Positions 1 through 64,000 of a stretch of DNA of 64,000 nt are shown here, in pieces. A program made the position numbers and the translations under genes. The DNA comes from an uncultured Actinomycetota bacterium (GTDB taxonomy: Bacteria > Actinomycetota > Actinomycetes > Propionibacteriales > Nocardioidaceae): the NCBI GenBank assembly GCA_963713255.1, contig CAVQLC010000002.1:99746-163745 (forward strand). Reading direction: 5' to 3'. Under the pieces are notes generated by a model that was not told the origin of the DNA, ran no database searches, and was given only the letters and a program-made list of their open reading frames with translations. How positions within the stretch are numbered: position 1 is the first letter of the stretch; the number at the start of each line of letters is the position of its first letter.

Positions 1-207
1 GAGACCGAGGATCGGCCCGCTGTCGAGCATGTAGACCCGGGAGGCGCCGGCCCGGGCGGCGAGGAAGCCCAGCAGGCCGGTCCCCGCGCCGAGGTCGACG
101 ACGACGTCGCCCGGTCGGACGCTCGCCGTCAGGGCTCGCTCGTAAGCCTCGATCTTGGAGCGATCACGAAAGTAGCCCGCGTGCTCGAGGAGCTCGGATC
201 GTGACAC
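1..207 (-). CDS. class I SAM-dependent methyltransferase, N-terminal 69 codons (rest lies beyond window start)
   Basis: Own translation from GTG 207-205: VSRSELLEHAGYFRDRSKIEAYERALTASVRPGDVVVDLGAGTGLLGFLAARAGASRVYMLDSGPILGL. Contains SAM motif I VVDLGAGTG. AAGGG lies 3 nt upstream. Absent from the ORF track because it runs off the window. Confidence 0.6.
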   Translation of the reverse strand, partial: MSRSELLEHAGYFRDRSKIEAYERALTASVRPGDVVVDLGAGTGLLGFLAARAGASRVYMLDSGPILGL

Positions 208-212
208 GACCC

Positions 213-361
213 TTAGTGAGAGTAGCTGGTCACATGGCCATCTGCATGTGGCGCCGCCGCCGTCGGCGACGGAGCCGCCGGGGCCCTGCACCAGGGTGGT
301 CAGGGCGCCGTAGTGGCGAAGCTCGGGCTGTGGTGTACACGAGACGAGCGTCGTTCGTCAT
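213..361 (-). CDS. small ORF directly after the cyclase-like gene; candidate lasso-type RiPP precursor, frame broken as assembled
   Basis: ATG 361-359 overlaps the upstream TGA (ATGA) and has GGAGGA 6 nt upstream. The as-read product (361..230) is MTNDARLVYTTARASPLRRPDHPGAGPRRLRRRRRRRHMQMAM. The adjacent frame reads PELRHYGALTTLVQGPGGSVADGGG. The end is unresolved (TGA 232-230 or TAA 215-213). Confidence 0.3.
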
Positions 362-2340
362 TGGTTTCCTCCGCAGATGGCTGTTGGCCCCACGGGCCCC
401 CACGCCACAAACGTAACACGATCCAGGCCCTGCGTTTCCGCCCAACCCGATTCTGTCCGCGTCAGCGACGCCATCAGGGCGGCCCCGGCGCTCAGGGCTG
501 CCCAGAGGTCGGAAGCCCGCCGGGCCGTCCGGACCGGCGGGCGAACTCGCGCCCCGTCCGGCGTCGTAGGTCGCCAGCAGCGGCCCCGCGTCCACCCGAG
601 CGCCCAGGGCGCCGAGCGCCGGGACGGCACGGTCGCGGTCGACCGCCGCGCAGCAGCTTGCGCATGTACGGGCCGGGAGAGGTCGGCCTTGTCCGTACCG
701 GGCCACGACGGACGAGGGCAGCCGTGCTCCGAAGGCCGCGCGGTGCAGTCCCCGGTGCTCGCCGTCCCAGCGGACCTGTGTCTCCGGCAGACGCAGGACC
801 AGCTCGACCAGCGTCGGTCCAGGAACGGATAGCGCACCTCGACGCCGCGGTCGGCGGCCACAGGTCGTTCATCTGGTAGCGCCGCGGGCCCCCAGACGGC
901 GTCCACGTAGTAGCGAGCCCGGCTGGCCGTCGCGCGGTCCACACCGACGCGGTGCGCCCCGTGGACCGGGGGCAGGGGCGCGGAGACGTTCAGCCAGGGG
1001 TGGGCACGGTCCAGACGCCGCTGACGGGTGCCGAACCAGAGCGGTGTGGGCGTGGCCGCTGCCGTGCACCGGCGCGCTCGGCCGCGGTGACCGCCGCCTC
1101 GCGCGCCAGGCTCGTGGCGATCCACCGAGCCGGCCGTCCAGCGGCGCCAGGCCGCTGCTCCCGGCCGTGGTCAGGGCCTGTCGCAGCCGGCCGCAGGCCG
1201 CGAGGTCGACGACAGCGACGTCCTCGCCGTACAAGGCCTCGTCCCCGCCCACGCCGGTGAGCGACACCGAGCACCCGTGGCCGCGGCCCAGGCGTAGATG
1301 GCGTCCGTGTCGGCGGCGTCGGTGGCGTACAGCGGCTCGCCGTGCCGCCGGGCGAAGTCCACGGGTCGACGACGTCGAGGTCGTCGGCCTCGAGGAGCGT
1401 CGAGGGGGATCCCGAGGTGATCCGCGACGGCTTGCTGGTGGCTGATCTCGTCGGCCTCGGGGTCGCTGTCGGAACGCCAGGCCGACCGCACGGACGTCGC
1501 CGCCCAGAGCTGACGGCGGTGGCGGTCACGGTCGAGGAGTCGAAGCCGCCGCTGACGTCGCAGCTGACCCCGTCCGCGGGTCCGCAGGCGGCCGCGAACC
1601 GCTTCGTCGAAGGCCTCGCGCACCTGCTCAGCACGTCTCGCTCGACGCGCCTGGTCCACGGACGTCGAGCGACGGGCCGCCACCAGCGGCGCATCGTCGC
1701 TCCGCTCTTCGCCCAGCACCAGGGCGTGACCCGCGGGGAGCCGGTCGCACACCCGCTCCAGAGCGAGCGGTCGGCGGCGGCATGCCGGCGAGGTAGCCGG
1801 CGAGGTACTCCTCGTCCAGCGGCCGGCCGCCGGGGCAGGCCGGCCAGGACGGCGGCGACCGAGGACGCCACCACCACGCCGTCTGGCCGCCGACGCTGTA
1901 GCAGAGCGGCCGGACCCCGACGTGCGTCCCGAGCGGCGAACAGGGTCTGCCGGGCGCCGTCCCAGAGAGCGAACCGAAGTCGCCGACGAGGTGGTCGGGG
2001 CAGTCCGGGCCCCACCGCTCGTACGCCGCCAGGATCAGGTCGGCGTCGGTGTCCAGGGGTTGACGGGACGCGCCGCGCAGCAGCCCGCGCAGCTCGGCGC
2101 CGTTGTCGATCCGGGCGTCGGCGGTCAGCCAGAGGTCTCGCGTCGGGGTGGCGTTGCGGCAGCCGTTCGCGCTCCGCCTCGCGGGTGGTCCACCGCGCGG
2201 CGTGCAGCAGGGTGCACGGGCCCACGGTGGTCGGCTCCGAGCGGTCCCCGCCGCGCCGGGCGATCGTCTCGGCCACCGCGGCCGTCTGGGCTGCCACCTG
2301 CCGCGCGTCGGCGTGCGAGAAGGACGGCGAAGCCGCTCAC
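358..2340 (-). pseudogene. asparagine synthetase B-family enzyme, lasso-cyclase-like; at least 6 frameshifts as assembled
   Basis: Track ORFs 2125..2340, 990..2297, 1171..1752, 869..1267, 358..1125, 492..944 and 230..706 together read as one AsnB-like protein. Recognisable pieces: MSGFAVLL (Ser, not Cys, at position 2), FALWDGARQTLFAARDA, CDVSGGFDSSTV (SGGxDS PP-loop), SLTGVGGDEALYGE, GVEVRYPFLDRRLVELVLRLP. Confidence 0.7.
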
Positions 2341-2343
2341 CCC

Positions 2344-2640
2344 TCAGCCGGCGACGACGAGGAGGTCGCGCTGGAGCAGCTCACCGACGAGCGCCTGGAG
2401 GTCCGCGGCGAGCACGTCCCGCTCGACGGCGTACTCCGCGTGGATCGAGTCGACGACGGAGTCCAGGGTGCGCGGCTCCTCCAACAGCTCGAAGACGCGC
2501 GCTCCGACGCCGTCCAGCCCGTAGAACTGCTCGCTGTCCAGGTCGAGGATCACCGTCTCGGCGCCGGCGCTGCGACGGAGCACGCCGTCGGCCGCACGCA
2601 ACACCGTTGCGCCCGGGACGTGCGGCAGGGACTGTGACAT
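2344..2640 (-). CDS. PqqD-family protein (RiPP recognition element, lasso B1-like)
   Basis: Track ORF 2344..2676 with the start moved to ATG 2640 (GGAGAG upstream). Reads MSQSLPHVPGATVLRAADGVLRRSAGAETVILDLDSEQFYGLDGVGARVFELLEEPRTLDSVVDSIHAEYAVERDVLAADLQALVGELLQRDLLVV. Its stop lies 3 nt before the cyclase-like start. Confidence 0.75.
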   Translation of the reverse strand: MSQSLPHVPGATVLRAADGVLRRSAGAETVILDLDSEQFYGLDGVGARVFELLEEPRTLDSVVDSIHAEYAVERDVLAADLQALVGELLQRDLLVVAG

Positions 2641-2733
2641 GGGCTCTCCGGCGGTGTGGAAGATTAGGCACCACACGGCGTGTGGGTCTCCTCATGCTAG
2701 GCGTTGTCCCCCGCGCGATCGAACCGTTGGTAG

Positions 2734-3717
2734 GTGAGCGAAGCTGATCCATCCTGACGTCGAGCGAGCCGCCCTGGCCCTCGGACTGGACGCCGCCACC
2801 GCCGAGGTCGTCTCCCCCTCGAGTCCCGGGGCGTGTCGACGGTCCTGCTCAAGGGGCCGGCGGTCGCGCTGTACCTCTACCCCGAGAACCCGTCCCTGCG
2901 CACCTACCGCGACATCGACCTGCTGGTGGACCCGCAGGTCTTCGACGCGGCCGAGGCACTGCTGGCCGGGCTCGGGTACTCGCTGCTCGACCGAGGACCT
3001 GAGCCACCGTGAGAAGTCCTGGCTGATGGAGACACCGTGGGAGCGACCGGGGTCACCGCCGACCATGGTCGACCTGCACCGGGCGTTCCACGGCGTGGAC
3101 GACTGGGAGGCGTGGTGGACCCAGATGGACCGCCACACCCAGACCTGCCGGGTGGGTGGGTCGTCGGTGCGGATCCCGGACGCCGCGGGCTGCGCGTTGA
3201 TCGTGGCGCCTGCACGAGACGGCGGTGGGCCGCAACGCGCAGTCCGCGGAGGACCTGGACCGAGCGCTGGCGACGTTCGACGAGGCCGTGTGGGCCGAGG
3301 CGGCGCGACGTGCCGACGACGTGGGACGCGCTCGGGATGGTTCACGCTCGGCCTGTCGCGGCACCCGCTGGGCCGGCTGCTGGCCGAGCGGCTCGACCTG
3401 CCGCGCCGGCTCCCGCTCGAGGTCGCCGCCCGCTCCAGTGACGGTGAGGGCACCGATCCCGCCGAGGTCCGCGCCTGGATCCTCCTGCACCGCCTGGGGC
3501 GGACCCGCTCCTGGCGCGAGCGCGGGCTCACGTTGTGGAGCCTCGCGTTCTCCGCCGGGTCGCTGCGCACGTCGAGACCCCTGGCCAGGCAAGGCTGGTG
3601 GGGGCTGACCTGGTGCGGCTGCAGCGGCCGTTCGAGCTGGCGGCCCGCGCTCCCGGCGTGGCGTACCGGCTGTGGGTCGGGAACCGCAGGGCGCGCTGGT
3701 CCCAGCGGCGCTCCTGA
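2734..3717 (+). pseudogene. NTP_transf_5-type nucleotidyltransferase family protein; at least 4 frameshifts as assembled
   Basis: Own three-frame reading gives ESRGVSTVLLKGPAVALYLYPENPSLRTYRDIDLLVDPQVFDAAEALLAGLGYSLL, then MVDLHRAFHGVDDWEAWW, then a tail LVRLQRPFELAARAPGVAYRLWV (track 3535..3717). It parallels the intact paralog at 30248..31159 (LLHLKGPALLAGL...SSDVDVLVQPDQF). Confidence 0.55.
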
Positions 3718-3720
3718 CCC

Positions 3721-4734
3721 TCAGTCCGGCTCGACCCGTTTCATGCCGACCAGACCGGGCCGGTACGACGGGTCCTCGAGCTCCGCGACGGTCGGATGGC
3801 CGAACATCGGCAACCCCTGGGTGCGCCGGATCAGGCCCCAGACCAGCGGGACCAGCACGACCATCACCAGGCCGACGACGCCGATCAGCACCGGGTGCGT
3901 GTCGTCCTCGCCGGCGCCGAGCGGTCCCCAGCCGGCCTTGTCCAGCAGCGCGACCCCGGACATGGTCAGCACCACGACGATGCCGCGCCGGATGATCGAC
4001 TGCGGCACCCGCGGGGCGATCAGGCTGCCGAGGATGGTGCCCGGGACCGAGCCGATGATGAGCGGGATCGTGACCGACCAGTCGAGGCCGTGGAGGGCGA
4101 TGTTGGAGATGGCCGCGGCCAGCACCAGCGGCACCGCCTGCACCAGGTCCGTGCCGACCAGCTTCACCGCGGTCAGGCCCGGGTAGAGCATCAGCAGGGC
4201 GATCATGATCACCGAGCCGGAGCCCACGCTGGTGATGCCCACGAGCAGGCCGCCCAGGGCCCCGACCAGCAGGGTCGGGATCGGCCGGATCTTGGGGTTC
4301 TCGTCGCCCGGAGGTGCGCCGGACCGGACCCGGCGCAGGTTGATGTAGAGCCGCGCGGCGTACGTCGCGGCGGCGAGGAGCAGCGCGAAGCCGATGCACA
4401 GCTTGAGCACCCGGTCGAGGTCTCCGGGAGGAGCGATCGCGTTGATCAGGTGCGGGCCCAGCAGTGCCATCGGCACCGAGCCGATGATCAGCCACTTGGC
4501 CAGCGTCATGTTGGGCGAGCCCTCGCGCTTGTGCACGACCGCGCCGCCGGTCTTGTAGACGGCGGCCGCCGTGAGGTCCGCGGTGACGACGGTCGCGGCG
4601 TCGCCGACGCCGAGGAAGATCAGGGCCGGCGTCATCAGCGCGCCGCCGCCCATGCCGGTCAGGCCGACGACGGTGCCGACGAAGAAGCCGGCCGCCAGGA
4701 TGGCGAAGAACGTCGTGGTGATCTGGTCAGCCAT
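3721..4734 (-). CDS. TauE/SafE-family anion (sulfite/sulfate-type) permease
   Basis: Intact 337-aa ORF, polytopic and Gly-rich. Repeated halves GLTGMGGGALMTPALIF and GITSVGSGSVIMIALLML are typical of TauE/SafE. Confidence 0.85.
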   Translation of the reverse strand: MADQITTTFFAILAAGFFVGTVVGLTGMGGGALMTPALIFLGVGDAATVVTADLTAAAVYKTGGAVVHKREGSPNMTLAKWLIIGSVPMALLGPHLINAIAPPGDLDRVLKLCIGFALLLAAATYAARLYINLRRVRSGAPPGDENPKIRPIPTLLVGALGGLLVGITSVGSGSVIMIALLMLYPGLTAVKLVGTDLVQAVPLVLAAAISNIALHGLDWSVTIPLIIGSVPGTILGSLIAPRVPQSIIRRGIVVVLTMSGVALLDKAGWGPLGAGEDDTHPVLIGVVGLVMVVLVPLVWGLIRRTQGLPMFGHPTVAELEDPSYRPGLVGMKRVEPD

Positions 4735-4777
4735 GGGTGCCTTCGGGGGTGCGGGGTGGGGGCATAGCCGCGGAAGT

Positions 4778-6565
4778 CTACTGACTCGCCTGAGTTGGTC
4801 GCAGCGCTGGGACGACGATACCGAGCAGGTCGTCGATCCGGGCCTTGCACGTCGCGGCGACCTCGGGACCGCGGCGGTACGGGTCGTCCACGTCGTGGCG
4901 GGGGTCCGCCTGGGACCGGTGCCGGCCGATCTCGGCGACCAGCGCGCGACCGCGGGGGGCGTCGGCGCCCAGCGTGGCCACCGCGTCCGCGAACTGACCG
5001 AGCGTGAACACCTTGCGGAACGCCCCCGGGGTCTCCTCGAGCAGGTAGGTGCGGTGCGCGGCCTCGGCGGTGAGCACCAGGTCGGCCGCCTCGACCAGGT
5101 CGACGGTGGCGCGCCGGCTGCGGAACCTGCGGGCGTCGGTCTCGAAGCCGCCGATCATCTCCTCGCTCATCGGACGGTCGGCGAACCCGTGGGTGCCCGC
5201 GCTGGACACCTCGATCCCGGAGGCCGGACCGAGCAGGCGCCGGGTCGCCAGCTCCATGTACGGCGAGCGGCAGATGTTCGCGGTGCAGACGAAGAGGACC
5301 TTGAGGGGCGGGTTGTCGGCGTGCCCGGGTCTCGAGGCTCGCTCCGCTCGCACCTCGACCACCGGGGTGGCCGCGTCCGTCAGGTCGAGGTAGCCGGCGT
5401 CGCGGAGTGCGACGAGGACGTCGTCGAGGGCGTCCTCGATGGACCGGCCGGTGGTGTCGACGCGCACGGCCGCGTCCTCCGGCACCTCGTAGGGCGAGGA
5501 GATGCCGGTGAACTCCGGGATCTCGCCGCGCCGGGCCTTCGCGTAGAGACCCTTGCGGTCGCGTCGCTCGCACTCCTCCAGCGGGGTGGCCACGTGCACG
5601 AGGAAGAACGCACCGCCGGCCTCCTCGACCATCGCCCGCACCTGTCGCCGGGTCTCGTCGAACGGCGCGATCGGGCTGCACACGGCGACGCCGCCGTGCC
5701 GGGCGATCTCGGCGGCGACCCAGCCGATCCGGCGGATGTTCGTCTCCCGGTCCTCCTTGGAGAACGTCAGCCCCGCCGAGAGGTGCCGGCGGACGACGTC
5801 ACCGTCCAGGCTGGTCACGCTCCGGCCGCCGCGCTCCAGCAGGCGGTCCATCAGCGCCCGCGCGAGCGTGGACTTGCCGCTGCCGGAGAGCCCGGTGAAG
5901 AACAGCACCAGGCCCTGCTCCTCGGGAGCCGGCCGGTCCGCCGTCACGATCGCGGCCAGCTCGTCGGGCAGCTCGCCCCCGTCCACCAGCCCGTGCACGG
6001 GGTCGCCGTCGGCGTAGACGCCGACCACCTGGGCCCCGAGGGCGTGGTCCACGTCCGCGTCGCCGTGGCTCGCGAGCGGGACCACGACGACGTCGGCGGC
6101 CGGGAGCGTGGCCGCGGCGACCAGGGTCGCCCGCACCAGGGCGGTGGGGGAGAGCTCAGGGGTGCCGGTGCCGGCGAGCGCCAGCAGCACCAGCGGCCCA
6201 CGGCCGCGCAGGTCGTCGAGCTGGGTGTCGGTGAGCGCGTCGACGACGGGCACGAAGGTGCGCCCGGCGTACCGCGCGCGGACCTCGGCAGGCGGGAGGT
6301 AGAGGCGGCGGAACGGGCCGTACTGCGCGTGGGTGAGAGGCTCGACGGCCGAGCCCGCGGTGACCCGCGCGAGCGGCAGGCCCTCGGGGTCGACCAGCTC
6401 GACGGACTCGGCCCCGTGCAGCTCCTCGGGCAGGTCGAGCGTGAGCGGGCTGCCGGGCTCGTTGAAGCCGGTGACCGGTGCGGCCGCCCCGGTGACGATC
6501 AGCTCGAGGTCGTCGAGCTCGGTCGGGCTCGGGTGGTGCTGGGGAGGCGTCGGCACGCGGATCAT
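4778..6565 (-). CDS. cysC: fusion protein: sulfurylase-like N-terminal region + adenylylsulfate (APS) kinase + C-terminal low-molecular-weight phosphotyrosine phosphatase
   Basis: Intact ORF 4778..6625; start placed at the internal ATG 6565 (MIRVPTPP), with 6625 as an alternative. APS kinase: FFTGLSGSGKSTLARAL, PEFTGISSPYEVP. LMW-PTP: VLFVCTANICRSPYME (CX5R) and DDPY. Confidence 0.8.
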   Translation of the reverse strand: MIRVPTPPQHHPSPTELDDLELIVTGAAAPVTGFNEPGSPLTLDLPEELHGAESVELVDPEGLPLARVTAGSAVEPLTHAQYGPFRRLYLPPAEVRARYAGRTFVPVVDALTDTQLDDLRGRGPLVLLALAGTGTPELSPTALVRATLVAAATLPAADVVVVPLASHGDADVDHALGAQVVGVYADGDPVHGLVDGGELPDELAAIVTADRPAPEEQGLVLFFTGLSGSGKSTLARALMDRLLERGGRSVTSLDGDVVRRHLSAGLTFSKEDRETNIRRIGWVAAEIARHGGVAVCSPIAPFDETRRQVRAMVEEAGGAFFLVHVATPLEECERRDRKGLYAKARRGEIPEFTGISSPYEVPEDAAVRVDTTGRSIEDALDDVLVALRDAGYLDLTDAATPVVEVRAERASRPGHADNPPLKVLFVCTANICRSPYMELATRRLLGPASGIEVSSAGTHGFADRPMSEEMIGGFETDARRFRSRRATVDLVEAADLVLTAEAAHRTYLLEETPGAFRKVFTLGQFADAVATLGADAPRGRALVAEIGRHRSQADPRHDVDDPYRRGPEVAATCKARIDDLLGIVVPALRPTQASQ

Positions 6566-6623
6566 CCTGCCACCCGGCCGGGTCCCGCCGAGCCGCCCAC
6601 CGGGGCCGACTAGCCTGCCCGGC

Positions 6624-7601
6624 ATGTCTGCTCCAGTGCCGGTGGCCGAGATCGTCCGCTCGGGTTTCGTCGAGGGCCACCACTACGGCTCGGTCGTCGC
6701 CCTGGACCTCGACGGAGCGGTCGCCTGGTCGGTGGGCGTCGTCGACGAGCCGATGCTGCCCCGCTCCTGCAACAAGCCGGTCCAGGCGCTCGGCATGGTC
6801 CGCGCCGGGCTCGACCTGCCGCCCGACCTGCTCGCCCTGGCCTGCGCCTCGCACAGCGGGGAGCCCATCCACATCGAGGGGACGCGGCGCATCCTGGCCC
6901 TGGCGGGCCTCGACGAGGACGCCTTGCAGACCCCGGCGGACTACCCCTTGGACGAGCACGCCCGGGAGCTGGTCATCCGCGCCGGCGGCGGACGCGCGCC
7001 GATCCTGATGAACTGCTCGGGCAAGCACGCCGCGATGCTCGTCACCTGCGTGGTGAACGGGTGGGACACCACGACCTACCTCGACCCCGGGCACCCGTTG
7101 CAGCGGGCGCTGCGCGACACGTTCGGGGAGCTCACCGGCGAGCCGGTGGCCGTGGTCGCCGTGGACGGCTGCGGTGCGCCGCTCTTCTCCGCCTCGTTGG
7201 TCGGCCTGGCCACCGCGTTCCGCCGGATCGCCCTGGGCGTGGACGGCCGGGACGAACCCGACCCCGACGCCCGGCGCGTGGCCGAGGCCATCCGGGCCCA
7301 CCCGGAGTACGCCTCCGGCACGGCCCGCGACGAGGCCGCGCTGCTGCGGGCCATCCCCGGCGCGGTCGGGAAGGCCGGGGCGGAGTCCTGCTACGCCGTG
7401 GCGCTGGCGGACGGCCGCGCGTTCGCGCTCAAGACCGACGACGGCGCCCCCCGGGTGCGGCCGGTGCTGATGGCGGCCGCGCTGGCGCGCAGCGGCGTCG
7501 ACCTCGAGCCGGGGGTGGACACCGAGGCGGTCCACCGCACCGGCGTGCTCGACCTGCTCGGGGGCGGGGTGCGCGTGGGGGAGATCCGCGCCACGTTGTG
7601 A
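6624..7601 (+). CDS. L-asparaginase II-family protein
   Basis: Internal ATG (M98) of track ORF 6333..7601. Reads MSAPVPVAEIVRSGFVEGHHYGSVVALD...PRSCNKPVQALGMV...ACASHSGEPIH...MNCSGKHAAML...VDGCGAP. Confidence 0.8.
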   Translation: MSAPVPVAEIVRSGFVEGHHYGSVVALDLDGAVAWSVGVVDEPMLPRSCNKPVQALGMVRAGLDLPPDLLALACASHSGEPIHIEGTRRILALAGLDEDALQTPADYPLDEHARELVIRAGGGRAPILMNCSGKHAAMLVTCVVNGWDTTTYLDPGHPLQRALRDTFGELTGEPVAVVAVDGCGAPLFSASLVGLATAFRRIALGVDGRDEPDPDARRVAEAIRAHPEYASGTARDEAALLRAIPGAVGKAGAESCYAVALADGRAFALKTDDGAPRVRPVLMAAALARSGVDLEPGVDTEAVHRTGVLDLLGGGVRVGEIRATL

Positions 7602-9352
7602 TGGTGCAGGCTGCCCCCATGCACTACGTCGGGATCGACCTCGCGTGGGGGGAGAAGCAGCCCACCGGGGTGGCGGTGCTCGACGCGGACGCCCGGCTCG
7701 TCCACCTGGGCACGGTGCGCACCGACGACGAGATCGCGGCCGCGCTGGCGCCGTACGTCGAGGGCCGCTGCCTGGTCGGCATCGACGCCCCGCTGGTCGT
7801 GCGGAACGCGACCGGCTCCCGGCCGGCCGAGCAGGCGCTGAGCAAGGACTTCCGGGCGTTCGAGGCCGGCACCCACCCGTCCAACACGACCAAGGCGGAG
7901 TTCGCCGACGGTCACACCCGCGGCGCCCGGGTCGCCAAGCGGCTGGGCCTCGACATGGACCCCCGGTCGGGTCGCGAGCGCCGGGCGATCGAGGTCTACC
8001 CGCACCCGGCGATCGTGGTGCTCTTCCGCCTGGGCCGCACCCTGAAGTACAAGAACAAGCCCGGCCGCGACTTCGCCGAGCTGCGCAGCGAGCTGCTGGC
8101 GCTGATGGGCCACCTCGAGGGGGTCATCTCCCCCGACCAGGCGTGGCGGCGGCTGCGCGCCCAGGTCGAGACCGCGACCCGGAAGAGCGAGCTGCGGGTG
8201 GCCGAGGACCAGGTCGATGCCGTGGTCGCGGCGTACGTCGCCCTGTACGCCGACCGGCACCCCGAGCTCACCACCACCTACGGCGACTTCGAGACCGGCT
8301 ACATCGTGACGCCCACGCTGCCCGACGGGCATACCGCGACCCCCCGGGCCCCGCGGGCGACGCGGCCGCCCGCCGACCCGGTGACGGCGTACGCCGCCCA
8401 GCACCCGGAGCTCACCCGGGCCGCGGAGCAGTGGACCGCGCTGGTCACCTCGATCCTGGACGACGCGGGCATCAACTACCTCACCGTCACGGGGCGCGCG
8501 AAGACGATCTCGTCCTTCGCCGCCAAGGCGGCGCGCGTCGAGAACGGCGAGCCGAGCTTCACCGACCCCCTGACGGAGATCACCGACCAGATCGGCGTGC
8601 GCGTCATCACCTACGTGCACAGCGACGTGGCGGCGGTCGTCGACCTGCTCGGCGACCAGGTCGTCATCCACGACGACCGGGACATGGGCCGGGAGACCGC
8701 CAGCGAGGGCCGCTTCGGCTACGCCAGCCGGCACCTGCTGGTCGGTCTGGACGCGCCCCGCGAGCACCTGCCGGCGTACGAAGCGCTGCGGGGGCGTCGG
8801 GCGCAGGTGCAGATCCGCACCGTCCTGCAGCACGCGTGGGCGGAGTTCGAGCACGACATCCGGTACAAGGGCACCATCCCCGACGAGCACGTGCCGGACT
8901 TCGACCGGCGCTTCACCCTGGCCGCCGGGCTGCTCGAGCTCGCGGACCGCGAGTTCTCGACGATCCGGGACCGGCTCCAGGCGGGCATGACCGACCAACC
9001 GACGGCGCCCGGCGACGACGACCCGCGGATCAGCCCGCGTGAGCTGGCGGCCTTCCTGGCCGGGCAGTACTCCGACGCCGGCTGGTCGCGCACCGACCAC
9101 TACGCCTGGATCTCCGGGCTGCTGCTGGAGCTCGGCATCACGTCGCTGGACGAGCTGGGCGACGTGCTGCGGGCCCTGGACGGCGCCGACCTCACCGCCC
9201 GGATGGGCTACCGGTACCCGCCGGGCGCGGTGCGCCGCCTCGACGACGCCCTGCTCGCGGCGTACGGCGAGCGGTACGTCGGGCTGCGGGGCAACGCCCA
9301 CCGGGAACCCGCGCTGCGGGCCCGGCTGGAGAAGCTGGTCGACGGAGCCTGA
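7601..9352 (+). CDS. DUF429 (predicted RNase H-fold nuclease)-RelA/SpoT nucleotide pyrophosphokinase fusion protein
   Basis: M181 of track ORF 7061..9352; the ATG overlaps the asparaginase stop by 1 nt. N-terminal part: HYVGIDLAWGEKQPTGVAVLD...GIDAPLVVRN...EVYPHPA. C-terminal part: ITDQIGVRVITY...GRFGYASRHLLV...VQIRTVLQHAWAEFEHDIRYK, followed by an extra tail of about 130 aa. Confidence 0.75.
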   Translation: MVQAAPMHYVGIDLAWGEKQPTGVAVLDADARLVHLGTVRTDDEIAAALAPYVEGRCLVGIDAPLVVRNATGSRPAEQALSKDFRAFEAGTHPSNTTKAEFADGHTRGARVAKRLGLDMDPRSGRERRAIEVYPHPAIVVLFRLGRTLKYKNKPGRDFAELRSELLALMGHLEGVISPDQAWRRLRAQVETATRKSELRVAEDQVDAVVAAYVALYADRHPELTTTYGDFETGYIVTPTLPDGHTATPRAPRATRPPADPVTAYAAQHPELTRAAEQWTALVTSILDDAGINYLTVTGRAKTISSFAAKAARVENGEPSFTDPLTEITDQIGVRVITYVHSDVAAVVDLLGDQVVIHDDRDMGRETASEGRFGYASRHLLVGLDAPREHLPAYEALRGRRAQVQIRTVLQHAWAEFEHDIRYKGTIPDEHVPDFDRRFTLAAGLLELADREFSTIRDRLQAGMTDQPTAPGDDDPRISPRELAAFLAGQYSDAGWSRTDHYAWISGLLLELGITSLDELGDVLRALDGADLTARMGYRYPPGAVRRLDDALLAAYGERYVGLRGNAHREPALRARLEKLVDGA

Positions 9353-9356
9353 CCGG

Positions 9357-10191
9357 TCAGTGCGGCCAGACGGCGCGGACCTGCGCGGCCACCTCGCGGG
9401 ACTGGCGCAGGCCGGTGCGGGCCGCGTCGGCGCGCTTCTCGGGGTTGAGCACGTTGCGCCCGATGTCGAGGGCCGCCTGCTTGTCGGGCTTGACCACCAC
9501 CGAGCGGACCGGGCCGATCCGGCGCAGCTGCGCGGCGATCGAGGTGGCCCGGCTGAAGGCCTGCGGCAGCGGCGCCAGCACCACCACGACGTCGGCGCCG
9601 CGGGCCACGTCGACGTTGGCCGTCGACCGCATGCCACCGTCCATGAAGTGCCGACCGTGGATCGTCACCGCGGGCCAGACCAGCGGGACCGCGCAGCTCG
9701 CGGCGACGGCGTCGACGAGGTCGACGCCGCTGTTCTTGTCGAAGGTGACGAACTCGCCGGAGTCGGTGTCGACCGAGGTGATGAGCAGCTCCCGGTCGGG
9801 CCAGTCGGTGACGTCGATCCGGGACCGGATCACCTCGATCCGCTCCGTCGCCCCCGGGCGTGTGCGCCTTGGTCGACAGGCGGCCGATCCGGCGGCGCTT
9901 GCGGGTGGGCGCGCCGGGCACCAGCAGCGGCGGCAGCAGGCGGGCCAGGTCGTTGCGGCCCATGGTGGAGCCGATCTCGTGGTCGGGGGGCTCGAGCTGG
10001 AGGTCGTAGAGGTCGGCGAGATCGAGGCCCGAGGTGATCTGGGCGCCGACGACGGAGCCGGCCGAGGTCCCGACGACCCGGTCGGCGTCGGTGAGCTTCA
10101 GGCCCTGCTCCGCCAGCCCCTGGAGGATGCCGAGCTCCCAGGCGATGCCGGTGATCCCGCCGCCGCCGAGCACGAGTGCCGTACGTGTCAT
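9357..10191 (-). pseudogene. patatin-like phospholipase; one frameshift near 9835-9850 as assembled
   Basis: Track ORFs 9208..10191 (MTRTALVLGGGGITGIAWELG...GTSAGSVVG) and 9357..9833 (...HFMDGGMRSTANVD) join into one patatin fold, with GGGxxG, GxSxG and DGG motifs. Confidence 0.75.
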
Positions 10192-10292
10192 GGCGCGACC
10201 CTAGGCGGTCGGAGCAAGCGCCGCGCACCCGTGTGAGCCGACTCACGGGGCCTCAGCTTGCAAATGCTTGCTCTTGCTAGCAGGGTGGAGGC

Positions 10293-10679
10293 ATGGCCAG
10301 GAGCAAGGTCGGGCAGACCGTCGAGTCGCTCGGCGAGTACCTCAAGGAGCAGCGGGTCTCGGCCCGCCTCTCCCTGCGGCAGCTCTCCGAGCAGGCCGGC
10401 GTCTCGAACCCGTACCTCAGCCAGATCGAGCGTGGTCTGCGCAAGCCCTCGGCCGACGTCCTGCAGCAGATCGCCAAGGCGCTGCGCATCTCGGCGGAGC
10501 AGCTCTACATCCGCGCCGGCATCCTCAGCCCCGAGGACCTGCAGGCCGGCTCGGAGCGGTCCGTGGAGCTCGCGGTGCTCGCGGACTCGGGGCTCACCGA
10601 GCGGCAGAAGCAGTCCCTGCTCGACGTCTACGCGTCCTTTCTCGCCCTCAACGGGCCCGTCGAGGACGACGACCGCTGA
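10293..10679 (+). CDS. XRE-family helix-turn-helix transcriptional regulator
   Basis: Intact 128-aa ORF with GGAGG before the ATG. HTH region: LSLRQLSEQAGVSNPYLSQIERGLRKPSADVLQQIAKAL. Confidence 0.85.
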   Translation: MARSKVGQTVESLGEYLKEQRVSARLSLRQLSEQAGVSNPYLSQIERGLRKPSADVLQQIAKALRISAEQLYIRAGILSPEDLQAGSERSVELAVLADSGLTERQKQSLLDVYASFLALNGPVEDDDR

Positions 10680-10729
10680 CCCGGGCACCCGGCACCCGCC
10701 GGACGCCCACCCCACCGATAGGAGAAGTC

Positions 10730-11338
10730 GTGGCTACCAAGTCCCGCACCAAGATCGACCTCAAGACCGTGCAGACCCCCTTCTACGCGACCGTCGGCGT
10801 GACCGACCTCGCCGTCGAGGCCGTGCGTGAGTACGTCGCCGACGTGCAGACCCGCGTCCGTGGCTACCAGAAGGACGTCCAGAAGACCGTCGCCAAGGTC
10901 GACCTCCAGCCCAAGGTGCTGCGCGACCAGGCCGTCACGGTCCTCTCGGCCCGCGTCGACGCCCTCACCGCGCTGTCCGGCGACGCCAAGGCCGTCCCGG
11001 CCAAGGTGCAGACGCTCGTCGACGAGAACGTCGCCGTGCTGAACGACACCTACGGTGACCTGGTCAAGCGCGGCGAGAGCCTCGTCGGCCGGATCCGCCG
11101 TCAGCAGTCGACCCAGCAGACCGTGAAGTCCGCCGAGACCACCGTGTCGAAGGCCAAGACCACGAAGACGCAGGCCACCAAGGCGACCAAGACCACGGCC
11201 AAGAAGGCCACCACCACGGCCAAGAAGCAGAGCGCCTCGTCCAAGAGCAGCGCCAAGGCCACCGTCACCGCGGCCAAGAAGACCGCGTCCTCGGCCACCC
11301 AGGCCGTCGCCGACGCGGCCGAGAAGGTCGGCGACTGA
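10730..11338 (+). CDS. HbhA-like (heparin-binding hemagglutinin-like) coiled-coil protein with Lys/Ala/Thr-rich C-terminal tail
   Basis: GTG (V155 of track ORF 10268..11338) with AGGAGA upstream. Starts VATKSRTKIDLKTVQTPFYATVGVTDLAVEAVREYV. Tail is KAKTTKTQATKATKTTAKKATTTAKKQSASSKSSAKATVTAAKK. It sits between an XRE regulator and DUF2516, as I recall for mycobacterial Rv0474-Rv0476. Confidence 0.6.
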   Translation: MATKSRTKIDLKTVQTPFYATVGVTDLAVEAVREYVADVQTRVRGYQKDVQKTVAKVDLQPKVLRDQAVTVLSARVDALTALSGDAKAVPAKVQTLVDENVAVLNDTYGDLVKRGESLVGRIRRQQSTQQTVKSAETTVSKAKTTKTQATKATKTTAKKATTTAKKQSASSKSSAKATVTAAKKTASSATQAVADAAEKVGD

Positions 11339-11351
11339 CCGTCCCCGCGTC

Positions 11352-11386
11352 GAGACCCCCCGGACCCCCGTGGTCCGGGGGGTCTC
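11352..11386 (+). terminator. perfect 15-bp stem / 5-nt loop hairpin after the HbhA-like gene
   Basis: GAGACCCCCCGGACC-cccgt-GGTCCGGGGGGTCTC, 14 nt after the stop. No T-tract, which is common in actinobacteria. Confidence 0.5.
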
Positions 11387-11430
11387 GTGCGTCCGGGGCC
11401 GGCGTCGGACCCATCACCTACGATGTCTGC

Positions 11431-11718
11431 GTGACCACGTTCGCCGTCGAGGGCTGGATCTCCATCGCGATCCTGTTCGTGCTGCTCGCGGTGAAGGGCT
11501 TCGCCTTCGTCAGCTCGCTGACGTTCTCCGCCGAGGCCTACTCGGCCGGGGACAAGCTCTCCAAGACCGCCTGGGTGGCGATCCTGGGGCTCGGGCTGGC
11601 CGCTCAGCTGCTGCTGTTCACCTCGCCGCTGAGCCTGATCCACCTGGCCTTCACGATCGCCGCTTTCGTGTACCTCGCCGATGTCCGGCCTGCTCTCGCG
11701 GCGCTGACTCGTCGCTGA
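11431..11718 (+). CDS. DUF2516-family small membrane protein
   Basis: Intact 95-aa ORF with three hydrophobic helices: WISIAILFVLLAVKGFAFV, AWVAILGLGLAAQLLLF, IHLAFTIAAFVYLADV. Confidence 0.7.
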   Translation: MTTFAVEGWISIAILFVLLAVKGFAFVSSLTFSAEAYSAGDKLSKTAWVAILGLGLAAQLLLFTSPLSLIHLAFTIAAFVYLADVRPALAALTRR

Positions 11719-13093
11719 CGGGCGGCGCGTCGCTCTCGTAGCCGTACCCGTAGCCGTAGCCCGTAGCCCTGGCCGGACTTCTTCGCCGGTGCCTGGTTGA
11801 TCACGACGCCGAGCGTCTTGGCGTCGACGGCGGAGAGCCGCTCGAGGGAGTGCGTGAGCTGGTCGGACGTGGTCTGGCCGTGCCGGACCACCACGAGCGC
11901 GCCGTCGGCCTCGGCGCCAGGAGGGCGGCGTCGGTGACGGGCAGCAGGGGAGGAGCGTCGAGGACGACGACGTCGAAGCGCTCGCGCAGGTCCGACGAGC
12001 AGCTTCTCCATGGCGGTCGACTGGAGCAGCTCGGAGGGGTTCGGCGGCACGTGCCCGCAGACGAGCACGTTCAACCCGGTGCCTCCGTAGACCTGCAGGG
12101 CGTCATCGATGCTCAGCCGTGCCGATCAGGACGGACGTGGTGCCGATGCTGCCGTCGAGGCCGAGCCGCTTGCCGAGCTGGGGGCGGCGCAGGTCGCACT
12201 CGACGAGGACCACCCGCCGCTTGGCGAGCGCGAGCGCGAGCGCGAGATTGGCGGCGACGGTCGACTTGCCCTCCCCGGGAAGGGAGCTGCTGACCACGAA
12301 GACCAGCTTGTCGGTGTCGACCTCGACGTACTGCATGTTGGTGCGCAGCACCCGGAACGCCTCGGCCCAGGGACGCGTCCCGTTGAGGGCCTCCTGCGGC
12401 GAGGCTTCCGGGCCGCTTCGGCGTCGAAGAAGATGTTGCCGAGGATCGGCGCCGGGGTGATCTCGGCCGATGTCCTCGACTGGACGAGATCCGGGTGTCG
12501 AGCCGGTGCCGCAGGACGGCCAGGCCGAGACCCGAGGAGCAGGCCCGAGGATGCGCGGCCGAGAGCGAGGTTGCGACGGGTTGCGGCGAGACCGGCGTCG
12601 TCGACACCTGCGCGTCGTCGACGATGGTGGCCTTGATCGAGCGCGTCCCGATCACCGGCCGGGGGCTCGAGATCCACGACGAGCTCGCTCAGGCCCTCGG
12701 CGTAGGCCTGGGCCATGACGCGGGCCTGCTCGGGGTCCGGCGCCGTGGCGGTGATCTCGAGGATGACGGTGTCCGGGACCACGCTGGCCGTGACGCTGCC
12801 GCTCGGGTCGACACCGTCTGCTCTCCAGGGACTCAGATGACCCGCTCCCGCGAGCTGGGTGGACTGCGATCAGGTCGGCGTACGACGCCGCCCGCATGGA
12901 GGCGAAGAGCTCGCCGGTGTAGGCGGCGCTGCTGCCCGACGAGCTGGTCGAGATGAAGAGTCGAGCCGTCGACGAGTACAGCGGGGTCGCGGTCCAGGTG
13001 AGCGCCGCGGCGACAGCCACCACGACGGCGAGGCTCGCCACGATGATCCGCCAGCGTCGCCGCAGGACGATCCGCGTAATCCTTCAGCTCCAC
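11653..13093 (-). pseudogene. polysaccharide co-polymerase / BY-type tyrosine autokinase (Wzc-like); many frameshifts, 3' end uncertain
   Basis: GTG 13093 gives VELKDY. A shifted frame continues RIVLRRRWRIIVASLAVVVAVAAALTWTATPLYSS. Walker A is SSSLPGEGKSTVAANLALALA (track 12103..12351), followed by VPPNPSELLQS. The Tyr cluster GYGYGYGY is encoded by the GTAGCC repeat at 11738-11769. Confidence 0.7.
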
Positions 13094-13281
13094 CCGACAT
13101 CTGACTCCCGGGAGTCCGTCCGGAAGCGGCGTAACCCTAACCGCAGGTTCCTCGTCGGCTGCATCGTGGACACATTCGCTCGGGTGAAGCGGATCCGAGC
13201 TGCGGCACGTATGGTGTCGGCTCGCGGGGGAGTCCATCGCGGGCGCACGAACAGAGAGAAGATCTTGGGGTTCACGGACTT

Positions 13282-15120
13282 GTGCAGCGCGGGATCTCCA
13301 CGCTGCGGCGACGCCGCACGCGCCTCCTCATCACGTTCGACGTGCTGGTGTGGATGGGTGGCGGGTGCTCGGTCGCGGCGCTGCTGCGTTATCCCGAGCT
13401 GAGGTCAGCCCTCCGTGGGGCTCGGTGCTCGTCATGGCCGCCTGGCATGGGCGTGCTCTACATCGGCCTCGGCATGCTGATCAGGCTGCACGAGGGCCGG
13501 GCTCGCACCGCCAGCTTCGACGAGATGCTGCTGCTCGGGTCGGTCGCCCGCGCTCGCGGTGCGTGGTCTTCGTCGTCCAACCTCTTCAGCACGTACGTGG
13601 CCCGCAGCCTGCCCGCCATCACGACCTTGTGCTTCGTCGTGCTGGCGCCTGTGGCGGGCGGGCTCTGTGGCGGCGGCTGGTGGAGCGAGACGCTCGCTGG
13701 CGGCCGTGCAGCCCGCTCGGACGCGTCGGACGTGCTCCTGGTCGGGGCCGGTGAGGCGGCCCGGGAGCTGATCAGCTCCATGCTGAGGGACCCGAGCACG
13801 ACGTGGCGACCCGTCGGGCATGCTCGACGACGACCCGCGCAAGCAGCATCTCCGGGTGCGCGGCGTGCCGGTGCTCGGCCCGATCGCGCGACCTCGCGGC
13901 CCAGGTCGGGCGGACCGCAGGTCGACAGGGTCGTCCTCGCCATCCCGAGCGCCGGCAACGAGGTGGTCCGCGAGGTCACCCGCATGGCGGCCGCTGCCAA
14001 GGTCGACCTCAAGGTGCTGCCCGCGGTCGACCGAGCTCCTCACCGAGCACGTGGGCATCCGCGACATCCGCGACCTCAACCTCACGGACCTGCTCGGCCG
14101 CAACCAGCTCGACACCGACATCGAGGCCATCGCCGGCTACGTGACGGGCAAGCGGGTCCTGGTCACCGGCGCGGGGGGTCGATCGGGTCCGAGCTCTGCC
14201 GCAGATCGATCGGTTCGCGCCCGCCGAGCTCATCATGCTCGATCGCGACGAGTCCGCCCTGCACGCGGTGCAGCTGTCCTTCCGCGGCCGGGCGATGCTG
14301 GACTCGGACGACGTCGTCCTCTGCGACATCCGGGACGCGCAGCCCCTGACGCAGATCTTCCGGAGGCGTCGGCCCGACGTCGTCTTCCACGCTGCGGCCC
14401 TCAAGCACCTCCCGATGCTGGAGCAGTACCCCGCCGAGGCGGTCAAGACCAACGTCATCGGCACCCGCAACGTCCTCGACGCGGCTCGCGCCGCCGGCGT
14501 CCGCCGCTTCGTCAACATCTCCACCGACAAGGCCGCCAACCCGGAGAGCGTGCTCGGCTACTCCAAGCGCGTGGCTGAACGCATCACGGCGACCTACGCC
14601 GAAGACGCAGACGACGCGGTCTACGTCTCCGTGCGCTTCGGGAACGTCCTGGGCAGCCGCGGGTCGGTGTTGACGGCGTTCGCCGACCAGATCGCCCGCG
14701 GCGGGCCGGTGACGGTGACGCACCGATGTCACCCGCTACTTCATGACGATCGAGGAAGCGTGCCAGCTCGTGGTCCAGGCGGGAGCGATCGGCGAGCCCG
14801 GTCAGGCCCTGGTGCTCGACATGGGGGAGGCGGTGCGGATCGTGGACGTCGCGCACCAGCTGATCGACCTGGCCGGCCGCGAGATCGACGTCGAGTTCAC
14901 CGGCCTTCGCGAGGGAGAGAAGCTGCACGAGGACCTGTTCGGTGACGGCGAGCCGCACGACATCAGGCCCGACCATCCCCTGATCTCGCACGTGCCAGTG
15001 CCACCGGTTCCACGGGCCGAGGTCTCGGCCCTGTCCACCCGGGCAGCAACCCGGAGATCATCGCCGGCCTGGCCGCCCTGTGCTTCGACGAAACCCAGCG
15101 GCGTGACCCGCGCGGGTTAG
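13282..15120 (+). pseudogene. membrane-anchored CapD/WbpM/PglF-like NDP-sugar 4,6-dehydratase; at least 5 frameshifts as assembled
   Basis: Joined frames read VLLVGAGEAARELISSMLRD, MLDDDPRKQHLRVRGVPVLG, VLAIPSAGNEVVREV, KRVLVTGAGGSIGSELCRQI, VVFHAAALKHLPMLEQYPAEAVKTNVIGT, FVNISTDKAANPESVLGYSKR, RFGNVLGSRGSV and [16 protein letters not shown]. Confidence 0.75.
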
Positions 15121-15121
15121 C

Positions 15122-15538
15122 GTGGTGGACGTGACTGGGGGAGACAACGCGCGTGCCGCCGACACCACGGGCGACCACGAGGAGCGTCCGTGGGGGTCCT
15201 GGCACGTCGTCGAGCAGGGCGACGGCTACAAGGTGAAGCGGATCGTCGTGACTCCGCACCACCGGCTGTCCTACCAGACCCACGAGCACCGTTCCGAGCA
15301 CTGGGTCGTGGTGCGCGGCACCGCCACCTGCCTGATCGAGGGCGAGTCCGTGGTCGTGCGGGCGGGTGAGTCCGTCGACGTCGGGGTCAAGCACGCCCAC
15401 CGGATCGCCAACGAGCACGACGACGAGCTGGTGATCATCGAGGTGCAGCGCGGGCCCTACCTGGGCGAGGACGACATCGTCCGGCTCCAGGACGACTACG
15501 GTCGCGAAGAGGCCGGCTCGGAGAGCCGTCGGCGCTAG
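15122..15538 (+). CDS. cupin-domain protein resembling the C-terminal mannose-6-phosphate isomerase domain of type II PMI/GMP enzymes
   Basis: Intact 138-aa ORF: RPWGSWHVVEQGDGYKVKRIVVTPHHRLSYQTHEHRSEHWVVVRGTA...HRIANEHDDELVIIEVQRGPYLGEDDIVRLQDDYGR. Confidence 0.7.
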   Translation: MVDVTGGDNARAADTTGDHEERPWGSWHVVEQGDGYKVKRIVVTPHHRLSYQTHEHRSEHWVVVRGTATCLIEGESVVVRAGESVDVGVKHAHRIANEHDDELVIIEVQRGPYLGEDDIVRLQDDYGREEAGSESRRR

Positions 15539-16934
15539 TCGGCCGCGCAGTAGCGCTCGAGGGCCGTCCGCGCGTCCTCGGGCTCGAAGCCGGTGGCCTC
15601 GATCTTGGCCAGCGACATCATGCTCCGCCGCGGGCGGGGCGCCATCTCCTTGCCGGCGCCGTACGCCTCGGTCGTCGTCGGCGTGACGTCGTCCGGGTCG
15701 CGGCCCGACAGCGCGAAGACCGCCTTGGCCAGGTCGGCCCACGACGTCGCCGGCCCGCCGTTGCTGATGTTGTAGGTGCCGTACGCCGCTCCCGTGTCGA
15801 CCAGGTGCCGGGTGGCCCGGGAGAGCTCGGAGGCGAACGTGAGCCGGCCGACCTGGTCGTCGACGACGCTCGGCGAGACCCCCTTCTCGGCCAGCGAGCG
15901 CATGGTGCGGACGAAGTTGTGGCCGTCCCCGATCACCCAGGAGGTGCGCAGCAGGTAGTGCCGGGGCGTGGTGCCGACGGCGATGTCGCCCGCGGCCTTG
16001 GACTGGGCGTAGACCCCGAGCGGCGACAGCGGCTCGTCCTCGGTGTGCTCGTCGGCGGTGCCGTCGAAGACGTACTCCGAGGAGTAGTGCACCAGCGTGA
16101 GGTGGTGGTCGCGCGCGACCCGGGCCAGCACGGCGGGCGCGGACGCGTTGGCCGCCCAGGAGGCGACCCGTCCCGGACCCGTCTCGGCGGCGTCCACCGC
16201 GGTGTAGGCGGCGGCGTTCAGGACGAGGGCGTACTCGTGCCACGGCCAGGCGGCCACCGCCGCGGGATCGGTGACGTCGAGCGCGGTCACGCCCTCGCCG
16301 GCGAACAGGTCGACGAGGTCGGCGCCGGGGAAGTCGCGCTGCAGCGCCCGACCGAGCTGGCCGAGGGCCCCGATGATCAGCGTCCTCTTCGGCGCCATCG
16401 GGGTGACGTCGGCCAGGCGCGGGGTGGCGAGGTCCTTCTCGGAGATCTCCGAGTCGGCCAGCGGGATCGGCCAGGCGATGGCCACGGTCTCGTCGGCGAG
16501 GTTCAGCGCCGGGTAGGCGACGCCGGGACGCCAGTGCTCGTTGACGAGGTAGGTGTAGGCCGTGCCGTCCTCGAGCGTCTGGTAGCTGTTGCCGACCCCG
16601 CGGGGCACGAAGACCGCGACCGACGGGTCGATCTCGATGGTGAACGTGGTGCCGAAGGAGTCGCCCTCACGCATGTCCACCCAGGCCCCGAACACCCGGC
16701 CGGTGGCCAGCGTGACGAACTTGTCCCACGGCTCGGTGTGGATGCCGCGGGTGGCGCCCCGGGCGGTGTTGAACGAGACGTTGTTCTGCACCGGGCCGAA
16801 GTCGGGCAGCCCGAGGGCGACCATCTTCTCCCGCTGCCAGTTCTCCTTGAACCAGCCCCGGGCGTCCTCGCGGACGTCGAGCCGCAGCACGACGAGGCCG
16901 GGGATCGGCGTGGTCTCCAGCGACGGTGCCGCCA

Positions 16935-16935
<1 letters not shown>
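15535..16935 (-). CDS. rmlCD: bifunctional dTDP-4-dehydrorhamnose 3,5-epimerase / dTDP-4-dehydrorhamnose reductase
   Basis: M27 of track ORF 15535..17013; the start overlaps the rmlB stop. N-terminal RmlC part: IPGLVVLRLDVREDARGWFKENW...NVSFNTARGATRGIHTEPWDK. C-terminal RmlD part: LIIGALGQLGRAL...HYSSEYVFDG...PLGVYAQSKAAGD. Confidence 0.85.
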
Positions 16936-17943
<1,008 letters not shown>

Positions 17944-17957
17944 CTAAGGTGGGGCGC

Positions 17958-18845
17958 ATGCGCGGCATCATCCTGGCAGGCGGCACGGGCTCCCGGCTGC
18001 ACCCGATCACCCAGGGCATCAGCAAGCAGCTGATGCCCGTCTACGACAAGCCGATGATCTACTACCCGCTGTCCACGCTGATGCTGGCGGGGATCCGCGA
18101 CATCCTGATCATCACCACCCCGCACGAGGCGGAGCCGTTCACGCGGCTGCTCGGTGACGGGTCGCGCTTCGGCGTCAACATCACCTACGCCCAGCAGCCC
18201 AGCCCCGACGGGCTCGCCCAGGCGTTCCTGATCGGCGAGGACCACATCGGCGCCGACGGCGCGGCGCTCGTCCTCGGGGACAACATCTTCTACGGCACCG
18301 GCCTGGGTCACCAGCTGCTGCAGTACGCCGACGTCGACGGGGCCGCGGTGTTCGGCTACCACGTGTCCGACCCGACGGCGTACGGCGTCGTGGAGTTCGA
18401 CGACACCGGCCGCGCGTTGAGCCTGGAGGAGAAGCCCGAGGTGCCGAAGAGCTCCTACGCCGTGCCCGGCCTCTACTTCTACGGCAACGACGTGGTGGCC
18501 TACGCCAAGGAGCTCGAGCCGTCCGCGCGCGGCGAGCTGGAGATCACCGACCTCAACCGGCGCTACCTCGACGAGGGCCGGCTCCGGGTCGAGGTGCTCC
18601 CGCGCGGCACCGCCTGGCTCGACACCGGGACCTTCGACTCGCTCAACGACGCCAGCAACTTCGTGCGCACCATCGAGGGCCGGCAGGGCACCAAGATCGG
18701 CTCGCCGGAGGAGGTGGCCTGGCGGATGGGCTTCCTCACCGACGCCGAGCTCCTCGAGCGCGCCGACGCCCTGCTCAAGAGTGGCTACGGCGTCTACCTC
18801 CGCGGCCTCATCGAGGAAGAACGTCGCGCCAACCCGCCCCAGTGA
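17958..18845 (+). CDS. rmlA: glucose-1-phosphate thymidylyltransferase
   Basis: M4 of track ORF 17949..18845: [55 protein letters not shown]...LGDNIFYG...YGVVEFD. Confidence 0.9.
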
Positions 18846-18860
18846 TCCCGTAGACCCGGA

Positions 18861-19817
18861 CTATCCGAGCCGGGCGAGATCCGCGTCGACCATGCGGGCG
18901 ACGAGGTCGGGGAAGGTGACGGTGGGGGACCAGGCGAGGTGGCGGCGGGCCTTGCCGGGGTCGCCGACGAGGTCGGTGGCGTCGGCGGGGCGGACGAAGG
19001 CGGGGTCGGTGTCGACCAGCGGCTCCCAGTCGGTGATGCCGACGTGGGCGAAGGCGGCGGCGACGAAGTCGCGCACGGAGTGGCCCTCGCCGGTCGCGAT
19101 CACGTAGTCACCGGCCCGCTCGGCCCGGGCCGCGCGCACCATCGCGTCGGTGTAGTCGGGCGCCCACCCCCAGTCGCGACGGACGTCGAGGTTGCCCAGG
19201 GTCAGCCGGTCGGCCTGGCCGCGGGAGATCGCGGCGACCGTGGAGGTGATCTTGCGGGTCACGAAGCGGATCGGCCGCCGGGGTGACTCGTGGTTGTAGA
19301 GGACCAGCGACGAGGCGTGCAGGTCCCGGGTCCGGTACACGTCGACCATCAGGTGCGCGTAGGCCTTGGCGGCGCCGTACGGGTTGAGCGGGTGGATCCG
19401 GGTGTCCTCGTCCTGCGGCGTGCGGTCCGGCTCGCCGAACATCTCCGCGCTCGAGGCCTGCACCAGCCGCACCGGCCGGCCGGTGCGCTCCTGGACCCGG
19501 TGCGCGGTCTCCAGCAGCGCGACCGCCGCGGTGCCGTTGACCAGGCCCGAGAGGTCGGGCGACTCCCAGGACTGGGCGACCGAGCTGATCGCGGCCAGGT
19601 TGTAGATCTCGTCGGGCGCCAGGTCGAGCAGCAGCCGACGGGTGCCGTCGAGGTCCGCCAGGTCGCCGGGGTGCACCTCGACCCCGTCGGGGCAGAACGG
19701 GCCGGCGCCGTCGTCCACGTGCGCGAGCGCGTGCACCTCGGCCCCGCCGGCGACCAGCTGCTCGGCGAGGTAGCTCCCGTCCTGGCCGCCGATGCCGGTG
19801 ACGAAGGCCCTCGTCAA
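18861..19817 (-). CDS. GDP-mannose 4,6-dehydratase-family paralog (specific activity unclear)
   Basis: Intact 318-aa ORF: FVTGIGGQDGSYLAEQL, ASSAEMFG, NPYGAAKAYAH, LYNHESPRRPIRFVTRKIT. These are the same hallmarks as the adjacent gmd, but the sequence is more divergent. Confidence 0.6.
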   Translation of the reverse strand: MTRAFVTGIGGQDGSYLAEQLVAGGAEVHALAHVDDGAGPFCPDGVEVHPGDLADLDGTRRLLLDLAPDEIYNLAAISSVAQSWESPDLSGLVNGTAAVALLETAHRVQERTGRPVRLVQASSAEMFGEPDRTPQDEDTRIHPLNPYGAAKAYAHLMVDVYRTRDLHASSLVLYNHESPRRPIRFVTRKITSTVAAISRGQADRLTLGNLDVRRDWGWAPDYTDAMVRAARAERAGDYVIATGEGHSVRDFVAAAFAHVGITDWEPLVDTDPAFVRPADATDLVGDPGKARRHLAWSPTVTFPDLVARMVDADLARLG

Positions 19818-19824
19818 GGGGAGG

Positions 19825-20805
19825 TCACCAGCCCGCCTGCTGGGCCGCGATGTCGGCGTCGACCATCATGGTGACCAGCTCGGGGAAGCTCACGGTGGGC
19901 TTCCAGCCCAGCCGCTCCCGGGCCTTGCTCGCGTCGCCGATGAGTACGTCGACCTCGGCCGGCCGCATGAACCGGGGGTCCTGCCGCACGTAGCGCGACC
20001 AGTCGTCGATGCCGACGTGGTGGAAGGCGATGTCCAGGAAGTCCCGCACCGAGTGCGTCTCGCCCGTGGCGATGACGTAGTCGTCGGCCTGGTCCTGCTG
20101 GAGCATCCGCCACATGGCGTCGACGTAGTCGCCCGCGAAGCCCCAGTCGCGCTGCGAGTCGAGGTTGCCCATCACGATCTCGTCCTGGAGGCCGAGCTTG
20201 ATCCTGGCCACCGCCTGGCTGACCTTGCGGGTCACGAACTCGGGGCCGCGCCGCGGCGACTCGTGGTTGAAGAGGATGCCCGAGGAGGCGTGCATGCCGT
20301 ACGACTCCCGGTAGTTGATGGTCATGTAGTGGCCGAACACCTTCGACACGCCGTACGGCGAGCGCGGCCACAGCAGGGTCGACTCGCGCTGCGGCGTCTC
20401 CTGCACCTTGCCGAACATCTCCGAGCTCGACGCCTGGTAGAAGCGCACCCGCCCGGGCTCGTCGCTGGCGTGCAGCCGGACCGACTCCAGCATGGTGAGC
20501 ACGCCCTTGGCGGTCACGTCGGTGGTCAGCGTGGCGTTGTCCCACGAGTAGGCGACGAAGGACACCGCCCCGAGGTTGTAGACCTCGTCGGGGTCACTCT
20601 CGCGCAGCGCCCGGATCAGGCTGGACATGTCGGTGAGGTCACCGGCGTGGAGCCGTACGTCGGGCAGCAGGCTCCTCACCAGGTCGAGCTTCGGGTTGTT
20701 CTGGCCCCGGATCAGGCCGTGGACGTCGTACCCCTTGGCGAGCAGCAGCTCCGCGAGATAGAGCCCGTCCTGCCCGGTGATCCCGGTGATGAGTGCGCTC
20801 GGCAT
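19825..20805 (-). CDS. gmd: GDP-mannose 4,6-dehydratase
   Basis: M57 of track ORF 19825..20973: [33 protein letters not shown]...QASSSEMFG...[13 protein letters not shown]...[19 protein letters not shown]. Confidence 0.9.
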
Positions 20806-20869
20806 GCGGCTCAGTGTGCCAGCGACCCACGGTCGGCGGTCGCACCGGCCGAGACCTAGGGTGGGCGCC

Positions 20870-21895
20870 ATGAAGGTTCTCGTCACCGGCGGCGCCGGAT
20901 ACCTCGGCTCGATCACCGCGAAGGCCCTCGAGGAGGCCGGGCACACCCCGGTGATCCTCGACTCGCTCCTCAACGGGCCGCTGGCGTTCGTGCGCGACCG
21001 GGTGTTCTACGAGGGCGACATCGCCGACCGGGACCTGCTGCGCCGGATCGTCGCCGACCACCCCGACCTCGACGCCACCATCCACATGGCCGCGCGGATC
21101 GTGGTGCCGGAGTCGGTCGAGAAGCCGTACGAGTACTACCGCGACAACGTCTCCAAGTCCCTGGAGCTCTTCGACGAGCTCGAGGCGCTGGGCAAGCACC
21201 GCGTGCTGTTCTCCTCCTCGGCCTCCCTCTACGCGACGAAGGACCCCGAGTCGGGGACCGTCCAGGACTTCGAGGTGACCGAGCAGGACGGCCTCGAGCC
21301 GCCGTCGCCGTACGCCCGCACCAAGCGGATGATGGAGCAGATGCTGGTCGACATGGCGGCGGCGACCGAGCTGCGCGCGATCATCCTGCGCTACTTCAAC
21401 CCGATCGGCTCGGACCCCGACCTCGAGAGCGGCATCTACGCCAAGGAGCCCTCGCACGTGCTGGGCCAGCTGGTGATGGCCGCCCGCGGCCTCAAGGACC
21501 ACTTCACGATCACCGGCACGGAGCACCCCACGCCCGACGGCACCGGCATCCGGGACTACGTGCACGTGTGGGACCTGGCCCGGGCGCACGTGCGCGCGAT
21601 CGAGCGCTTCGACGAGGTGCTCGCCGAGGTCGGGGAGCCGAGCACCATCATCAACATCGGCACCGGTGCGGGCGTCTCGGTGCGGGAGCTCGTCGCGTCG
21701 TTCGAGCGGGTCTTCGGCCGCCCGGTGCCGGTGCAGGAGGCGCCGCCGCGCCCCGGCGACGCCGTCGGTGCCTACGCCAACGTCGACAAGTCGCGCACCC
21801 TCCTCGACTGGCAGGCCGAGCTCGGCCTCGACGAGGCCATCGCCTCGGCGCTCGCGTGGGGCGAGAAGCGCCAGGAGATCCTGGGCTACGAGTGA
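20870..21895 (+). CDS. galE: UDP-glucose 4-epimerase
   Basis: M32 of track ORF 20777..21895: [14 protein letters not shown]...SSSASLY...[14 protein letters not shown]...[11 protein letters not shown]...[15 protein letters not shown]. Confidence 0.8.
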
Positions 21896-22644
21896 GGACC
21901 CGGGTCGCGCTGGGCCTGGCGCTCGCGGCGGTGCTGTTCCCGCTGCGGGCGGAGGCGGTGCCGGCTCCGGAGCGGCCGCCGCTCGCCGGGCGGACCGTCG
22001 TCATCGACCCCGGTCACCAGCTCGGCAACCACAACTTCCCGGCCGAGATCAACCGTCCGGTGCCGGCCGGCGGCTTCAGCAAGCCCTGCAACACGACCGG
22101 GACCGCGACCGGCGGCGGCTACCCGGAGGCGACGTTCGCCTGGCAGGTCTCCCTGGCGCTGCGGGACCGGCTGGAGGCGCTCGGTGCGCGGGTCGTGCTG
22201 ACCCGGACCAGCAACCGGCAGGACCGGTGGGGCCCGTGCGTCGACGTGCGCGGCCGGGCCGGCAACCGGATCGGCGCCGACCTCAAGATCAGCGTGCACG
22301 GCGACGGGTCGTACGCCGCGGGCGCCCACGGCTTCCACGTGATCGCCCCCACCGACCGGGCGCCGTGGACGCACGACATCTTCGCGCCGTCGCGGCGGCT
22401 GGCGCTCGCGACCCGGGCGGCCCTCCTCGACGGCGGCTTCGCGACCGCGACGTACGTCGCCGGCGGTGACGGGCTCGACTTCCGCTCCGACCTCGGCACC
22501 CTCAACCTCTCCGACGTCCCGACGGTGATGGTCGAGCTCGGCAACATGCGCGACGCGGGCGATGCCGCCGTGATGACCAGCCCGCGGGGTCGGGCCCGGT
22601 ACGCCGACGCGCTGGCCGCCGCCGCGCGGCGCTTCCTCGGCTGA
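21892..22644 (+). CDS. secreted N-acetylmuramoyl-L-alanine amidase (Amidase_3-like)
   Basis: GTG (V109 of track ORF 21568..22644) overlaps the galE stop (GTGA). Signal-like [22 protein letters not shown], then VVIDPGHQ, ISVHGDGS, VMVELGNMRDAGDA. Confidence 0.75.
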   Translation: MRTRVALGLALAAVLFPLRAEAVPAPERPPLAGRTVVIDPGHQLGNHNFPAEINRPVPAGGFSKPCNTTGTATGGGYPEATFAWQVSLALRDRLEALGARVVLTRTSNRQDRWGPCVDVRGRAGNRIGADLKISVHGDGSYAAGAHGFHVIAPTDRAPWTHDIFAPSRRLALATRAALLDGGFATATYVAGGDGLDFRSDLGTLNLSDVPTVMVELGNMRDAGDAAVMTSPRGRARYADALAAAARRFLG

Positions 22645-22731
22645 CGAGGTTCCGAGGCTCGCGTCGCTCCCCCTCGACCACGGGGGTAGGACGCTGACAG
22701 TGGTGCTGTCAGCGGGCAGTACAGTCGGGGC

Positions 22732-23409
22732 GTGACCGGGTCCGAGGAGCTGTTGGCCGGCAAGACGGTGGCGGTGCTCGGGGGGACCGGGCCCCAGGGT
22801 CGGGGGCTGGCTCGCCGGTGGGCGCGGGCCGGGGTGCCCGTCGTGATCGGCAGCCGCAGCGCCGAGCGGGCCGCGGAGACGGCGACCGTGCTGGCCGAGG
22901 CCACCGGTGGGGACGTGCGCGGCGCGGACAACGTGGCCGCGGCCCAGGCGGCCGACATCGTCCTCGTCGCGGTGCCCTGGGACGGCCACGCGGCACTGCT
23001 GGCCGAGCTCGCGGAGGCGCTGGCCGGCCGGGTCGTCGTCGACTGCGTGAACCCGCTCGGCTTCGACAAGCAGGGCGCGTTCGCGCTGAGCGTCGCCGAG
23101 GGCTCCGCGACCCAGCAGGCCGCCGCGCTGCTCCCGGGCTCGACCGTGGTCGGCGCGTTCCACAACGTCTCGGCGGTGCTGCTGGAGGACGACGAGGTGA
23201 CCTCCGTCGACACCGACGTCCTGGTGCTGGGCGACGACCGCGACGCGACCGACCTGGTCCAGGCGCTCGCCTCGGTGGTCCCCGGCATGCGCGGCGTGTA
23301 CGGCGGGCGGTTGCGCAACGCCCACCAGGTCGAGGCGCTGACCGCGAACCTGATCAGCGTGAACAGGCGCTACAAGGCGCACGCCGGAGTGAGGGTGACC
23401 GACATCTGA
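22732..23409 (+). CDS. npdG: NADPH-dependent F420 reductase
   Basis: Intact 225-aa ORF: KTVAVLGGTGPQGRGLARRWARAGVPVVIGSRS...IVLVAVPW...VVDCVNPL...GAFHNVSA. Confidence 0.75.
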   Translation: MTGSEELLAGKTVAVLGGTGPQGRGLARRWARAGVPVVIGSRSAERAAETATVLAEATGGDVRGADNVAAAQAADIVLVAVPWDGHAALLAELAEALAGRVVVDCVNPLGFDKQGAFALSVAEGSATQQAAALLPGSTVVGAFHNVSAVLLEDDEVTSVDTDVLVLGDDRDATDLVQALASVVPGMRGVYGGRLRNAHQVEALTANLISVNRRYKAHAGVRVTDI

Positions 23410-24630
23410 TGTACCCCGCCTACCCCCCGCCGTCCGACCGCGCGATCGAGCTCGAGGCGCTGCTCACCGGGTTCCTCGCCGAGCACGTGTTCCCCGCGGA
23501 GGCGGCGTACGACGAGTACCGCGCCGCGGCCGGTCCCGACGACGCCACCCTGCCGCCGGTCGTCGAGGACCTGAAGCAGCGCGGCGAAGGAGCTCGGCCT
23601 CTGGAACCTCTTCCTCCCCGAGGAGTCCGGGCTCACCCAGCTCGAGTACGCCCCGCTCGCCGAGCTGACCGGGTGGAGCCTGCACCTCGCGCCCGAGGCC
23701 ACCAACTGCGCCGCGCCGGACACCGGCAACATGGAGCTGCTGCACCTCATCGGCACCGACGCGCAGAAGGAGCGGTGGCTGCGTCCGCTGCTCGACGGGA
23801 CGATCCGCTCCGGCTTCGCGATGACGGAGCCCGCCGTGGCGAGCTCCGACGCGACCAACATCGAGACCCGGATCGAGCGGGACGGCGACGAGTACGTCAT
23901 CAACGGCCGCAAGTGGTTCACCTCCGGCGCCGCGGACCCGCGCTGCGAGGTGCTCGTGGTGATGGGCAAGACCGACCCGGACGCCGCCACCCACCGGCAG
24001 CAGTCGATGGTGATCGTTCCGCGCGACACCCCGGGCGTCACCGTCGGCCGCTCGGTGCCCGTCTTCGGGCAGGTCGACCAGCACGGCCACTGCGTCACGG
24101 AGTTCGTCGACGTCCGGGTGCCGGTGACCAACCTGCTCGGCGAGGAGGGCGGCGGCTTCGCGGCCGCGCAGGCCCGCCTCGGGCCCGGCCGGATCCACCA
24201 CGTGATGCGGGCCCTCGGCGCCGGCGAGCGGGCGTTGGCGATGACCGTCGCGCGCACCAAGGAGCGGGTCGCCTTCGGCAAGACGCTCGCCGAGCAGGGC
24301 GCCGTGCGGGAGCGGATCGCGGAGTCCCGGATCGCCCTCGACCAGGCCCGCGACCTGTGCCACCACGCGGCGTACGTCATCGACAGCCAGGGCAACAAGG
24401 CCGCGCGGCACCTGGTGGCCGAGGCCAAGGTGGCGGTGCCGCGCGCCGTGCTCGAGGTGATCGACCGGGCGATCCAGGTGCACGGCGGCCTGGGGGTCAC
24501 CAACGACGTCCCGCTGGCGATGATGTGGGGATGGCACCGGGCGATGCGGCTGTTCGACGGACCCGACGAGGTGCACCTGACCACGCTGGCCCGGGCCGAG
24601 CTCACCCGCGCGCCGAAGTTCGACCTCTGA
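23409..24630 (+). pseudogene. acyl-CoA dehydrogenase; one frameshift near 23583-23590 as assembled
   Basis: MYPAYPPPSDRAIELEALLTGFLAEHVFPAE (M198 of track 22818..24662) continues in track ORF 23731..24630 with [18 protein letters not shown]...[11 protein letters not shown]...[11 protein letters not shown]...IQVHGGLGV. Confidence 0.8.
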
Positions 24631-24652
24631 CCCACCCGACGATGGAGGCCCC

Positions 24653-25822
24653 GTGGACCTGAACCTCACCGACGAGGAGCGCGAGATCCGTGACTGGGTC
24701 CGGACCTTCGTCACCAAGGAGATCATGCCGCTCGAGGCGGGCGTGCTGGAGCGCGAGCGCCGCCACGAGCGCGGCCTGACGCTCGAGGAGTTCCGCGGCC
24801 TGCAGGACAAGGCGAAGCAGTCCGGCTTCTTCGGCGTCACCACGCCCGAGGAGTACGGCGGGATGGGTCTCGGGTCGGTGATGGCGGCGCTGATCGAGAT
24901 CGAGCTCGGCCGGTCCTTCGTGCAGTTCAGGTTCGGCGGCGACGCGGACAACATCTTGTTCTTCGCCAACGACGAGCAGAAGAAGGCCTACCTCGAGCCG
25001 ACCATCAGCGGCGAGCGCTACAGCTGCTTCGCGATCACCGAGCCCGGCGCCGGGTCGGACGCCCGCAACATCCGCACGTCCGCGGTCCGCGACGGCGACG
25101 AGTGGGTGATCAACGGGGAGAAGACGTTCATCACCGGCGGCGACATCGCCGACTTCTGCATGGTGTTCGCGGTGACGGACAAGGACAAGGGAGCCAACGG
25201 TGGGGTGACCTGCTTCCTGGTCGACCGGGAGCGGGGCTGGACCTCGGCCGAGATCCCGACCATGGGGCAGTGGGGCCCGGCCTCCCTGAGCTTCCAGGAC
25301 GTGCGGGTGCCGCACTCGGCGATCCTGGGCGAGGAGGGCCGCGGCTTCGAGCTGGCGATGCGCTGGATCGGCCAGGGCCGGGTGATGCTGCCGGCGCGGG
25401 CCCTCGGTGCCTGTGAGCGCCTGGTCGAGATGGGCATGGACTACGCCCGGACCCGCGAGACCTTCGGGGAGCCGATCGCCAACCGGCAGGCGATCCAGTG
25501 GATGATCGCCGACTCGGCCGTCGAGATCGAGGCGCTCCGCTGGCTGGTGCTCACCGCCGCCTGGCAGATCGACCACGACCTCGACTCCCGCCAGTCGCAG
25601 TCGATGGCCAAGCTCTTCGGCGGCGTCAAGGCCAACGAGATCGTCGACCGGATGCTGCAGGTGCACGGCGGGATGGGCTACACCCGCGAGCTGCCGATCG
25701 AGCGCTGGTACCGCGAGCTGCGGCTGCTCCGCATCTACGAGGGCACCGACGAGATCCAGCGCCGGACCATCGCGCGCAACCTGCTGGCCGGCCACGCCTC
25801 GGTGCGCGGCCACCTGGGATGA
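24653..25822 (+). CDS. acyl-CoA dehydrogenase
   Basis: Intact 389-aa ORF: CFAITEPGAGSDARNIRTSA...VINGEKTFITGG...RETFGEPIANRQAIQWMIAD...LQVHGGMGYTRELPIERWYRELR...YEGTDEIQR. Confidence 0.85.
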   Translation: MDLNLTDEEREIRDWVRTFVTKEIMPLEAGVLERERRHERGLTLEEFRGLQDKAKQSGFFGVTTPEEYGGMGLGSVMAALIEIELGRSFVQFRFGGDADNILFFANDEQKKAYLEPTISGERYSCFAITEPGAGSDARNIRTSAVRDGDEWVINGEKTFITGGDIADFCMVFAVTDKDKGANGGVTCFLVDRERGWTSAEIPTMGQWGPASLSFQDVRVPHSAILGEEGRGFELAMRWIGQGRVMLPARALGACERLVEMGMDYARTRETFGEPIANRQAIQWMIADSAVEIEALRWLVLTAAWQIDHDLDSRQSQSMAKLFGGVKANEIVDRMLQVHGGMGYTRELPIERWYRELRLLRIYEGTDEIQRRTIARNLLAGHASVRGHLG

Positions 25823-25829
25823 GCGCCTG

Positions 25830-26732
25830 GTGATCGCCACCCACCACTGGGACGACTGGACCCTCGACGCGCTGATCGCCGCCCGGGGGGACCAGCGGGT
25901 GAGCCTGGTCGTGCCCGCGCGCAACGAGGCCGCCACCGTGGGCGACGTCGTGTCCCGGGTGCGCGAGGCGCTCGTCGACACCGCGGCGCTGCTCGACGAG
26001 ATCGTGGTCATCGACAGCGACTCGACGGACGCGACGTACGACGTGGCCACGGACGCCGGCGCGGTCGTGCACCGCTCGGCGGAGATCCGGCCCGACCTCG
26101 GGTCCTTCCCCGGCAAGGGTGAGGCGATGTGGAAGTCGCTCTTCGTGACCCGGGGCGACCTGATCGTCTTCATGGACGCCGACCTCACCGACTGGGACAC
26201 CCACTTCGTGCCGGGCCTGCTGGGCCCGCTGCTGACGGACCCCGGGACGCTGCTGGTCAAGGGCTTCTACGAACGGCCCGGCGAGCGCGGGGCGCTCGAC
26301 GGCGGCCGGGTCACCGAGCTCGTCGCGCGGCCGCTGGTCGCGCTGGAGTACCCCGACCTGGTGGGCGTCGTGCAGCCGCTCGCCGGGGAGTGGGCGGTGC
26401 GCCGGTCCCTGTTCGAGACGCTGTCGGTGCCCACCGGCTACGCCGTCGAGCTGGCGGCGCTCATCGACACCGCCGCCGCCCACGGCGCCCGGGCGCTGGC
26501 CCAGGTCGACCTCGGGCGTCGCGCGCACGGTCACCAGCCGCTGCTCGACCTCGGGGCGATGGCCACCCAGATCCTGGCCGCCGTCGAGCGCCGGCCCGCG
26601 GGCCCGAAGGGCTCGCACCGCCACGACCCGGACGAGGTCGTGCTGACGCAGTACGAGTCGCGCGACGGGCTGCTCACCCTGCTGCCGCGGACGGTGCCGA
26701 CCCGGGAGCGACCGCCGGCGGTGTCCGCATGA
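25830..26732 (+). CDS. gpgS: glucosyl-3-phosphoglycerate synthase-like GT81 glycosyltransferase
   Basis: Intact 300-aa ORF: VSLVVPARNEAATVGDVV...IVVIDSDSTD...FPGKGEAMWKSL...FMDADL...QPLAGEWAVRR. Adjacent to folP, as I recall for mycobacterial folP2-gpgS. Confidence 0.7.
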   Translation: MIATHHWDDWTLDALIAARGDQRVSLVVPARNEAATVGDVVSRVREALVDTAALLDEIVVIDSDSTDATYDVATDAGAVVHRSAEIRPDLGSFPGKGEAMWKSLFVTRGDLIVFMDADLTDWDTHFVPGLLGPLLTDPGTLLVKGFYERPGERGALDGGRVTELVARPLVALEYPDLVGVVQPLAGEWAVRRSLFETLSVPTGYAVELAALIDTAAAHGARALAQVDLGRRAHGHQPLLDLGAMATQILAAVERRPAGPKGSHRHDPDEVVLTQYESRDGLLTLLPRTVPTRERPPAVSA

Positions 26733-27592
26733 CGCTGCGCCTGGGCCGGCAGGAGTTCGCCGACGACGCGACCCTGATGATGGCCATCGTCAACCGCACC
26801 CCGGACTCGTTCTACGACAAGGGCGCCACCTGGGCGGAGGACAAGGCGTTCGACCGGGTCGCGCGCGTGGTCGACGAGGGGGCCGAGATCGTCGACATCG
26901 GCGGCATCAAGGCCGCGCCCGGCGCCGAGATCGACGCCACGGAGGAGATCGCCAGGGTCGGGTCGTTCGTCGGCCGGGTCCGGGCGGCGTACCCCGACCT
27001 CGTGATCTCCGTCGACACCTGGCGGGCCGAGGTCGCCCGGGCCGTCTGCGCCGAGGGCGCCGACGTGCTCAACGACGCCTGGGGTGGCGCCGACCCGGCG
27101 CTCGTCGACGTCGCGGCCGAGCACGGCGCCGCCCTCGTCTGCACCCACACCGGGGGCGTGCAGGTCCGCACCCGCCCGCACCGGATCGAGTACGACGACG
27201 TGGTGGCCGCCGCGATCTCCGACACCGTCGCCTACGCCGACCGGGCCGTCGCGGCCGGGGTCGCGCGGGAGAGCATCGTGATCGACCCGGCCCACGACTT
27301 CGGCAAGAACACCTTCCACTCCCTGGAGGTCACCCGCCGGATCGGGGAGATGGTGGAGACCGGGTGGCCGGTCCTCGTCTCCCTCTCCAACAAGGACTTC
27401 GTCGGGGAGACGCTCGACCTGCCGGTGGGGGAGCGCCTGACCGGCACCCTCGCCGCGACCGCCGTGTGTGCCCTGGCCGGGGCCCGGATCTACCGCGTCC
27501 ACGAGGTCGTCGAGACCCGGCAGGTGGTCGACATGGTGTGGACGATCGCCGGCCGCCGGCCACCGGCCCGGGCGATCCGGGGGCTCGCGTGA
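26729..27592 (+). CDS. folP: dihydropteroate synthase
   Basis: M201 of track ORF 26129..27592, with ATGA overlap on gpgS. Reads MAIVNRTPDSFYDKG...GAEIVDIGG...VISVDTWRAEVA...GADVLNDAWGG...FGKN...SLSNKDFVGE. Confidence 0.85.
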   Translation: MTLRLGRQEFADDATLMMAIVNRTPDSFYDKGATWAEDKAFDRVARVVDEGAEIVDIGGIKAAPGAEIDATEEIARVGSFVGRVRAAYPDLVISVDTWRAEVARAVCAEGADVLNDAWGGADPALVDVAAEHGAALVCTHTGGVQVRTRPHRIEYDDVVAAAISDTVAYADRAVAAGVARESIVIDPAHDFGKNTFHSLEVTRRIGEMVETGWPVLVSLSNKDFVGETLDLPVGERLTGTLAATAVCALAGARIYRVHEVVETRQVVDMVWTIAGRRPPARAIRGLA

Positions 27593-28104
27593 CTCCCGTC
27601 GCCCTGGTCCCGGGCGTGCCCGCCCTGCTGCCGGAGCACGCGTCGCTGACCGACCCGGTGGCCGACCTGCGCGCGGCCTGCCGGACCGCGGTGGGCCGGA
27701 TCGCCGGCCCCGGGAGCGCGGTGCGGGTGGTGGCCGGCCCGCTGGGGCTCCGGGTCGCCGAGCACCTGCTGGAGGAGGTCGCCGCCCGCGCGACCGGCGA
27801 CGCGTCGTACGACGCCGTGCTGGTGGTCGGGAACGGCAGCGCCCGCCGGACCGAGAAGGCCCCCGGTCACCTCGACGAGCGCGCGGCGGCCTTCGACGAC
27901 GCCGTGGACCGGGCCCTGCGGGAGACCGACCGGGCGGCCCTGCGGGCCGTCGACCGCGACCTCGCCGGAGACCTGCTCGCCGAGGTCGACGGCCTCCCCG
28001 ACCTCGCCGCCGCGGTCCCGGCCGGGGTCGCCGCCGACGTGCTCTACGCCGACGACCCGTTCGGCGTGCAGTACTGGGTGGTCGTCTGGGACGCGGTCCC
28101 ATGA
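27589..28104 (+). CDS. conserved hypothetical protein
   Basis: GTG (V76 of track ORF 27364..28104) with GTGA overlap on folP. The 171-aa product has protein-like composition and is translationally coupled on both sides. I recognise no family. Confidence 0.5.
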   Translation: MTPVALVPGVPALLPEHASLTDPVADLRAACRTAVGRIAGPGSAVRVVAGPLGLRVAEHLLEEVAARATGDASYDAVLVVGNGSARRTEKAPGHLDERAAAFDDAVDRALRETDRAALRAVDRDLAGDLLAEVDGLPDLAAAVPAGVAADVLYADDPFGVQYWVVVWDAVP

Positions 28105-28766
28105 GGGTGCTGCTGGGGCCGGAGACCGAGGACCTGCGGACGCTCTACGCGGTGCCGCGCACGCCGTGGTTCCGGCTGAACTTCGTCAGCACCGTGGACG
28201 GCGCGGCCCAGGGGAAGGACGGGAAGAGCGGCGGGATCAACAACGCGGCCGACAAGGCGGTGTTCGACACCCTGCGCGGCCTCGCCGACGCGGTGGTGGT
28301 CGGAGCGGGGACGGCGCGCGCCGAGGGCTACCGGCCTGCGGCCGTGCCGATCGTCGTGGTCACCCGGTCCGGTGACGTGCCCCGGCTGCTGCGCGGGGCC
28401 GACCCCGGCCGCGTCCTGGCGGTGACCTGCGCCGCGTCCCCCGGCCTCGACGAGGCCCGGGCGGTCCTCGGGGACGCGCACGTGATCGTGCTCGGCGACG
28501 ACGCCGTCGACCTCGGCGCGCTGCCCGGCGCGCTGGCCGGGCGCGGTCTGCCCCACGTGCTGTGCGAGGGCGGCCCGCACCTGGCCCGGGACCTGCTCGC
28601 GGCGGGCGTGGTGGACGAGCTGTGCGCGACGACGGTGCCGCGCCTGCTCGCGGGCGCCGCGCTCGGGATCACCGACGGGGACGGCATCGACGTCCCGCTC
28701 CGGCTGCACGTCCTCCTCGAGGACGACGGCACCCTGCTCGCACGCTGGCTCGTCGCGCGGCCCTAG
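28101..28766 (+). CDS. RibD C-terminal-domain / dihydrofolate-reductase-family reductase
   Basis: M212 of track ORF 27468..28766, with ATGA overlap upstream. Reads NFVSTVDGAAQGKDGKSGGINNAADKAVFDTLRGLADAVVVGAGTARAEGY...LCEGGPHLARDLLAAGVVDELCATTVP. Confidence 0.7.
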   Translation: MRVLLGPETEDLRTLYAVPRTPWFRLNFVSTVDGAAQGKDGKSGGINNAADKAVFDTLRGLADAVVVGAGTARAEGYRPAAVPIVVVTRSGDVPRLLRGADPGRVLAVTCAASPGLDEARAVLGDAHVIVLGDDAVDLGALPGALAGRGLPHVLCEGGPHLARDLLAAGVVDELCATTVPRLLAGAALGITDGDGIDVPLRLHVLLEDDGTLLARWLVARP

Positions 28767-29816
28767 AGGCGGACGACGAGACCCGAGCCGACCAGCGCGT
28801 CCACGGCGTCCTGCACGATCCGCGGCGCGTCCGGGTGCTCCCCGTGCCGCAGCACCGAGGCCGCCACGAGCGTGTCGAGGTCCTCGGGCTGTTCGAGGGC
28901 CAGCCACACGGTCGCCCCCAGCTGTTGGAGGCGGTAGCTCATGCCTGCCACGAGAACGGTGACGGAGTCACCGACCTCCACCGCGTCGTGCCAGGGGACC
29001 CGGGCGAACAGTCCGCCAGGACCCTCGGGCGCGTCGGCTCTCCCCGGGTGGTGGCGAAACGACTCACCCTGGCCCGGCTCCGCGGCCATCAGCGCGGCGA
29101 GGTCGTCCACGTGGTCGGCGATCTCGGTGTAGCGCAGCAGCCACGGCCCCCCACCGGCCTGCAGGATCCGGGTCAGCTCGAGCAGGGGCGCGTCGAACGA
29201 GGTGACGAAGGAGACCTGGGGAAGGACGAGCTCGAGCGCCTCGTCGAGCGGGAGCAGCTCCAACCCGGTGGTGGTGTGGTCGGCGTTGCGGTCGAGGAGG
29301 ACGAGCCCGCGCAGGGTGGCTTCGGGAGGCGCCACCAGGAGTCCGAGCTCGTCCGGCCCGTGCTGCGACTTGTGGCGCGGCTGGTCGCCGTCGATGACGA
29401 CGGACAACGGCTTGGGGTAGGCGAGCACGCTCAGGTCGGCACCGACCGACACCGTCTCGTCGCTGAGGTAGCCCAGCCGTGCTCCGAGGACCCGGGCCGC
29501 GGTCGTCTTGCCGGTCCCCGAAGCCGCCACGAGCGCGAGGGCCCGGCCGTGGGGGTCGGTCACGCCGGCGGCGTGCAGGCTCATCCGCACGCCCTCGCGC
29601 TGCTGGAGGGCGGCGAGGGTGACCCGCGAGGCGAGCGTGTAGTCGGTCCGGTCCGCATCGGCGTCCGGCGCGGTCACCCGAGCGTCGACGACGGCCTCGG
29701 CGGTGCGCGGAGTCGTGCTCGGTGAGGGTCCGGGACCACTGCTCGAGCCATCGGCCCCGCGTGGGCTCGTCGGGTGGGAGCACGGCGACGCGCACGCCGA
29801 AGGCGTCCAGCACCAA
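28763..29816 (-). pseudogene. HPr-kinase-related P-loop kinase with C-terminal PqqD-like domain; one frameshift near 29700 as assembled
   Basis: Start is VLDAFGVRVAVLPPDEPTRGRWLEQWSRTLTEH (track 29064..29816). It continues in track 28763..30178 with SLHAAGVTDPHGRALALVAASGTGKTTAARVLGARLGYLSDETV (P-loop). The C-terminal ~85 aa, GMSYRLQQLGATVWLALEQPEDLDTLVAASVLRHG...VDALVGSGLVVRL, are PqqD-like. Confidence 0.6.
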
Positions 29817-29951
29817 GGGCTGGACGCGATCGTGGTCCCGGTGCTCCGAGTCGGCGCTGGTGGTGATGGGCGCGAGTCTAGGGCGACCGCACCGGGCCTC
29901 GGCGCGGTTTCGGACCGGTCCGGGCGTACGACGCCCGCGCGGCCCGTCCGG

Positions 29952-30251
29952 CTAGGCCGAGGGCGTGGGGACGACCAGTCCGCGGGCGACCAACGTCTCG
30001 ACGAACCGGGCCACGTCGTCGGCGATGGCGTCGCGCTCCGCACCGGACAGGTCCGCGGCATGGCCGACGATGTCGTCCACGGTCCCTCCCTGGGCGACGC
30101 CGTGCCAGATGGCCCACGCTCCGTCCTGGAGCAGCAGCGGCTCCCCGTCCGGGAGCCGGGCGACGTACACCTCCGCACGCGCCTCCCCGACGTGCTCGGC
30201 GTCGACCCACGCGACGTCGGCGGCCACGGCGTACCGATCCGGGCCCGTCAC
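29952..30251 (-). CDS. PqqD-family protein (RRE-like)
   Basis: Last 99 codons of chimeric track ORF 29952..32483; the GTG overlaps the upstream stop (GTGA). Reads AWVDAEHVGEARAEVYVARLPDGEPLLLQDGAWAIWHGVAQGGTVDDIVGHAADLSGAERDAIADDVARFVETLVARGLVV. Confidence 0.65.
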   Translation of the reverse strand: MTGPDRYAVAADVAWVDAEHVGEARAEVYVARLPDGEPLLLQDGAWAIWHGVAQGGTVDDIVGHAADLSGAERDAIADDVARFVETLVARGLVVPTPSA

Positions 30252-31159
30252 GGTGCCGGGCGCTTCCGGAGGTGCGCCCGCGCCATCCGGGCGCTCTCGC
30301 GGACGAGCTTCCCGATCCTGCCGAGCTGGGCGGTCAGGACATCGGCCCGGGTGGGCGTGCGGCCGAGCTCGATCCGCAGGTGGTCGCGGTTGACGCGGGC
30401 GGCGGAGACGACGACCCGCCAGCGCCCGCTCGGGGAGGGGGCCGCCCGGTAGCGCGCCCGCCACTCGTCGAGCCGGCCGCCACCGTCGCGGTAGAAGTGC
30501 CAGAGGGCGTAGCTCGGGTCGCCGCGGTGCTCCTCGAGGTGACCGAGGGCGGCGGCGAGAGCGACCTGTCCACCGATCCGACCCGCGAGGTCGATCACGG
30601 CAGCGCGCTGCTGCGGGCTCTGCTCGTTCCAGGTCAGCTCGACGTCGCGGTAGCCGGGCGACCTGGCCGAGTGGAGGAGCAGGACGAGGAGCTGGGCGGT
30701 GCGCCCGGGCACCGGACAGGGGTAGTGGGCGATGGGCTGGAGGAACGACTCCTCGCTCAGGGCGCTGAACGTGTCGGCGGGGCTGGCCGTGGCCCCCGGC
30801 CAGCGGGCATGGAGGTCGGCGTAGCCCCAGTGCGGATGCCACCAGTTGGCGGCGTGCTCGAAGGCCGAGCCCGAGCTCACGTGCGAGTACCGCTCCCAGC
30901 CGTGGTCGCGGAGGGCGCCCTCCATGGTGGAGAACTGGTCGGGCTGCACCAGCACGTCGACGTCCGAGCTGAGCCTGCCGGGCGCGCGCAGCCCGGCCAG
31001 GAGGGCCGGCCCCTTGAGGTGCAGCAACGAGACCCCGACCTCCTCGGCGATCCGTTGCACGACGGGGTGGGCGAGCTGCACCCGGGCGAAGGTGGGGATC
31101 TCCACGGGCGACGAGGACACCTGGCCCCGAGGGGGGTCGGTGACGGGCTCCTCGCGCAT
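30248..31159 (-). CDS. NTP_transf_5-type nucleotidyltransferase family protein
   Basis: Intact 303-aa ORF: VSLLHLKGPALLAGLRAPGRLSSDVDVLVQPDQFSTMEGALRDHGWE...WHPHWGYADLHARWPG. Confidence 0.65.
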   Translation of the reverse strand: MREEPVTDPPRGQVSSSPVEIPTFARVQLAHPVVQRIAEEVGVSLLHLKGPALLAGLRAPGRLSSDVDVLVQPDQFSTMEGALRDHGWERYSHVSSGSAFEHAANWWHPHWGYADLHARWPGATASPADTFSALSEESFLQPIAHYPCPVPGRTAQLLVLLLHSARSPGYRDVELTWNEQSPQQRAAVIDLAGRIGGQVALAAALGHLEEHRGDPSYALWHFYRDGGGRLDEWRARYRAAPSPSGRWRVVVSAARVNRDHLRIELGRTPTRADVLTAQLGRIGKLVRESARMARAHLRKRPAP

Positions 31160-31208
31160 GCGGCAATCCTGCCACTGAGCAGCCCGTGCTCACGTAGACT
31201 CGGGCGTC

Positions 31209-32715
31209 GTGACCTTCCTCGACTTCCTGCGGCTGACGCGCGCCAACTTCTTGGTGATCTTCGGCTGCGTGACGCTGGGAGTCCTGGCGATGTTCGCGTA
31301 CACGTTGCGCCAGCCGGTCGTCTACACCGCCACCTCCCAGGGGTACGTCGTGGTCGGCACCGCCGACACGTCCGGTGAGCTGCTCACCAACATGACCCTC
31401 CAGGAGCGGGCGGCAGGGACCTACGCCAACCTGGTGACCGACCGCCGGGTGGGCGAGCAGGTCGCGGAGCTGCTCGGTCTCGACCTGTCGCCGGAGGCGA
31501 TCGCGGGCAGCCTGAGCGCCTCGGCGGGCGAGGACAGCAGCCAGATCACCGTGTCCGCCAGCGCCGGCACCCCGACGGAGGCACGGGACCTGGCCAACGC
31601 GGCCGTCTACGCACTCGGCGAGGTCATCCACGACGTTGAGGGGTCTGACCTGATCAGGCTGGAGTCCAGCGCGAAGGCGGTGCTCCCGGGGGCTCCCTCG
31701 TCGCCCGACTACCAGCGCAACCTCCTGATGGGTGCGCTGGCGGGGCTGGTGCTGGGCTACGCCGTCGCGCTGCTGCGCCGGACGGTCGACCGCAAGGTCC
31801 GCACGGTGGCACAAGTGGAGCAGGCGGGGATCGCGTCGGTGGTCGGCATCGTGCCGGTCGCTGACCCGTTGTCCCGCCGGAGCCGCGGGGTCCGAGAGGA
31901 CCTGGGAGTCGTGGCGGAGGCCTTCCGGCAGCTCCGCACCAACCTTCGCTTCGTCGACGTCGACCACCCGCCTCGGAGCATCGTGGTGACCAGCGCGAAC
32001 GCCGCACGAGGGCAAGTCGACGGTCTCCTCCAACCTGGCTCGGATGATGGCCGCGGCCGGGCAGCCCACGCTGCTCATCGACGCCGACCTGCGGCGACCC
32101 AGCCTGGCCACGACCTTCGACCTCGATCCCGCCGTCGGGCTGACGCAGGTGCTGGTCGGAGACCTGCGGTCGTCCGACGTCCTGCAGGAGACCCGGACGC
32201 CCAACCTGCAGGTGATCACCGCGGGGCGCATCCCACCCAACCCCAGTGAGCTGCTGGGCTCCCAGCGCATGCACGCCCTCGTGGACGAGCTGAGCAAGGA
32301 GTTCATGGTCATCCTGGACGCGCCGCCCCTCCTGCCGGTGACCGATGCCGGGCTGCTGACCGTCACGAGCGACGGTGCGCTCCTGGTGATCGCCGTCGGC
32401 AAGACCGCCGTGGACGAGGTCGTGCTGTGCCGCAAGGTGCTGGACCAGGTCGGCGGCCGGCTGCTCGGCGGCGTGCTGAACATGGCCCCGAGCCGCGGGC
32501 TCGGCGCCGTGGTCTACGGCTACGGCGGGGGGAGCTTCACCCAGGGATACGGAGAGCCGGCCGGCCGGCAGCGCGGCCGGCGCGGAGCGAAGGCCCACCG
32601 GGACAACAACGACGAGGTGTCCGAAGAGGTTCTGGTGGCCGGAGCGAAGAAGGCGGAGGTGGCGACCGAGCCGCCGGGGTCCGGCAAGTCGCGCTCGTCC
32701 AAGCCCGTCGGCTAG
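31209..32715 (+). pseudogene. polysaccharide co-polymerase / BY-type tyrosine autokinase (Wzc-like); one frameshift just before Walker A (about 31995-32005)
   Basis: Track 31209..32249 gives the N-terminal TM helix and Wzz-like domain up to RSIVVTSANA. The shifted frame (track 32044..32715) gives EGKSTVSSNLARMMAAAGQPTLLIDADLRRP, PPNPSELLGS, ILDAPPLLPVTDA and a YGYGGGSFTQGYG tail. Confidence 0.8.
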
Positions 32716-32786
32716 CACCCACGCGGTAGGTTGCGGGTCGTGAGCCACGACCCGCCGACCGGAGCAGACGAGCGGACGGACGCCTA

Positions 32787-33646
32787 GTGCGCAGCCGGTA
32801 CGTCGTGGTCTGGGTCGTGCTGCTCGTCGCCCTGAACGCTGCCATGGTGTGGTACCTGCGGGACCGCTTCGCCCATCCGCCCGAGCCCTCGGCGTCCGTC
32901 GGCCCCGCCCTGGTCCCCGCCCCGGTCCGCCGACGCCGCCACCAAGGTCGACGGCCCGGTGCTGATGGCGGGCGCGACCGACGGGAGCGTGATCCAGGTG
33001 GCGCGCGGTGACTGCGAGGGTCGCGAGCCGGCGAGGACCTGGGTGGCGCGGGGGACGGAGCCGGCCGGGCAGGTGACCGTGCCCGGCCTGTCCGAGGCGC
33101 TCGCCGTCGGGCTCACCGAGGCCGGGTGGTGGGTGATCGGCACCGACGGGACCTGTGCAGTGACCGCCTGGTCGAGCGACTCGCGGGCCGGGATCGAGTG
33201 GCGCAACGCGAAGCTTCCGGTCGACGCCTGGTACCTGGATCCGGTCTCGCCCGGTCGGGTCATGTCGCCGCGGGGATCGGTCCGAGTGGCATCCGGCTGT
33301 GAGGCCACCTGGGTGCAGGCCGTGGGACAGCAGGTCTACGCCCTGTGCGCGGACGGGCGCGCCCTGAGCACGGACCGCACCGACGCGGCGGTTCGTCCCG
33401 ATCGACGGGGCCGAGTCCGTCGTCGCCATGGCCGCCGCCCCGGGCGGCACGCTGGCGCTGTTGACGACGACATCCGAGTGCGGCGCGGGGCTCCTGGTCA
33501 CCGTCGATGGTGCGGCCACCGACGAGTCGTGCATCAGCCGCACCAAGGAGCCCCTCGGCGTCGCGTGGACCGGAGACACCCTGGTCGCCCAGGTCGACAC
33601 CGACCTGCGTCGACCAGTCACAGGGCTGGCAGCCCCGACTCTGACC
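32787..33646 (+). pseudogene. hypothetical membrane-anchored/exported protein; at least 2 frameshifts, 3' end uncertain
   Basis: GTG 32787 gives VRSRYVVVWVVLLVALNAAMVWYL (signal anchor). Protein-like sequence continues in track 32959..33681 and 33428..35104 (AMAAAPGGTLALLTTTSECGAGLLVTVDG). I recognise no family. Confidence 0.35.
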
Positions 33647-35101
33647 TCAGTACGCGCCGCGAGCGGCGACGACCGCGCTGACCGTCTTGAGGAGGATGAC
33701 CAGGTCCTGGACCATCGACCAGTTGTCGACGTAGTAGAGGTCGAGCCGGACGGTGTCCTCCCAGGTCAGGTCCGAGCGACCCGAGATCTGCCACAAGCCC
33801 GTGAGGCCCGGGCGGACGTGCAGGCGGCGGGTGGCGTCGGTCTCGTAGCGGAGCACCTCGGACGGCAGCGGTGGGCGCGGGCCGACCAGGCTCATCTCGC
33901 CCCGCAGGACGTTGACCAGCTGGGGCAGCTCGTCGATCGAGTAGCGCCGCAGCCAGCGGCCCGGACCGGTCACCCGCGGGTCCACCCGCATCTTGAAGAG
34001 CACGTCCTGCCCGTCGGCCCCGAGGGACGGCAGGATCTGCTCGGCCTCCAGCACCATGGTGCGCAGCTTGAGGCACTCGAAGCTCTTGCCGTCGCGACCC
34101 ACGCGGGTCTGCCGGAAGAGCACCGGTCCGCCGTCGTGCAGCTTGATCCGCAGCGCCGACCAGAGCCACAGCGGCGCGGTGAGCACCAGCAGGGCCAGGG
34201 AGCCGACGATGTCGAAGACCCGCTTGGCCCAGTGGGCGGCGTCCTGGGCCCGTCCGTGGCCGATGTAGACGAGCGGCAGGCCGGCGACCGGACGCATCTC
34301 CACGCGACCGGCGGCGACGTCGGTGAGGCTGGGCGCGACCGCGATCTGCAGGTCCCGCTGCCCCTCGAGCGCCCACGCCGTCTGGCGCAGCGAGCTGCCG
34401 GGAGCGAAGGCACCCTCGGCGATCAGGAGGGTGTCGACCTGGCGACCCGCGAGGACCTCGGCGACGTCCGCGGTGCGCCCCAGGATCGGGATGCCCGTGC
34501 GGGTCTCGGGGTACGGGTGGTCGTTGGCCGTGACGCAGCCGATGATCGAGTAGCCGAGCCACGACTCGCGCTGGAGCACGTCGGCGAGCGCCTCGACGTG
34601 CCGCGGCGCCCCGGCGATCAGGATCCGCCGGGACAGCCGACCCCGGGACCGGAGCCGCTGGATGACCCGGCGGCCGGCGCACCGGCTGAGCAGCAGCAGC
34701 GGGATCCCGAGCGCGAACAGCAGCACGTAGAAGCCGCGCGACAGCGGGAACCGGGCCAGGTAGCAGCCGATCCCGACGAGGCCGGCGGCGGCCAGCGACG
34801 CGGTGAAGACGCGGCGGTACTCCTCGGCCCCGGCCGCGAAGTGCGAGTCGTCGTAGGCGCCGCTGATGACGAGAGCGGCCAGCCAGCCGACGACGATGAA
34901 GAGGCCGGCAGCGCTGACGTTCTCAGGGATGTCACCGACCGTCTCGAACATCGGCAGCGTGTTGCGACCGACGGCCGCGATCAGGGTGACCCCCACGATC
35001 ACCAGCAGGTCGGCCGCGGCCGTCGTGAGTGCGAGTGGCGAGCGCGCGCGAGATCGACGAACTCCTTGGTCGACGCGCGCGGACGCAAACGTTTTCGACA
35101 T
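33647..35101 (-). CDS. polyprenyl-phosphate glycosyl-1-phosphate transferase (WbaP/EpsB-type priming sugar transferase)
   Basis: Intact 484-aa ORF with N-terminal TM helices. Motifs: KRVFDIVGSLALLVL, LFRQTRVGRDGKSFECLKLRTM, DPRVTGPGRWLRRYSIDELPQLVNVLRGEMSLVGPRP, RPGLTGLWQISGRSDL. Confidence 0.9.
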   Translation of the reverse strand: MSKTFASARVDQGVRRSRARSPLALTTAAADLLVIVGVTLIAAVGRNTLPMFETVGDIPENVSAAGLFIVVGWLAALVISGAYDDSHFAAGAEEYRRVFTASLAAAGLVGIGCYLARFPLSRGFYVLLFALGIPLLLLSRCAGRRVIQRLRSRGRLSRRILIAGAPRHVEALADVLQRESWLGYSIIGCVTANDHPYPETRTGIPILGRTADVAEVLAGRQVDTLLIAEGAFAPGSSLRQTAWALEGQRDLQIAVAPSLTDVAAGRVEMRPVAGLPLVYIGHGRAQDAAHWAKRVFDIVGSLALLVLTAPLWLWSALRIKLHDGGPVLFRQTRVGRDGKSFECLKLRTMVLEAEQILPSLGADGQDVLFKMRVDPRVTGPGRWLRRYSIDELPQLVNVLRGEMSLVGPRPPLPSEVLRYETDATRRLHVRPGLTGLWQISGRSDLTWEDTVRLDLYYVDNWSMVQDLVILLKTVSAVVAARGAY

Positions 35102-35103
35102 TG

Positions 35104-35152
35104 AACCCCCCCGGATTCCCCATGCGAAAAACCCCCCCGGTTCCTCCCCATG
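35104..35152. repeat. two copies of a ~21-nt direct repeat, each with a C7 (G7 on the coding strand) tract, just upstream of the priming transferase start
   Basis: 35104-35124 is AACCCCCCCGGATTCCCCATG and 35130-35152 is AACCCCCCCGGTTCCTCCCCATG. They lie in the 109-nt, lower-GC gap between the GT4 stop (35211) and the transferase ATG (35101). Confidence 0.6.
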
Positions 35153-35210
35153 AGCTGTCCCGATGGTAACTCGGGTCCCGCGAGTTGCGCCCGGATGAAT
35201 CCAGATTTTG

Positions 35211-36326
35211 CTATAGGTCTGGTCCAGTGAGCAGCGTCACCTCGTCGCGCAGGCGCGCGGCGAACGGAGCCGCGGTGAACCGCGCCGCGTGGTCGGTCAG
35301 CGCCGTCGTCGACCACGACGTCCGGGCCGCCTCGTCCAACGCCCGCCTGATCGCGCCGGGCTCGCTGCGGTCGAAGAAGAGTCCCGTGCGTCCCTCCACG
35401 ATGGTGTCGAGGTAGCCCCCGGCGCGGAGCGCCAGCGTGGGACGTCCGAACGCCGCCGCCTCCAGCGGGGTGAGCCCGAAGTCCTCGAGGCTGGGCGCCA
35501 CCAGCTGGACGGCGTGCGCGTAGACCCAGCGGAGCTGCGCGTCGGTGAGGCTGGAGACCAGGCGCATCCGCGGGCCGAGCCGCGCCCGGAGCCGCTGCTC
35601 CTCCGGCCCGTGGCCGACGATGACGAGCCGGTCGGGGAGGTCGGCGAACGCCTCGACCACCTTGTCGACGTTCTTGTACGGCAGCAGGCGGGAGACCACG
35701 AGGCTGTACCCGAGGTCCTCCCACGGCACCAGCTCGGGCACCGGCTCCTGCTCAGCCGAGGCGTCCACGCCGTGCGGCGGGGGCACCACGTCGGCGTCGA
35801 TGCCGTAGGCGGCCTTGATCCGGTCGCGGACCGTCGTCGAGTTCGCCAGGTAGCGGTCCGCGCGCACCGCAGCCCGGCGGTCCCAGCGCCGCAGCGGCGG
35901 CGCCCCGAGCGCCAGCGCGAGCCGGCCGGTCCGGGCGCGCGAGCTGCTGCCGCCGAGGTAGTCGTCGGCCTGGTAGAGCCAGCGCGCGGGGTTGTGGCAG
36001 TAGACGAGGCGCCGACCGCTGATGTCGAAACCGTGCGCCCAGCCGCTCGAGGACACGACCGTCACGTCGGCGTCGACCCGGAGCCGGCTCGAGGCCGCCG
36101 CGAGGAGCGGGAGCGCGGCCCGGTGGTGCCGGCGCAGCGGGCCGAACCGGTCGAGGGCGGACGTGACGATCCGGGCGTCGCGGAACTCGGGGTAGGTGCT
36201 CTCGGGGTCGTAGAGAGTCGTGTAGAGGGTGGCGTCGGGGAACGCCTCGAGCATGGTGAGGACCACGCGCTCGGCCCCGCCGCGCTGGGTGAGGTAGTCG
36301 TGGGCGATGGCGACGGTCGGTCCCAT
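35211..36326 (-). CDS. GT4-family glycosyltransferase
   Basis: Last 371 codons of chimeric track ORF 35211..37880: MGPTVAIAHDYLTQRGGAERVVL...SRLLPYKNVDKVVEAF...VAPSLEDFGLTPLEAAAFGRPTLALRAGGYLDTIVEGRTGLFF (E-x7-E region). Confidence 0.8.
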   Translation of the reverse strand: MGPTVAIAHDYLTQRGGAERVVLTMLEAFPDATLYTTLYDPESTYPEFRDARIVTSALDRFGPLRRHHRAALPLLAAASSRLRVDADVTVVSSSGWAHGFDISGRRLVYCHNPARWLYQADDYLGGSSSRARTGRLALALGAPPLRRWDRRAAVRADRYLANSTTVRDRIKAAYGIDADVVPPPHGVDASAEQEPVPELVPWEDLGYSLVVSRLLPYKNVDKVVEAFADLPDRLVIVGHGPEEQRLRARLGPRMRLVSSLTDAQLRWVYAHAVQLVAPSLEDFGLTPLEAAAFGRPTLALRAGGYLDTIVEGRTGLFFDRSEPGAIRRALDEAARTSWSTTALTDHAARFTAAPFAARLRDEVTLLTGPDL

Positions 36327-36328
36327 GG

Positions 36329-37277
36329 CTAGATCCGCCCCTCGGTGCGGTCGGCGCCGTGGCCCGCGAGCGCGGCCCCCTCGACCAGGACCGCCACCAG
36401 CTTCTCGGCGACGGGCACCGGGACGAACGGCACCACGCGGTCGACCGCGCGGCCCAGCCCGGCCAGGCGATCCTCGGTCGCGAGCCGCGCGCTCCCGGCC
36501 ACCGCGGCGCCCCACCACCCGTGACCGGCCGAGGGCGACGGCATCAGTGCCTCGACCCCGTCGTCCGCGTGCTGCTCGACGAAGTGCTGCCGGGCCGCCC
36601 CCGAGTAGTAGGCGCGCAGGGCGCGGTCGCCCGTCGTCGCCGCCGCACCGTGGTGCAGGGCCTCGACGTCGGGCTCGACGGAGATCGGGACGCCGGCCCG
36701 GTGCAGCCGGTACCCCCAGTCCACGTCCTCCCAGCCGTAGGCGCGGTAGCTCACGTCGTACTCCCCGACCCGGCGCCACGTGTCGGCGGTGACCGAGACG
36801 TTGGCGGCCCAGTAGCGCCACGCCTGGTCCGGGGGGGAGGCGTACGCCGCCCGGCGGAAGCGGCGGTCGGCGCGCTCGCCGTACGCCCGCGCGTAGGGGC
36901 CCGGCGCGAAGACGTTGCGGCACAGCCCCACCACCCCGATCGGCCCGTCGGCGGCGTCGTGGTGGGCGGCGTGCCGGGCGAGGTGCGCGTCGGCGAGCTC
37001 GAGGTCGTCGTCGGAGCGGAGGAGCACGTCGCCGGTGGCCGCGCCGAAGCCGGCGTTGAGGGCCGCGGAGCGCCCCTGGTTCTCGGGGAGCACGAGCGTG
37101 CGGACCGGGAGGTCGCCCGCCAGGCGCGCCACGACCTGCTCCGACCCGTCGATGTCGCCGTCGACGACCACGACGGCCTCCCAGCTCGGATGCGTCTGGC
37201 GGCGCAGCGACGCGAGCAGCAGCGGCAGCCGGCTGCGCGCCGCCGCGGGTCGGCACCACCACGGACACGGTCGTCAC
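36329..37277 (-). pseudogene. GT2-family glycosyltransferase; one frameshift near 37230 as assembled
   Basis: GTG 37277 (GTGA overlap) gives VTTVSVVVPTRGG. The shifted frame gives RLPLLLASLRRQTHPSWEAVVVVDGDIDGS...ENQGRSAALNAG...LRSDDDL (track 36329..37171). Confidence 0.7.
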
Positions 37278-38316
37278 GACGCCGCCCGGTCGAGGCTGAG
37301 CCCGAGGTCCTCGAGGAGGGCGCGCACCGCGGCCCGCCCGGCGGCGGGGGAGTAGAGGTGCTGCCAGCGGTCCCGGGCGGCCGCGACGACCGGAGCCGGG
37401 TCGGCGTCGAGGGCAGCGGCCAGCGCGCGGGCGAGATCCTCGGCGTCGCCGGCGCTGGACACCCACGGGTGGGCCGGGCCGACGACCTCGGTGAGCGCAC
37501 CGGCGTCGCTGACGACGACCGGCACGCCCGCCGCCATCGCCTCGGCGGCCGCCAGGCCGAACGACTCGGGCGCGGTGCTCGGGACGACGGCGACGTCGAC
37601 GGCGTCGAAGAACCTGTCCCGCCGCATCCAGTCGCGCTGCTGGGCGCCCACCGTCATCAGGGCCATGGTCACCAGCCGACGCTGGTCGTCGGGGACGAAG
37701 CGGAAGTCTCCCGCGACCAGCAGCCGAAGTCGGCCGGCCCCTCTCGGCGAGCGCCGCGACGGCCTCGGCGAGGACGTCGACGCCCTTGTCGTGGGAGAGC
37801 CGGCCCAGGTAGCCGACGACCGGTGTGTCGCGGCGCCTGCGGTGGGTGGGCCGGGTGTCCTCGGTCCAGTTGGGCAGCACCCGGCTCCCGGGCAGCCGCG
37901 CGGCCGAGGAACGCCGAGGGCACGACCACGGCCAGGGCGCCGGCGACGGGCCAGAGCTGGGCGCTGAGCCGCTGGCCGAGCCCGGTGGGGAGCTGGTGGA
38001 GGTGCACGATCCGGTCGGGGTGCCCCGCCGTCGCCAACGCCGGGAGCAGCCCGTGGCACCACAGGATGCCCGGCCGGTCGGCGTCCCAGCGCCGGAGCCG
38101 GCGCGCGTAGTCGGCGCGGCCGCGCCCGGGGACCGGCACCGTCGCGAGGCCGAGGTCGGCGGCCGAGCGCAGCGTCTGGTCGGGCTGGGCCGGCGCGACC
38201 ACGGTCACGTCGAGGCCGAGGTCGCGCGCCGTGGTGGCGCAGCGCAGCAGCATCACCTCGCCCCCGCCGACCTGCCCCTGGTTCGCGGCCAGGTGGAGTG
38301 CGGTCGCCCCGCTCAC
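37274..38316 (-). pseudogene. GT4/GT1-family glycosyltransferase; two frameshifts (about 37735 and 37880)
   Basis: GTG 38316 (GTGA overlap) gives VSGATALHLAANQGQVGGGEVMLL (track 37669..38892). It continues GYLGRLSHDKGVDVL (track 35211..37880) and VVPSTAPESFGLAAAEAMAAGVPVVVSDAGAL (track 37274..38062). Confidence 0.65.
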
Positions 38317-39395
38317 GTCGGTCCCGACCCGTCGTACGCCGCGGCCAGGCGGGCGCACATCTGCGCCACGTCGGGCCAGTGCTCGAGCCGGGGGCGGTCG
38401 GCGGGCTCGAGACCCTGGCGCACCAGCGCCGCCGCCACCTCCTCCGGCCGCCCGGGGTCGACCAGGCACCGCTCGGGCAGGATCTCCGGGTTGCCCCCGA
38501 CCGCCGAGGCGACCACGCCGAGCCCGGCGACGGCGGCGTCGAGGAGGGTGTAGGAGCAGTTCTCCCAGACCGACAGCATCGCCACGACGTCCGCGTCGGC
38601 CAGCGCCTTGTCGGCGTCGACGAAGCCGGGGAAGTCCACGCGGTCGGCGAGGCCGAGCGCCCGAGCGTCGGCTCGCAGGGTGGCCTCGAGCTCGCCCACC
38701 CCGGCCACGGTCAGGCGGGCGTCGGGGTGGTCGCGGGCCACCAGCGCGAAGGCGCGCAGCAGCTCCGGCAGCCGCTTCTCGGGGGCCAACCGGGCGAGGG
38801 AGAGCACGCGCAGCCCGGGGCGGACCGGCGGCTCGGTGCCGGGCCGGTCCACGCCGTTGGGGATCACCCGGATGGGAGCAGCGACCTGCCACTTCTCCCG
38901 CATCACCCGCGCCGTCGCGTCGGACACCGCGATCGCGGCGTCCACGCGGCGGAAGCGCTGCCGGTGCACGGCTGCCATCGCCGCGGACCGGTGCGACGAG
39001 TGGTGGTAGACGAGGTCGTCGTCGGCGATGCCGTGCTCGGTGGTGACCAGGCGGACGCCGTGACGCGGCTTCGCGGCCGCCGCGAGGAGGTCGGCGTACG
39101 ACAGGTGGGCGTGCAGCACCGCCGGGCGCACGTCGGCGAGCGTGCGTCGCAGGCTGCGCAGCGACGCGACCATCCCGTGCTGCGGCCCGAAGGGCGCCTC
39201 GACCACCCGGCCCCCGCGGGCGCGGAGCTCACCGGGCAGGTCGCCGGGCGGGCAGAGGAACGTCAGCTCCCAGCCGGGGATGCCGTGCTCGGCGACGTCG
39301 AGCGTGTGCCGGGCGACCCCGGCCAGGGCGCTGACCGGCACGGCCCACAGGGCGCGGGGCGTCCCGCGGCCCTGCTGGTCGGGTCTCAGAACCAC
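38313..39395 (-). CDS. GT4-family glycosyltransferase
   Basis: C-terminal 360 codons of chimeric track ORF 38313..41642: SALAGVARHTLDVAEHG...HAHLSYADLL...LSLARLAPEKRLPELLRAF...SVWENCSYTLLDAAVAGLGVVASAVGGNPEIL. The start could also be a downstream GTG. Confidence 0.75.
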   Translation of the reverse strand: MVLRPDQQGRGTPRALWAVPVSALAGVARHTLDVAEHGIPGWELTFLCPPGDLPGELRARGGRVVEAPFGPQHGMVASLRSLRRTLADVRPAVLHAHLSYADLLAAAAKPRHGVRLVTTEHGIADDDLVYHHSSHRSAAMAAVHRQRFRRVDAAIAVSDATARVMREKWQVAAPIRVIPNGVDRPGTEPPVRPGLRVLSLARLAPEKRLPELLRAFALVARDHPDARLTVAGVGELEATLRADARALGLADRVDFPGFVDADKALADADVVAMLSVWENCSYTLLDAAVAGLGVVASAVGGNPEILPERCLVDPGRPEEVAAALVRQGLEPADRPRLEHWPDVAQMCARLAAAYDGSGPT

Positions 39396-41642
39396 TGCTC
39401 CAGCCGTTCGAGCGCGATCCAGAACCCCTCGCCGTCGTTGACGTGGCCCTGCCAGATCTCGGGGATGAAGCCGGCGTCCGGGCAGTGCAGGTCGAGCTGC
39501 TGGGCGAGCAGCGCCCAGTCGACCTCGCCGTCGCCGACCTGGACGCCCTCCCCGTCGACACCGGTGGCGTCGACGAGGTGCAGGTGGTCGGCGTGCGGTG
39601 CCAGGTGGTCGACGGCCTCGGAGAACGGCACCTGGCCGAAGGTGGCGGCGAGCTTGGAGTGGGAGACGTCGAGGCACAGCCGGCGGTCGTACTTCTCGGC
39701 CCAGGCCGCGGTGTCGGCGGCGCCGACGAACAGGTTGCAGAACAGCTGGCCGCCCATGTACCACGGGAACGGCGGCAGGGTCTGCGCGCACAGGCGCACG
39801 CCGTCGTCGTCGATCCGGTCCAGCCCGGCGGCGACGCGGGCGTACATCGCGGGCAGCAGGTCGGGCGTCACGTGGGCGGAGGAGGTGAAGCCGCCCAGGC
39901 TGGCGATCACGACCGGGTCGGGGGCGTCCGCCGAGAAGCAGCGGTCGCATCGACCGGGTCAGGTCGATGACCCGCTGCAGCTCCTTGACGGAGCGCTCCC
40001 AGTGGTCGTCGTCGTCGCTGGCCAGGTTGAGCAGGAAGTCGCCGGTGAAGAGGTCCGGGCTGTGGCAGGCGTAGCCCATCGCCAGCGGCAGGCCGCGGTC
40101 GGCGAGCACCTCGGCCGGGTCCAGCTCGAGGTCCTTGTAGGAGAAGTGGAACTCCAGGAAGTCCGGCGTGCAGTCCCGGGTCATCGCCGCGACGTCGTGG
40201 TAGCGGACGGGCAGGCCCCACGGACGGCGGAACGAGTACGGGCGCCCCTGCGGCGCCGCGTCGCCGAGGTCGGTGGCGTAGAAGAAGTCGCCGGGGTCCA
40301 GCGCGCGCTGGGCGGTGCGCCCGACCAGCCGGCCGTGGGCGTTGGGCTGGAGCCCGCGTCCCGGGCTCTTGATGTCGACCGCGTCCGCGGTGATGAGCTC
40401 GCCGGCCTCGATGCGCCGGGCGGCGACCAGGCTCTTGGCGAGGTTGACCCGGTTCATCATCTCGCCGGTCGACACCGCCCGGGGTGCGGCCGAGCCCAGG
40501 GCCGCCTCGACCTCGCGGATCCGGGCGACCATCTCGGCGAACTCGCCGGGCAGCAGGCTGACCTTGTGGTCGTTGCCCTCCATCTCACGGTCGATCGTGA
40601 AGTGCTTCTCGATCACCTTGGCGCCGAGGCCGACCGCCGCGATCGGCACGTGGTAGCCGCGCTCGTGGCCGGAGTAGCCCACCGGGCAACGCCCGATCTC
40701 GGCCAGCCGCTGGAGGTAGCGCAGGTTCACGTCCTTGAAGGGCGCGGGGTACGTCGACTGGCAGTGCAGCAGCGCGAAGGCGGCGCCGTGGCCGCGGAGC
40801 AGGTCGACGCTCTCGCGGATCTCGCCCTCGGTGGACATCCCGGTCGAGACGACCATCGGGATGCCGGTGCGGGCCATGTGCGTCAGCAGGGCGTGGTTGG
40901 TCAGGTCGGCGGAGGCGACCTTGAGCGCCGGGACGCCGTACGCCGCGAGCTGGTCGACGCTGGGCTGGTCCCAGGCCGTGCACATCACCTCGATGCCGAC
41001 GTCGCGACAGTGGTCGAAGACCTCGAACAGCTGGTCGGCCCTCAGGTTGAAGCGGGAGAGCAGGTCGAGGGTGTACTGCGGGCCGAGGTCCTCACCGGCG
41101 CTCGAGCCGGACGACTGGCGGTACAGCGCGTCCATGTCGCGGAGCTGGAACTTCACCACGTCGGCGCCCGCCCCGACCGAGAGGTCCACCAGCTGCTTGG
41201 CCAGGTCGACCGAGCCGTTGTGGTTGATGCCGATCTCGCTGATCACCAGGGCCGGCGAGTCCTCGTCGACGACGTGCCGCCCGACCCGCAGCTCGTCGCG
41301 GCGGTTGATGGCGACGGCGACCAGGTGGTGCCGCTCGTCGACCAGCGGGATGTGGTCGATGCCCGGTCCGAAGTGCGTCTCGATCTGCGCGGGCGGCGTG
41401 GAGACGGGGAGGCTGGTGACGTTCCGGTTGGCGACCTCCAGGGCCGGGACCTGCACGTCGAGGTCGGCCCGGCTGCTCACCCAGCGCCGGAAGTCCCCGT
41501 CCGACAGCGCGGCGTCGAGGTGCCCGGAGGAGTCGACGCAGAAGATCACCCGGGCCTTGTTGGCCGTGATCTTCTCCAGGGCACGGATCACCGGGTCCTC
41601 GGAGTAGACGACGTACGCCGTCAGGTTCCGCTCGATGATCAT
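39386..41642 (-). pseudogene. neuB: CBS-pair + N-acylneuraminate-type (nonulosonic acid) synthase + SAF + xylose-isomerase-like TIM-barrel fusion; one frameshift near 39915-39950
   Basis: Track 38313..41642 N-terminal part: CBS-like VIFCVDSSGHLDAALSDGDFRRW. NeuB: LVISEIGINHNGSVDLAKQLVDLSVGAGADVVKFQ...STGMSTEGEI...LLHCQSTYPAP...YSGHERG. SAF: LVAARRIEAGELI. Then FLEFHFSY. It continues in track 39386..39910 (LDVSHSKLA...HLHLVDATG...IPEIW). Confidence 0.8.
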
Positions 41643-41670
41643 GGGTGGACCTCCCCTCCAGCGCCCAACG

Positions 41671-42333
41671 CTACGGGGTCGTCAGGTGCTGCGCTGCCAC
41701 TTCGAGATCGAGAGGGGTGTCGATGTCCACACCCTCGACCTCGTCCATGACGAACAGGTGCACCCGGCCGCCGAGCCGGTTGTGCTGCTCGAGGTAGACC
41801 TCGGTGCGGGTGACGTAGAGCGAGCCGGTCTCGCGGTAGCGCAGCCGGTCGGGGGTCAGGTCCTGGCGCCGGGGTCGCCGGGTGACGTCGTAGTCGGCGG
41901 TCGGCGGGTCGGTCGCCCACCAGAGGAAGGGCGCCTGCGCCACCACGCCGACCAGCGAGTCCGCGCCCGCGTCGTCGAGCTCGGCGAGGGCCCGGGCCAG
42001 GGTGCCCGGGAGCCGCACGGGGGAGGTGGCCTGGAGCAGCATCACCCGGTCGGGGCGCTCGGCCCGGGACGCGATCGCGTGCAGGACGACCGGCTCCGTC
42101 GCGGTGGTGTCCTGCGCCAGCTCGGCGGGCCGGACCAGGACCTCCGCGCCGTACGACGCGGCGACCTCGGCGATCTCGGCGTCCTCGGTGGACACCACGA
42201 CCTCGAGCCCGTCGACGGCCAGCGCCTGCTCGATCGTCCACGCGATCAGGGGCTTGCCGGCACAGTCCGCGAGGTTCTTGCGGGGGATGCCCTTGGACCC
42301 GCCGCGGGCGGGGATGACGCACAAGGTGGTCAT
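41671..42333 (-). CDS. neuA: acylneuraminate (nonulosonic acid) cytidylyltransferase
   Basis: Last 220 codons of chimeric track ORF 41671..43554, with ATGA overlap upstream. Reads MTTLCVIPARGGSKGIPRKNLADCAGKPLIAWTIEQAL...LLQATSPVR...RRPRRQDL...ETGSLYV. Confidence 0.8.
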   Translation of the reverse strand: MTTLCVIPARGGSKGIPRKNLADCAGKPLIAWTIEQALAVDGLEVVVSTEDAEIAEVAASYGAEVLVRPAELAQDTTATEPVVLHAIASRAERPDRVMLLQATSPVRLPGTLARALAELDDAGADSLVGVVAQAPFLWWATDPPTADYDVTRRPRRQDLTPDRLRYRETGSLYVTRTEVYLEQHNRLGGRVHLFVMDEVEGVDIDTPLDLEVAAQHLTTP

Positions 42334-43343
42334 GCGCCGGCCAGGATCCGGGCCACGGCGAGCGCGGGCTCGGTGGCGGGGCGCGGCGGCGCCGGCGTGG
42401 GTGGCCCGCCGTAGGTCCTCATGCCGTAACGGTCCCAGAACTCCCGGAGCCATGCGGGCGGGTCGGGGAAGTCGACCCACGCCGGCAGGCCACGCGCGGC
42501 AGCCTCGAGGACGCCGGTCGAGAACACCGAGACCACCGGCGCCGCGAGGTCCCGCAGGGGGACGGCGCCGTCGTCGACGCGGATGCCCTGGCGACGCCAC
42601 TGCGCGTGCAGCAGCCGGGAGATGCGGTCCCGCTCGCTGGGGTGGGGCCGGTACGTCGCGTCGTGGGTGCGGCAGAACCGCGCGGCCGCCCGCGCCAGGT
42701 CGCGCCGGCCGAGCTCGGCGGCGTGCAGCTGGCCCAGGTAGACCGGTCGGTCCGTGACGACGTCGCCGACCGGGTCGACGCGGGCGAGGAGCTGCGACCC
42801 GACCACCGTGGTCCGCACGTCGGCGCGGTCCGTGGTCCAGAACGCGGCGTCGGCCTCGGTCCAGGCGAGCAGGTGGGCGCCCGGCGGGAGCGGCGGCGCC
42901 AGGGGAGTCAGCAACCCGTGCTGGGAGACGAGGAAGGGTGCTCCGGTGGCGGCCGCGTGCGCGTGGGCGGCGGCGCCGATCGCGGTGTAGTGCCCGGCCG
43001 CCAGCACGCGGGACACCGGCCCCACGTGCGCGCCGAGCGACCCCAGCGGGACCCGGGTCGCGGGCAGGTCGACCGGCAGTGCGGCTCCGGGTGGGCTGAC
43101 GACCACGACGCGGGCCGGGTCGAGGTGCTGGAGCACCTCCGTGACCGCGGCGGCGACGCTGGCGTGGGTGGCCTCCACGGCCACGAGGAGGTCCGCGTCG
43201 GGGCTCCCGCGGCGCACGTCGACGAGCGGGGGCGCGCCGTCGGGGAGCAGCGCCCGGATCCGGGTCTTGACCAGCCGCCCGGGGTGGCGCCGCTCGTGCC
43301 ACCGGCGCCAGGCCTCGAGGTCCTCGGGATACCTCAGGCCCAC
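42330..43343 (-). CDS. hypothetical protein between a CgeB-like GT and neuA; possible nonulosonate/capsule-type transferase (unproven)
   Basis: GTG at 43343 in the frame of track ORF 42330..44537, giving 337 aa. Protein-like: HYTAIGAAAHAHAAATGAPFLVSQHGLLTP...VYLGQLHAAELGRRD...TYRPHPSERD...VVSVFSTGVLEAAARGLPAW. Translationally coupled on both sides. Confidence 0.45.
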   Translation of the reverse strand: MGLRYPEDLEAWRRWHERRHPGRLVKTRIRALLPDGAPPLVDVRRGSPDADLLVAVEATHASVAAAVTEVLQHLDPARVVVVSPPGAALPVDLPATRVPLGSLGAHVGPVSRVLAAGHYTAIGAAAHAHAAATGAPFLVSQHGLLTPLAPPLPPGAHLLAWTEADAAFWTTDRADVRTTVVGSQLLARVDPVGDVVTDRPVYLGQLHAAELGRRDLARAAARFCRTHDATYRPHPSERDRISRLLHAQWRRQGIRVDDGAVPLRDLAAPVVSVFSTGVLEAAARGLPAWVDFPDPPAWLREFWDRYGMRTYGGPPTPAPPRPATEPALAVARILAGA

Positions 43344-44347
43344 AGCGACTCCAGGATCCGGACCCGGTGGTCGAAGGTGTGCTCGGCCAGCGTCCGCCGG
43401 CGGCCGGCGGCGCGCAGCCCGTCCGCCCACTGCGGCTCCCGCAGGGCCCGCCGGCACAGGTCGAGCAGCTCGGCGGCGGAGGCGAACGTGGCGAGCTCCG
43501 CGCCCGGCGCGTAGAGGTCGCCCACGTCGGTCCGGTCGATGAGCTGGACCGCACCCACCCCGCACGCCTCGAAGGTGCGCATCGTGAAGCCGTCCTGGTC
43601 GCCGTGCAGGTTGAGGGTCGCGGACGCCTCGGCCATCCGCCGGTAGGCGTGGGCCCGGGCGAGGTCGCGGCCGGCGGGCACGGCGGGGCGGCGCGGCGCC
43701 CAGGTGCGCAGCCGGTCGACGGGGTGGCCCGACCAGTCCCGACCGAAGGCGCGGACGGGGACGCCGGCGGCGGCCAGCCCGACCAGGGTCGCCTCGCGGT
43801 TGGGGTAGCGGGCGCCGACGAACACGATCTCGTCGCGGGCCCGGCCGGGCGGCTGCGGGACGGCGCGGTGGTCGTAGGCCAGCGGCAGGTGGGTCGCGGC
43901 GAGCCCGTGGCCGTGCAGCGTCTCGGCGTCGCGCGGCGAGTAGGTCGCGACCGGGCCCACCCGGCGCAGGGTCTCGAGGTCGTAGGTCGTGCGCCGCAGC
44001 TCGTCGTACAGCCAGAGCACCCGGGGCAGCCGGGCGTCGTCGAGGGCCTGCCAGAAGTCCGTCGTGAGCTGGTCGCCCTTCACGACGACCACGACCTCCG
44101 GACGGGCGTCGCGCACGGCGGCGATGGCCGCCGCGGTGCGGTCCTCGTGGAGGCCCTGGGAGTGCGCCCGGCCCAGCCGCCGGGGCAGCTCGTGCCGCAG
44201 CTGGTAGCGGACCCGGGACCCCAGCCCCGGGAGGTGGTCGTAGCGGTGCGTGTGGACCTGGTGGCCCGCGGCGTCGAGGGCGGCGGCGACGGCGGCGTCG
44301 TACCCGTGGAAGGCCGGGCTCACGAGGAGCACCCGGCGAGGAGTCAC
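43334..44347 (-). CDS. CgeB-like glycosyltransferase-family protein
   Basis: V43 of track ORF 43334..44473 (GTGA overlap upstream): RRVLLVSPAFHGYD...EIVFVGARYPNREATL...ASATLNLHGDQDGFTMRTFEACGVGAVQLIDR...WADGLRAAGRRRTLAEHTFDHRV. Confidence 0.55.
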   Translation of the reverse strand: MTPRRVLLVSPAFHGYDAAVAAALDAAGHQVHTHRYDHLPGLGSRVRYQLRHELPRRLGRAHSQGLHEDRTAAAIAAVRDARPEVVVVVKGDQLTTDFWQALDDARLPRVLWLYDELRRTTYDLETLRRVGPVATYSPRDAETLHGHGLAATHLPLAYDHRAVPQPPGRARDEIVFVGARYPNREATLVGLAAAGVPVRAFGRDWSGHPVDRLRTWAPRRPAVPAGRDLARAHAYRRMAEASATLNLHGDQDGFTMRTFEACGVGAVQLIDRTDVGDLYAPGAELATFASAAELLDLCRRALREPQWADGLRAAGRRRTLAEHTFDHRVRILESLWA

Positions 44348-45360
44348 TCCGCGCCCTCGGTGAGGCCCCGGCTGCTGAGCTCGGCCAGCGCGTCGTCCCA
44401 GGCCTGCGAGCTGGCCCCGGGTCGGTCCCAGCCCCAGCGCACGAAGGCGACGACGGCGTCGCGGCTCGACCACTGCGGGGGCGGGGCCCCGACGGCGTGG
44501 AGCCGGGTGAGGTCGGCGCAGGCGTGCTCGATGTCACCGGCGCGGGTGACGGCGAGGTGCTCGACGGCGACGTCGTCGTGCGGCGAGCCCTCGACGGCGT
44601 ACGCCGCCAGCTCGAGCAGGGTGGTGCGGGTGCCGGTGCCGGCGTTGAGGATCCGCGGCCCGTCCGTCGGGGGGTGGGTCACGGCCCACTCGACCAGGGC
44701 GGCGAGGTCGTCGACGTGCATGAAGTCGCGGGTCTGGCTGCCGTCGCCGTAGACCACCAGCGCGCGTCCCTCGCGGAGCCGGGCCACGAACGCGGCCAGC
44801 ACGCCGGTGTACGGGTTGTGGAGGGCCTGACCGGGGCCGACCACGTTCTGCGGGCGGATCACGGTCACCGGGACCGCGAGACCGGCGAGCGCGGCCTCGC
44901 CGAGGGACTTGGTCTCGCCGTAGACCGAGACCGGGCGGTGCGGGTCGTCCTCGTGCGACGCGCGGTCCGGGGGCCCGTCGCCGTAGACGGCGCGCGAGCT
45001 GAGCGCGACCAGCGGGACGCCGTGCCGCTCCGCGAACCCGCCCGCCAGCCGGGTGCCCTCGACGTTGACCCGGTGGTAGCGCTCGACCTCGTACATCGAC
45101 TGGCCGGTCCCGGTCTCGGCGGCGAGGTGGACGACGCTGTCGAAGCCGTCCGCCCGGCGGTCGAGATCCGTCCAGGACTCGGCGTCCGCGACGTCGCCGA
45201 GCACCACGTCGCCCGGGAAGGCCCGCCGGCTCGCGTCCGGGTCGAGGTGCACCTGGGCCGCCAGGTTGTCGAGCGCGACGACCGTGTGGCCGGCGGCGAC
45301 CAGGCGCCGCGCGACGTACTGCCCGATGAAGCCGCAGCCACCGGTGACGAGGACCCTCAT
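44344..45360 (-). CDS. NAD-dependent sugar-nucleotide epimerase/dehydratase (SDR)
   Basis: Last 338 codons of track ORF 44344..45906, with ATGA overlap upstream. Reads [20 protein letters not shown]...HLAAETG...[11 protein letters not shown]...[10 protein letters not shown]...[13 protein letters not shown]. Confidence 0.8.
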
Positions 45361-45906
45361 GCGTCGTCGCCGATCGGTCGCGCCGGCACTCCCGCCACGA
45401 CGGTGCCGGGCGCCACGTCCCGGGTGACCACGGCGTGGGCGGCGACCGTGGCGCCGTCGCCGATCGTCACGCCGCCCAGCACGACGGCGCGCTGGCCGAG
45501 GAACACGTCGTCGCCGATCGTGACGGCGCCGGTGCCGTGGGTGCGGTGCCGGTCGGTCCGGTCGTGGTCGGTGGAGGTGACGTAGACGCCGTCCGCGAGC
45601 ACGCAGCGCGACCCGATCCGGACCGGGTCGATGGCGTGCAGGTGCACCGCGTGGCCGAGGTAGGTGTGGTCGCCGATCGTGAGCGGGCCGCCGCCCTCCT
45701 CGACGGCCAGCCAGGCCCCTTCGTAGACCGCGCAGTCGCGGCCCGAGGGTGATCCGGTCGACCCCGCGCAGCTGGTGGGGCCGCACGATCACGGTCCCGG
45801 CACCGAGACCGGCGAACGCGGGTCGGTACAACGCGGCGGTGCGGGCGCGGGCGAGCTGCCACCGCAGGGAGCGGGGCGCTTCGACCAGCCGGCGCGCGAG
45901 GTTCAC
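45357..45906 (-). pseudogene. left-handed beta-helix (hexapeptide-repeat) acetyltransferase; one frameshift near 45740
   Basis: [41 protein letters not shown] (track 44344..45906) joins track 45357..45647: [15 protein letters not shown]...[51 protein letters not shown]. Confidence 0.65.
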
Positions 45907-46799
45907 ACCCCCAGCCTGTCAAAGATCAGGTCGAGTTCGTGGCGAGCCGTGCGAATCGGCTGCACCGGGCGGCCGGCCAGCCGTCGCCCGGTGTTCCAGG
46001 CCAGGTTGACCGCGGTCGCCCCGGTCAGGGCGGCCTGGAGCCGGCGGCGGCCGCCCCACTTCTCGGCGTACCGCAGGCGTGAGGTGACCAGCCAGCGCCG
46101 CCGGCGCTCCGGGTCGCTGGACCCGCCGCCCTCGTGGACGACGACGGGCGCGTCGAGGGCCACGGCCCTGAGCCCGCGCTGCTGCAGCCGCCGCTGGAGG
46201 TCGACCTCCTCGGCGTTCATGAAGAACTGCTCGTCGAAGCCGCCCACCGCGCGGAAGTCCGCGGTGGGGAGCAGCAGGGCCGCCCCGATGACCCAGTCGA
46301 CGACGGCGGTCGCGTTCGCCGCCTCGGTGTCGTGGCCGACGGCCTCGTGCAGCCGGGGGCGGTCCCGCAGTCGCGCCAGCGGGGTCAGCCACTCGACGGT
46401 CTGGTGGCGCGTGGTGGGGAAGTGCCGGCCGGTCCAGGCCGGTCGGCCCTCGCGGTCCACGACCCGGGGCGAGACGACGGCGGGCAGCCAGGGCGCCGCG
46501 GCCGCGAGCAGGTCGGTGAGGAACGTCGGCCCCACCTCGAGGTCGCTGTTGAGGACGAGCAGGAGCGGGTGCCGGGCCGCGGCCGCACCGGTGTTGACGG
46601 CGGAGCCGAAGCCGCCGTTCGACGTACGGCGCACCACCTCCACGCCGTCGACCTCGGGGAACGGCGGCTCCGACGCGTCGTCGGCGACGATCAGCTGGAG
46701 GTCGTCCCGACCGCCCTGCGCGAGGAGGGCGTCGAGCAGCGCACGCGTCGGGGCGGGATCTCCGTAGTGCGGAACCACCACCGACACTTCGTGTGGCAT
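45903..46799 (-). CDS. GT2-family glycosyltransferase
   Basis: M36 of track ORF 45903..46904: MPHEVSVVVPHYGDPAPTRALLDAL...LIVADDASE...NGGFGSAVNTG...VLNSDLE...GGFDEQFFMNAEEVDLQRR. Confidence 0.8.
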   Translation of the reverse strand: MPHEVSVVVPHYGDPAPTRALLDALLAQGGRDDLQLIVADDASEPPFPEVDGVEVVRRTSNGGFGSAVNTGAAAARHPLLLVLNSDLEVGPTFLTDLLAAAAPWLPAVVSPRVVDREGRPAWTGRHFPTTRHQTVEWLTPLARLRDRPRLHEAVGHDTEAANATAVVDWVIGAALLLPTADFRAVGGFDEQFFMNAEEVDLQRRLQQRGLRAVALDAPVVVHEGGGSSDPERRRRWLVTSRLRYAEKWGGRRRLQAALTGATAVNLAWNTGRRLAGRPVQPIRTARHELDLIFDRLGV

Positions 46800-46863
46800 C
46801 GTGCTCGTCTCCCTCGGCCGGAAGTCGAAGTCTGACACGGGGCCACCGTGGGAAAGTGGTCGC

Positions 46864-47739
46864 GTGTCCGGCACCGAGCCCCTGTGCAGCGTGGTGATTC
46901 CCACCTACAACGCCGCGGCCACCCTGGACGCCACGCTCGCCGCCCTGGCGGCCCAGGAGGGCGTCGCGCCGTTCGAGGTGGTGGTCGCCGACAACGGCTC
47001 GGTCGACGACTCCGCGGAGGTGGCCCGCCGCTGGGCCGACCGCCTGCCGCTGCTCCGGGTCGTGGACGCGTCGCGCGCCCGGGGCGTCGCCGCGGCCCGC
47101 AACGACGGCATCCGGGCCGCGCGCGGTGACGTCGTGCTGCTGTGCGACGCCGACGACGTGACCGACCCGGGGTGGGTGGCCGCGATGCTGGGCGCCCTCG
47201 AGGAGGCCGACTTCGTGGGGGGCGCCCTCGACACGCGCACCATCAGCGGCCGCGGCCGCGGGTGGGCGCCCTTCCCCGACCTGACCACGGAGCTGCCCAC
47301 GATCTGGGGCGACCGCGCGTACCCGTTCGGCGGCAACCTCGGGATGCGCCGCCGCGTGTTCGAGGCGGTCGGTGGCTTCGACGAGACGTACGGCGCCGGG
47401 GCCGAGGAGATCGACTTCGCCTGGCGGGCCCTGGACGCCGGTTACCCGGCCCACTACGCGCCGGGCGCCCTGATCCACTACCGGATCCGCGACGACCTCC
47501 GCGGCGTCCTGCGCCAGCAGTACAACTCGGGCCTGGGGACCGCCCAGCTCTACGCGACCTTCCGACCGCCGGAGGTGCGCACCCGGTCGTGGCACCGTCG
47601 GGTGCGGCACGAGGTGGCGCTGCTGCGGACCTTCCCCTGGCGCGGCGACAACGTGGCCCGCGGCGCCTGGCTGTCCGTGGTCGCCTTCGAGGCCGGCATG
47701 GTCCGCGGCGCCCTCCGCCATCGCTGCCGCGTCCCGTGA
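46864..47739 (+). CDS. GT2-family glycosyltransferase
   Basis: V22 of track ORF 46801..47739; divergent from 46799. Reads LCSVVIPTYNAAATLDATLAAL...VVADNGSVDDS...RGVAAARNDG...LLCDADD...GGFDETYGAGAEEIDFAWR. Confidence 0.8.
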   Translation: MSGTEPLCSVVIPTYNAAATLDATLAALAAQEGVAPFEVVVADNGSVDDSAEVARRWADRLPLLRVVDASRARGVAAARNDGIRAARGDVVLLCDADDVTDPGWVAAMLGALEEADFVGGALDTRTISGRGRGWAPFPDLTTELPTIWGDRAYPFGGNLGMRRRVFEAVGGFDETYGAGAEEIDFAWRALDAGYPAHYAPGALIHYRIRDDLRGVLRQQYNSGLGTAQLYATFRPPEVRTRSWHRRVRHEVALLRTFPWRGDNVARGAWLSVVAFEAGMVRGALRHRCRVP

Positions 47740-47796
47740 CCTCGCCGGCGGCCCGGGCGTCGGGCCGCTCCGGGGCGACCTCGCCTACCGCGTGCG

Positions 47797-49619
47797 CTAC
47801 CCGCTCGAGGAGCCGGGACCCGCTCCGGCGGGCTCCAGCGACCCGAGCTCCACGAGGTGGGCGAACTCCGCGTTGGCGGCCCGCACCTCCTCGAACGTGC
47901 CCTGCGCGACCACGCGTCCGGCGCTCATGAAGACCAGCTGGTCGCAGTGCCGCACCGTCGAGAGCCGGTGGGCCACGATGATCATGGTGACCGAGCCCTT
48001 GAGGCTCTCGATGGTCTCGGTCAGCCGCCGCTCGGTCTCGTTGTCGAGCGCCGAGGTGGCCTCGTCGAGCACCAGCAGCTCGGGGTTGCGGTACAAGCGC
48101 CCGGGCGATGCCGATCCGCTGCCGCTGGCCACCGGAGAGGCGGACGCCGCGCTCGCCGACCTCGCTGTCGAGGCCCTCGGGCATCGCCGCCACCAGGTCG
48201 GTGAGCTGGGCGCGGCTCAGGGCGTCGGCCAGCCGGGCGTCGTCCTGCTGCTGGTCGAAGATGATGTTGACCCGCAGGGTGGCGTCGAGGAGGTAGACGT
48301 CCTGGGGCACCACGGCCAGCCGCGCCTGCCACGCCGGCAGGTTGTCGAAGATCGAGATGCCCCCCGCGGTGACCGTCCCCTCGCGGGGCTCGTGCAGACC
48401 GAGGACCAGGTCGACGAGGGTGGTCTTGCCGGCCCCGCTCGAGCCCACGACGGCGACCGAGCGCCCGACGGGGATCCGGGCGTCGACCCCCTTGAGCACC
48501 AGCGCGTCCGGCTGGTCGGCGTACGCGAACGTGACGTGGTCGACCGCGATGTCTCCGCGCGGTACCTCGGTGGTGCGCTGACGGTCGAGCTGTTCGCGCT
48601 CGGCCTCCACCTGCATGCGGTTCTCGCGGATCAGGTGCTCGAGCGGCGGGCGGCTGAAGCGCACCCCTCCGAGCGCGGCGATGAGGCGGACCGTGCTGGG
48701 CAGGATCCGGCTCCCGGCCGCCACGAACAGGCCGAGGATGACGATGCCCTGCTGGGGGTCCCCGACGGTCGTCACCACGAACGCCAGGAGCGCGATCCCG
48801 AAGACGAAGACGATCTCGAGGAGGTACTTCGGCAGCTCGTTCAGCAGGATCGCCGATGCCCGGGCGTGCGCCGCCTCGTGGCGGGCCCGCCGGTAGCGCA
48901 CCACGAACTGGTCCTCGGCCCGCCGCAGCTTGATCTCCTTGAACGCGCCCGAGCGCCTGCAGGCTCGCCGTCGACGTCACCCGGGAGGCGGCCTGGTTGC
49001 GCTCGGCGGCGCTGCGGACCCGCTGCCGGATCATCCGCTGGAGCACCAGCCCGGAGATGCCGAAGTAGACCAGGGCCACCATCGCCGCGAACGGCGTGGC
49101 GATGAGCAGGCCCACGAAGATCAGCACGATGGTGAAGACCTCGGTCGCCAGCGCGAGGGCCGACCCGATGCCGGTGGCGAACCCCATCGCGACCGCCCCG
49201 TCGACGGTCCACAGCTTGTCGCCGGTGTTGCGGGCCAGGTGCCAGGCGTACGGGCCGACGAGGTAGCCGCGCAGGATCCGCGTCGACGTGGCGACCTCCT
49301 GGTCGGCCATGAAGCGCAGCTGCCAGATCCGGAAGAAGATCGAGACGACGTCCTTGACGATGAAGGCGCCGACGATGAAGCAGGCCAGCGCGATCACCAG
49401 GGTCCGCTCGGTCGGGTCGCCGCCGAGGAGGTCGCCGACCTGGCCCAGGGCTCCCGCGTCGACGGGGGCGCCGGCGATCAGCTGCATCATCGGCAGCATG
49501 GCCAGCACGCCGAGCATGTCGAGGAGCGAGATGAGCACCGAGCCGACCAACGAGAGCGCCAGCCTGCGCCGGGTCTCGGGCGCGATGAGCTCACCCATGC
49601 CGTCAGGGAAGCCGATCAC
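47797..49619 (-). pseudogene. ABC exporter, fused permease/ATPase (MsbA/type-I exporter-like); two frameshifts (about 48945 and 48105)
   Basis: TMD in track 48021..49619. The middle part in track 47243..48904 has VVGSSGAGKTTLVDLV (Walker A) and LSGGQRQRIGIARAL. The tail in track 47797..48132 has ELLVLDEATSALD (Walker B) and IIVAHRLSTV. Confidence 0.8.
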
Positions 49620-49659
49620 GCCACTACCCTGACAGACTCGGTGCAGGCCGGAGGCGACT

Positions 49660-50880
49660 TCACGCCTGGTCGAGGCGGTACGCCGCGCGAACCGTCTCCG
49701 TGAACGCGTCGAGCCCGTAGGTCGCGCGGGTCAGGTCGCAGGGCCCTGGCGGAGCGCTCGCACAGGTCGTGCGGCGCCTGCAGGGCGTGGACCAGGGCGG
49801 CCGCGATCCCGTGAGGGTCGTCGGTGAGCCCGGCGAAGAGGTCCGCACCGCCGACCCCCTCGGCGCCCACGCTGGTCGTCACCGTCGGGACGCCGTGGAG
49901 CAGGGCCTCGATGGTCTTGAACTTCACGCCGGCACCCTGGAGCAGCGGCACCACCACGGCCCACGCCGCGGCGTACTCGGGTTCGAGGTCGGCGACGTAG
50001 CCGGCCAGCGTCACCTCGTCGGACCCGGCCGCCAGGGTCCTGAGCGTCGACGAGGCCCCGACGCCGACGATCCGCAACCGGGCATCCGGACACTGCCGGC
50101 GCACCGCCGGCCAGATGTCGGTCAGCAGCCACCGCGCCCCGGCGTCGTTCTCCGCGCGAGCGAGGTTGGCCACGAACAGCACCGTGGGCGGGGGTCGGGG
50201 GGGCATCGGCGCGCGGCTGCTCGATCCCGGTCGCCAGCGGTGGCGGGACGACCACGATGTGGCCGGCCCCGCCCAGCAGCGCTGCGTCCTTCTCGCTGAA
50301 GACCCACGCCTCGTCGAGCGCGGCGACCCCCTTCCGCTCGTGCCGTCGGGCGACCCGGGCCGCCCAGCGCCAGAAGAGCCTGTCGACGAGCCTGGGGGCC
50401 GGCTCCCGGGAGAAGAGCTGGGACTGGACGTCGTGGAACGTCCCGAGCAGTCGGGCGTCCGGGTTCAGCCGCCGCACCCAGACCCGCGAGCCGGATGGAC
50501 TCGGACCACTCGAGGTCGATCGTGTCGGCCGCCCGCAGGGCATCGAGGGCCGGCCCGGGCCGGCGGAGCGCCGCGGCGAAGGGAAGCGACGGCAGGCCCG
50601 GGCTGCCACCGGCGCCAGCGACGGTCGAGCACGTCGAGCGCGCGGGCGCCCGCGCGGCGGCGCCACGTCCGGGGGCCGCCCCCGCCGACCACCTGGTGAC
50701 GCGTGGCGCGCCGGGCTCGGCGACGCCGGCGCGGTTCGTGGGGGTGTTGGGGACCAGGACGGTGAGGTCGGCCTCGTCCTCGAGGATCCGGGTGAGCCGG
50801 AGGAGGTACTGGCCGCCGGCGTGCGGGACGGCGTCGAAGGGGACCGACGGCGCGACCACGACCACTCGCTGCCGGCTCAC
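49660..50880 (-). pseudogene. GT4-family glycosyltransferase; at least 4 frameshifts
   Basis: GTG 50880 (V348 of track 50122..51921) gives VSRQRVVVVAPSVPFDAVPHAGGQYLLRL. Then LLGTFHDVQSQLF...WVFSEKDAALL (track 49731..50666). Then VLFVANLARAENDAG...VVVPLLQGAGVKFKTIEALLHGVPTVTT (track 49616..50206). The tail is LTRATYGLDAFTETVRAAYRLDQA (track 49660..49848). Confidence 0.6.
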
Positions 50881-50928
50881 GTGGCCGATTGTCGCAGCCG
50901 CCCGTCCCGGAGACCGTAGGTTGAGCGG

Positions 50929-52011
50929 GTGATCCGGTTCATGGCGCCCGATCTGCCGCACCCCAGCGGGGGGATCAAGGTGATCTACACCTACGTCGAG
51001 CACCTGGTTGCCCTGGGGCACGACGCGTCGGTCTGGCACGGCACCCCCGGCTTCGCCTACCCGTCCTGGTCGTCGAGGGCACCCGTCGAGGCGGCACCCG
51101 AGCTGACCTTCGCGCCCGGCGACGTCCTGGTGATGCCCGAGACCGGTGGCTCGAAGTGGAGCTTCCTCTCGCAGGGCAACCCCGTGGTGATGCTCTGCCA
51201 GGGCATGGACTTCGTGTTCTCCGACGCCGACTTCCTCACCGACGTCCCCGGCGACTACCCGGGCTGGCCCCAGGCGACCTCGGTGCTCGCCGTGTCCGAC
51301 GCGATCGCCACCTTCCTCGAGCGCGCCTGCGTCCCCGGCTTCCCGATCCACCGGGTGCCCGTCGAGATCGAGGAGTACTTCCGGCCGCTGCCCAAGGAGC
51401 GTCGGCTCGCGCTGATGCCTCGGCGCCGCCGCGAGGACCTGCTCGGGGCCGTTCAGCTGGTGCGCAGGTCCGGCCGCCTGGACGGGTGGGAGATCGTCCT
51501 CATCGACGCGATGACCCAGGCCCAGGTCGCCGAGGAGCTCGGCCGGGCCGCGATCTTCCTGTTCGGGGCGGAGCGCGAGGGGCTCGGCCTTCCGGGCGCG
51601 GAGGCGATGGCCGCCGGCTGCTACGTCGTCGGCTTCACCGGCGACGGCGCGAAGGAGTACCTCACGCCCGACTGCGCCGGCGTGGTCCTCGACTCCGACG
51701 TCGTCGGGATGGCGGACCTGACGCTGGAGGCCATGCACGCGTTCGACCACGACCGACCCGCGCTCCAGGCCCGGATCGACCTCGGTCGCGACCGCGTCCT
51801 GGCTCGCCACTCCGGCCCACGGGTGCGCGCGGCGCTGGCCGCCGCGTTCGACCAGATCACCGCGGAGGGCTCGCCGGCGCGGATCCGCCGGTCGGTCACG
51901 CTGCAGCACTACCAGGCGCACGCCCCCAGGTCCGGCGTGCTCTGGGGTGGCTACTACGCCGCCCGCCGAGGGGCGCGCACCGTGCTGGGCTCCCGGCCGG
52001 GCCGTCGATGA
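50929..52011 (+). CDS. glycosyltransferase (GT1/GT4-like fold, divergent)
   Basis: Intact 360-aa ORF: MIRFMAPDLPHPSGGIKVIYTYVEHLVALGHD...AEREGLGLPGAEAMAAGCYVVGF. The family call is weak. Confidence 0.55.
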   Translation: MIRFMAPDLPHPSGGIKVIYTYVEHLVALGHDASVWHGTPGFAYPSWSSRAPVEAAPELTFAPGDVLVMPETGGSKWSFLSQGNPVVMLCQGMDFVFSDADFLTDVPGDYPGWPQATSVLAVSDAIATFLERACVPGFPIHRVPVEIEEYFRPLPKERRLALMPRRRREDLLGAVQLVRRSGRLDGWEIVLIDAMTQAQVAEELGRAAIFLFGAEREGLGLPGAEAMAAGCYVVGFTGDGAKEYLTPDCAGVVLDSDVVGMADLTLEAMHAFDHDRPALQARIDLGRDRVLARHSGPRVRAALAAAFDQITAEGSPARIRRSVTLQHYQAHAPRSGVLWGGYYAARRGARTVLGSRPGRR

Positions 52012-52060
52012 AGGAGCGGGCGCTGTCGGTCGTGGCGGCGAGCGCCGGCTGACCCTCGGG

Positions 52061-52699
52061 TCACTCGCTGAGCGAGATGATCTCCATCGGGTCGTCGTAG
52101 TCCATCAGCACGGTGACCACCGAGTCGCCGGTGGTCTTGTGGTGGTTCGACCAGACCAGGTCGATGCCCAGGTCCCGGAACTTCTGCTCGGCCTCCGCGT
52201 CGATGTAGCCGCGCGCCCCGGTTCCCGACAGGTACGACGTCGCGCCGGCGACCTGGAGCTGCTCGAGGACCCGGTCGATGCCGGCGGCCACGGGCGGCTC
52301 GGTGACCACGATCTCGGTCCGGATGTCGAGGATCTCGCGGACCACGCCCATCAGCTTGAGGTTGATGTCGGCGAGGTGGTCGCCCTCGACGGCCAGGATC
52401 CGGTCCACCAGGTCGGGGCCGCGGTCCTTCCAGTGCCGCGCGCCGACGTACCGACCCCGGATGGAGTCGGCCAGGTGCTGCTGCCACCCGTCCTTGACCA
52501 GCACCGACGTGATCGGGATCAGCTGCGGCTTGCCGACCAGCGGCATGGTGACCCAGGTGTCCCGCATGGTCACCCGGCGCTGCACCCAGTGCTTCTGGAG
52601 CTGGTCGTGCACGGCGACGACGAACCGGTCGCAGTTGATCATCTTGAACCAGAAGCCCGACCAGGGCAGCAGGTCGGGCTGGTGGATCGCGACCCTCAC
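52061..52699 (-). CDS. WbqC-family protein
   Basis: Last 212 codons of chimeric track ORF 52061..53269; the GTG overlaps the upstream stop (GTGA). Reads VRVAIHQPDLLPWSGFWFKMINCDRFVVAVHDQLQKHWVQRRV...YLSGTGARGYIDAEAEQKFRDLGIDLVW. Confidence 0.7.
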   Translation of the reverse strand: MRVAIHQPDLLPWSGFWFKMINCDRFVVAVHDQLQKHWVQRRVTMRDTWVTMPLVGKPQLIPITSVLVKDGWQQHLADSIRGRYVGARHWKDRGPDLVDRILAVEGDHLADINLKLMGVVREILDIRTEIVVTEPPVAAGIDRVLEQLQVAGATSYLSGTGARGYIDAEAEQKFRDLGIDLVWSNHHKTTGDSVVTVLMDYDDPMEIISLSE

Positions 52700-53316
52700 C
52701 GGCGGACCTGGCGGACCAGGGCGTACTGCTCGGCGAACTCCAGCAACCGCACGTGACCCACGGCGGCCGCGATCTGACGCACGCTGTTGATCGGGTGCAC
52801 CTCGGTGGGGATCTCGGACTGGTAGGCCTGGCAGGCCGCGGTCTTCCGGTCGATGTGGCCCTGGTCGAGGGACTCGAAGACGTTCCACCGGAGGTCGGAC
52901 GGGTAGAGGTTCACGTCGTAGACCGCGATGTCGTAGACGAAGACGCTCGGCGGGAACCAGTGGGCCGACGACATCGACACCCGGCTGGACCGCATGCCGG
53001 CCTCGTAGACCGCGATGTGGTCCTGGTGCAGCGACGGGTACGGCAGGTAGACCTCGTCCGGACGGAGCTCGGCCATCACCTCGTCGAGGGCTCGGACCAG
53101 GTCGCTCATGTGCTGGGCGGTCTGGCCGTCCTCGAAGCCGAGGTGGCGCGACTCGGAGACGCCGAGGATCTCCATCGCCCGGGTGTGCTCGCCGGCGCGC
53201 ACGGACCCGCTGTCGGTGACCGTCACCACCGCGCACTCGTCGGGGTACTTCGCCATCAGGCCGCCACAACCCATGGACTCGTCGTCCATGTGCGGCGCGA
53301 TCACCAGTCGCTTCAC
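52696..53316 (-). CDS. PIG-L/LmbE-family deacetylase
   Basis: V15 of track ORF 52696..53358 (GGGGAG upstream): VKRLVIAPHMDDESMGCGGLMAKY...YPSLHQDHIAVYEAG. Confidence 0.75.
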   Translation of the reverse strand: MKRLVIAPHMDDESMGCGGLMAKYPDECAVVTVTDSGSVRAGEHTRAMEILGVSESRHLGFEDGQTAQHMSDLVRALDEVMAELRPDEVYLPYPSLHQDHIAVYEAGMRSSRVSMSSAHWFPPSVFVYDIAVYDVNLYPSDLRWNVFESLDQGHIDRKTAACQAYQSEIPTEVHPINSVRQIAAAVGHVRLLEFAEQYALVRQVRR

Positions 53317-53329
53317 CCGGGTGCTCCCC

Positions 53330-54412
53330 TCACTCCGCGGGAATGATTCCACGCGCACGGAGCACGCGGGCGAGTTCGGTCCACATGTGGTCCGCGTTGA
53401 AGCGGTCGACGACGTTGGCGCGGGCTCCGGCGCCGAGGCGCGCCGACTGCGCGGGGTCGTCGCGCAGCTCGCCGAGCACCGAGCGCCAGCCGTCGACGTC
53501 GCCCTCGTCGACGAGCCGGGCGTTCACGCCGTCGACGAAGTAGTCGGCCATCGCCCGGGTGCCGGTGACGACGACCGCGGCGCCGCTGGACGCGGACTCG
53601 AGGGCGACGCTCGACCCCGTCGGGTACGCGAGGTCCCGGGTCGGTACCGCGACGACCTTGGCCCGCCGGAGCAGGGCGCGGTACTCGGTCAGGGGCACCG
53701 GGCCGTGCACCCGCACGTTGTCGGGGACGTCGAGGCCCGCGAGGTTCTCGGGCCGGCACACCACGTCCAGCGTCAGCGAGGTGCCTCGGACCGCCTCGAC
53801 CAGGGTGGCGTAGTCGCGGCCGCGGTCCTGGCCGACGGCCAGCAGGTCGAGGTCGCGGGGGTCGTCACCGGGGGTGTAGTAGCGGTGCGAGACGCCGTAC
53901 GTCACCGGGAAGAGCCGGTCCTCCGCGAGCCCGGCGTCGACCAGGATCTCGGTCTCGTGCCGGCTCAGGTGGGTGACCAGGTCGGCCGACCGCACCCGGT
54001 TCACCAGGCGGCGCCGCTCGTCGGGGCCGGCGGTGCGCAGGTCGTCGGCGAGCCAGCAGGACCAGATCACCAGGGGCGTTCGGGAGTACGGCGGGACGTG
54101 GGCGCGCTTGAGCAGGCCCGGCAGCATGCCCTGACGCTCGAGCAGCGCCAGGACCAGGTCGGCGCGCCGGGCGGCCGGGGCACCCAGGACGGTGCGGGCC
54201 ACCGGGAGACCGGCCCGGTGCTCCACCACGTCGCGGATCTTGTCGGCGACCCGCCCGCGCGGGACCCCGACGCCGGTGAGCGCGATCCCGCAGTCCTCGA
54301 GCACGTCCACGCCGTAGGGCAGCCGGGACGGGACCTCCCCGGCGGCGTAGCGGGCGGCCCAGTCGCCGAGGTCGTGCTCGGCGAGGGCCAGGGCGCGGGT
54401 CACGCTAGGCAC
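53330..54412 (-). CDS. GT4-family glycosyltransferase
   Basis: Intact 360-aa ORF: LLAVGQDRGRDYATLVEAV...VVAVPTRDLAYPTGSSVALESASSGAAVVVTGTRAMADYFVDGVNARLV. Confidence 0.7.
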   Translation of the reverse strand: MPSVTRALALAEHDLGDWAARYAAGEVPSRLPYGVDVLEDCGIALTGVGVPRGRVADKIRDVVEHRAGLPVARTVLGAPAARRADLVLALLERQGMLPGLLKRAHVPPYSRTPLVIWSCWLADDLRTAGPDERRRLVNRVRSADLVTHLSRHETEILVDAGLAEDRLFPVTYGVSHRYYTPGDDPRDLDLLAVGQDRGRDYATLVEAVRGTSLTLDVVCRPENLAGLDVPDNVRVHGPVPLTEYRALLRRAKVVAVPTRDLAYPTGSSVALESASSGAAVVVTGTRAMADYFVDGVNARLVDEGDVDGWRSVLGELRDDPAQSARLGAGARANVVDRFNADHMWTELARVLRARGIIPAE

Positions 54413-55286
54413 CCGCGGGGAAGGCCCAGATGTCGACGTAGGGCACGGTCAGGTGCCCCTCGCGCTGCGCGAAGAGCCACGCCGTGAGGCTGCGCAGTCC
54501 GGTGCCCGTCGCGCTGCCGGGCTCGAGGTCCACCATCGGTCGGCCCAGGTTGTCGTAGACGCTCAGCCGTCGTCCGGAGCCCTCCAGCAGCCCGACCAGC
54601 CGCTCGATGTCGTCGCGGTCCCCCAGGGTCGCCACCGGGTCGTACTCGAACCACAGCACCTGGCAGCGACCGTCGATGACCGTCCAGTGGTCCACCAGCA
54701 GGTGGATGTCGAACCCGTCGATGTCGCTCTTCCACACGACGACGTCGTAGGCGTCGGACCCCTCGAGCAGGTCGGCGGGCGCGACCCACGACGTCACGCC
54801 GTACGACTCGTCCGCCGCGCCGCCCTGGAACCCGCCGGTCGACCCGTGGCGGGCGAAGGTCGTCGCGCTCCCCACGGGTCCCACGAAGCCGTCCACGATC
54901 GTGGCCCGGTCGCCGAAGTCGCCGAGGTTGCGCCGGAGGTACGTCACGAACCGCGGGTCGCCCTCGACGGCGGTGACGTCGATGAGGGGCGACGCGGCGA
55001 GCGCCGCCAGCGCGGTGTCGCCGACGTTGGCGCCGAGGTCGACGACCAGCGTCCGGCCCGCCGCCCCGGCGATCCCGGCCAGGACGTCGACCGCGTAGGC
55101 GTCGTACGTCGGGTCCCGGCGCTGGTAGAACGGCAGGTCGTGCTCCGGTGGGAGCACCAGGGTGTGGTCGCCGATGACGAGGGTCTGCTCCCGCCCGAGG
55201 GCGCGCCGGGAGCGGCGCGCCACGGGGTTGGCGGCGTAGCCGGCCAGCCGTGCCAGGTAGCGCTTCTTGCGCACGGACAGGGCCAT
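54405..55286 (-). CDS. FkbM-family SAM-dependent methyltransferase
   Basis: Intact 293-aa ORF: TLVVDLGANVGDTALAALAAS...VTAVEGDPRFVTYLRRNL...VWKSDIDGFDIHLL. Confidence 0.7.
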   Translation of the reverse strand: MALSVRKKRYLARLAGYAANPVARRSRRALGREQTLVIGDHTLVLPPEHDLPFYQRRDPTYDAYAVDVLAGIAGAAGRTLVVDLGANVGDTALAALAASPLIDVTAVEGDPRFVTYLRRNLGDFGDRATIVDGFVGPVGSATTFARHGSTGGFQGGAADESYGVTSWVAPADLLEGSDAYDVVVWKSDIDGFDIHLLVDHWTVIDGRCQVLWFEYDPVATLGDRDDIERLVGLLEGSGRRLSVYDNLGRPMVDLEPGSATGTGLRSLTAWLFAQREGHLTVPYVDIWAFPAGA

Positions 55287-55352
55287 GCGGGCGACAATAG
55301 GCCAGCGCGCGGGTCCCTCGGACCGGGACGCGTGGAATGGCCGGGCGTCCGC

Positions 55353-56366
55353 CTAGTGCTGGTGGTCGTGCTCGTGGTCGTGACCGGGCTGGGCGTCCGC
55401 GAGCTGGTCGAGGATGTCCTGGACCATGGTCTCCATCGGGGTCCTCGCCGGAGACGGGTCCGCCGGCGAGGTAGCCGTCCGCCCCGAGCAGCACGGCCGA
55501 CGGGCGTGCCGAAGCCCCCGAAGACGCGGGTGACGTTCATGTCGGGCTCGAAGAGCGTGGTCTCGGTGCCGTGCACCAGCTTCGGCAGCCCGGCGTGCGG
55601 CACGAAGTAGACCGCGTGGACGGCCACGACGTCGTCCAGCTCCGATGCCCACCGGTCCAACCGGGAGCCGACGCGCTCGCACGGACCGCAGCCCGGGCTG
55701 AGGAACACCAGCAACCGGGCGCGGGTGCTCGACAGCTCGCGCAGGGTCCAGCGCCGGCCGTCTGCGTTCTCGAGGACGCCGTACGGGATCGGCTCGCGGT
55801 CGTAGTCCAGGGCATCGCCGTCCCCGTCCGGACGCACGTGGTCCGGGACCGCGGAGGAGCGTGCGACGAGCCAGGTGAGCACGACCGCGATCGACGACGA
55901 CGCAGAGCCAGGCCACGTCGGTCGACGTGAAGTCGGCGAGCCCGCCGATCACGTCCACCCCGCGGGCGGCGGACACCAGCGCGACCACGGACAGCCCGAC
56001 GAGGAGGGTGTTGCGGGCCAGGGTCCACCCGTCGACCAGGTGGCCGCCCAGCTTGCCGAAGCAGGCGCACGACACCGGCGGGTCGAACGTCAGGGCGCGC
56101 GCGATGAGCAGCCAGTACGTCGTGAAGAGCAGCAGCGTCACGCCGGACGCCACCACGAGCAGCGGGCCGCGGGCCAGCAGCAGCGCGAGGCCCAGCACGA
56201 TCTCGACGTACGGCAGCGCCGCGGCCCCGACGGCAGGGGACACGAACGGCACCCGCAGCGCGGTGAACATGTCGGCCGTGGCCACCCGGTCGGACACCTT
56301 GGCGGCGCCGCTGACGAGGAGGACCCCGGCCAGCAGGAGGAAGGGGACCACGAGCGGCGCGGTCAC
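55353..56366 (-). pseudogene. MauE/DoxX-like membrane domain fused to a thioredoxin-like (CGPC) domain with His-rich tail; about 3 frameshifts
   Basis: Track 55353..56366 gives the TM part ([24 protein letters not shown]...SCACFGKLGG). Track 54944..55882 gives the Trx part (ARLLVFLSPGCGPCERV). Track 54400..55494 is a bridging piece. The tail is METMVQDILDQLADAQPGHDHEHDHQH. Confidence 0.55.
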
Positions 56367-57544
56367 GGAGCCTCCGCGAGGCCGATGCGCCCGGCATCTC
56401 CCTTGGCGAGCGAGCGGGCGATCACCATCCGCTGGATCTGGTTGGTGCCCTCGAAGATCTGCATCACCTTGGCCTCGCGCATGAAGCGCTCGACCGGGAA
56501 GTCGCTGCGTGTAGCCGTAGCCCCCGAAGCACCTGGACGGCGTCGGTGGTGACCTTCATGGCGTTGTCGGTGGCCACCATCTTGGCCACCGACGCCTCGC
56601 GGGAGTACGGCAGCCCGCGGTCCTTGAGGCGGGCGGCGTGCAGCGTCGCCGCCCGGGCCGACTGCACGGCCGCCTCCATGTCGGCGAGCACGAACGCCAG
56701 GCCCTGGTGCTCGAGGATCGGCCGGCCGAAGGTCTCCCGCTCGCGGGCGTAGGCGAGCGCGTGGTCCAGGGCACCCTGCGCGAGTCCGGTGGCCACCGCC
56801 GCGATGCCGAGCCGCCCGCTGTCGAGACCGGCCAGCGCGATCCGGAGCCCGTCGCCCTCCTCGCCCAACCGGCGCTCCACGGGGATCCGGACGTCGTCGA
56901 AGCGCATCGTCGCCGTGGCCGAGCCGGTGAGCCCCATCTTGCGCTCGGGCGGCGTCGGCGGCTCAGCCCGTCGGCGCTCGGCCGGGACGAGGAAGCAGGA
57001 GATCCCGTTGCGGCTGTCGCTGGTGCGGGCCATCACCTTGTAGAAGTCGGCGTGCCCTCCGTGGGTGGTCCAGGCCTTCGCGCCGTTGAGGACGTAGGAG
57101 TCGCCGTCGCGGCGGGCCGTCGTGCGCATGGCCGCCGGGTCGGATCCCGCGTGCGCCTCGGAGAGGCAGTAGGCGCCCAGCAGCTCACCGCCGAGCATGT
57201 CGGGCAGCCACCGCTGTCGTTGCTCGTCGGTGCCCGCGGTCACCAGCCCGAAGCAGGACAGTGCGTGCACGCTGACACCCACCCCGACGCTCGCCCAGAC
57301 GGAGGCGATCTCCTCGAGCACCTGGAGGTAGACCTCGTAGGGCTGACCACCGCCGCCGTGCTCCTCGTCGTAGGGCAGGCCGAGCAGGCCCGGTGCGACC
57401 GAGCAGCCGGAACACCTCGCGGGGGAAGCGCTCCTCCGCCTCGGCGCTCGCGGCGAGCGGCAGCAGCTCGTTGGTCGCCAGGTCGCGGACCAGCCGGAGC
57501 AGGTCGACGGCCTCCTCGGTCGGCAGGTGGCGGCTGGCGGGCAC
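56363..57544 (-). pseudogene. acyl-CoA dehydrogenase; at least 2 frameshifts
   Basis: Track 57185..57544 gives the N-terminus. Track 56464..57321 gives CLSEAHAGSDPAAMRTTA...LNGAKAWTTHGG...[21 protein letters not shown]. The own-read tail is [39 protein letters not shown]. The stop overlaps the next start (GTGA). Confidence 0.75.
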
Positions 57545-57607
57545 AGGTTTCCTCTCGTGACGTGGAAGGTCAGCCTATGACCTGGCCGTCGTGGGTGCCC
57601 GGGTCCG

Positions 57608-58894
57608 GTGGCATCGGCAGAGATGGCCCGCGCGCGCGTGGTTCGCCCGTACCCTCAGGAGGTGCCGTCGCTGTCTCGCGGCGGCAGTCAGGGACAGGGG
57701 GCGCAGGTGGGCCGGGCGACCGAGAACGCGTGGGGCATCTCCCTCGACGACGCGACCCTGCCCGACAGCGAGACCCGGATCACCGACTTCGCGGCGTTCT
57801 TCGCGATCTCCTTCCCGGGCTTCTTGCTGCCCCTCGTCGGAGTGCCGGCGGGCGAGGTGGCCGCTCTCGGGCTGGGCCTCATCGCGCTGTTCCGCACCTC
57901 TGACCGGCTCAACGGGCAGCCCGTGTGGTTCACCTGGGCGATGGTGGCGGTCCCGCTGTGGCTCCTCGGCTCGGGGTTGCTCAACGACGACCTGAACCTC
58001 AAGCGACTGGCCCACATGGCGTCGTACGCGTTGCTGGCCCTGGCTCTGGCCAGCGGCCGCATCGCCATCCCGTCCGCCGTGCGCGGGCTGATGTGGGGCC
58101 TGCCGCTGTCCGTCGCGGTGAGCGTCGCGGGGGCGGGGAACGGGTACGTCGGTCGTCTGGACGGACTCATCGGCGACCCCAACGCCGCGGCGTACTACCT
58201 GCTCGCGCTGGGCCTGGTCGTGATGGCCTACTGCTCCCGGACGTCGGTGGCGGTGCTCTTCGGCCTCTTCACCGCGGTCTCCGTGGTGCTCACCTTCTCG
58301 CGCACCGGCCTGACCGTGCTGATCGTCGCCGTCGTGTGGCTGAGCTACGGTCGGCGGCTCAGGCTCCTCGCCGCCGCGGTGTCGCTGGCCGTGACGGGGT
58401 GGCTGGTCCAGAACGTCTCGGAGGACCTCAGGTTGTGGGGTCCGTTCGCGGACCGGGAGGGATCCGACGCGCTGCGGCTGCGCATCATCGCGTCGGAGCA
58501 GGCCCAGGTCGCCGATGCACCGCTGTGGGGCAACGGTCCGGGCACCTCGACGGTGGACCTGGGTGGACAGACCTTCTTCTTCCACTCCAGCTACTACGGC
58601 GTGCTGAACGAGGGTGGCTGGCCCCTGCTGGTGGTGCTGCTCGCGGTGCTGGCCGGCGTCTTCGCGGCCCTCACCAACGGCACCGGGCGGGGAACCCGTC
58701 GCACCGCCTGTCTCCAGATGGCCATGATCGCCTCGCTGATGATGGCGTTCACCCTCGGCGAGGTCCTCCTCGACCTGCCGATGGCCATCGTGCTCGGCGT
58801 GGGCATCCGGCACGCCATGCTCACCCGTCCCCGACCCGCGGAGGCCGACGAGCCCGAGACCCGGCTGCTCGCCGATCGGGACCGCGCCAGGTGA
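57608..58894 (+). CDS. O-antigen ligase/polymerase-like (Wzy_C-type) polytopic membrane protein
   Basis: Intact 428-aa ORF with about 10 TM helices. Reads GRLDGLIGDPNAAAYYLLALGLVVM...LTFSRTGLTVLIV...PLWGNGPGTS...FFHSSYYGVLNEGGW. The true start may be downstream of 57608. Confidence 0.7.
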   Translation: MASAEMARARVVRPYPQEVPSLSRGGSQGQGAQVGRATENAWGISLDDATLPDSETRITDFAAFFAISFPGFLLPLVGVPAGEVAALGLGLIALFRTSDRLNGQPVWFTWAMVAVPLWLLGSGLLNDDLNLKRLAHMASYALLALALASGRIAIPSAVRGLMWGLPLSVAVSVAGAGNGYVGRLDGLIGDPNAAAYYLLALGLVVMAYCSRTSVAVLFGLFTAVSVVLTFSRTGLTVLIVAVVWLSYGRRLRLLAAAVSLAVTGWLVQNVSEDLRLWGPFADREGSDALRLRIIASEQAQVADAPLWGNGPGTSTVDLGGQTFFFHSSYYGVLNEGGWPLLVVLLAVLAGVFAALTNGTGRGTRRTACLQMAMIASLMMAFTLGEVLLDLPMAIVLGVGIRHAMLTRPRPAEADEPETRLLADRDRAR

Positions 58895-60186
58895 CGCGTC
58901 GGCTCCTGACGTGGGCGACCACGGCGCCGCTCGGCCGTGCGTTGGTGGCGTCGGCGCTGGCGCTCGAGCTCGTCGTCGTCGTCGTCGCGATCGCCGGTGA
59001 CGTGGGTCCGTTCGCCGACAACGACGCCGACATCTACGTCGCCGCGACCCGAGGCTGGTGGGCCGGGGGCTCGCTCTACGACTACCGCAACCTCGGGGGG
59101 TTCGGTTTCACCTACCCGCCGTTCGCCGCGCTCGTGGTCAGCCTGCTCGCCTGGCTACCCGGTCGCGTCGCGGGGGACGCCTTCCAGGTCGCCGCCGTCG
59201 GGTCGGCCCTGCTCTGCGTCGCCGTGGTGCTGCGGGCCGACCGGGAGCGACCGCTGCCGGTCCGCTGGCTGTGGTGCGTGCTGAGTGCGACGCTGCTGCT
59301 CGCGTACCCCGTCTTCCGTGGCTACTCGTCGGGCCAGATCGACCTGGTGCTGATCCTGGCGGTGACGGTGGACGTGCTGCTGCTCGCCCGCACCCGGTGG
59401 GCCGGCGTGCTGATCGGCGTCGCCATCGCGGTGAAGCTGACACCGGCCGTCTTCCTGCTGCTCTTCCTGGCCACCGGCCGCTGGCGGGCCCTCGGTACGG
59501 CGCTCGCGACGGCGCTGGCCTGCACGGGCCTCGGCTGGCTGGCCAACCCCGCGGGCTCGCGGGAGTTCTGGACCGAGCGGCTGTGGGACACCTCGAACGT
59601 CGGCGCCCAGACCGCGGCGCTCAACCAGAGCCTGGCCGCCGTCGTCGCCCGCTTCACGAGCCCCGTGGACGGCCAGGTCGCGGGGGCCGGACTCGTGGCC
59701 TGGCTCGTGCTCGTGGTGGTGCTGGTCGCGGCCGCCTGGGTCGCCCTCCGGCACGCGGACCTCGACGTGAGGGGCACCGAGGCACTGGTGCTGACCGCGG
59801 TCCTCGGGTTGCTCGTCTCGCCGATCTCCTGGCTCCACCACTGGGCGTGGCTCTGCGTGTTCGTGCCGTTCCTCTGCCTGCGGTGGCTCGCCTCGGGGTC
59901 GGGCTGGGCGTGGGTGCTCGGGCTCTCGGCCTTCGTCGCGTCGATCCCCCCGTGGTGGCTGCTGGGTGGGTACTTCGAGTCGCTCCAGGTGTGGCGGAGC
60001 TGGGGCAACCTGGTGGGCAGCGTGATGGTGTGGTGGGGCCTCGCGCTCTTCGCGTTCGTCTGGCTCGGTCTGCGACCGCGCGAGCCGCTCGCGCGTCTCG
60101 CCGGCACCCGGTGCCGCGGCGCGCCCCGGGTAGCGAGGCCGACGGGCCTGCCGCAGGGTCTCGACTTCGCCGGGGCGCCCCTCTAG
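58891..60186 (+). CDS. GT87 (DUF2029) polyprenol-phosphate-mannose-dependent glycosyltransferase-like membrane protein
   Basis: GTG in the frame of track ORF 57925..60186, overlapping the upstream stop (GTGA). Reads DADIYVAATRGWWAGGSLYDY...GFTYPPFAALV...GVLIGVAIAVKLTPAVFLLLF...LVSPISWLHHW. Confidence 0.7.
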   Translation: MTRRLLTWATTAPLGRALVASALALELVVVVVAIAGDVGPFADNDADIYVAATRGWWAGGSLYDYRNLGGFGFTYPPFAALVVSLLAWLPGRVAGDAFQVAAVGSALLCVAVVLRADRERPLPVRWLWCVLSATLLLAYPVFRGYSSGQIDLVLILAVTVDVLLLARTRWAGVLIGVAIAVKLTPAVFLLLFLATGRWRALGTALATALACTGLGWLANPAGSREFWTERLWDTSNVGAQTAALNQSLAAVVARFTSPVDGQVAGAGLVAWLVLVVVLVAAAWVALRHADLDVRGTEALVLTAVLGLLVSPISWLHHWAWLCVFVPFLCLRWLASGSGWAWVLGLSAFVASIPPWWLLGGYFESLQVWRSWGNLVGSVMVWWGLALFAFVWLGLRPREPLARLAGTRCRGAPRVARPTGLPQGLDFAGAPL

Positions 60187-60230
60187 GTTGGCGTGACTCA
60201 TCACCAGCGACTCTTCTCGGGAGCCCCACG

Positions 60231-63200
60231 ATGTCGATCCCCCCGTCGCGACGTCCGCGTCGCAGCCTCTACGCCCTCGTCAGCGCCGGACTCGTCGCCG
60301 TGCTGGCGGCCGCCGGCCTCCAGGGCTTCTCCGGCGCGGCCGACGCCGCGCCCGGCCCCGCCACCGGCCGGGGGCGGCTACTGGACGGCGACGGCGGAAC
60401 AGCCGCGGGCGGCGAAGGGCGGACACGCGGCCCGGGTCTCCCCACGCTCCTTCGAGGGCTACACGCTGGACCGGGAGGCGCTGGCCGACCGGCTCGCCGA
60501 CGCGCCGCGCGAGGGATCGGGCGCGACGCCGGTGACGATCCGGGTGCCCGCGCCCAACGGCGAGCTGGTGGCGTTCGCGGTCACCGAGTCGCCGATCATG
60601 CAGCCGCGGCTGGCGGCGGCCCACCCCGAGATCACGACGTACGCCGGTCGCGGCGTGGCCGACCCGACCGCCTCGATCCGCCTCGACCTGGCGCCGACCG
60701 GCTTCCACGCGTCCGTGCGCGGGTCCGGCGCGCAGGGGGCGTGGTACGTCGACCCGGCGTACAACGGCGACGACAGCCTCTACCTGTCCTACCTCGGCAG
60801 CGCGGTGCCCGCACCGCAGCGCGGCCTCGTGGAGCCCGAGCTCGACGAGTCCACCCTCCGGGACGCCACGGCCGACGCGGGCGAGGCGCCCGGCACCGAG
60901 GTGAGCCTGCGCACCTACCGGCTCGCGCTGGTCACCGACCCGTCGTACGCGACCTACTTCGGCACCGCCAACGTGCTCGCCGAGAAGGTCACCCTGATGA
61001 ACCGGGTCAACCACATCTACAACGACGACCTGGCGATCCGGATGGTGCTCATCGACCAGACCGACCAGCTCAACCTCGACACCGCCGCCAAGGCCACCGA
61101 GCCCAACGGACCGTGCGGGGCGGCTGCGTGCTTCACCACCGCGAACCTCACCAGCTGCGGCAGCGCCGCCCTGAACCGGAACCGGATCGTCCTCGGCCAG
61201 CTCGTGGGCGCGTCGCAGGTACGACATCGGCCACCTCGCCCTCGGCGTGAACGGCGGCGGCATCGCCCAGCTCAACGCGGTCGGCGGCGACGGCAAGGCA
61301 CGTGGCTGCACCGGGTTGCCGACGCCCGAGGGCGACTTCTTCGCCATCGACTACGTCGCCCACGAGATGGGCCACCAGTTCGGCGGCCCCCACACCTTCA
61401 ACGGCACCGAGGTCAACTGCGCGGGCAACCGCAGCGGATCCCCGATCGAGCCCGGCTCCGGCACCTCGGTGATGGCCTACGCCGGCATCTGCGGGCAGGA
61501 CAACCTCCAGCCGCACACCGATCCCTACTTCGGCCAGCGCAGCATCACCGACCTGACGAGCTACGTCACCTCGGTCCGTCCCGCCATCAACGAGGTGCAG
61601 ACGGTGTCATTGCGCGGCTTCGACACCGACGGCGAGTCGTTCACGCTCACCTACGACGACGCAGACGACCCCCACCTTCACCCGGGGCAGCACCTACACC
61701 ACAGCCGACATCGACGCCGCGCTCGAGGCCATCCTCGGTGCCGGGACCGTCACGGTCGCGGCGTGGGGCGGGACCGGCACCCTGAACGACACCGGCTTCC
61801 AGGTCACCTTCTCCGGGGGTGCCGTCGCCGCCACGAACCTCCCGGCCCTGACGCTGACCACCGCCAACGGCGACGTCACCGGCTTCGTCGGCGAGACCGC
61901 CAAGGGCGGCCCCATCGACAACGCCGGCTGGCAGGTGACGCCCGAGCGGCAACCGCTCGCCGGTCGCCGCGGCGCCCGCGGCGCGGACCATCCCGATCCG
62001 CACCCCGTTCGCACTGACCGGGACCGCCACCGACCCCGACGGCGACACCCTCGTCTACCTCTGGGAGCAGAACGACCGCGGCGGCGCGGCCGGGGTGCGC
62101 CTGGGCAGCCAGGTGAAGCCCGACGGGGCGCTGTTCCGGATCTTCGGCTCCTACGCGCCGGTCACCCCGGCCGGGACGCTGGAGATCGAGTCGCCGGGGG
62201 AGAACCTCGCGGGCTCGAACCCGACGCGGGTGTTCCCGGACATGGCGCAGATCGCGGACGGCAACACCAACGCCGCGACCGGCACCTGCCCCGACATGCC
62301 GCCGTCACCGGCGACGGTGCCCGTGCCCGTGATCGAGTGCTTCGCCGAGTGGCTGCCGACCGCGGACTACGTCGGGTCGGCGCTGGCGCCGAACACCGAG
62401 CCCTCACTGAACTTCCGGTTCACCGCGCGCGACCTCGACCCGGCGGCGGGCGGCTACTCCTACGGCGACGTCAAGCTCACCCTGGACAAGACCGCCGGCC
62501 CGTTCGTGGTCAACTCCAAGAACGGGGCGGGTGCCGCCGCCGTCGGCGGGCGCACCGAGACGGTCACCTGGGCGGTGGCGAACACGGCCGCGCTGGCACC
62601 CGACGTGCGGATCAGCCTGAGCACGGACCGGGGTGCGACGTTCCCCTACGTGCTGCAGGAGAGCACGCCCAACGACGGCAGCGCGGCGGTCGTCTGGCCC
62701 AACGTCGAGACGAGCACGGCCCGTCTCAAGATCGAGGCGGTGGACAACTACTTCTTCGACATCAACAACTCCGACCTGTCGATCGGGTCGAGCCTGACCG
62801 TCGACGGTCCGACGGCCACGACCACGACGGCGCCGTACGGACTGGGCGTGAGTCCCGCCGTGGAGTTCGGCGCAGTGTCCGGCGCGGTCGACGGGGACCA
62901 GATCGCGACGACCGTGCAGGGCCTGCCGGCGGGGCTCACCATCGAGCGCTGGCAGGCCTCCGCCGATGGCGTCCGGCCCGGCACGGCCGAGTTCCGGGTC
63001 GCCGGCAGGACCACCGCGGCGGCCGGGACCTACCCGGTCACGGTCACGGTGGCGGACGGGGTGAACGACCCGGTTCCGGTGTCGTTCACGGTCGTGGTCA
63101 CCGGCGGTCCTGGAGACACGGCCGCTCCGCAGACCAGCCTCACCTCGGGTCCGGAGGACGGGTCGGTGCTGCGCAAGCGCAAGGCCACCTTCGGCTTCAC

Positions 63201-63729
63201 CTCCTCGGAGGGGGGATCCACGTTCCGGTGCCGGCTCGACGGCGCCCCGCGGACGTGCGGCGGCGGTTCCGTGACCCTTGCGGACCTGGCACCGGGGACC
63301 CACGAGCTCGCGGTGCAGGCGGTCGACGCGGCCGGCAACGTCGACGCGACGCCGGACACCACGACGTTCACGGTGCCGCTGGACGACGGCGTCCTCGCGC
63401 GGAAGGGCGACTGGAGGCGGGTCCGGGACGCGTCGGCCTTCGGCGGGGACTACCAGGCCTCCGACGACAAGGGCGCGCGTCTCTCGTACCGGATCGAGGA
63501 CGCGGTCGGCGTGACCCTGGTCGTGAGCACCGGCCCGCGGTTCGGTCCGGTCAAGGTCTTCCTCGGCAACACGCTGCTGAAGAAGATCCCGCTGCAGGGC
63601 GGGGCAGGAACCACGCGGCTGAAGAACGTCGCGACGTTCGACGCGCCCCGGTCCGGCAGGCTCCGGATCGTGGTGGCCAAGAACAAGCAGGTCCGGATCG
63701 AGGGCCTGGCGGTCGTCACCGAGCCCTGA
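60231..63729 (+). pseudogene. large secreted metzincin (reprolysin/M12B-like) zinc metalloprotease with Ig-like/beta-rich C-terminal half; at least 4 frameshifts
   Basis: ATG 60231 gives MSIPPSRRPRRSLYALVSAGLVAVLAAAGLQGFSGAADA (signal peptide). Body lies in track 60193..61785, 61247..62017 and 62095..63729. Zinc motif is HEMGHQFGGPHTF (HExxHxxGxxH). Then DPDGDTLVYLWEQ and C-terminal repeats. Confidence 0.7.
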
Positions 63730-63742
63730 CCGCCTCGGCCGG

Positions 63743-64000
63743 TCAGGCGCTCGCGCGCCGGACCAGCCGGGGCGGGATGATCAGCCGCGCCGGAGCGGCC
63801 GGCACGCCCAGGTCGATCAGCTCCAGGAGCAGGCGGGTGGCCCGCGCCGCCATCTCGGTGATGGGTTGCCGGACCGTGGTGAGGGTCGGCGTGGTGCGCT
63901 CGGCCACGCCGAGGTCGTCGAAGCCGACCACCGCGATGTCGTCGGGCACCCGGCGGCCCGCCGCGGCGAGCACCCGCAGCGCGCCGGAGGCCATCAGGTC
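63743..64000 (-). CDS. LacI-family transcriptional regulator, C-terminal fragment (5' part beyond window end)
   Basis: Track ORF 63743..63994 extends to the window edge: ALRVLAAAGRRVPDDIAVVGFDDLGVAERTTPTLTTVRQPITEMAARATRLLLELI. Confidence 0.7.
   Translation of the reverse strand, partial: DLMASGALRVLAAAGRRVPDDIAVVGFDDLGVAERTTPTLTTVRQPITEMAARATRLLLELIDLGVPAAPARLIIPPRLVRRASA

Follow-up and report, generated by a model that had tools for sequence, protein, structure and literature searches.

The first 3,717 positions of the window, the 64,000-nucleotide stretch of contig CAVQLC010000002.1 analyzed here, are the right-hand half of a 7.9-kb lasso peptide biosynthetic island, and the frame breaks that riddle its genes are probably for the most part long-read consensus errors. 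Judged from its sequence, the cluster is probably functional and badly resolved by the assembly. The host is a Nocardioides-like soil lineage. The initial annotation had recognized a lasso-type RiPP module here, which gene content and homologous loci bear out.

A divergent NTP_transf_5 nucleotidyltransferase (NTase, the "N" gene) occupies 2734-3717 on the plus strand. Leftward from it, on the minus strand, follow B1, an RRE or PqqD-like leader-binding protein (2344-2640), the lasso cyclase C, an asparagine synthetase homolog without an N-terminal Cys (358-2340), the precursor gene A (230-361) and the first 69 codons of a SAM methyltransferase with a PRMT fold (MT, 1-207), which starts with a GTG at 207 and runs past the window edge. 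All five had been anticipated by the initial annotation. The same annotation called the order B1-C-A-MT atypical, a view contradicted by the homologous loci, in which it is the conserved order of the family. The complete arrangement, a divergent NTase next to B1-C-A-MT-kinase-ABC-B2, is found on sister contig L001 (97% identical to the window) and in five homologous loci, and the intact architecture is kept on L002/L003, L004, L006 and L007/L008. Positions 1-3717 contain no Transglut_core3 gene, so that B2 is absent from the window as had been remarked; B2 and the ABC exporter had been predicted left of position 1, and they are present there in L001, together with the kinase homolog, and in five of five homologous loci. 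We infer that B2 lies on the window's own contig as well.

The island is flanked by TauE and cysD. The order APSK-TauE-[gap]-cysD-cysN is kept in more than 60 Nocardioides genomes, none of which carries lasso genes there. A scan of genome contigs with the RRE gave no match, and no isolate genome with this lasso family was found. We did not find a kinase/NTase/MT lasso family of this Nocardioides-like lineage described in the literature; so far it is known from metagenomes only.

Frameshift-aware alignment placed 36 frame breaks in the lasso genes of the window; the cyclase accounts for 27 of them, the NTase for 7 and the precursor for 2. The breaks reported earlier for the cyclase-like and NTase genes are real, and the number given for them, at least 10, was too low. 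Such dense frameshifts escape a Viterbi frame scan if its switch penalty is stiff, and a relaxed penalty makes the scan a rough proxy only. The neighboring stretch 3721-9352 is clean, as had been stated: TauE has 0 frameshifts, and no indels separate the window from L001 across 3751-9000. Three N-terminal "frameshifts" in the APS-kinase control were rejected as an artefact of upstream non-coding translation in the reference ORF. Frame breaks of the same kind run through polysaccharide genes of the window, at 11.5-15.1 kb and again at about 35-42 kb.

For the most part, these 36 breaks are most likely long-read assembly errors and not gene decay. Between the window and L001, 110 of 116 indels are 1 nt long, 28% are of the homopolymer type, and the largest is 4 nt. 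Insertions outnumber deletions by about 4:1. Once corrected, the genes keep the length of their intact orthologs and are free of stops but for one exception in L001; across about 3,800 corrected codons, insertion sequences and deletions >4 nt are absent and stops nearly so. More than 85% of the lesions are private to one of the two strains, though the flanks are >99% identical, with about 0.6% difference, mostly at third codon positions, and no indels. The same type of damage affects the core cysD of L001 and an unrelated Wzz/Tyr-kinase gene, which has 18 breaks. The cysN gene, used as a control, was frame-broken in 5 of 20 loci from Nanopore-only MFD MAGs versus 0 of 42 from isolates and short-read MAGs (p=0.0024), and these breaks are 1-2 nt long and insertion-rich, like the signature in the window. 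Heavy frameshifting had initially been implied to be a trait of the cluster; the lesion spectrum, the mostly private distribution, the involvement of unrelated genes and core cysD, and the MAG control point instead to consensus error.

Contig naming and context suggest a Nanopore-only origin for the assemblies of the window and L001, most likely of the metaFlye/Medaka metagenome type. MFD MAGs with such contig naming were produced from high-microdiversity soils using metaFlye and one Medaka round (PMC12313526). Errors may gather in strain-variable accessory regions where coverage was low or divergent haplotypes were collapsed. Uniform low coverage was rejected as the whole cause of the patchiness, since the RRE gene and its upstream region (2318-2816) are indel-free in both assemblies, amid surroundings that differ every 12 nt; either a structure in coverage or haplotypes, or selection, is needed to account for this.

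Alternatively, the locus could be a real pseudogene island in decay that lost its function before the two strains diverged and has gathered private frameshifts in each since, with the RRE retained by selection or by chance. We consider this unlikely, yet several observations are in its favor. The window and L001 encode the same B1 protein, and their B1 genes differ by six synonymous third-position substitutions, with no nonsynonymous change and no indel amid riddled neighbors, which looks like selection acting within the limits of one gene. Other Nocardioides genomes lack the island, an accessory element. Cyclase mismatches fall 21:21:46 by codon position, which by a chi-square estimate is compatible with neutral change in GC-skewed codons, although codon-position and synonymous/nonsynonymous tests on the cyclase are ambiguous in that neutral decay, random error and true polymorphism with GC-skewed codon usage all fit. 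The transition/transversion ratio does not separate the cluster from the flank (0.57 vs 0.47).

A few frame breaks identical in both assemblies also favor decay. Lesions exactly common to the window and L001 are located at cyclase codons about 149 and 310, at NTase codon 2 and at three Wzz sites; they cannot stem from independent random noise, and therefore either a systematic context-dependent error or real ancestry is needed. An identical extra base at GATCGCCCGG^C in two unrelated MAGs sets a precedent for the former. Two further candidates for shared cyclase lesions proved to be independent hits close together: codon 8 has an extra C in one copy and an extra T in the other, 3 nt apart, and codon 221 has an extra C versus an extra G. 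A break near 1150 occurs in the window copy only.

Bacterial pseudogene decay is deletion-biased and broad in indel size, with indels roughly a tenth as frequent as substitutions. The indel-to-substitution ratio of about 0.65 in the cyclase (57 indel events and 88 mismatches, window vs L001), the share of single-base lesions (95%) and the insertion bias are far from this pattern. Decay is also at odds with the missing large deletions and insertion sequences and the scarcity of stops, with the privacy of lesions between strains so similar, with the damage to core cysD, and with a like signature in cysN of Nanopore-only MAGs and in no isolate.

It is very improbable that the lesions are real in the sense that a localized mutational process or very rapid decay is scrambling strain-variable islands while sparing the RRE and all core genes. 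Also very improbable is a real localized process favoring single-base insertions on accessory islands such as the lasso cluster and the polysaccharide loci: lesion patches do coincide with strain-variable loci in both assemblies, and the two copies have their first cyclase lesions within 3 nt of each other, but we know of no bacterial mechanism of localized single-base-insertion mutagenesis, the MAG control supplies a mundane source of the signature, and the L001 patch extends into core cysD.

With consensus error as the preferred reading, the window illustrates how contigs of Nanopore-only metagenomes can bear dense frameshift patches in strain-variable accessory loci, patches that a reading of the sequence alone mistakes for pseudogenization. 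Biosynthetic clusters are the type of locus affected, which makes genome-mining tallies of "degraded" clusters suspect where they draw on such assemblies.

The cyclase gene begins with a GTG at 2340 (VSGFAV), has its PP-loop SGGFDSS at 1553-1533 and shows no in-frame stop. Its frame-corrected product is 62% identical to the intact 619-aa cyclase of L007 over residues 1-617 (613 aligned) and matches Asn_synthase (131.7 bits) and GATase_7 (79 bits). The top model is the lasso cyclase model NF033535, with 287 bits for the window and 283-300 bits across the family, compared to 192 bits for the asparagine synthase model. The curated NCBIfam cutoff of 525 bits is reached neither by the window cyclase nor by intact homologs, and the low score marks a divergent cyclase clade and not an effect of the frameshifts. 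TIGR03108, the EPS amidotransferase model, gives 152 bits against a cutoff of 817 (family range 145-152), and TIGR03104 gives 122 bits against 570 (122-138). The alternative raised initially, in which the AsnB homolog would serve a nearby glycan locus as a sugar or polysaccharide amidotransferase, could draw on a large polysaccharide locus 8 kb away and on the sub-cutoff NF033535 score, but its probability is negligible in view of the missing Cys, the lead of NF033535 over both TIGR models in all family members, and a gene neighborhood that invariably includes PqqD, a YxxPxL precursor, B2 and ABC genes.

B1 is intact at 98 aa and matches PF05402 with 59.5 bits (cutoff 23.4, E=4e-16), while lasso-specific PqqD models score 39-42 bits, under their cutoffs of 70-80. 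The region between B1 and the NTase (2641-2733) is presumably a promoter region, judging by its position, and its sole difference from L001 is one homopolymer base at 2712. The frame-corrected NTase reaches 72.3 bits with PF14907 (cutoff 31.2) and over 318 aa shares 58% identity with its L007 counterpart. Six of its seven frame breaks are private to the window, and the L001 copy reads through without them; in both copies the GTG at 2734 misses the frame of the conserved N-terminus by one base.

The 43-codon precursor gene reads MTNDARLVYT(R)PELRHYGALTTLVQ / GPGGSVADGGGA(G)MQMAM, where the residues in parentheses were supplied from L001. It is interrupted by two frame breaks of a single base each, one near 330 and one near 247, and in frameshift-aware alignment is 74% identical to the L007 precursor. 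What had been described as a small leader-like ORF is a precursor conserved across six homologous loci. Leader residues Y(-17), P(-14), L(-12) and V(-2) and core residues Gly1 and Asp8 are common to the window, the six homologs and BsfA of Bradymonas sediminis FA350, and Val(-2) replaces the canonical Thr(-2) in 7 of 7 precursors. Ser3 is present in five of the six homologous precursors. The window core, GPGGSVAD, has Gly3 in place of this phospho-acceptor, and Ser5 is the sole core Ser of its lineage.

The methyltransferase fragment carries the SAM motif VVDLGAGTG and is 75% identical to the L004 enzyme over residues 1-69, with no frameshift. A full-length homolog matches the PRMT1 and CARM1 structures with E about 1e-24; for the L004 enzyme, the alignment to PRMT1 spans residues 9-276 (E=1.9e-24). 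Pfam matches of the homologs are PrmA, PRMT_C and PRMT5_C, with L002 scoring 30.4 bits for PRMT_C (cutoff 27) and 32.5 for PRMT5_C (cutoff 30.3). The homologs combine a Rossmann SAM-binding domain with a PRMT beta-barrel domain, the window covering the first 69 residues. In the double-E loop, SEWMGYFLLYESM aligns with CDQIGGFVYDAGV, so that in contrast to type I PRMTs both Glu are replaced by Asp, and the THW loop of PRMTs aligns with QRW. We do not file the enzyme as an arginine methyltransferase because of these altered loops; the core peptides, too, are without any conserved Arg. A PRMT-fold methyltransferase in a lasso cluster was not found described in the literature. If the cluster is active, this altered-loop enzyme would represent new tailoring chemistry on a lasso scaffold.

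The kinase gene, outside the window, has three frame breaks in L001 and is intact, at 302-305 aa, in homologs; TIGR04352 matches it weakly (30 bits, cutoff 200). B2 of L001 scores 76.5 bits with NF033537 (cutoff 33) and has one frame break, and B2 of L004 scores 93.6 bits. Residues RCLARS...AHAWVE...ND are visible in the B2 alignment, in which a Cys/His/Asp triad was sought.

By homology, a pathway can be proposed. B1 would bind the YxxPxL leader of the 43-aa precursor, and the HPr-kinase-like K would phosphorylate a core Ser, which would be Ser3 in most members and Ser5 in the window lineage. B2 would recognize Val(-2) and cleave after Gln(-1). The cyclase would then adenylate Asp8 and close a Gly1-Asp8 lactam ring of 8 residues that would enclose the Gly/Met-rich tail. 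The phosphate may be decorated by the NTP_transf_5 enzyme, and the PRMT-fold methyltransferase would place a methyl group on some acceptor. The product would be exported by the ABC transporter.

At the sequence level, the precursor and cluster match the kinase-associated lasso peptides of the Bsf type. The Bsf cluster is from Bradymonas sediminis FA350, with Ile/Val(-2) kinase-associated kin in Bradymonadales, Acidobacteriaceae and Sphingomonadales (PMC10368454). Counting the B2 and kinase genes seen in L001 and the homologs, the two systems share split B1/B2, C, K (kinase), N (nucleotidyltransferase) and D genes (PMC10368454), a leader YxxPxL at -17 to -12, and Ile/Val rather than Thr at -2. 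They also share the core G-x-S-G-x-x-x-D-G with a predicted Gly1-Asp8 ring, BsfA having been studied experimentally (PMC10368454), although the window core has Gly3 and Ser5 and not Ser3. K and B1 have homologs in BsfK and BsfB1: BsfB1 matches B1 proteins with E 1e-10 to 1e-15 (window B1, 27% identical, E=5e-10), and BsfK matches L002 K with 47% identity over 47 aa in the P-loop core (E=3e-8). Sequence identity is low in general, with E=0.08 for L004 K and E=0.002-0.24 for B2. The present family also differs in its actinomycete (Nocardioides-like) host and in the additional conserved PRMT-fold methyltransferase. This comparison is at the level of genes and precursors, a mature lasso product having been observed for neither system. 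The family carries Ile/Val(-2), kinase- and nucleotidyltransferase-associated lasso peptides into Actinomycetota.

Other known systems share single features with the island. Methylated lasso clusters also contain a SAM-dependent methyltransferase, either of the lassomycin type (LasF, StspM), which are C-terminal O-methyltransferases, or a PIMT homolog as for cellulonodin-2 and lihuanodin; the enzyme here has the type I PRMT fold (PRMT1, CARM1) and is neither mitomycin-O-MT-like nor PIMT-like. The paeninodin and pseudomycoidin clusters (PadeK, PsmK, PsmN) likewise combine an HPr-kinase-like kinase with an NTP_transf_5-type "N" gene, and PsmN adds a hexose to phospho-Ser (PMC9266682). Those clusters are from Firmicutes, have Thr(-2) and lack a methyltransferase, and their kinases modify a C-terminal Ser, whereas the C-terminal residue of the present precursors is D, N, G, P, T or M.

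The window DNA is ~74% G+C, and GC at the third codon position gives a clean single-phase signal from position 3721 on, while the phase switches repeatedly across ~230-2340 and 2810-3700. All of the elements that the initial annotation had claimed for window 1-3717 were found. The minus strand encodes an intact PqqD/RRE protein (B1) of 98 aa (2640-2344; PF05402, E=4e-16), an AsnB-family cyclase gene with a GTG start at 2340, which begins VSGFAV without the Cys nucleophile and carries its PP-loop SGGFDSS at 1553-1533, a small precursor ORF (361-230), and the start of a methyltransferase gene (69 codons, 207-1). An NTP_transf_5 gene (NTase, ~2734-3717) lies divergently on the plus strand.

An identical RRE protein sequence is encoded on the 589-kb ENA metagenome contig L001, which stems from a sister strain and not from the source of the window itself (97.3% identity to the window over 12.7 kb). 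L001 reaches 7.6 kb left of window position 1 and there carries the rest of the methyltransferase gene, a gene related to HPr kinases, and genes for an ABC exporter and the lasso protease B2 (NF033537 at 76.5 bits, cutoff 33), then cysD and cysN; in the sister contig, leftward extension recovered both the leader protease and the exporter. RRE homologs with 55-68% identity were detected on five further independent contigs, some of them from short-read assemblies (JGI, Logan, MEGAHIT). All sufficiently long ones share the same architecture in intact form: a divergent NTP_transf_5 gene, PqqD, Asn_synthase (591-624 aa), one or two ORFs of 41-47 aa, a PRMT-like methyltransferase (~380 aa), a kinase-like protein (~303 aa), an ABC exporter (578-598 aa) and a Transglut_core3 protein (142-152 aa). 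This last gene, coding for the B2 protease, ends the cluster wherever a locus is complete, and it falls outside the window. Since all long-enough homologous contigs have the order B1, cyclase, precursor, methyltransferase, this order is the family norm and not atypical as initially annotated. One intact cluster, on contig L002, has two precursor genes (A1, 3691-3834, and A2, 3965-4090) whose cores differ (GMSGGSGD... and ASSGMMGD....). The NTase N-terminus (AKLIHPDVERAAL...) has an in-frame TGA before the conserved residues in the window (2734-2740) and in L001 (~9904-9910); both copies also have their likely GTG start shifted out of frame by one base, and either share a lesion or use a non-canonical start.

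Lesions were counted by frameshift-aware protein-to-DNA alignment guided by intact homologs. The window cyclase gene has 27 frame breaks and no stop (62% identity over 613 residues), the NTase gene seven and the precursor two; the RRE gene and the methyltransferase start have none. In L001 we counted 17 frame breaks and one stop in the cyclase gene, 14 breaks each in the methyltransferase and ABC genes, three in the kinase, one in B2 and three in the precursor, none of the latter the same as in the window, and the L001 NTase gene is open at six sites that are broken in the window. After frame correction every corrected gene has the length of its orthologs. Indels between window and L001 are single-base in 110 of 116 cases, of homopolymer type in 33 and at most 4 nt long; insertions outnumber deletions ~4:1 among the lesions, and the cyclase genes differ by 88 mismatches and 57 indel events. 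Allowing free frameshifts at window/L001 indel differences accounts for 39-41 of 43-47 shifts, so the majority of lesions occur in only one of the two strains. The flanks are >99% identical with 0 indels, and 23 of their 32 differences fall at third codon positions. In an HbhA-like Lys/Ala-rich ORF (10268-11338) the strains differ by 3-, 3- and 1-base indels at window 11194-11198, where the encoded C-terminus is repetitive and rich in Lys, Ala and Thr. No other multi-base indels occur outside the broken patches.

Glycan genes, with frame breaks scattered among them, fill much of the window. Lesions of the same type affect the unrelated Wzz/GNVR tyrosine-autokinase gene (13047-11525, minus strand), which has 18 single-base breaks, 14 insertions and 4 deletions, and no stop; the CapD-like polysaccharide gene (13282-15120, plus strand) is split into four ORFs. 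L001 is likewise broken in the Wzz/CapD region, at some positions identically to the window. Arg/Pro-rich off-frame stretches occur in GT2 and GT4 genes and a NeuB-like+GT4 ORF (38313-41642) at ~35200-41700, and the frame-switch proxy likewise has maxima, one at 37-38 kb and one at 50-53 kb. TauE and CysN have 0 frame breaks. A single-base insertion at 17124 in the core gene cysD of L001, ~330 nt past the island edge, indicates that the error patch ignores the boundary between accessory and core genes.

As a control, cysN was frame-broken in 5 of 20 Nanopore-only MFD MAG loci and in none of 35 isolates and 7 short-read MAGs (Fisher p=0.0024), with lesions of 1-2 nt (10 insertions, 5 deletions). 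The MFD MAGs represent high-microdiversity soils and were assembled with metaFlye, followed by a single round of Medaka (PMC12313526), and the naming of the L001 contig matches theirs. In cysN, the same additional base at GATCGCCCGG^C (residue 316; L012 15993 and L065 18632) turns up in two Nanopore-only MAGs that are unrelated and stem from different samples. This site is a recurrent, context-dependent consensus error, possibly coinciding with a methylation motif, and shows that systematic errors of this kind recur between independent assemblies.

The frame breaks of the cluster are thus probably, in the main, assembly artefacts. Some features fit simple noise poorly. A minority of lesions is exactly common to window and L001: in the cyclase gene an extra C near codon 149 and, near codon 310, a C5 run; in the NTase gene the shift by one base behind the GTG; and three sites in the Wzz gene. 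The two cyclase copies have their first lesions 3 nt from each other. Neither assembly has an indel in the RRE and the region upstream of it (2318-2816), where the six mismatches are all synonymous. The recurrent GATCGCCCGG^C error and the heterogeneity of the islands weaken these objections. Two intact versions of the cluster, 74% identical at the DNA level, coexist in one sample (L004 and L006, the short, consecutively numbered contigs contig_34429 and contig_34428 of ENA ERZ25039498), so these islands vary within the community. If the consensus came from haplotypes that were collapsed or thinly covered, patches with sharp edges, lesions shared in part and an excess of insertions could all follow. 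Genuine decay of the lasso island appears unlikely: bacterial pseudogene decay is deletion-biased with broad indel sizes and far fewer indels than substitutions, unlike the single-base, insertion-rich spectrum seen here, in which indels are frequent relative to substitutions.

The locus very likely belongs to the Val(-2) lasso clusters that carry kinase and NTase genes, with a PRMT-fold methyltransferase as an addition. Of the models compared, NF033535 for lasso cyclases scores best on the corrected window cyclase and all intact homologs (283-300 bits; asparagine synthase model, 192-210 bits), and none of them reaches its NCBI cutoff of 525 bits, placing them in a divergent clade. A sugar amidotransferase of a glycan locus, the alternative first proposed for the AsnB homolog, is rejected, as EPS or N-acetylglutaminylglutamine amidotransferase models score 122-152 bits.

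From the Y of YxxPxL, the precursors read YVRPELHTYGAITRLVQ (leader) and GMSGVGVDGMSGMVGRD (core) in L004, YTRPELRHYGALTALVQ and GASGSIADGGGSSMQMMMVT in the intact locus L007, and YT.PELRHYGALTTLVQ and GPGGSVADGGGA.MQMAM in the window. They share Tyr -17, Pro -14, Leu -12 and Val -2 in the leader, and Gly or Ala at position 1 and Asp at position 8 of the core. This register equals that of BsfA of Bradymonas sediminis (...IYKKPQLTYHSTLAAIIR / GTSGNEVDG...), which BsfK phosphorylates at Ser3 and for whose processing Ile(-2) is important; a kinase always co-occurs with Ile/Val(-2) precursors according to the authors (PMC10368454). BsfB1 hits the B1 proteins of this family with E values of 1e-10 to 1e-15. 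BsfK and the L002 kinase have a common P-loop core (47% over 47 aa, E=3e-8), whereas the L004 kinase matches BsfK at E=0.08 only. Kinases of this kind are known to be accompanied by NTP_transf_5 'N' genes, and PsmN of pseudomycoidin puts a hexose on phospho-Ser (PMC9266682).

The methyltransferase is the unusual element of the cluster. It matches the type I protein arginine methyltransferases PRMT1, CARM1, PRMT8, PRMT3 and PRMT6 (E ~1e-24) across Rossmann and beta-barrel domains, with Asp in place of both Glu of the double-E loop and QRW as the THW loop; the core peptides have no conserved Arg. Known lasso methyltransferases have other folds, and a full-text literature search for lasso peptides together with arginine methyltransferases returned nothing relevant.

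Proteins encoded in the flank share 77-92% identity with their counterparts in Nocardioides MAGs and isolates. The order APS kinase, TauE, gap, cysD, cysN is kept in >60 genomes, and the gap measures anything between 0.45 kb, with the two genes adjacent, and 8.3 kb, and holds cargo that varies by Nocardioides species. None of 80 Nocardioides loci has lasso genes in this gap, so the cluster, found there only in the window/L001 lineage, is a lineage-specific island in a variable hotspot. Two fusion proteins of the flank are conserved: an APS kinase joined to a low-molecular-weight phosphatase domain (4778-6625, minus strand, 615 aa), which is conserved across Nocardioides, and a DUF429 and RelA_SpoT protein encoded at 7061-9352 on the plus strand (878 aa in L001).

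Follow-up and report, generated by a model that had tools for sequence, protein, structure and literature searches.

The minus-strand interval 361-230 of the 64-kb stretch of DNA analysed here (the window) is very probably the precursor gene of a split-B lasso peptide cluster, disguised in the assembly by two single-nucleotide consensus errors. By homology, the corrected gene is a new member of a known but sparsely studied subfamily of kinase-associated lasso peptides. As it stands in the assembly, the open reading frame (ORF) runs from ATG 361-359 to TGA 232-230, and direct reading gives MTNDARLVYTTARASPLRRPDHPGAGPRRLRRRRRRRHMQMAM followed by the stop. The frame adjoining it reads ...PELRHYGALTTLVQGPGGSVADGGGATCRWPC..., with GGC (Gly1) at 285-283 and GAC (Asp8) at 264-262. 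We combined the window with a second, near-identical assembly, L094 (ENA metagenome contig ERZ25039547 contig_23926, 589 kb, reached via the window's intact TauE protein), and with homologous precursors. The reconciled precursor consists of the leader MTNDARLVYTTPELRHYGALTTLVQ and the core GPGGSVADGGGA(G/S)MQMAM. The full product, MTNDARLVYTTPELRHYGALTTLVQGPGGSVADGGGA(G/S)MQMAM, has 43 residues, and its length, start and stop are the same as those of the assembled ORF.

The corrected precursor and its gene cluster

The precursor gene (A; 230-361, minus strand) was delimited by a profile hidden Markov model (HMM), by alignments to homologues and L094, and by third-position GC content (GC3). The HMM was built from eight homologous precursors and run against the six-frame translation of the 64-kb window (1,073 pieces). 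It returned a single significant match, exactly PELRHYGALTTLVQGPGGSVADGGG (E=1.9e-10), and the next best piece had E=2.8. The first-pass annotation had proposed a hidden lasso precursor here, and this match, together with the homologues and the lasso gene neighbours described below, bears that proposal out. Searches of Pfam and NCBIfam with both versions of the peptide, corrected and assembled, and with two homologous precursors gave no family match; these collections hold no models for such short precursors, so this null carries no weight either way. Direct reading reproduced the annotated ATG, ATGA, GGAGGA, frames, Gly1, Asp8 and TAA within 213-361, and corrected only the spacer of the GGAGGA ribosome-binding site (RBS; 367-372, minus strand), which is 5 nt (AACCA) rather than 6. 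DNA alignment placed this GGAGGA at the same position in the related loci L083 and L084.

The corrected leader comprises 25 residues (286-361, minus strand), with Tyr(-17) at 337-335, Pro(-14) at 327-325, Leu(-12) at 321-319, Gly(-8) at 309-307, Val(-2) at 291-289 and Gln(-1) at 288-286, all of them invariant in the family alignment. Its sequence, ...Y(-17)TTP(-14)EL(-12)RHYG(-8)ALTTLVQ, contains the Tyr(-17)-x-x-Pro(-14)-x-Leu(-12) motif for the B1 recognition element, and codon reading of the corrected frame agrees with the earlier description of a YxxPxLxxxG leader with Gly at -8 ahead of a Gly1-Asp8 core. The Thr(-2) typical of lasso leaders is replaced by Val(-2) in the window precursor and in all family members. 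The residue had been counted as a weak point of the model, an objection that falls away, since about 20 family members all have Val(-2) and the presence of Ile or Val at this position goes together with kinase-containing lasso clusters (PMC10368454). The first four or five leader residues differ between the window and L094.

The core, GPGGSVADGGGA(G/S)MQMAM, comprises 18 corrected residues (233-285, minus strand), with Gly1 at 285-283, Ser5 at 273-271, Asp8 at 264-262 and Met14 at 247-245. It starts with Gly1, one of the residues (Gly, Ala, Ser or Cys) with which lasso cores begin, and places Asp8, the predicted macrolactam partner, within the range of 7-9 for the Asp/Glu of the isopeptide bond. 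Gly1, Asp8 and Gly9 are invariant in the family alignment, and the wider family varies at the first two of these positions: two loci have Ala or Ser in place of Gly1, and L089 and L095 have Glu in place of Asp8. Core position 3 is Gly (GGC 279-277) in the window and in L094, an exception to the Ser3 present in every other family core examined. Residue 13 is Gly or Ser, since the window reads A-C where L094 has GGC and L083 has AGC. Family cores end in A, L, G, Q, K, M, N or P, the window core in Met. Within the tail, GGGA(G/S)MQMAM, Met and Gln are the only candidate plugs, and because no large aromatic or basic residue is available as a steric plug, a stable threaded fold is not assured.

The genes beside the precursor are those of a lasso cluster. 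The lasso cyclase (C, asparagine-synthetase-like) occupies 462-2340 on the minus strand, from GTG 2340-2338 to TGA 464-462, and is broken by 25 frameshifts as assembled: frameshift-aware protein-to-DNA alignment to its best homologue, P0001, required 25 frame changes in 1.9 kb. A hand-joined query was 56% identical to P0001 (E=1e-198), and 38 cyclase homologues exceeded about 40% identity. The corrected cyclase had no in-frame stop; measured against a family alignment of 25 members, it retained 64 of the 66 invariant columns and 67 of the 68 near-invariant ones. The database entry P0047 is a 411-aa wrong-frame 'protein' out of the cyclase region. As assembled, a TGA in the cyclase reading frame (360-358) overlaps the precursor ATG (ATGA). 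Judging by the cyclase ends in related loci, this overlap is an assembly artefact and the real cyclase stop is TGA 464-462, because the protein ends in ...AALMAY-stop in L094 and ...AALLTV-stop in L084, to which this TGA is equivalent. The 38 read-through codons beyond it have a GC3 of only 0.66, and an indel close by puts it out of frame in the window.

Upstream of the cyclase lies B1, an intact PqqD-like RiPP recognition element (2344-2640, minus strand; Pfam PqqD 5.6e-16; tblastn 2640-2347). Two NCBIfam models for lasso PqqD chaperones also matched it, at 1e-10 to 1e-9, but each fell short of its curated cut-off. N, an NTP_transf_5 nucleotidyltransferase, is divergently oriented on the plus strand at about 2770-3700 (approximate ends) and was recognized by tblastn and the motif LLKGPA...YRDIDLLV. 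It is frameshifted in the window (three tblastn segments) and intact in L094 (one 323-aa segment), and N proteins of homologous loci match Pfam PF14907. The overall order is N (divergent), B1, C, A, methyltransferase, HPr-kinase-like kinase, ABC exporter and B2. The window holds N, B1 and C, and its edge cuts the methyltransferase; the methyltransferase, the kinase (15678-16602), the ABC transporter D (16605-18410) and B2 (18535-18864) continue in L094. B2, the transglutaminase-like protease, matches NF033537 at 4e-19 in homologous loci. The precursor thus has all three lasso neighbours, B1, B2 and C, with B2 seen beyond the window start, in L094.

A 40-48 aa ORF directly after the cyclase was present in about 20 homologous loci, with two such ORFs in L003. 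These ORFs share the consensus Y-x-R-P-E-L-R-x-Y-G-A-[IL]-T-x-x-V-Q followed by G-x-S-G-x-x-x-D-G. A lack of any conserved small ORF at this position in relatives had been named in advance as grounds for abandoning the precursor; each homologous locus covering the site has one between the cyclase and the next gene. In the closest cyclase contexts the conserved order is N, B1, C, small ORF, a PrmA/PRMT_C-type methyltransferase (380 aa), an HPr-kinase-related protein (305 aa), an ABC transporter and Transglut_core3 (B2). When species-representative genomes were scanned with the cyclase alignment, four Aeromicrobium loci with the same order were gained, at 46-48% identity, and a metagenome scan seeded by the precursor alignment added eleven more. 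The kinase was found in L094 and in each homologous locus that extends far enough to include it. The L083 precursor, MSNDARLKYTRPELRHYGALTALVQGNSGSLADGGGSSMQMMMGK, reads head (MSNDARL), middle and tail (MQMMM) in one frame. Over all 43 residues the corrected peptide is 77% identical to it and 74% identical to the L084 precursor. A more distant precursor, that of L008, reads ...ALTQ followed by GSSG...D, a sequence that locates the cleavage site after Gln.

By analogy with characterised lasso pathways, B2 would cut after Gln(-1), reading Val(-2) in place of the usual Thr, and the cyclase would adenylate Asp8 and couple it to the Gly1 amine to form an 8-residue macrolactam. The 10-residue Gly/Met-rich tail would then thread this ring, and the ABC transporter would export the product. 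It is unlikely that the gene is a real family precursor whose product is instead a branched-cyclic or linear phosphorylated or methylated peptide. Such an outcome would suit the family tails, which are Gly/Ser/Met-rich with few bulky plug residues, and the only studied relative, the bsf cluster, for which a mature lasso was never detected in five hosts (PMC10368454). A threaded lasso is favoured by the conservation of the full gene set B1, B2 and C, by Gly1 and Asp/Glu8 at canonical spacing, and by the family-invariant residues that the cyclase keeps. Moreover, medium-sized side chains can plug eight-residue rings.

Reading frame and origin of the frameshifts

The window is 73% GC, and GC3 in its intact genes is 0.95-0.97. 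Over 328-251, GC3 was 24/25 in the adjoining frame versus 16/26 in the assembled frame, and over 250-233 it was 6/6 in the assembled frame versus 2/5 and 1/5 in the other two; beyond 230, none of the frames had a coding-like GC3. GC3 by frame therefore indicates that the precursor begins in the assembled frame, departs from it near 329 and comes back near 250.

The departure point is a surplus base within ACAG (328-331, minus strand), with A329 most likely the extra one and ACC ACG CCC GAG (Thr-Thr-Pro-Glu) the true reading. At this site L094 reads ACG CCC GAG, and L083 and L084 have a 3-nt codon (CGT) against the window's 4 nt. The return point is a missing base within GCC-AC-ATG (248-252, minus strand), in the codon between GCC 252-250 (Ala12) and ATG 247-245 (Met14), where L094 reads GCC GGC ATG and L083 reads AGC AGC ATG. 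Two other placements were set aside. Replacing the single insertion at the first site by two deletions would break YxxPxL, and L094 reads ACG CCC there. L083 had suggested that the missing base follows directly on the GGC run, with (S/G)H as residues 12-13; this was dropped because L094 reads GCC GGC ATG. The extra base at about 329 and the missing base at about 249 lie 79 nt apart and put the 26 middle codons out of frame. Since the two indels compensate, the assembly has both the start (ATG 361-359) and the stop (TGA 232-230) right. The first-pass annotation had invoked one indel at 326-331; the surplus base does fall inside that interval, as L094, L083 and L084 agree, and a second, compensating indel at 252-247 is needed as well. 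The C-terminus, earlier regarded as ambiguous among three frames, is fixed by this second indel, which returns the reading to ...MQMAM-stop at TGA 232-230 and makes TAA 215-213 irrelevant.

Comparison with L094 showed where these indels come from. L094 is 96.9% identical to window positions 1-14738, with 162 gap openings: 85 events fall in 1-2500 and many in 11000-14700, with 0-1 per 500 nt in 3500-11000, so that the gaps cluster where the window is frameshift-rich. In L094 the precursor reads ...AC ACG CCC GAG... and ...GCC GGC ATG CAG ATG GCC..., and neither window indel is present. Confirmation of the assembled frame by accurate reads had been named as a second ground for abandoning the model; this was checked with the independent assembly in place of reads, and L094 did not confirm that frame. 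L094 has four private indels of its own in the same 130 nt (GT-TAC, AC-ACG, GGG-CCC and AT-TGA), and its cyclase, methyltransferase, kinase and ABC genes are broken too, but at other places. Because assemblies of two near-identical genomes disagree by private indels, the precursor frameshifts are consensus errors, not biology. Indels were counted by protein-guided frameshift alignment, as global DNA alignment against L084 (about 75% identity) gives many spurious 1-nt gaps. A 7-state GC3 Viterbi segmentation, which undercounts close-set frameshifts in 1-2000, was used only for switches elsewhere in the window.

That the frameshifts are instead real, the cluster being a decaying pseudogene and the precursor a dead relic, is highly improbable. 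The uneven distribution of the damage is what such decay would explain: indel density is about 10 times higher in 1-3700 than in the clean stretch 3721-7600, and B1 (about 300 nt) is free of indels, which would be about 2% likely if errors were uniform at 1.3% per nt. Yet the indels differ in position between two near-identical assemblies, with N intact in one and broken in the other, and a corrected cyclase that lacks stops and keeps 131 of 134 conserved columns does not fit neutral decay in which 25 indels became fixed. Unrelated genes of the window are frameshifted as well, for example those of a BY-kinase (at the P-loop, 32001), an ABC transporter (in the Walker B region) and a metalloprotease. 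The patchiness itself probably reflects a consensus built over strain-variable islands; it fits that the lasso genes are only 72-78% identical at the DNA level to those of the syntenic relative L084, whereas the flanking TauE gene is 91.5% identical.

The simpler correction, in which a base is dropped near 329 and the same frame is read onward (...GGGATCRWPC...) to an end at an undefined point, at TAA 215-213 or in a fusion to the methyltransferase, has very little probability left. The frame in question is open from 357 to the window start and is that of the methyltransferase, whose GTG lies at 207-205, while TAA 215-213 belongs to the third frame. After 250, however, its GC3 falls to the 2/5 given above against 6/6 for the assembled frame, and L083, L084 and L094 all read ...GGG-x-x-MQM.... 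TGA 232-230 leaves a 22-nt spacer to the methyltransferase, against 24-35 nt in homologues, and a precursor-methyltransferase fusion occurs in none of the roughly 20 loci. That the assembled ORF is exact and encodes an Arg-rich 43-aa peptide (...RRLRRRRRRRHMQMAM) can be dismissed almost entirely: it is uninterrupted, with a good RBS, start and stop, but its middle has the poorer GC3 noted above, no homologue contains the Arg run, the family match lies in the shifted frame and L094 does not reproduce the assembled one, in keeping with the earlier view of the Arg run as a wrong-frame product.

Relation to characterised lasso systems

By gene content and precursor motifs, the closest characterised relative of the two-indel-corrected precursor and its cluster is BsfA and the bsf cluster of Bradymonas sediminis FA350, which comprises genes A, B1, B2, C, D, K and N (Duan et al. 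2023, PMC10368454). BsfA has an Ile(-2) leader and a predicted Gly1-Asp8 ring, and its Ser3 is phosphorylated by the kinase BsfK (PMC10368454). The window cluster and its relatives share with bsf the set A, B1, B2, C, D (ABC), K (HPr-kinase-like) and N (nucleotidyltransferase). The precursors share YxxPxL at -17 to -12, a branched aliphatic residue rather than Thr at -2, and the predicted Gly1-Asp8 ring, and the BsfA core, GTSGNEVDGST..., has the G-x-S-G-x-x-x-D-G of the family consensus. The window locus thus combines Val(-2) with an HPr-kinase-like kinase (encoded outside the window), N and the ABC exporter D. The family kinase keeps the catalytic motif H...G..G.GKS...DD of BsfK (blastp 4e-06), but resembles BsfK only in the catalytic core (43% over 44 residues). 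A PDB search with the family kinase sequence returned P-loop noise only.

Several features set the family apart from bsf. Its precursors have Val(-2) and Gln(-1) where BsfA has Ile(-2) and Arg(-1); the relatives found are actinobacterial or metagenomic, not Bradymonadales; and bsf is without the methyltransferase with the fold of a protein arginine methyltransferase (PRMT) that most family members have between A and K. The window core has Gly at position 3, where a BsfA-like core would have Ser or Thr, so the Ser3 phospho-site of BsfA is absent. Ser3 is the probable target of the kinase in relatives, as it is of BsfK; given Gly3, the window peptide may be unphosphorylated or modified elsewhere (Ser5).

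The clusters of the phosphorylated lasso peptides of the paeninodin and pseudomycoidin type in Firmicutes likewise combine split B1/B2 with an HPr-kinase-like tailoring kinase and, in many cases, a nucleotidyltransferase, but their kinases modify a C-terminal Ser and their leaders have Thr(-2) (PMC10368454, PMC9266682). Among methylated lasso peptides, lassomycin and StspM exemplify O-methylation of the C-terminal carboxyl, and in cellulonodin-2 and lihuanodin an aspartimide is formed by homologues of protein isoaspartyl methyltransferase (PIMT; PMC9266682). The likeness of our cluster to these is that a SAM-dependent methyltransferase is encoded beside the lasso genes; the methyltransferase itself belongs to neither the StspM/LasF nor the PIMT type.

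The PRMT-fold methyltransferase

The first 69 codons of the SAM methyltransferase lie at 1-207 on the minus strand, from GTG 207-205 through motif I (VVDLGAGTG), and the gene continues past the window start. The window part is 75% identical to the L002 methyltransferase (tblastn). That homologue matches the structures of PRMT1, CARM1 and PRMT6 at about 1e-17 to 1e-19 over catalytic and barrel domains; its alignments with PRMT1 and CARM1 span residues 9-275 (about 1e-18 to 1e-19). The enzyme thus has the Rossmann SAM-binding motif I and, as seen through L002, the PRMT beta-barrel domain. In Pfam and NCBIfam searches, homologues matched PrmA, MTS and PRMT_C only (PRMT_C weakly in Pfam), and no Methyltransf_2 (mitomycin-O-methyltransferase-like) or PCMT/PIMT domain was found. 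The double-E loop, whose two Glu hold the guanidinium group, is not kept: SEWMG...YES of PRMT1 corresponds to CDQIGG...DAG (E to D and E to A). The THW loop is not kept either, with RMQ in place of THW. Several family cores, including that of the window, contain no Arg. These replacements suggest that the methyltransferase has the PRMT fold yet is probably no arginine methyltransferase. In the open-access literature we found no description of a PRMT-type enzyme associated with a lasso cluster.

Fourteen family loci carry the methyltransferase gene, and five Aeromicrobium-type loci (L004, L005, L007, L091 and L092) lack it. Cores from loci with the gene contain 1-4 Met and at most one Lys/Arg, with Met usually in S-G-M at positions 11-13. 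Cores from loci without it contain no Met and four Lys/Arg, with Lys/Arg at position 13 where the others have Met. The correlation holds in the data, although few independent lineages contribute to it. This co-occurrence raises the tentative possibility that the methyltransferase installs a lasso tailoring not yet described. On one reading, it may methylate Met to give a cationic sulfonium that mimics Lys/Arg; on others, it may act on phospho-Ser or on a carboxylate. The conserved PRMT-fold methyltransferase is the only unusual element of the cluster and the only candidate for new chemistry. The gene lies mostly outside the window, and its putative link to Met-rich cores is a testable lead for new peptide chemistry.

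With an assembly so ridden with errors, gene callers and RiPP miners will miss or mistranslate the cluster. Together, the corrected precursor and its roughly 20 homologous loci extend the rare Ile/Val(-2) kinase-associated lasso family to high-GC relatives in Aeromicrobium genomes and in metagenomes, and the natural variation among their cores (Gly3 versus Ser3, Ala1 or Ser1, and Glu8) is useful for testing the specificity of B2 and of the kinase.

Cyclase stop and frame switches in the window

The real stop codon of the cyclase, the asparagine-synthetase-like lasso gene C, is the TGA at window 464-462 (minus strand), which lies out of frame because of an indel. The assembled frame therefore runs on past this stop for 38 codons of low GC3 (window 358-464, minus strand), and the ATGA overlap with the precursor start described in the first-pass annotation is only an apparent one, resulting from this read-through. 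A wrong-frame product of the cyclase region (window 990-2297, minus strand) is present in the protein database as the 411-aa protein P0047, so that mis-assembled sequence has already entered public protein sets.

Beyond the lasso region, the window (1-64000) holds at least 40 frameshift-like frame switches, for example at 32001, 37730-39948, 48000-50900, and 60300-62100. Among the genes broken in this way are a BY-kinase, hit at its P-loop, and an ABC transporter, hit close to Walker B, as well as glycosyltransferases and a metalloprotease. The density of the switches is uneven, being zero in 3721-7600 and very high in 1-3700 and 11000-15000.

Precursors and the PRMT-fold methyltransferase

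The precursor is immediately followed by a gene for a protein arginine methyltransferase (PRMT)-fold methyltransferase in 14 loci of the kinase-associated lasso family (window 1-207, minus strand; L002:3347-4489; L083:273-1412; also L095-L097), and this gene is missing from five Aeromicrobium-type loci. Every core from methyltransferase-positive loci contains Met, usually as SGM at positions 11-13, and Lys/Arg are nearly nil; in cores from the five negative loci Met is absent and position 13 is Lys/Arg. True PRMTs have double-E and THW loops, neither of which is conserved in the lasso-associated enzyme.

Natural core variants include Ala1 (L090), Ser1 (L095), and Glu8 (L089 and L095), and two tandem precursors with differing cores occur at L003:7950-8346. 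A further family-type precursor (L087:5001-5099; …PELRAYGAITRLVQGMSGAGLDGLSGMGGMSMGGM) has no recognisable cluster genes within ~5 kb on either side.

Surroundings of the lasso island and a second cassette

A second cassette (window 28756-31176, minus strand) lies within a polysaccharide-biosynthesis locus and has no cyclase nearby. Its three products are NTP_transf_5 (30256-31176), a protein resembling PqqD (29700-30255), and a P-loop protein whose C-terminus weakly matches PqqD (28756-29699).

Compared with the syntenic relative L084, the lasso island (window 1-4734) shows DNA identity of only 72-78%, against 91.5% for the flanking TauE gene. In the second assembly (L094:8110-21014), the island is flanked by APS-kinase/TauE and cysH/cysN, which places it inside a sulfate-assimilation locus.

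Follow-up and report, generated by a model that had tools for sequence, protein, structure and literature searches.

RelZ, also designated MS_RHII-RSD (MSMEG_5849), is a protein of Mycobacterium smegmatis that was reportedly described by Murdeshwar and Chatterji in 2012. [quoted passage not shown] Its "RNase HII" (RHII) domain is the Pfam family DUF429 (Atkinson 2011; Minias 2015; Ruwe 2017), which has been placed in the RuvC/YqgF/terminase clade of the RNase H-like superfamily (Majorek 2014). Members of the actRel subgroup of synthetases with a DUF429 domain are known from M. smegmatis, M. gilvum and M. vanbaalenii (Atkinson 2011; Minias 2015), and the M. gilvum protein has been listed as a dual-domain RelZ orthologue (PMC7591505). 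The fusion of DUF429 with a RelA/SpoT domain has been noted in Actinobacteria (Majorek 2014) and reported in Marmoricola, a member of the Nocardioidaceae (Ruwe 2017). RelS (Cg2324) of Corynebacterium glutamicum, Rv1366 of M. tuberculosis and other stand-alone actRel small alarmone synthetases (SAS) belong to the same synthetase subgroup as the protein described here. CapRel and the toxSAS proteins FaRel, PhRel and Tas1 resemble it in having the RelA/SpoT synthetase fold without a hydrolase domain.

Here we describe a gene from the Nocardioidaceae located in a window of 64,000 nucleotides, which is the whole stretch of DNA that was analysed. Its product has the same domain order as RelZ. The fusion is real but ordinary, as this architecture has been known since 2011–2012.

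Open reading frame, start codon and family

The reading frame on the + strand is open from position 7061 up to the stop codon at 9350–9352. Translation from the ATG at 7601 yields a protein of 583 residues, which contains the motifs GIDLAWG, GIDAPLVV, YPHPA, GYASRHLLV and QIRTVLQHAWAEFEHDIRYK. A reading of the DNA made earlier from the letters alone (the sequence-only reading) had described a single intact ORF with a DUF429 and a RelA/SpoT synthetase domain, lacking an HD domain and carrying an extra tail. The translation and the Pfam matches confirmed this description; no HD hydrolase domain was detected by Pfam in the protein. The features of the locus are as follows.

6636–7601, + strand: Asparaginase_II gene, the upstream neighbour (Pfam PF06089, E = 1.7e-101)
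7601–9352 (or 7619–9352), + strand: whole ORF, a dual-domain small alarmone synthetase of the RelZ/MS_RHII-RSD type (translation, alignment with the M. gilvum protein)
7619–8320, + strand: DUF429 domain, approximately residues 7–240 (Pfam PF04250, AF2 model, invariant acidic residues)
8321–8377, + strand: linker rich in Pro, Ala and Thr, approximately residues 241–259 (AF2 pLDDT, alignment of homologues)
8378–8992, + strand: small-alarmone-synthetase domain, approximately residues 260–464 (Pfam PF04607, PDB sequence matches, Foldseek)
8993–9349, + strand: helical C-terminal domain of the actRel type, approximately residues 465–583 (AF2 model, alignment)

The adenine of the ATG at 7601 is also the last base of the asparaginase stop codon (TGA, 7599–7601). 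A second ATG at 7619 would give a protein of 577 residues with the conserved N-terminus MHYVG, and the equivalent of this Met7 is the start in 71 of 80 aligned homologues. The overlap of start and stop codons pointed out previously is thus present as a shared base, but a start at 7601 is doubtful, and because of the homologue starts the overlap is probably an artefact of start-codon choice. In a relative with 84% identity (L084) the annotated RelZ-like protein begins with MHYVG, and its start codon lies 57 nt past the asparaginase stop; in that genome the two genes are adjacent without overlapping. The adjacency is absent from the other genomes examined (L001, L002, L085 and L086). The suggested co-translation with the asparaginase gene therefore found no support, and an operon or conserved unit of the two was rejected since their adjacency is not conserved beyond L084. 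No informative Rfam family and no promoter-like or terminator-like site was found for the gene.

Database searches with the window protein gave over 3,600 matches. Among the best 120 of these, which originate from isolates as well as metagenomes, all contain both Pfam domains and nearly all have a length of 565–625 residues (one has 721); at least another 120 fused proteins come from mycobacteria. Proteins with 73–74% identity from Nocardioides koreensis and Angustibacter speluncae carry the NCBI name "bifunctional ribonuclease/(p)ppGpp synthase", and so do the mycobacterial homologues. The protein of M. gilvum PYR-GCK (P0378) aligns collinearly with 54% identity (residues 7–579 against 1–574). 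Because of this alignment and the shared naming we consider the ORF to be, with high probability, the Nocardioidaceae orthologue of RelZ within the actRel subgroup, presumably with the functions reported from M. smegmatis. The link to mycobacterial RelZ drawn in the sequence-only reading hence holds, and the alignment extends from end to end of the protein. The further statement of that reading, that this protein differs from RelZ in its type of RNase H-like fold, did not hold: the RHII domain of RelZ is itself DUF429, and the two proteins have one and the same architecture rather than a convergent parallel.

Both proteins consist of DUF429, the synthetase domain and a C-terminal tail, lack an HD domain, are similar in length (567 residues in RelZ, 583 in the window protein) and are encoded by actinobacterial chromosomal genes. 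They differ in the family of the host (Mycobacteriaceae versus Nocardioidaceae). The biochemistry of RelZ comes from M. smegmatis; for the Nocardioides protein it is predicted. The discovery value of the locus is small, since the protein falls into the catalogued actRel/RelZ group and its close relatives have already been named at NCBI. The fused form is, however, widespread in Nocardioidaceae and not limited to environmental mycobacteria.

Residue conservation was counted over 80 sequences, 40 Nocardioides-like and 40 mycobacterial. Three frameshifted metagenome calls that serve as representatives of 50% clusters (P0127, P0154 and P0250) and two proteins with DUF429 fused to other domains (P0208 and P0174) were dropped from the family alignment. 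P0153 is partly out of frame.

Nuclease-like domain, synthetase domain and C-terminal tail

The Pfam family PF04250 (DUF429, equivalent to COG4328) matches residues 11–228 with E = 8.7e-29 (101 bits, cut-off 23). An AF2 model of the whole protein has a pLDDT of 86.8. As Foldseek searches with this model returned matches of the synthetase domain only, the N-terminal domain was modeled a second time on its own (pLDDT 94.5). The core of this model has the order β-β-β-α-β-α-β-α with strands at residues 8–13, 22–27, 32–39, 57–62 and 127–131 and helices at residues 42–53, 134–141 and 195–219. In this RNase H-like core, strands 1 and 4 and the C-terminal helix bear conserved acidic residues. The candidate catalytic acids Asp13, Asp62, Glu131, Glu202, Asp203 and Asp206 are invariant in 80/80 sequences. 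The DUF429 domain that had been proposed for the N-terminus is thus borne out by the Pfam match.

Foldseek found only weak neighbours for the N-terminal domain and no close solved structure. The neighbours (RuvC-like proteins such as Cas12a-RuvC, terminase, TEFM, Spt6-YqgF and ASKHA proteins) all belong to the RNase H-like fold class, and no RNase HII structure was among the 50 neighbours listed. Likewise, there is no RNase HII match in the protein by Pfam. Canonical RNase HII (RnhB) is comparable through the RNA:DNA hybrid activity reported for RelZ and, distantly, through the RNase H-like superfamily fold; it differs from the N-terminal domain in the lack of a Pfam match or a listed Foldseek match. 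The model predicts the N-terminal domain to be a nuclease of the RNase H-like fold. We assign it to the RuvC/YqgF clade because DUF429 was placed there by Majorek 2014. Accordingly, the "RNase HII" domain of RelZ is a DUF429 domain of this clade and not an RNase HII; the label RHII describes an activity, not a family.

The linker is the only segment of the whole-protein model with low confidence (pLDDT below 50 at residues 249–257). Homologues differ in its length; the frame runs through it, and its position is conserved. The synthetase domain that follows consists of an N-terminal helix, the RelA_SpoT core and a long C-terminal helix. PF04607 (RelA_SpoT) matches residues 298–424 with E = 1.1e-14 (55 bits, cut-off 27). 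The PDB sequence matches of this domain are confined to RelQ and RelP (SAS1 and SAS2 of Firmicutes; PDB entries 5DEC, 2BE3 and 6EWZ), which are the nearest solved structures, with profile E-values from 1e-15 to 1e-10 (3e-15 for the domain) and Foldseek TM-scores of 0.72–0.78 (normalised to the target) at 20–25% identity. The synthetase domain is therefore closest to the housekeeping enzymes RelQ and RelP and not to CapRel. RelQ and RelP share motifs Syn1, 2, 3 and 5 with the window protein. They are, in contrast, single-domain tetramers without a nuclease domain or tail, and they keep the canonical ExQIRT motif.

Most of the catalytic motifs are intact: Syn1 with Arg299, Lys301, Ser305 and Lys309, Syn2 with Asp329, Gly332 and Arg334, Syn3 with Tyr374, Ser376 and His378, and Syn5 with His418, Tyr422 and Lys423. 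All four are invariant in 80/80 sequences. In canonical synthetases (RelSeq/RelQ) the glutamate of the Syn4 motif ExQIRT is a metal ligand. The window protein has QVQIRT at this position. The presence of the synthetase catalytic residues thus stands for Syn1, 2, 3 and 5, but not for the Syn4 glutamate. The replacement is Gln in all 40 Nocardioides-like and Ser in all 40 mycobacterial fused proteins, whereas more distant stand-alone actRel proteins retain the glutamate (FEIQVRT). The alignment thus points to a clade-wide deviation that is consistent with family membership. Since the glutamate is replaced by Gln or Ser, catalysis in the fused clade may differ from that of canonical synthetases; the published Mg2+-independent activity of RelZ (Ruwe 2017) fits this loss. 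The Syn4 motif deviates in RelS of C. glutamicum as well (Ruwe 2017), a likeness drawn from its description.

The tail comprises about 120 residues and is modeled as six helices (pLDDT ~80–97). It contains many invariant columns, including GWSR..HY.W and Y.YP.GAVRRLDD. Neither a Pfam match, even at E ≤ 10, nor a PDB sequence match to the tail was found. Stand-alone actRel proteins of 330–360 residues, which lack DUF429, align in one stretch to residues ~255–579 of the window protein and share its tail, so that by sequence comparison the tail appears as a conserved helical domain specific to actRel. Absence of the Syn4 glutamate and this conserved C-terminal domain are common to the sampled fused proteins of both groups. 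With the M. smegmatis system already established, both could be probed by mutagenesis at little cost.

Proposed function and the meaning of the Syn4 position

By analogy with the M. smegmatis enzyme we propose the following activities; these, like every statement on function made here, are carried over from a protein about 50–55% identical and are to be read in this sense. The nuclease domain would use Asp13, Asp62, Glu131 and Asp203/Asp206 as candidate ligands. The synthetase domain would use ATP as pyrophosphate donor and the 3'-OH of GMP, GDP or GTP as acceptor, yielding pGpp, ppGpp or pppGpp. Both activities would require the full-length oligomer, which is a hexamer in M. smegmatis, and synthesis would be inhibited by single-stranded RNA and by pppGpp. 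The proposed role would be relief of replication-transcription conflicts and stress tolerance, rather than that of a toxin or a defence protein.

The loss of the Syn4 glutamate could also mean that the chemistry of the synthetase has changed, the domain being either inactive and regulatory or directed to an acceptor other than GMP, GDP or GTP. In that case the Nocardioides proteins would be wrongly annotated as "(p)ppGpp synthase". The uniform replacement in both groups of fused proteins, with glutamate kept in the distant stand-alone relatives, is in favour of such a change. [quoted passage not shown] On the other hand, the invariance of Syn1, 2, 3 and 5 argues for a retained active site, M. 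smegmatis RelZ, which belongs to the group with Ser at this position, is reported to synthesise pGpp, ppGpp and pppGpp both in vitro and in a rel mutant (PMC7591505), and RelS of C. glutamicum is active despite its deviating Syn4 motif (Ruwe 2017). We therefore regard an altered chemistry as unlikely.

A related proposal concerns the RelZ clade as a whole. It states that these proteins are not mainly guanosine-alarmone synthetases in vivo, and that they couple DUF429 to pyrophosphorylation of another acceptor (e.g. the 3'-OH of RNA freed from hybrids) or act as a defence module that senses nucleic acids. It is suggested by the lost Syn4 glutamate together with the uncharacterised, highly conserved C-terminal domain, and its defence variant is hinted at by matches to the PADLOC candidates PDC-S44 and PDC-S33 (see below). 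We judge it to be very unlikely.

Genomic setting and the defence question

The gene is chromosomal, and its neighbours are housekeeping genes that differ between genomes. The mycobacterial gene adjoins purB in 80/80 loci, whereas the window gene lies in an asparaginase/patatin neighbourhood. The neighbouring patatin gene shows an apparent frameshift at 9849–9856. No full-length relatives were found on phage or plasmid records, so carriage by such elements was rejected; a defence-island context was rejected on account of the housekeeping neighbours.

The sequence-only reading had considered a conflict or toxin role of the toxSAS or CapRel type. In the form weighed here, the protein would be a toxSAS or a fused anti-phage protein similar to CapRel or to PDC-S44/PDC-S33, and it would pyrophosphorylate tRNA or make (pp)pApp upon sensing a phage, with DUF429 or the tail as sensor or co-effector. 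Like CapRel, the window protein lacks a hydrolase domain and has a C-terminal extension after the synthetase domain. In addition, the PADLOC profile PDC-S44 matches residues 3–244, i.e. the DUF429 half, with E = 3.8e-80, and PDC-S33 matches residues 284–414 partially (profile positions 57–175 of 349) with E = 5.9e-9. Both profiles, however, represent unvalidated candidates, and our literature search found no report testing either of them. CapRel, the only toxSAS compared, shows a marginal profile similarity (E = 0.9) and ranks far below RelQ and RelP in Foldseek. The antitoxin neighbour and the mobile or defence-island context of toxSAS genes are absent at the window gene: no conserved small antitoxin-like neighbour was present in the genomes examined, the housekeeping contexts vary, and the mycobacterial locus next to purB is stable. 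Furthermore, the phenotypes reported for an M. smegmatis relZ knockout lie in its tolerance of stress and antibiotics rather than in phage defence (PMC7591505). A role as toxSAS or defence protein is thus highly improbable, and the earlier suggestion is not upheld.

Although stand-alone DUF429 (249–285 residues) and stand-alone actRel proteins both exist, the idea that two such adjacent genes were fused artificially during sequencing or assembly is refuted for practical purposes by at least 120 independent two-domain matches, the mycobacterial set and the alignment with its in-frame, positionally conserved linker.

The stand-alone DUF429 proteins have no synthetase domain and are homologous to the N-terminal domain of the window protein; the one from M. 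phlei (249 residues) is 57% identical to it. The mycobacterial stand-alone forms with 285 residues are encoded next to purB, at the same locus as the fused form.

Domain architecture and family membership

An ORF scan of the window (GC content ~70–76%) revealed a plus-strand frame open from 7061 to the stop codon at 9350–9352. Translation from the ATG at 7601 yields 583 residues and includes every motif quoted in the sequence-only reading. A Pfam-A search placed two domains well over the gathering score and found no HD hydrolase domain in the protein.

Residues 11–228, plus strand: DUF429 (PF04250), E = 8.7e-29
Residues 298–424, plus strand: RelA_SpoT (PF04607), E = 1.1e-14

The proposed fusion is therefore real, as are the absence of a hydrolase and the additional tail (residues ~465–583). 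NCBIfam gave only a sub-threshold match of the YjbM/RelQ type. More than 3,600 matches were obtained when 5.8 billion proteins were searched through a word index. The best 120 of these all contain both Pfam domains, come mostly from Nocardioides or Nocardioidaceae and are nearly all 565–625 residues long (one has 721). An artefactual fusion caused by an assembly accident is refuted by these two-domain homologues, by fused mycobacterial proteins and by an alignment of 80 sequences.

The DUF429-synthetase fusion is already known, including in Nocardioidaceae. Atkinson et al. (2011) defined actRel as an actinobacterial subgroup of small alarmone synthetases and described an N-terminal DUF429 in its members from M. 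smegmatis, M. gilvum and M. vanbaalenii. Majorek et al. (2014) listed the combination for Actinobacteria, and Ruwe et al. (2017) reported it in Mycobacterium and in Marmoricola (Nocardioidaceae). We made the comparison with RelZ (MS_RHII-RSD of M. smegmatis) through a 577-residue protein (P0378) of M. gilvum PYR-GCK, a species whose protein is named as a dual-domain orthologue in a review on RelZ. Residues 1–574 of P0378 align with residues 7–579 of the window protein at 54% identity, collinearly through nuclease domain, linker, synthetase domain and tail. In public annotation, mycobacterial fused proteins carry the NCBI product name "bifunctional ribonuclease/(p)ppGpp synthase", as do proteins from N. 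koreensis and Angustibacter that are 73–74% identical to the window protein. The sequence-only reading had seen an architecture parallel to RelZ and built on a different RNase H-like fold. From Atkinson et al. (2011), Majorek et al. (2014), Ruwe et al. (2017) and Minias et al. (2015) it follows that the nuclease domain of RelZ is itself DUF429 and not a canonical RNase HII fold, exactly as in the window protein. The window protein belongs to the established RelZ/actRel dual-domain family and is unremarkable within it.

The nuclease domain

Residues 1–249 were modeled alone (pLDDT 94.5, pTM 0.93).

Residues 8–13, 22–27, 32–39, 57–62 and 127–131: predicted strands
Residues 42–53 and 195–219 (long): predicted helices

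In their order these predicted elements follow an RNase H-like core, in line with the fold first proposed, and the acidic residues D13, D62, E131, E202, D203 and D206 are invariant in all 80 sequences. A Foldseek search with this model found no close solved structure (best E ~1e-3). Weak neighbours were TEFM, phage large-terminase nucleases, Cas12a RuvC, Spt6 YqgF, Argonaute and ASKHA proteins; RNase HII was absent from the 50 hits listed. These neighbours agree with the assignment of DUF429 to the RuvC/YqgF/terminase clade of the RNase H-like superfamily (Majorek et al. 2014). The resemblance of DUF429 to RuvC/YqgF instead of RNase HII concerns the whole family and is not specific to this locus. 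DUF429 is also joined to a different C-terminal module in place of RelA/SpoT in two metagenome sequences, P0208 (628 aa) and P0174 (556 aa); one of the two has an HNH-like Cys/His motif.

The synthetase domain, the tail and the proposed function

A full-length AlphaFold2 model based on the 80-sequence alignment (mean pLDDT 86.8) has a Pro/Ala-rich linker (residues 249–257) as its sole disordered segment. Among structures, the sequence of the synthetase domain matched RelQ/RelP only (E = 2.5e-9 as a single sequence, 2.7e-15 as a family profile), compared with E = 0.9 for CapRel. Foldseek likewise placed the domain on RelQ/RelP (TM 0.72–0.78, normalised to the target), with CapRel, Rel and SpoT far below.

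This resemblance to RelQ/RelP and not CapRel, in sequence and structure, argues against a toxin or defence role, which had been considered possible. PADLOC alone pointed to such a role: the DUF429 half matches the defence candidate PDC-S44 (E = 3.8e-80), and there is a partial match between the synthetase half and PDC-S33 (E = 5.9e-9). Both, however, are unvalidated candidates, and a literature mention of one was found only in an environmental survey. The evidence against is stronger. No conserved antitoxin-like neighbour was found at the loci of a Nocardioides MAG with an 84%-identical relative (L084), N. koreensis, N. ungokensis, Angustibacter speluncae and M. gilvum, and there were no full-length relatives among 50,697 phage and 72,556 plasmid records. 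Moreover, the DUF429 gene adjoins purB in 80 out of 80 mycobacterial loci (L004–L083, match at ~5001–6722), as expected of a housekeeping gene passed on by vertical descent. The fused RelZ form (570–576 aa) occupies 30 of these loci and a DUF429-only protein (285 aa, with a short helix at its end) the other 50; no synthetase motif was present within the flanks of 12 inspected DUF429-only loci. At this fixed position, then, the synthetase domain was either acquired or lost.

The conserved synthetase residues are retained in all motifs except Syn4.

Syn1: R299, K301, S305 and K309, invariant
Syn2: D329, G332 and R334, invariant
Syn3: Y374, S376 and H378, invariant
Syn4 (window 8804–8824, plus strand, residues 402–408): QVQIRT, with Gln in place of the Glu of ExQIRT
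Syn5: H418, Y422 and K423, invariant

From work on RelSeq and RelQ/RelP, the glutamate of ExQIRT contributes to catalytic Mg2+ binding. It is replaced in all 80 sequences, by Gln in the 40 Nocardioides-like and by Ser in the 40 mycobacterial fused homologues; more distant stand-alone actRel proteins retain it (FEIQVRT). A different or absent synthetase chemistry as a consequence of this loss retains a small probability, but M. smegmatis RelZ is reported to be active, which speaks against it. RelZ synthesis has been described, somewhat puzzlingly, as Mg2+-independent; the absent glutamate fits this report and may be related to it. RelS of C. glutamicum also deviates in Syn4, yet is active (Ruwe et al. 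2017).

The tail is predicted with good confidence to form six helices. It is among the most conserved regions of the protein (invariant GWSR..HY.W and Y.YP.GAVRRLDD in the 80-sequence alignment) and has no match in Pfam or among PDB sequences. Stand-alone actRel proteins of 330–360 residues also possess it and align to residues ~255–579 in a single stretch; it is therefore an actRel feature and not an addition in the window protein. Like the Syn4 glutamate loss, this C-terminal domain is family-wide rather than locus-specific.

By transfer across ~50–55% sequence identity, the window protein most likely functions as M. smegmatis RelZ does. The C-domain of RelZ forms pGpp, ppGpp and pppGpp with the acceptor preference GMP > GDP > GTP, and that of the window protein would do the same. 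Both activities reported for RelZ, hydrolysis of RNA:DNA hybrids and alarmone synthesis, require the intact hexameric polypeptide, and synthesis is inhibited by ssRNA and pppGpp; by analogy, this would also apply here. The proposed role of RelZ in relieving R-loop and replication-transcription stress and in antibiotic tolerance would likewise be shared.

Start codon and neighbouring genes

The ATG at 7601 overlaps the TGA of the Asparaginase_II gene by one base, as the sequence-only reading had stated, but the co-translation suggested on this basis is not supported. In 71 of the 80 aligned homologues the N-terminus is the equivalent of Met7 (MH[YF]VG), corresponding to the ATG at 7619. The L084 locus has the same gene order as the window (TauE, APS-kinase/LMWPc, asparaginase II, RelZ-like gene, patatin, HTH regulator, DUF2516); its RelZ-like gene is called from MHYVG and starts 57 nt past the asparaginase stop. 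Since the neighbours are quite different in N. koreensis (ROK/DUF1801), N. ungokensis (alpha-amylase/DUF1801), Angustibacter speluncae (SMI1/protein kinase) and M. gilvum (purB/amino-acid permease), the coupling is at most a local accident.

Rfam gave no hit at gathering score on either strand of the whole 64-kb window, i.e. no detectable tRNA, rRNA or riboswitch. Two genes nearby deserve mention:

4778–6625, minus strand: 615-residue protein with an APS kinase (236–389) and a low-molecular-weight phosphatase/ArsC-like domain (442–547)
9357–10191, minus strand: patatin-like phospholipase gene, just downstream of the RelZ-like gene and convergent with it

The APS-kinase fusion adjoins the TauE sulfite exporter and is kept in L084 as a counterpart of 611 residues; its N-terminal ~230 residues have no Pfam match. 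In L084 a MazE/PIN toxin-antitoxin pair (3304–3959) is inserted between the APS-kinase and asparaginase genes. The window lacks this pair (~6625–6636), and the predicted starts of the two divergent genes are only ~10 nt apart. The patatin gene is broken across two frames, with the N- and C-terminal halves of Pfam Patatin in separate ORFs. The frame switch lies near 9849–9856, at a CCCGGGGG run, and points to a homopolymer-type sequencing error or else to a gene that recently became a pseudogene; the equivalent position in L084 holds an intact patatin of 277 residues.

Follow-up and report, generated by a model that had tools for sequence, protein, structure and literature searches.

A putative RRE-fused HprK-like kinase and a nucleotidyltransferase/PqqD pair beside a BY-kinase glycan locus in a Nocardioides-like bacterium

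To our knowledge, lasso-peptide tailoring is the sole role established by experiment for HprK-like kinases and NTP_transf_5 enzymes, and the presence of an RRE domain is regarded as a sign of a RiPP cluster. The window analysed here, a stretch of 64,000 nucleotides of DNA from a Nocardioides-like bacterium, encodes an HprK-like kinase, an NTP_transf_5 nucleotidyltransferase (NTase) and PqqD-type domains next to the head of a sugar-polymer/glycan locus. What do such tailoring parts do at this site, and do they belong to the lasso module at positions 1-3717 of the same window, as an earlier note had proposed? The features on which the answer depends are the following:

31209-32715, plus strand: divergent BY-kinase (weak Wzz match, AAA_31/ParA-type ATPase, Tyr cluster)
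30248-31159, minus strand: NTP_transf_5 (PF14907) nucleotidyltransferase, 303 aa (Pfam profile)
29952-30251, minus strand: stand-alone PqqD/RRE-type protein, 99 aa (PF05402 profile)
29817-29951, no strand: gap between the PqqD and kinase genes, in the window free of a VanZ-like gene
29709-29816, minus strand: N-terminal segment of the kinase in frame A, (L)VLDAFGVRVAVLPPDEPTRGRWLEQWSRTLTEHDS (frame plot, translation, alignment, P0001)
29708, minus strand: extra G that shifts the kinase frame (comparison with L081 and L087)
28763-29707, minus strand: main segment of the kinase in frame B, with the predicted HprK/PEPCK-fold P-loop core (motifs, fold, profiles)
28766-29008, minus strand: putative C-terminal PqqD/RRE-like domain of the kinase (weak PF05402 match, TbiB1, hhalign)

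The three co-directional genes described in the earlier note are all present at the coordinates given there, and codon-position GC supports their frames. The GTGA overlap of the NTase and PqqD genes at stop and start can be read directly from the sequence, in agreement with the coupling claimed before. The kinase gene ends at 28763 and starts with GTG at 29813 or TTG at 29816; depending on this choice, the gap to the PqqD gene, previously put at about 135 nt, measures 135-138 nt, and a search of 29817-29951 for promoter and terminator consensus sequences gave no match. The cassette is indeed divergent from the BY-kinase gene, whose start at 31209 lies on the opposite strand at a distance of 49 nt from that of the NTase. 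Chance is ruled out for the trio: the kinase has at least 538 homologues, the NTase has 208, and synteny extends to 39 genomes at species level. The three genes are real and conserved.

The kinase gene, which had been described as present and HprK-like, is both of these, but it is not a single open reading frame in the window. Residues 1-36 are encoded at 29813-29709 and the remainder at 29707-28763 in another frame, and the G at 29708 is extra relative to the intact homologue of 349 aa (P0001, from locus L081; intact kinases generally have about 350 aa). The same extra G is found in one close relative (L087) and not in the other (L081), so that either the gene is truly disrupted or a read error recurs systematically. 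The BY-kinase gene is frameshifted as well, by an extra G at 32002-32003 that is private to the window. The assemblies are noisy: the window differs from L081 by 22 single-base indels in 11.5 kb and from L082 by 127 gaps in 12.7 kb. The frameshift at 29708 may have left this strain without an active kinase.

The kinase core shows an HAAG motif (29564-29575), a P-loop AASGTGKTT (29501-29527; Walker A part ASGTGKTT at 29501-29524), and the motifs YLSDETV (29450-29470) and PKPLSV (29399-29416); in the alignment, the family-invariant residues G6, W26 and R28 fall in the N-terminal segment. Its H-x-x-G, GTGKTT and the D-E pair of LSDET occupy the positions of the H-G, P-loop and D-D of HprK, and alignments show invariant catalytic-type residues for the kinase as well as for the NTase. 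The structural model forms a single rigid body (pLDDT 94.9, pTM 0.90) and suggests a P-loop fold of the PEPCK/HprK superfamily, with PEP carboxykinases as top matches (E 1.7e-5) and HprK/P structures (2qmh, 1kkm, 1jb1, 3tqf) also found by Foldseek (TMt 0.5-0.59). At the level of sequence families the matches are weak and consistent: 26 of 30 family members match the HprK-related kinase A model TIGR04352 (best E 8e-11), eight of the 30 match TIGR04355 (HprK-related kinase B) and six match TIGR04249 (ScmC), while the window kinase itself reaches 19 bits with TIGR04352, far under the 200-bit cut-off of this model. The HprK/P equivalog TIGR00679 matched neither the window kinase nor its closest relative P0001, PF07475 gave a single weak match (E 0.028) in one of five family members scanned, and PF27840 (ScmC) has precomputed matches on many kinase homologues and none recorded on the window protein, P0001 or P0002. 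Fold and profiles together thus agree with an HPr-kinase-like core, and the searches with the HprK-related A/B, PqqD and PF14907 models that had been suggested for this cassette uphold all three family assignments. The kinase appears to be a distant relative of HprK-related kinase A and ScmC, with scores far below the family cut-offs.

That the last residues of the kinase (about 85 in the earlier note, about 85-95 in our analysis) form a second PqqD-like domain is borne out by several lines of evidence. An hhalign comparison with the family of the stand-alone PqqD1 gave 93% probability (E 2.4e-7, 80 columns), a profile search of the PDB retrieved TbiB1 (E 0.004), and DSSP of the model shows three strands (274-296) followed by three helices (298-342), so that a winged-helix architecture is combined with remote homology to PqqD/RRE proteins. 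PF05402 matches this domain with E 0.006-0.03 (1e-4 in P0053) at 15-23 bits, under its gathering threshold of 23.4. A loop motif HG-x-HP-D/E-A is strongly conserved in it (G324 and H326 do not vary, and at least 90% of members have P327); we judge such a motif to be atypical for RREs. We propose that the kinase carries a fused, putatively peptide-docking PqqD/RRE-like domain.

The other two proteins score above the Pfam gathering thresholds, in agreement with their previous assignment: the NTase matches NTP_transf_5 (PF14907) with 47.3 bits (threshold 31.2, E 2.5e-12) and the 99-aa protein matches PF05402 with 33.2 bits (threshold 23.4, E 6.8e-8). All 120 NTase homologues listed carry PF14907, and among the matches listed with genus-level names all are from Nocardioides save two oddly named records. 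All NTase orthologues share a pol-beta-type motif KGP...SSDVDVLV, followed further on by D..H (invariant residues K49, G50, S64, D66, D68, D115, H117); predicted structure (AF2, pLDDT 87.6) and alignment place the enzyme in the pol-beta-type fold with G-x and D-x-D carboxylates. Foldseek matches of the NTase model include LnuA, MenT1, ANT(2'')-Ia and FKRP, with which the protein shares the fold and the G-x...D-x-D metal site, but identity is about 15%, a helical C-terminal region of about 130 residues is additional, and its coupled partner is a PqqD protein. The ANT(2'') structures 5cfs and 4xje, which are also matched, are the templates given for PsmN (PMC6993621, PMC8498205). For the stand-alone PqqD, a profile search of the PDB retrieved TbiB1, 9x90_B and PqqD; 17 of 18 orthologues weakly match lasso_PqqD_Strm and three match TIGR04353 (best E 1.8e-4), which gave no match with the window protein.

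The kinase belongs to a large family of about 1000 clusters at 50% identity (1017 at E<=1e-30), which is found in 267 species genomes from three actinobacterial families and is annotated throughout as hypothetical; its members are always full-length, with kinase and RRE-like part. We inspected 80 kinase loci with up to 10 kb of DNA on each side, including a few short contigs. The trio, regarded as a co-conserved cassette in the earlier note, is conserved in 39 of these loci, all of Nocardioides type; the remaining 41 (from Intrasporangiaceae, Dermacoccaceae and some Nocardioides), among them a few short contigs, have no NTase or PqqD gene within 10 kb of the kinase, so co-conservation holds for a part of the family. 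The NTase, PqqD, a VanZ-like membrane protein and the BY-kinase occur together in each of the 39 NTase-positive loci, where the BY-kinase, the constant neighbour of the NTase/PqqD pair, heads a polyprenyl-phosphate sugar-transferase/glycosyltransferase (GT) locus; sugar transferase and GT were found in most of the 39, a few contigs ending too early to tell. The VanZ-like gene lies on the opposite strand between PqqD and kinase in 34 of the 37 loci where it was called, and downstream of the kinase in L001-L003; the window itself has no such gene. As this gene splits PqqD from the kinase in most Nocardioides loci, the trio does not form a single operon. Of its components, the kinase is the one that is older, more widespread and separable. 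It sits in a conserved folP/ribD-C/acyl-CoA-dehydrogenase region, its neighbourhood is a housekeeping one in many genomes, and in Flexivirga the gene order is kinase, LMW-PTP, BY-kinase, with the NTase absent. In 79 of the 80 loci only one member of the kinase family was found among the genes called within about 6.5 kb of the kinase. The earlier note had seen no candidate substrate peptide in or beside the cassette, and our search for a conserved small substrate ORF near the kinase in the 80 loci found none either.

The cassette resembles several known systems without belonging to any of them. In pseudomycoidin, PsmK and then PsmN act on one residue, the C-terminal Ser, which is phosphorylated before the phosphate is capped with a hexose (PMC6993621, PMC8498205). 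As with PsmK/PsmN and with PadeK of paeninodin, a kinase of the HprK superfamily, an NTase of an uncharacterised family whose fold resembles ANT(2'') and an RRE of PqqD type are found in one locus; unlike in those systems, an RRE domain is fused to the window kinase, a D-E pair takes the place of the D-D metal site, the set adjoins a BY-kinase glycan locus, and precursor, cyclase, B2 protease and exporter were not found at the window locus, so that the combination of kinase and NTase with precursor, cyclase and B2 protease that marks a lasso pathway is lacking in the cassette. The HPr-rel-A system is associated with exopolysaccharide loci. This HprK-related/PqqD system, which the earlier note had mentioned, does exist in NCBIfam, as TIGR04352 (kinase A), TIGR04353 (PqqD chaperone) and TIGR04355 (kinase B). 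It likewise combines a kinase with PqqD, and TIGR04352 is the best-scoring profile family for the window kinase; however, the window locus has a single kinase below the kinase A cut-off, with a fused RRE, and neither a second kinase B nor a TIGR04353-type PqqD, and its taxa are actinobacterial. Scores so far under the cut-offs make the cassette proteins relatives of HPr-rel-A and not members. The same kind of distance separates the kinase from ScmC (SynChlorMet cassette protein; PF27840), to which some of its homologues are linked by the PF27840 and TIGR04249 matches, but whose radical-SAM/SPASM partners are absent at the window locus. With HprK/P and PEP carboxykinase the kinase shares the P-loop kinase fold and the order of H-x-G, Walker A and acidic pair; unlike HprK/P, it has a different N-terminal domain, an extra RRE-like domain, no family-level sequence match, and no HPr or PTS link.

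Does the cassette complement the lasso module? Genes of PF14907 and PF05402 families occur at both sites, the part of the lasso module inside the window has no kinase, and kinases and NTases of these families modify lasso peptides elsewhere (PMC6993621, PMC8498205), all of which is consistent with the earlier proposal of a phosphorylated-lasso pathway split over two sites, with the cassette supplying the kinase and an extra B1 and NTase. The lasso module, however, extends beyond the left edge of the window, and the intact homologous clusters L083, L084 and L085 (gene order N-B1-C-A-methyltransferase-K-ABC-B2) encode their own HprK-like kinase of 302-305 aa between the methyltransferase and the ABC transporter, as does the 97%-identical relative L082, at 13587-14532, just past the window edge. 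We infer that the lasso cluster of the window genome probably has such a kinase too, this part of it lying outside the window. The lasso precursors of L083 and L085 lack a C-terminal Ser, their last residue being G, P or D (indels make the C-terminus of the window's own precursor unreadable), and the two NTases and two PqqD proteins of the cassette and the lasso site are distant paralogues only; the cassette kinase shares about 25% identity over 128 columns with a lasso-type kinase of the same lineage. Furthermore, lasso B1 is rare, with 18 homologues compared to at least 538 (about 1000 clusters) for the widespread and syntenic cassette kinase; in the 80 loci, the 10 kb on either side of the kinase contain no relative of lasso B1 (PqqD2), and the called kinase neighbours that were inspected include no gene of Asn-synthase or transglutaminase type. 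The idea that the cassette completes the lasso cluster situated 26 kb away was therefore rejected, as the intact lasso homologues carry their own kinase, and the split pathway is now very improbable.

Tentatively, and with rather less than even confidence, we favour a non-RiPP, RRE-guided kinase and NTase/PqqD unit that would work like PsmK/PsmN on a target probably tied to the BY-kinase glycan locus. This reading assumes two linked units built from RiPP-type tailoring parts without RiPP core genes: the RRE-fused kinase of about 350 aa with its HprK/PEPCK-like fold, distantly related to HprK-related kinase A/ScmC and to PadeK/PsmK, and the NTP_transf_5 NTase translationally coupled to a separate PqqD/RRE protein. 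Each RRE domain would dock an extended peptide segment of the target, the kinase would use ATP to phosphorylate a Ser/Thr hydroxyl, and the NTase would attach a sugar- or nucleotide-derived cap to that phosphate or to a hydroxyl, in the manner of PsmK and PsmN at the C-terminal Ser of pseudomycoidin. We infer that the substrate is a peptide or protein, that the kinase acts before the NTase and that both are linked to the glycan machinery. Inheritance of the NTase/PqqD pair with VanZ and the BY-kinase (39 of 39), and the Flexivirga kinase beside LMW-PTP and BY-kinase, suggest that the target lies in the envelope-glycan machinery; most likely it is a protein or peptide of the BY-kinase-controlled machinery and not a lasso peptide. 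Counting against our proposal are the lack of a conserved small ORF near the kinase in 80 loci, the 41 loci in which the kinase has no NTase/PqqD, the VanZ gene that splits the set, profile matches of HprK type that are all far under the cut-offs, and an NTase fold that fits FKRP-type glycan phosphotransferases and MenT toxins as well. In addition, the folP/ribD-C/acyl-CoA-dehydrogenase synteny might explain the adjacency to the glycan locus, which could be mere synteny.

Several of these points would equally suit two unrelated neighbouring units, which we consider a doubtful though serious alternative: a widespread RRE-fused kinase that regulates a target elsewhere, and an NTase/PqqD/VanZ set belonging to the BY-kinase glycan locus, in which the NTase, like LicD/FKRP or ANT, would move a phospho-alditol, phosphosugar or nucleotidyl group to the glycan, to its lipid carrier or to a protein of the locus, without the kinase acting first. 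Since the 41 loci encode the kinase without NTase/PqqD, the two enzymes need not act on the same target, and the strict association of NTase, PqqD, VanZ and BY-kinase, the division of the cassette by VanZ in most genomes, the similarity of the NTase fold to FKRP, a CDP-ribitol phosphotransferase acting on glycans, and the seeming restriction of NTase homologues to Nocardioides among the matches listed, compared to three families for the kinase, all speak for separate units. Yet kinase, RRE and NTP_transf_5 recur together in lasso clusters, including the one in the same genome lineage, and in HPr-rel-A, a recurrence that points to a functional triad; the partner to which the NTase is coupled is a PqqD of peptide-chaperone type and not a glycan-handling protein, and in Flexivirga the kinase adjoins BY-kinase and LMW-PTP even without the NTase. 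Quite improbable is a metabolic or regulatory role for the kinase, as an HprK/PEPCK-like enzyme whose substrate would be HPr, a sugar or another small molecule and whose C-terminal winged helix would be structural or regulatory and not an RRE. The top fold matches, the single rigid body of the model, the housekeeping neighbourhood and the atypical C-terminal loop would fit such an enzyme, but its nearest families (HprK_rel_A, HprK_rel_B, ScmC, lasso kinases) are all found in peptide-modification cassettes, homology links its C-terminal domain with lasso B1 proteins and with the PqqD encoded nearby, and the TIGR00679 and PF07475 results argue against it. Hardly credible is a toxin-antitoxin or defence-like, MenT-like two-gene module: the compact, overlapping arrangement of NTase and PqqD and the match to the MenT1 toxin (TMt up to 0.66) are offset by the fixed position beside the BY-kinase in 39 species-level genomes, unlike that of mobile modules, by the NTase belonging to PF14907 and not to AbiEii/DUF1814, and by the partner being a PqqD peptide chaperone.

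What is clear is that a large family of RRE-fused kinases is kept as a chromosomal gene without any RiPP core, and that in Nocardioides this kinase is accompanied by an NTase/PqqD pair whose occurrence follows that of a BY-kinase glycan locus. It is an unlikely but conceivable extension of our proposal that RRE machinery has been repurposed, with kinase and NTase placing a phospho- or phospho-glycosyl/nucleotidyl mark on a segment of a BY-kinase or polysaccharide-machinery protein, for example the BY-kinase tail; envelope-glycan synthesis in Nocardioides and related actinobacteria would then be subject to a new level of regulation. Should a cellular protein or peptide of the envelope machinery prove to be the target, genome-mining tools that call such loci RiPP clusters would need to be used with caution, and RRE-guided modification would extend to regulation.

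Codon-position GC plots of the window (GC content 73%), ORF maps and Pfam searches locate three genes, all on the minus strand, in the interval from a RibD_C gene to a divergent BY-kinase gene. The gene anatomy described in the earlier note, with its GTGA coupling, its gap of about 135 nt and its divergent BY-kinase, proved correct:

28101-28766, plus strand: RibD_C gene (PF01872)
stop at 28763, minus strand: P-loop kinase, 135-138 nt past the PqqD gene
29952-30251, minus strand: PqqD protein of 99 aa (PF05402, 33.2 bits against a cut-off of 23.4)
30248-31159, minus strand: nucleotidyltransferase (NTase) of 303 aa, NTP_transf_5 (PF14907, 47.3 bits against a cut-off of 31.2)
31209-32715, plus strand: BY-kinase, divergent from the NTase gene

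Direct reading of the sequence shows that the TGA of the NTase gene overlaps the GTG of the PqqD gene (...accGTGAcg...), and 49 nt separate the NTase ATG (31159) from the BY-kinase GTG (31209) on the opposite strand. A scan of the cassette for promoters and terminators found neither. Just downstream of the BY-kinase gene, at 32787-33681 (plus strand), lies a frame-broken gene for a clade-specific membrane-anchored protein of about 290 aa that has no Pfam hit; its counterparts are located at 6205-7092, 6268-7155 and 6290-7168 of the kinase loci L001, L002 and L003, respectively.

The kinase ORF is interrupted in the window by a phase switch near 29700, visible in the frame plot: residues 1-36, (L)VLDAFGVRVAVLPPDEPTRGRWLEQWSRTLTEHDS, are read in one frame, the ~313 residues after them in a second. 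The intact homologue P0001 (349 aa, 98% identical), encoded by a contig of a close relative (L081), reads ...LTEHDSRTAEAVV..., and DNA alignment revealed one extra G at 29708 in the window. The earlier note was right about the location and family of this gene, but the extra G breaks the single ORF it had assumed. The same G is present in L087, a 589-kb contig of another close relative from another sample, and absent from L081. Substitutions, however, put the window closer to L081 (48 shared differences versus 23 in a three-way comparison), and L087 and the window, both with the extra G, are thus not each other's closest relatives. Judged from these sequences, the extra G would be either a real lineage-level disruption, possibly ancestral and repaired or mis-assembled in L081, or a context-specific basecalling error, which would then be systematic in the context CTCCGCGCACC. 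A BY-kinase frameshift at 32002-32003 was found in the window alone in the three-way comparison. Many other genes shift frame midway (e.g. at ~9846, 29708, 32002, ~37800, ~39947, ~48947, ~55892, ~61219 and ~61705), and single-base indels amount to 0.2-1% relative to two public contigs of 97-98.5% identity (L081: 98.5% identity, 22 single-base indels in 11.5 kb; L082: 97.3% identity, 127 gaps in 12.7 kb). This suggests error-prone long-read metagenome assemblies, and gene calls in the window therefore need frame correction.

A search with the frame-corrected kinase retrieved 538 homologues, each full-length at about 350 aa and hardly any of them named, and the kinase profile matched 1017 clusters of a 50%-identity library at E<=1e-30; among the best 150 of these, almost all align along nearly the whole profile. 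The family alignment contains the invariant motifs H-A-x-G, S-G-x-G-K-T-T, Y-x-S/T-D-E-T and K-P-L-S-V. An AlphaFold model built from 30 sequences (pLDDT 94.9, pTM 0.90) matched PEP carboxykinases (E 1.7e-5) in Foldseek searches, and also the HprK/P catalytic domain (2qmh, 1kkm, 1jb1, 3tqf; TMt 0.5-0.59); HprK/P and PEPCK form one fold group in structural classifications. TIGR04352 ('HprK-related kinase A') matches 26 of 30 family members (best E 8e-11), TIGR04355 matches eight and the ScmC model six of the 30, in each case far under the cut-off, and many homologues carry a precomputed match to PF27840, a model named 'ScmC'. On the basis of these fold matches and sub-cut-off scores, the kinase belongs to the HprK superfamily as a distant member and lies outside every curated family; the HprK-like assignment of the earlier note thus holds for the superfamily, by fold and weak profile matches, but not for any family within it.

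The last ~90 residues of the kinase give sub-threshold PqqD matches. A PDB profile search with this region found the lasso RRE TbiB1 (E 0.004), hhalign aligned it with the stand-alone PqqD family over 80 columns (93% probability, E 2.4e-7), and its model consists of three strands followed by three helices, all of which bears out the second PqqD-like domain proposed for the kinase C-terminus. The stand-alone PqqD itself matches TbiB1, 9x90_B, PqqD and TfuB1 in PDB profile searches; 17 of 18 orthologues weakly match the lasso B1 model NF033530 and three of 18 match TIGR04353, the 'HPr-rel-A system PqqD family peptide chaperone'. In the NTase, K49-G50, S64-D66-D68 and D115-H117 are invariant among orthologues, and its model (pLDDT 87.6) matches LnuA, MenT1, ANT(2'')-Ia (including 5cfs and 4xje) and FKRP. 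PsmN of pseudomycoidin has been reported on the same ANT(2'') templates (PMC6993621).

With each species represented by one genome, a scan detected kinase relatives in 267 genomes; the 80 loci analysed come from Nocardioidaceae, Intrasporangiaceae (Phycicoccus, Knoellia, Janibacter, Oryzobacter, Tetrasphaera) and Dermacoccaceae (Flexivirga, Allobranchiibius, Branchiibius, Luteipulveratus). Neighbourhood counts agreed across tblastn, called-gene clustering and HMM searches of six-frame ORFs. NTase, PqqD, a VanZ-like membrane protein (PF04892) and BY-kinase occur together in 39 of the 80 loci, all Nocardioides-type, most of which have, in addition, genes for a polyprenyl-phosphate sugar transferase and for a GT4 glycosyltransferase. 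In the other 41 loci no NTase or PqqD accompanies the kinase within at most 10 kb to either side (a few of the contigs are short), and it is surrounded by lineage-specific housekeeping genes such as ClpC and Ku/LigD. Four Flexivirga loci have LMW-PTP and BY-kinase genes as kinase neighbours, and in some Nocardioides (e.g. loci L013 and L022) the kinase lies beside the sugar transferase, with BY-kinase, NTase, PqqD and VanZ jointly missing at this site. Among the NTase homologues listed, all genus-level names are Nocardioides, with the exception of two oddly named records. Given these names and the 39 versus 41 split, the three-gene cassette of the earlier note, whose members do co-occur in the 39 loci, is a widespread kinase combined with a separate, Nocardioides-specific set of NTase, PqqD, VanZ and BY-kinase. 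VanZ lies between PqqD and kinase on the opposite strand in most of the 39 loci; the gap between these two genes usually includes it and is not conserved in length; in the clade of the window (L001-L003) it lies downstream of the kinase, and a homology search of the window found no VanZ-like gene. The window's compact co-directional arrangement is derived.

In many Nocardioides BY-kinases (L005-L077) a conserved ...REAYSTAGKGRRR... patch comes after a Tyr cluster (GYGGYGGY), together with a Lys/Ala/Glu-rich tail. This YSTAGKGRRR patch, conceivably a docking or modification site, is not found in the window's clade, whose BY-kinase has a different, Arg-rich tail (32600-32715 in the window). The gene after the kinase in L013 has a homologue 26 kb away in the window (55353-56366, minus strand; split over two frames). 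Its product, probably MauE/DoxX-like, has a Cys-x-x-Cys motif and, in its N-terminal part, several hydrophobic segments.

The earlier note had also joined the cassette to the lasso genes at the left edge of the window, as a phosphorylated-lasso pathway split over two sites. These genes comprise:

about 1-207: start of a PRMT-like methyltransferase gene
about 213-361: precursor-like ORF, leader Y-x-x-P-E-L...Y-G...V-Q, core start GPGGSVAD
2344-2676: strong lasso PqqD (E 5.6e-16)
2833-3012: lasso NTP_transf_5 fragment
within 1-3717: frame-broken Asn-synthase pieces

Three intact homologous clusters (L083, L084, L085) encode, in this order, NTP_transf_5, PqqD (B1), Asn synthase, one or two precursors, methyltransferase, a 302-305-aa protein, ABC transporter and Transglut_core3. 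The 302-305-aa protein is an HprK-like kinase (TIGR04352, E 2e-7 and 2e-6), which in L083 also matches TIGR00679 (E 0.0025) and PF07475 (E 0.004) and in L085 faintly PF27840 'ScmC'; hhalign aligned it with the cassette kinase family at 90% probability, including the P-loop and a G-D-D motif. In L082, a close relative that shares 97% identity with the window across 12.6 kb, the lasso kinase lies at 13587-14532, followed by ABC transporter and B2, a position about 1-2 kb past the window's left edge. Since L082 and the homologous clusters have their own kinase, the lasso cluster appears from these sequences to be self-contained, and the two-site pathway is refuted. The precursors in L083 and L085 have G, P or D as their last residue instead of Ser (the C-terminus of the window's own precursor is obscured by indels in both assemblies and thus not reliably reconstructed), lasso B1 has only 18 detectable homologues, and the two NTases and two PqqDs of the window are distant paralogues, which further speaks against a split pathway. 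That the two NTase/PqqD pairs arose by recent duplication was likewise ruled out (about 30-35% identity over short stretches).

The lasso cluster of this layout (window 1-3717, running past the left edge; L082 8927-16788; L083-L085) is rare. Its precursors have a Y-x-x-P-E-L-x-x-Y-G-x-I/L-T-x-x-V-Q leader and G-x-x-G-x-x-x-D-type cores, with the ring probably formed by G1-D8; as they lack a C-terminal Ser, the target site of kinase and NTase would differ from that in paeninodin and pseudomycoidin. Directly beside the cluster, 4778-6625 (minus strand) encodes a 615-aa protein in which an APS-kinase domain is fused to an LMW phosphatase/ArsC-like domain at the C-terminus (PF01583 and PF01451 in the L082 gene call), adjoined by a TauE-type sulfite exporter (3721-4734, minus strand).

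Folds, motifs, gene coupling and co-inheritance are direct observations, from which we tentatively propose an RRE-guided kinase acting with NTase and PqqD. By analogy with PsmK/PsmN and PadeK, the kinase would hold a peptide segment with its RRE-like domain and phosphorylate a hydroxyl on it, and the NTase, guided by its own PqqD, would then add a sugar- or nucleotide-derived group. The target would be a component of BY-kinase-controlled glycan machinery, which is favoured by the strict co-inheritance of NTase and PqqD with BY-kinase and by the BY-kinase and LMW-PTP genes beside the Flexivirga kinase. The main alternative, somewhat less likely in our view, takes the kinase and the NTase/PqqD/VanZ set as functionally independent neighbours, as their separation in 41 loci would allow, with a LicD/FKRP- or ANT-like NTase acting on a glycan or a protein of the locus. 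A metabolic role of the kinase of the HprK/PEPCK type, compatible with its fold, is improbable, and a MenT-like toxin module, which the MenT1 match brings to mind, is the least credible reading of all.

In its mode of working the cassette most resembles the K/N/B1 tailoring enzymes known from lasso clusters of the paeninodin and pseudomycoidin type; however, RiPP core genes are lacking at the cassette, which does not qualify as a member, and a lasso link is very improbable. When small ORFs (15-90 aa) lying outside large genes were clustered across the 80 loci, over the stretch between 2.6 kb upstream of the kinase start and about 1.5 kb beyond the kinase end, no conserved substrate peptide emerged, the sole groups being Arg/Pro-rich out-of-frame noise, in agreement with the lack of a substrate ORF first noted at the cassette itself. 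The bioinformatically defined HPr-rel-A system also resembles the cassette, which differs in scores far under the family cut-offs, a single kinase and an RRE fused to it, and falls outside that system as well. Literature searches found no paper on the RRE-fused kinase family or on the cassette. The cassette kinase represents a large RRE-kinase family that is found outside RiPP clusters and is so far uncharacterised.
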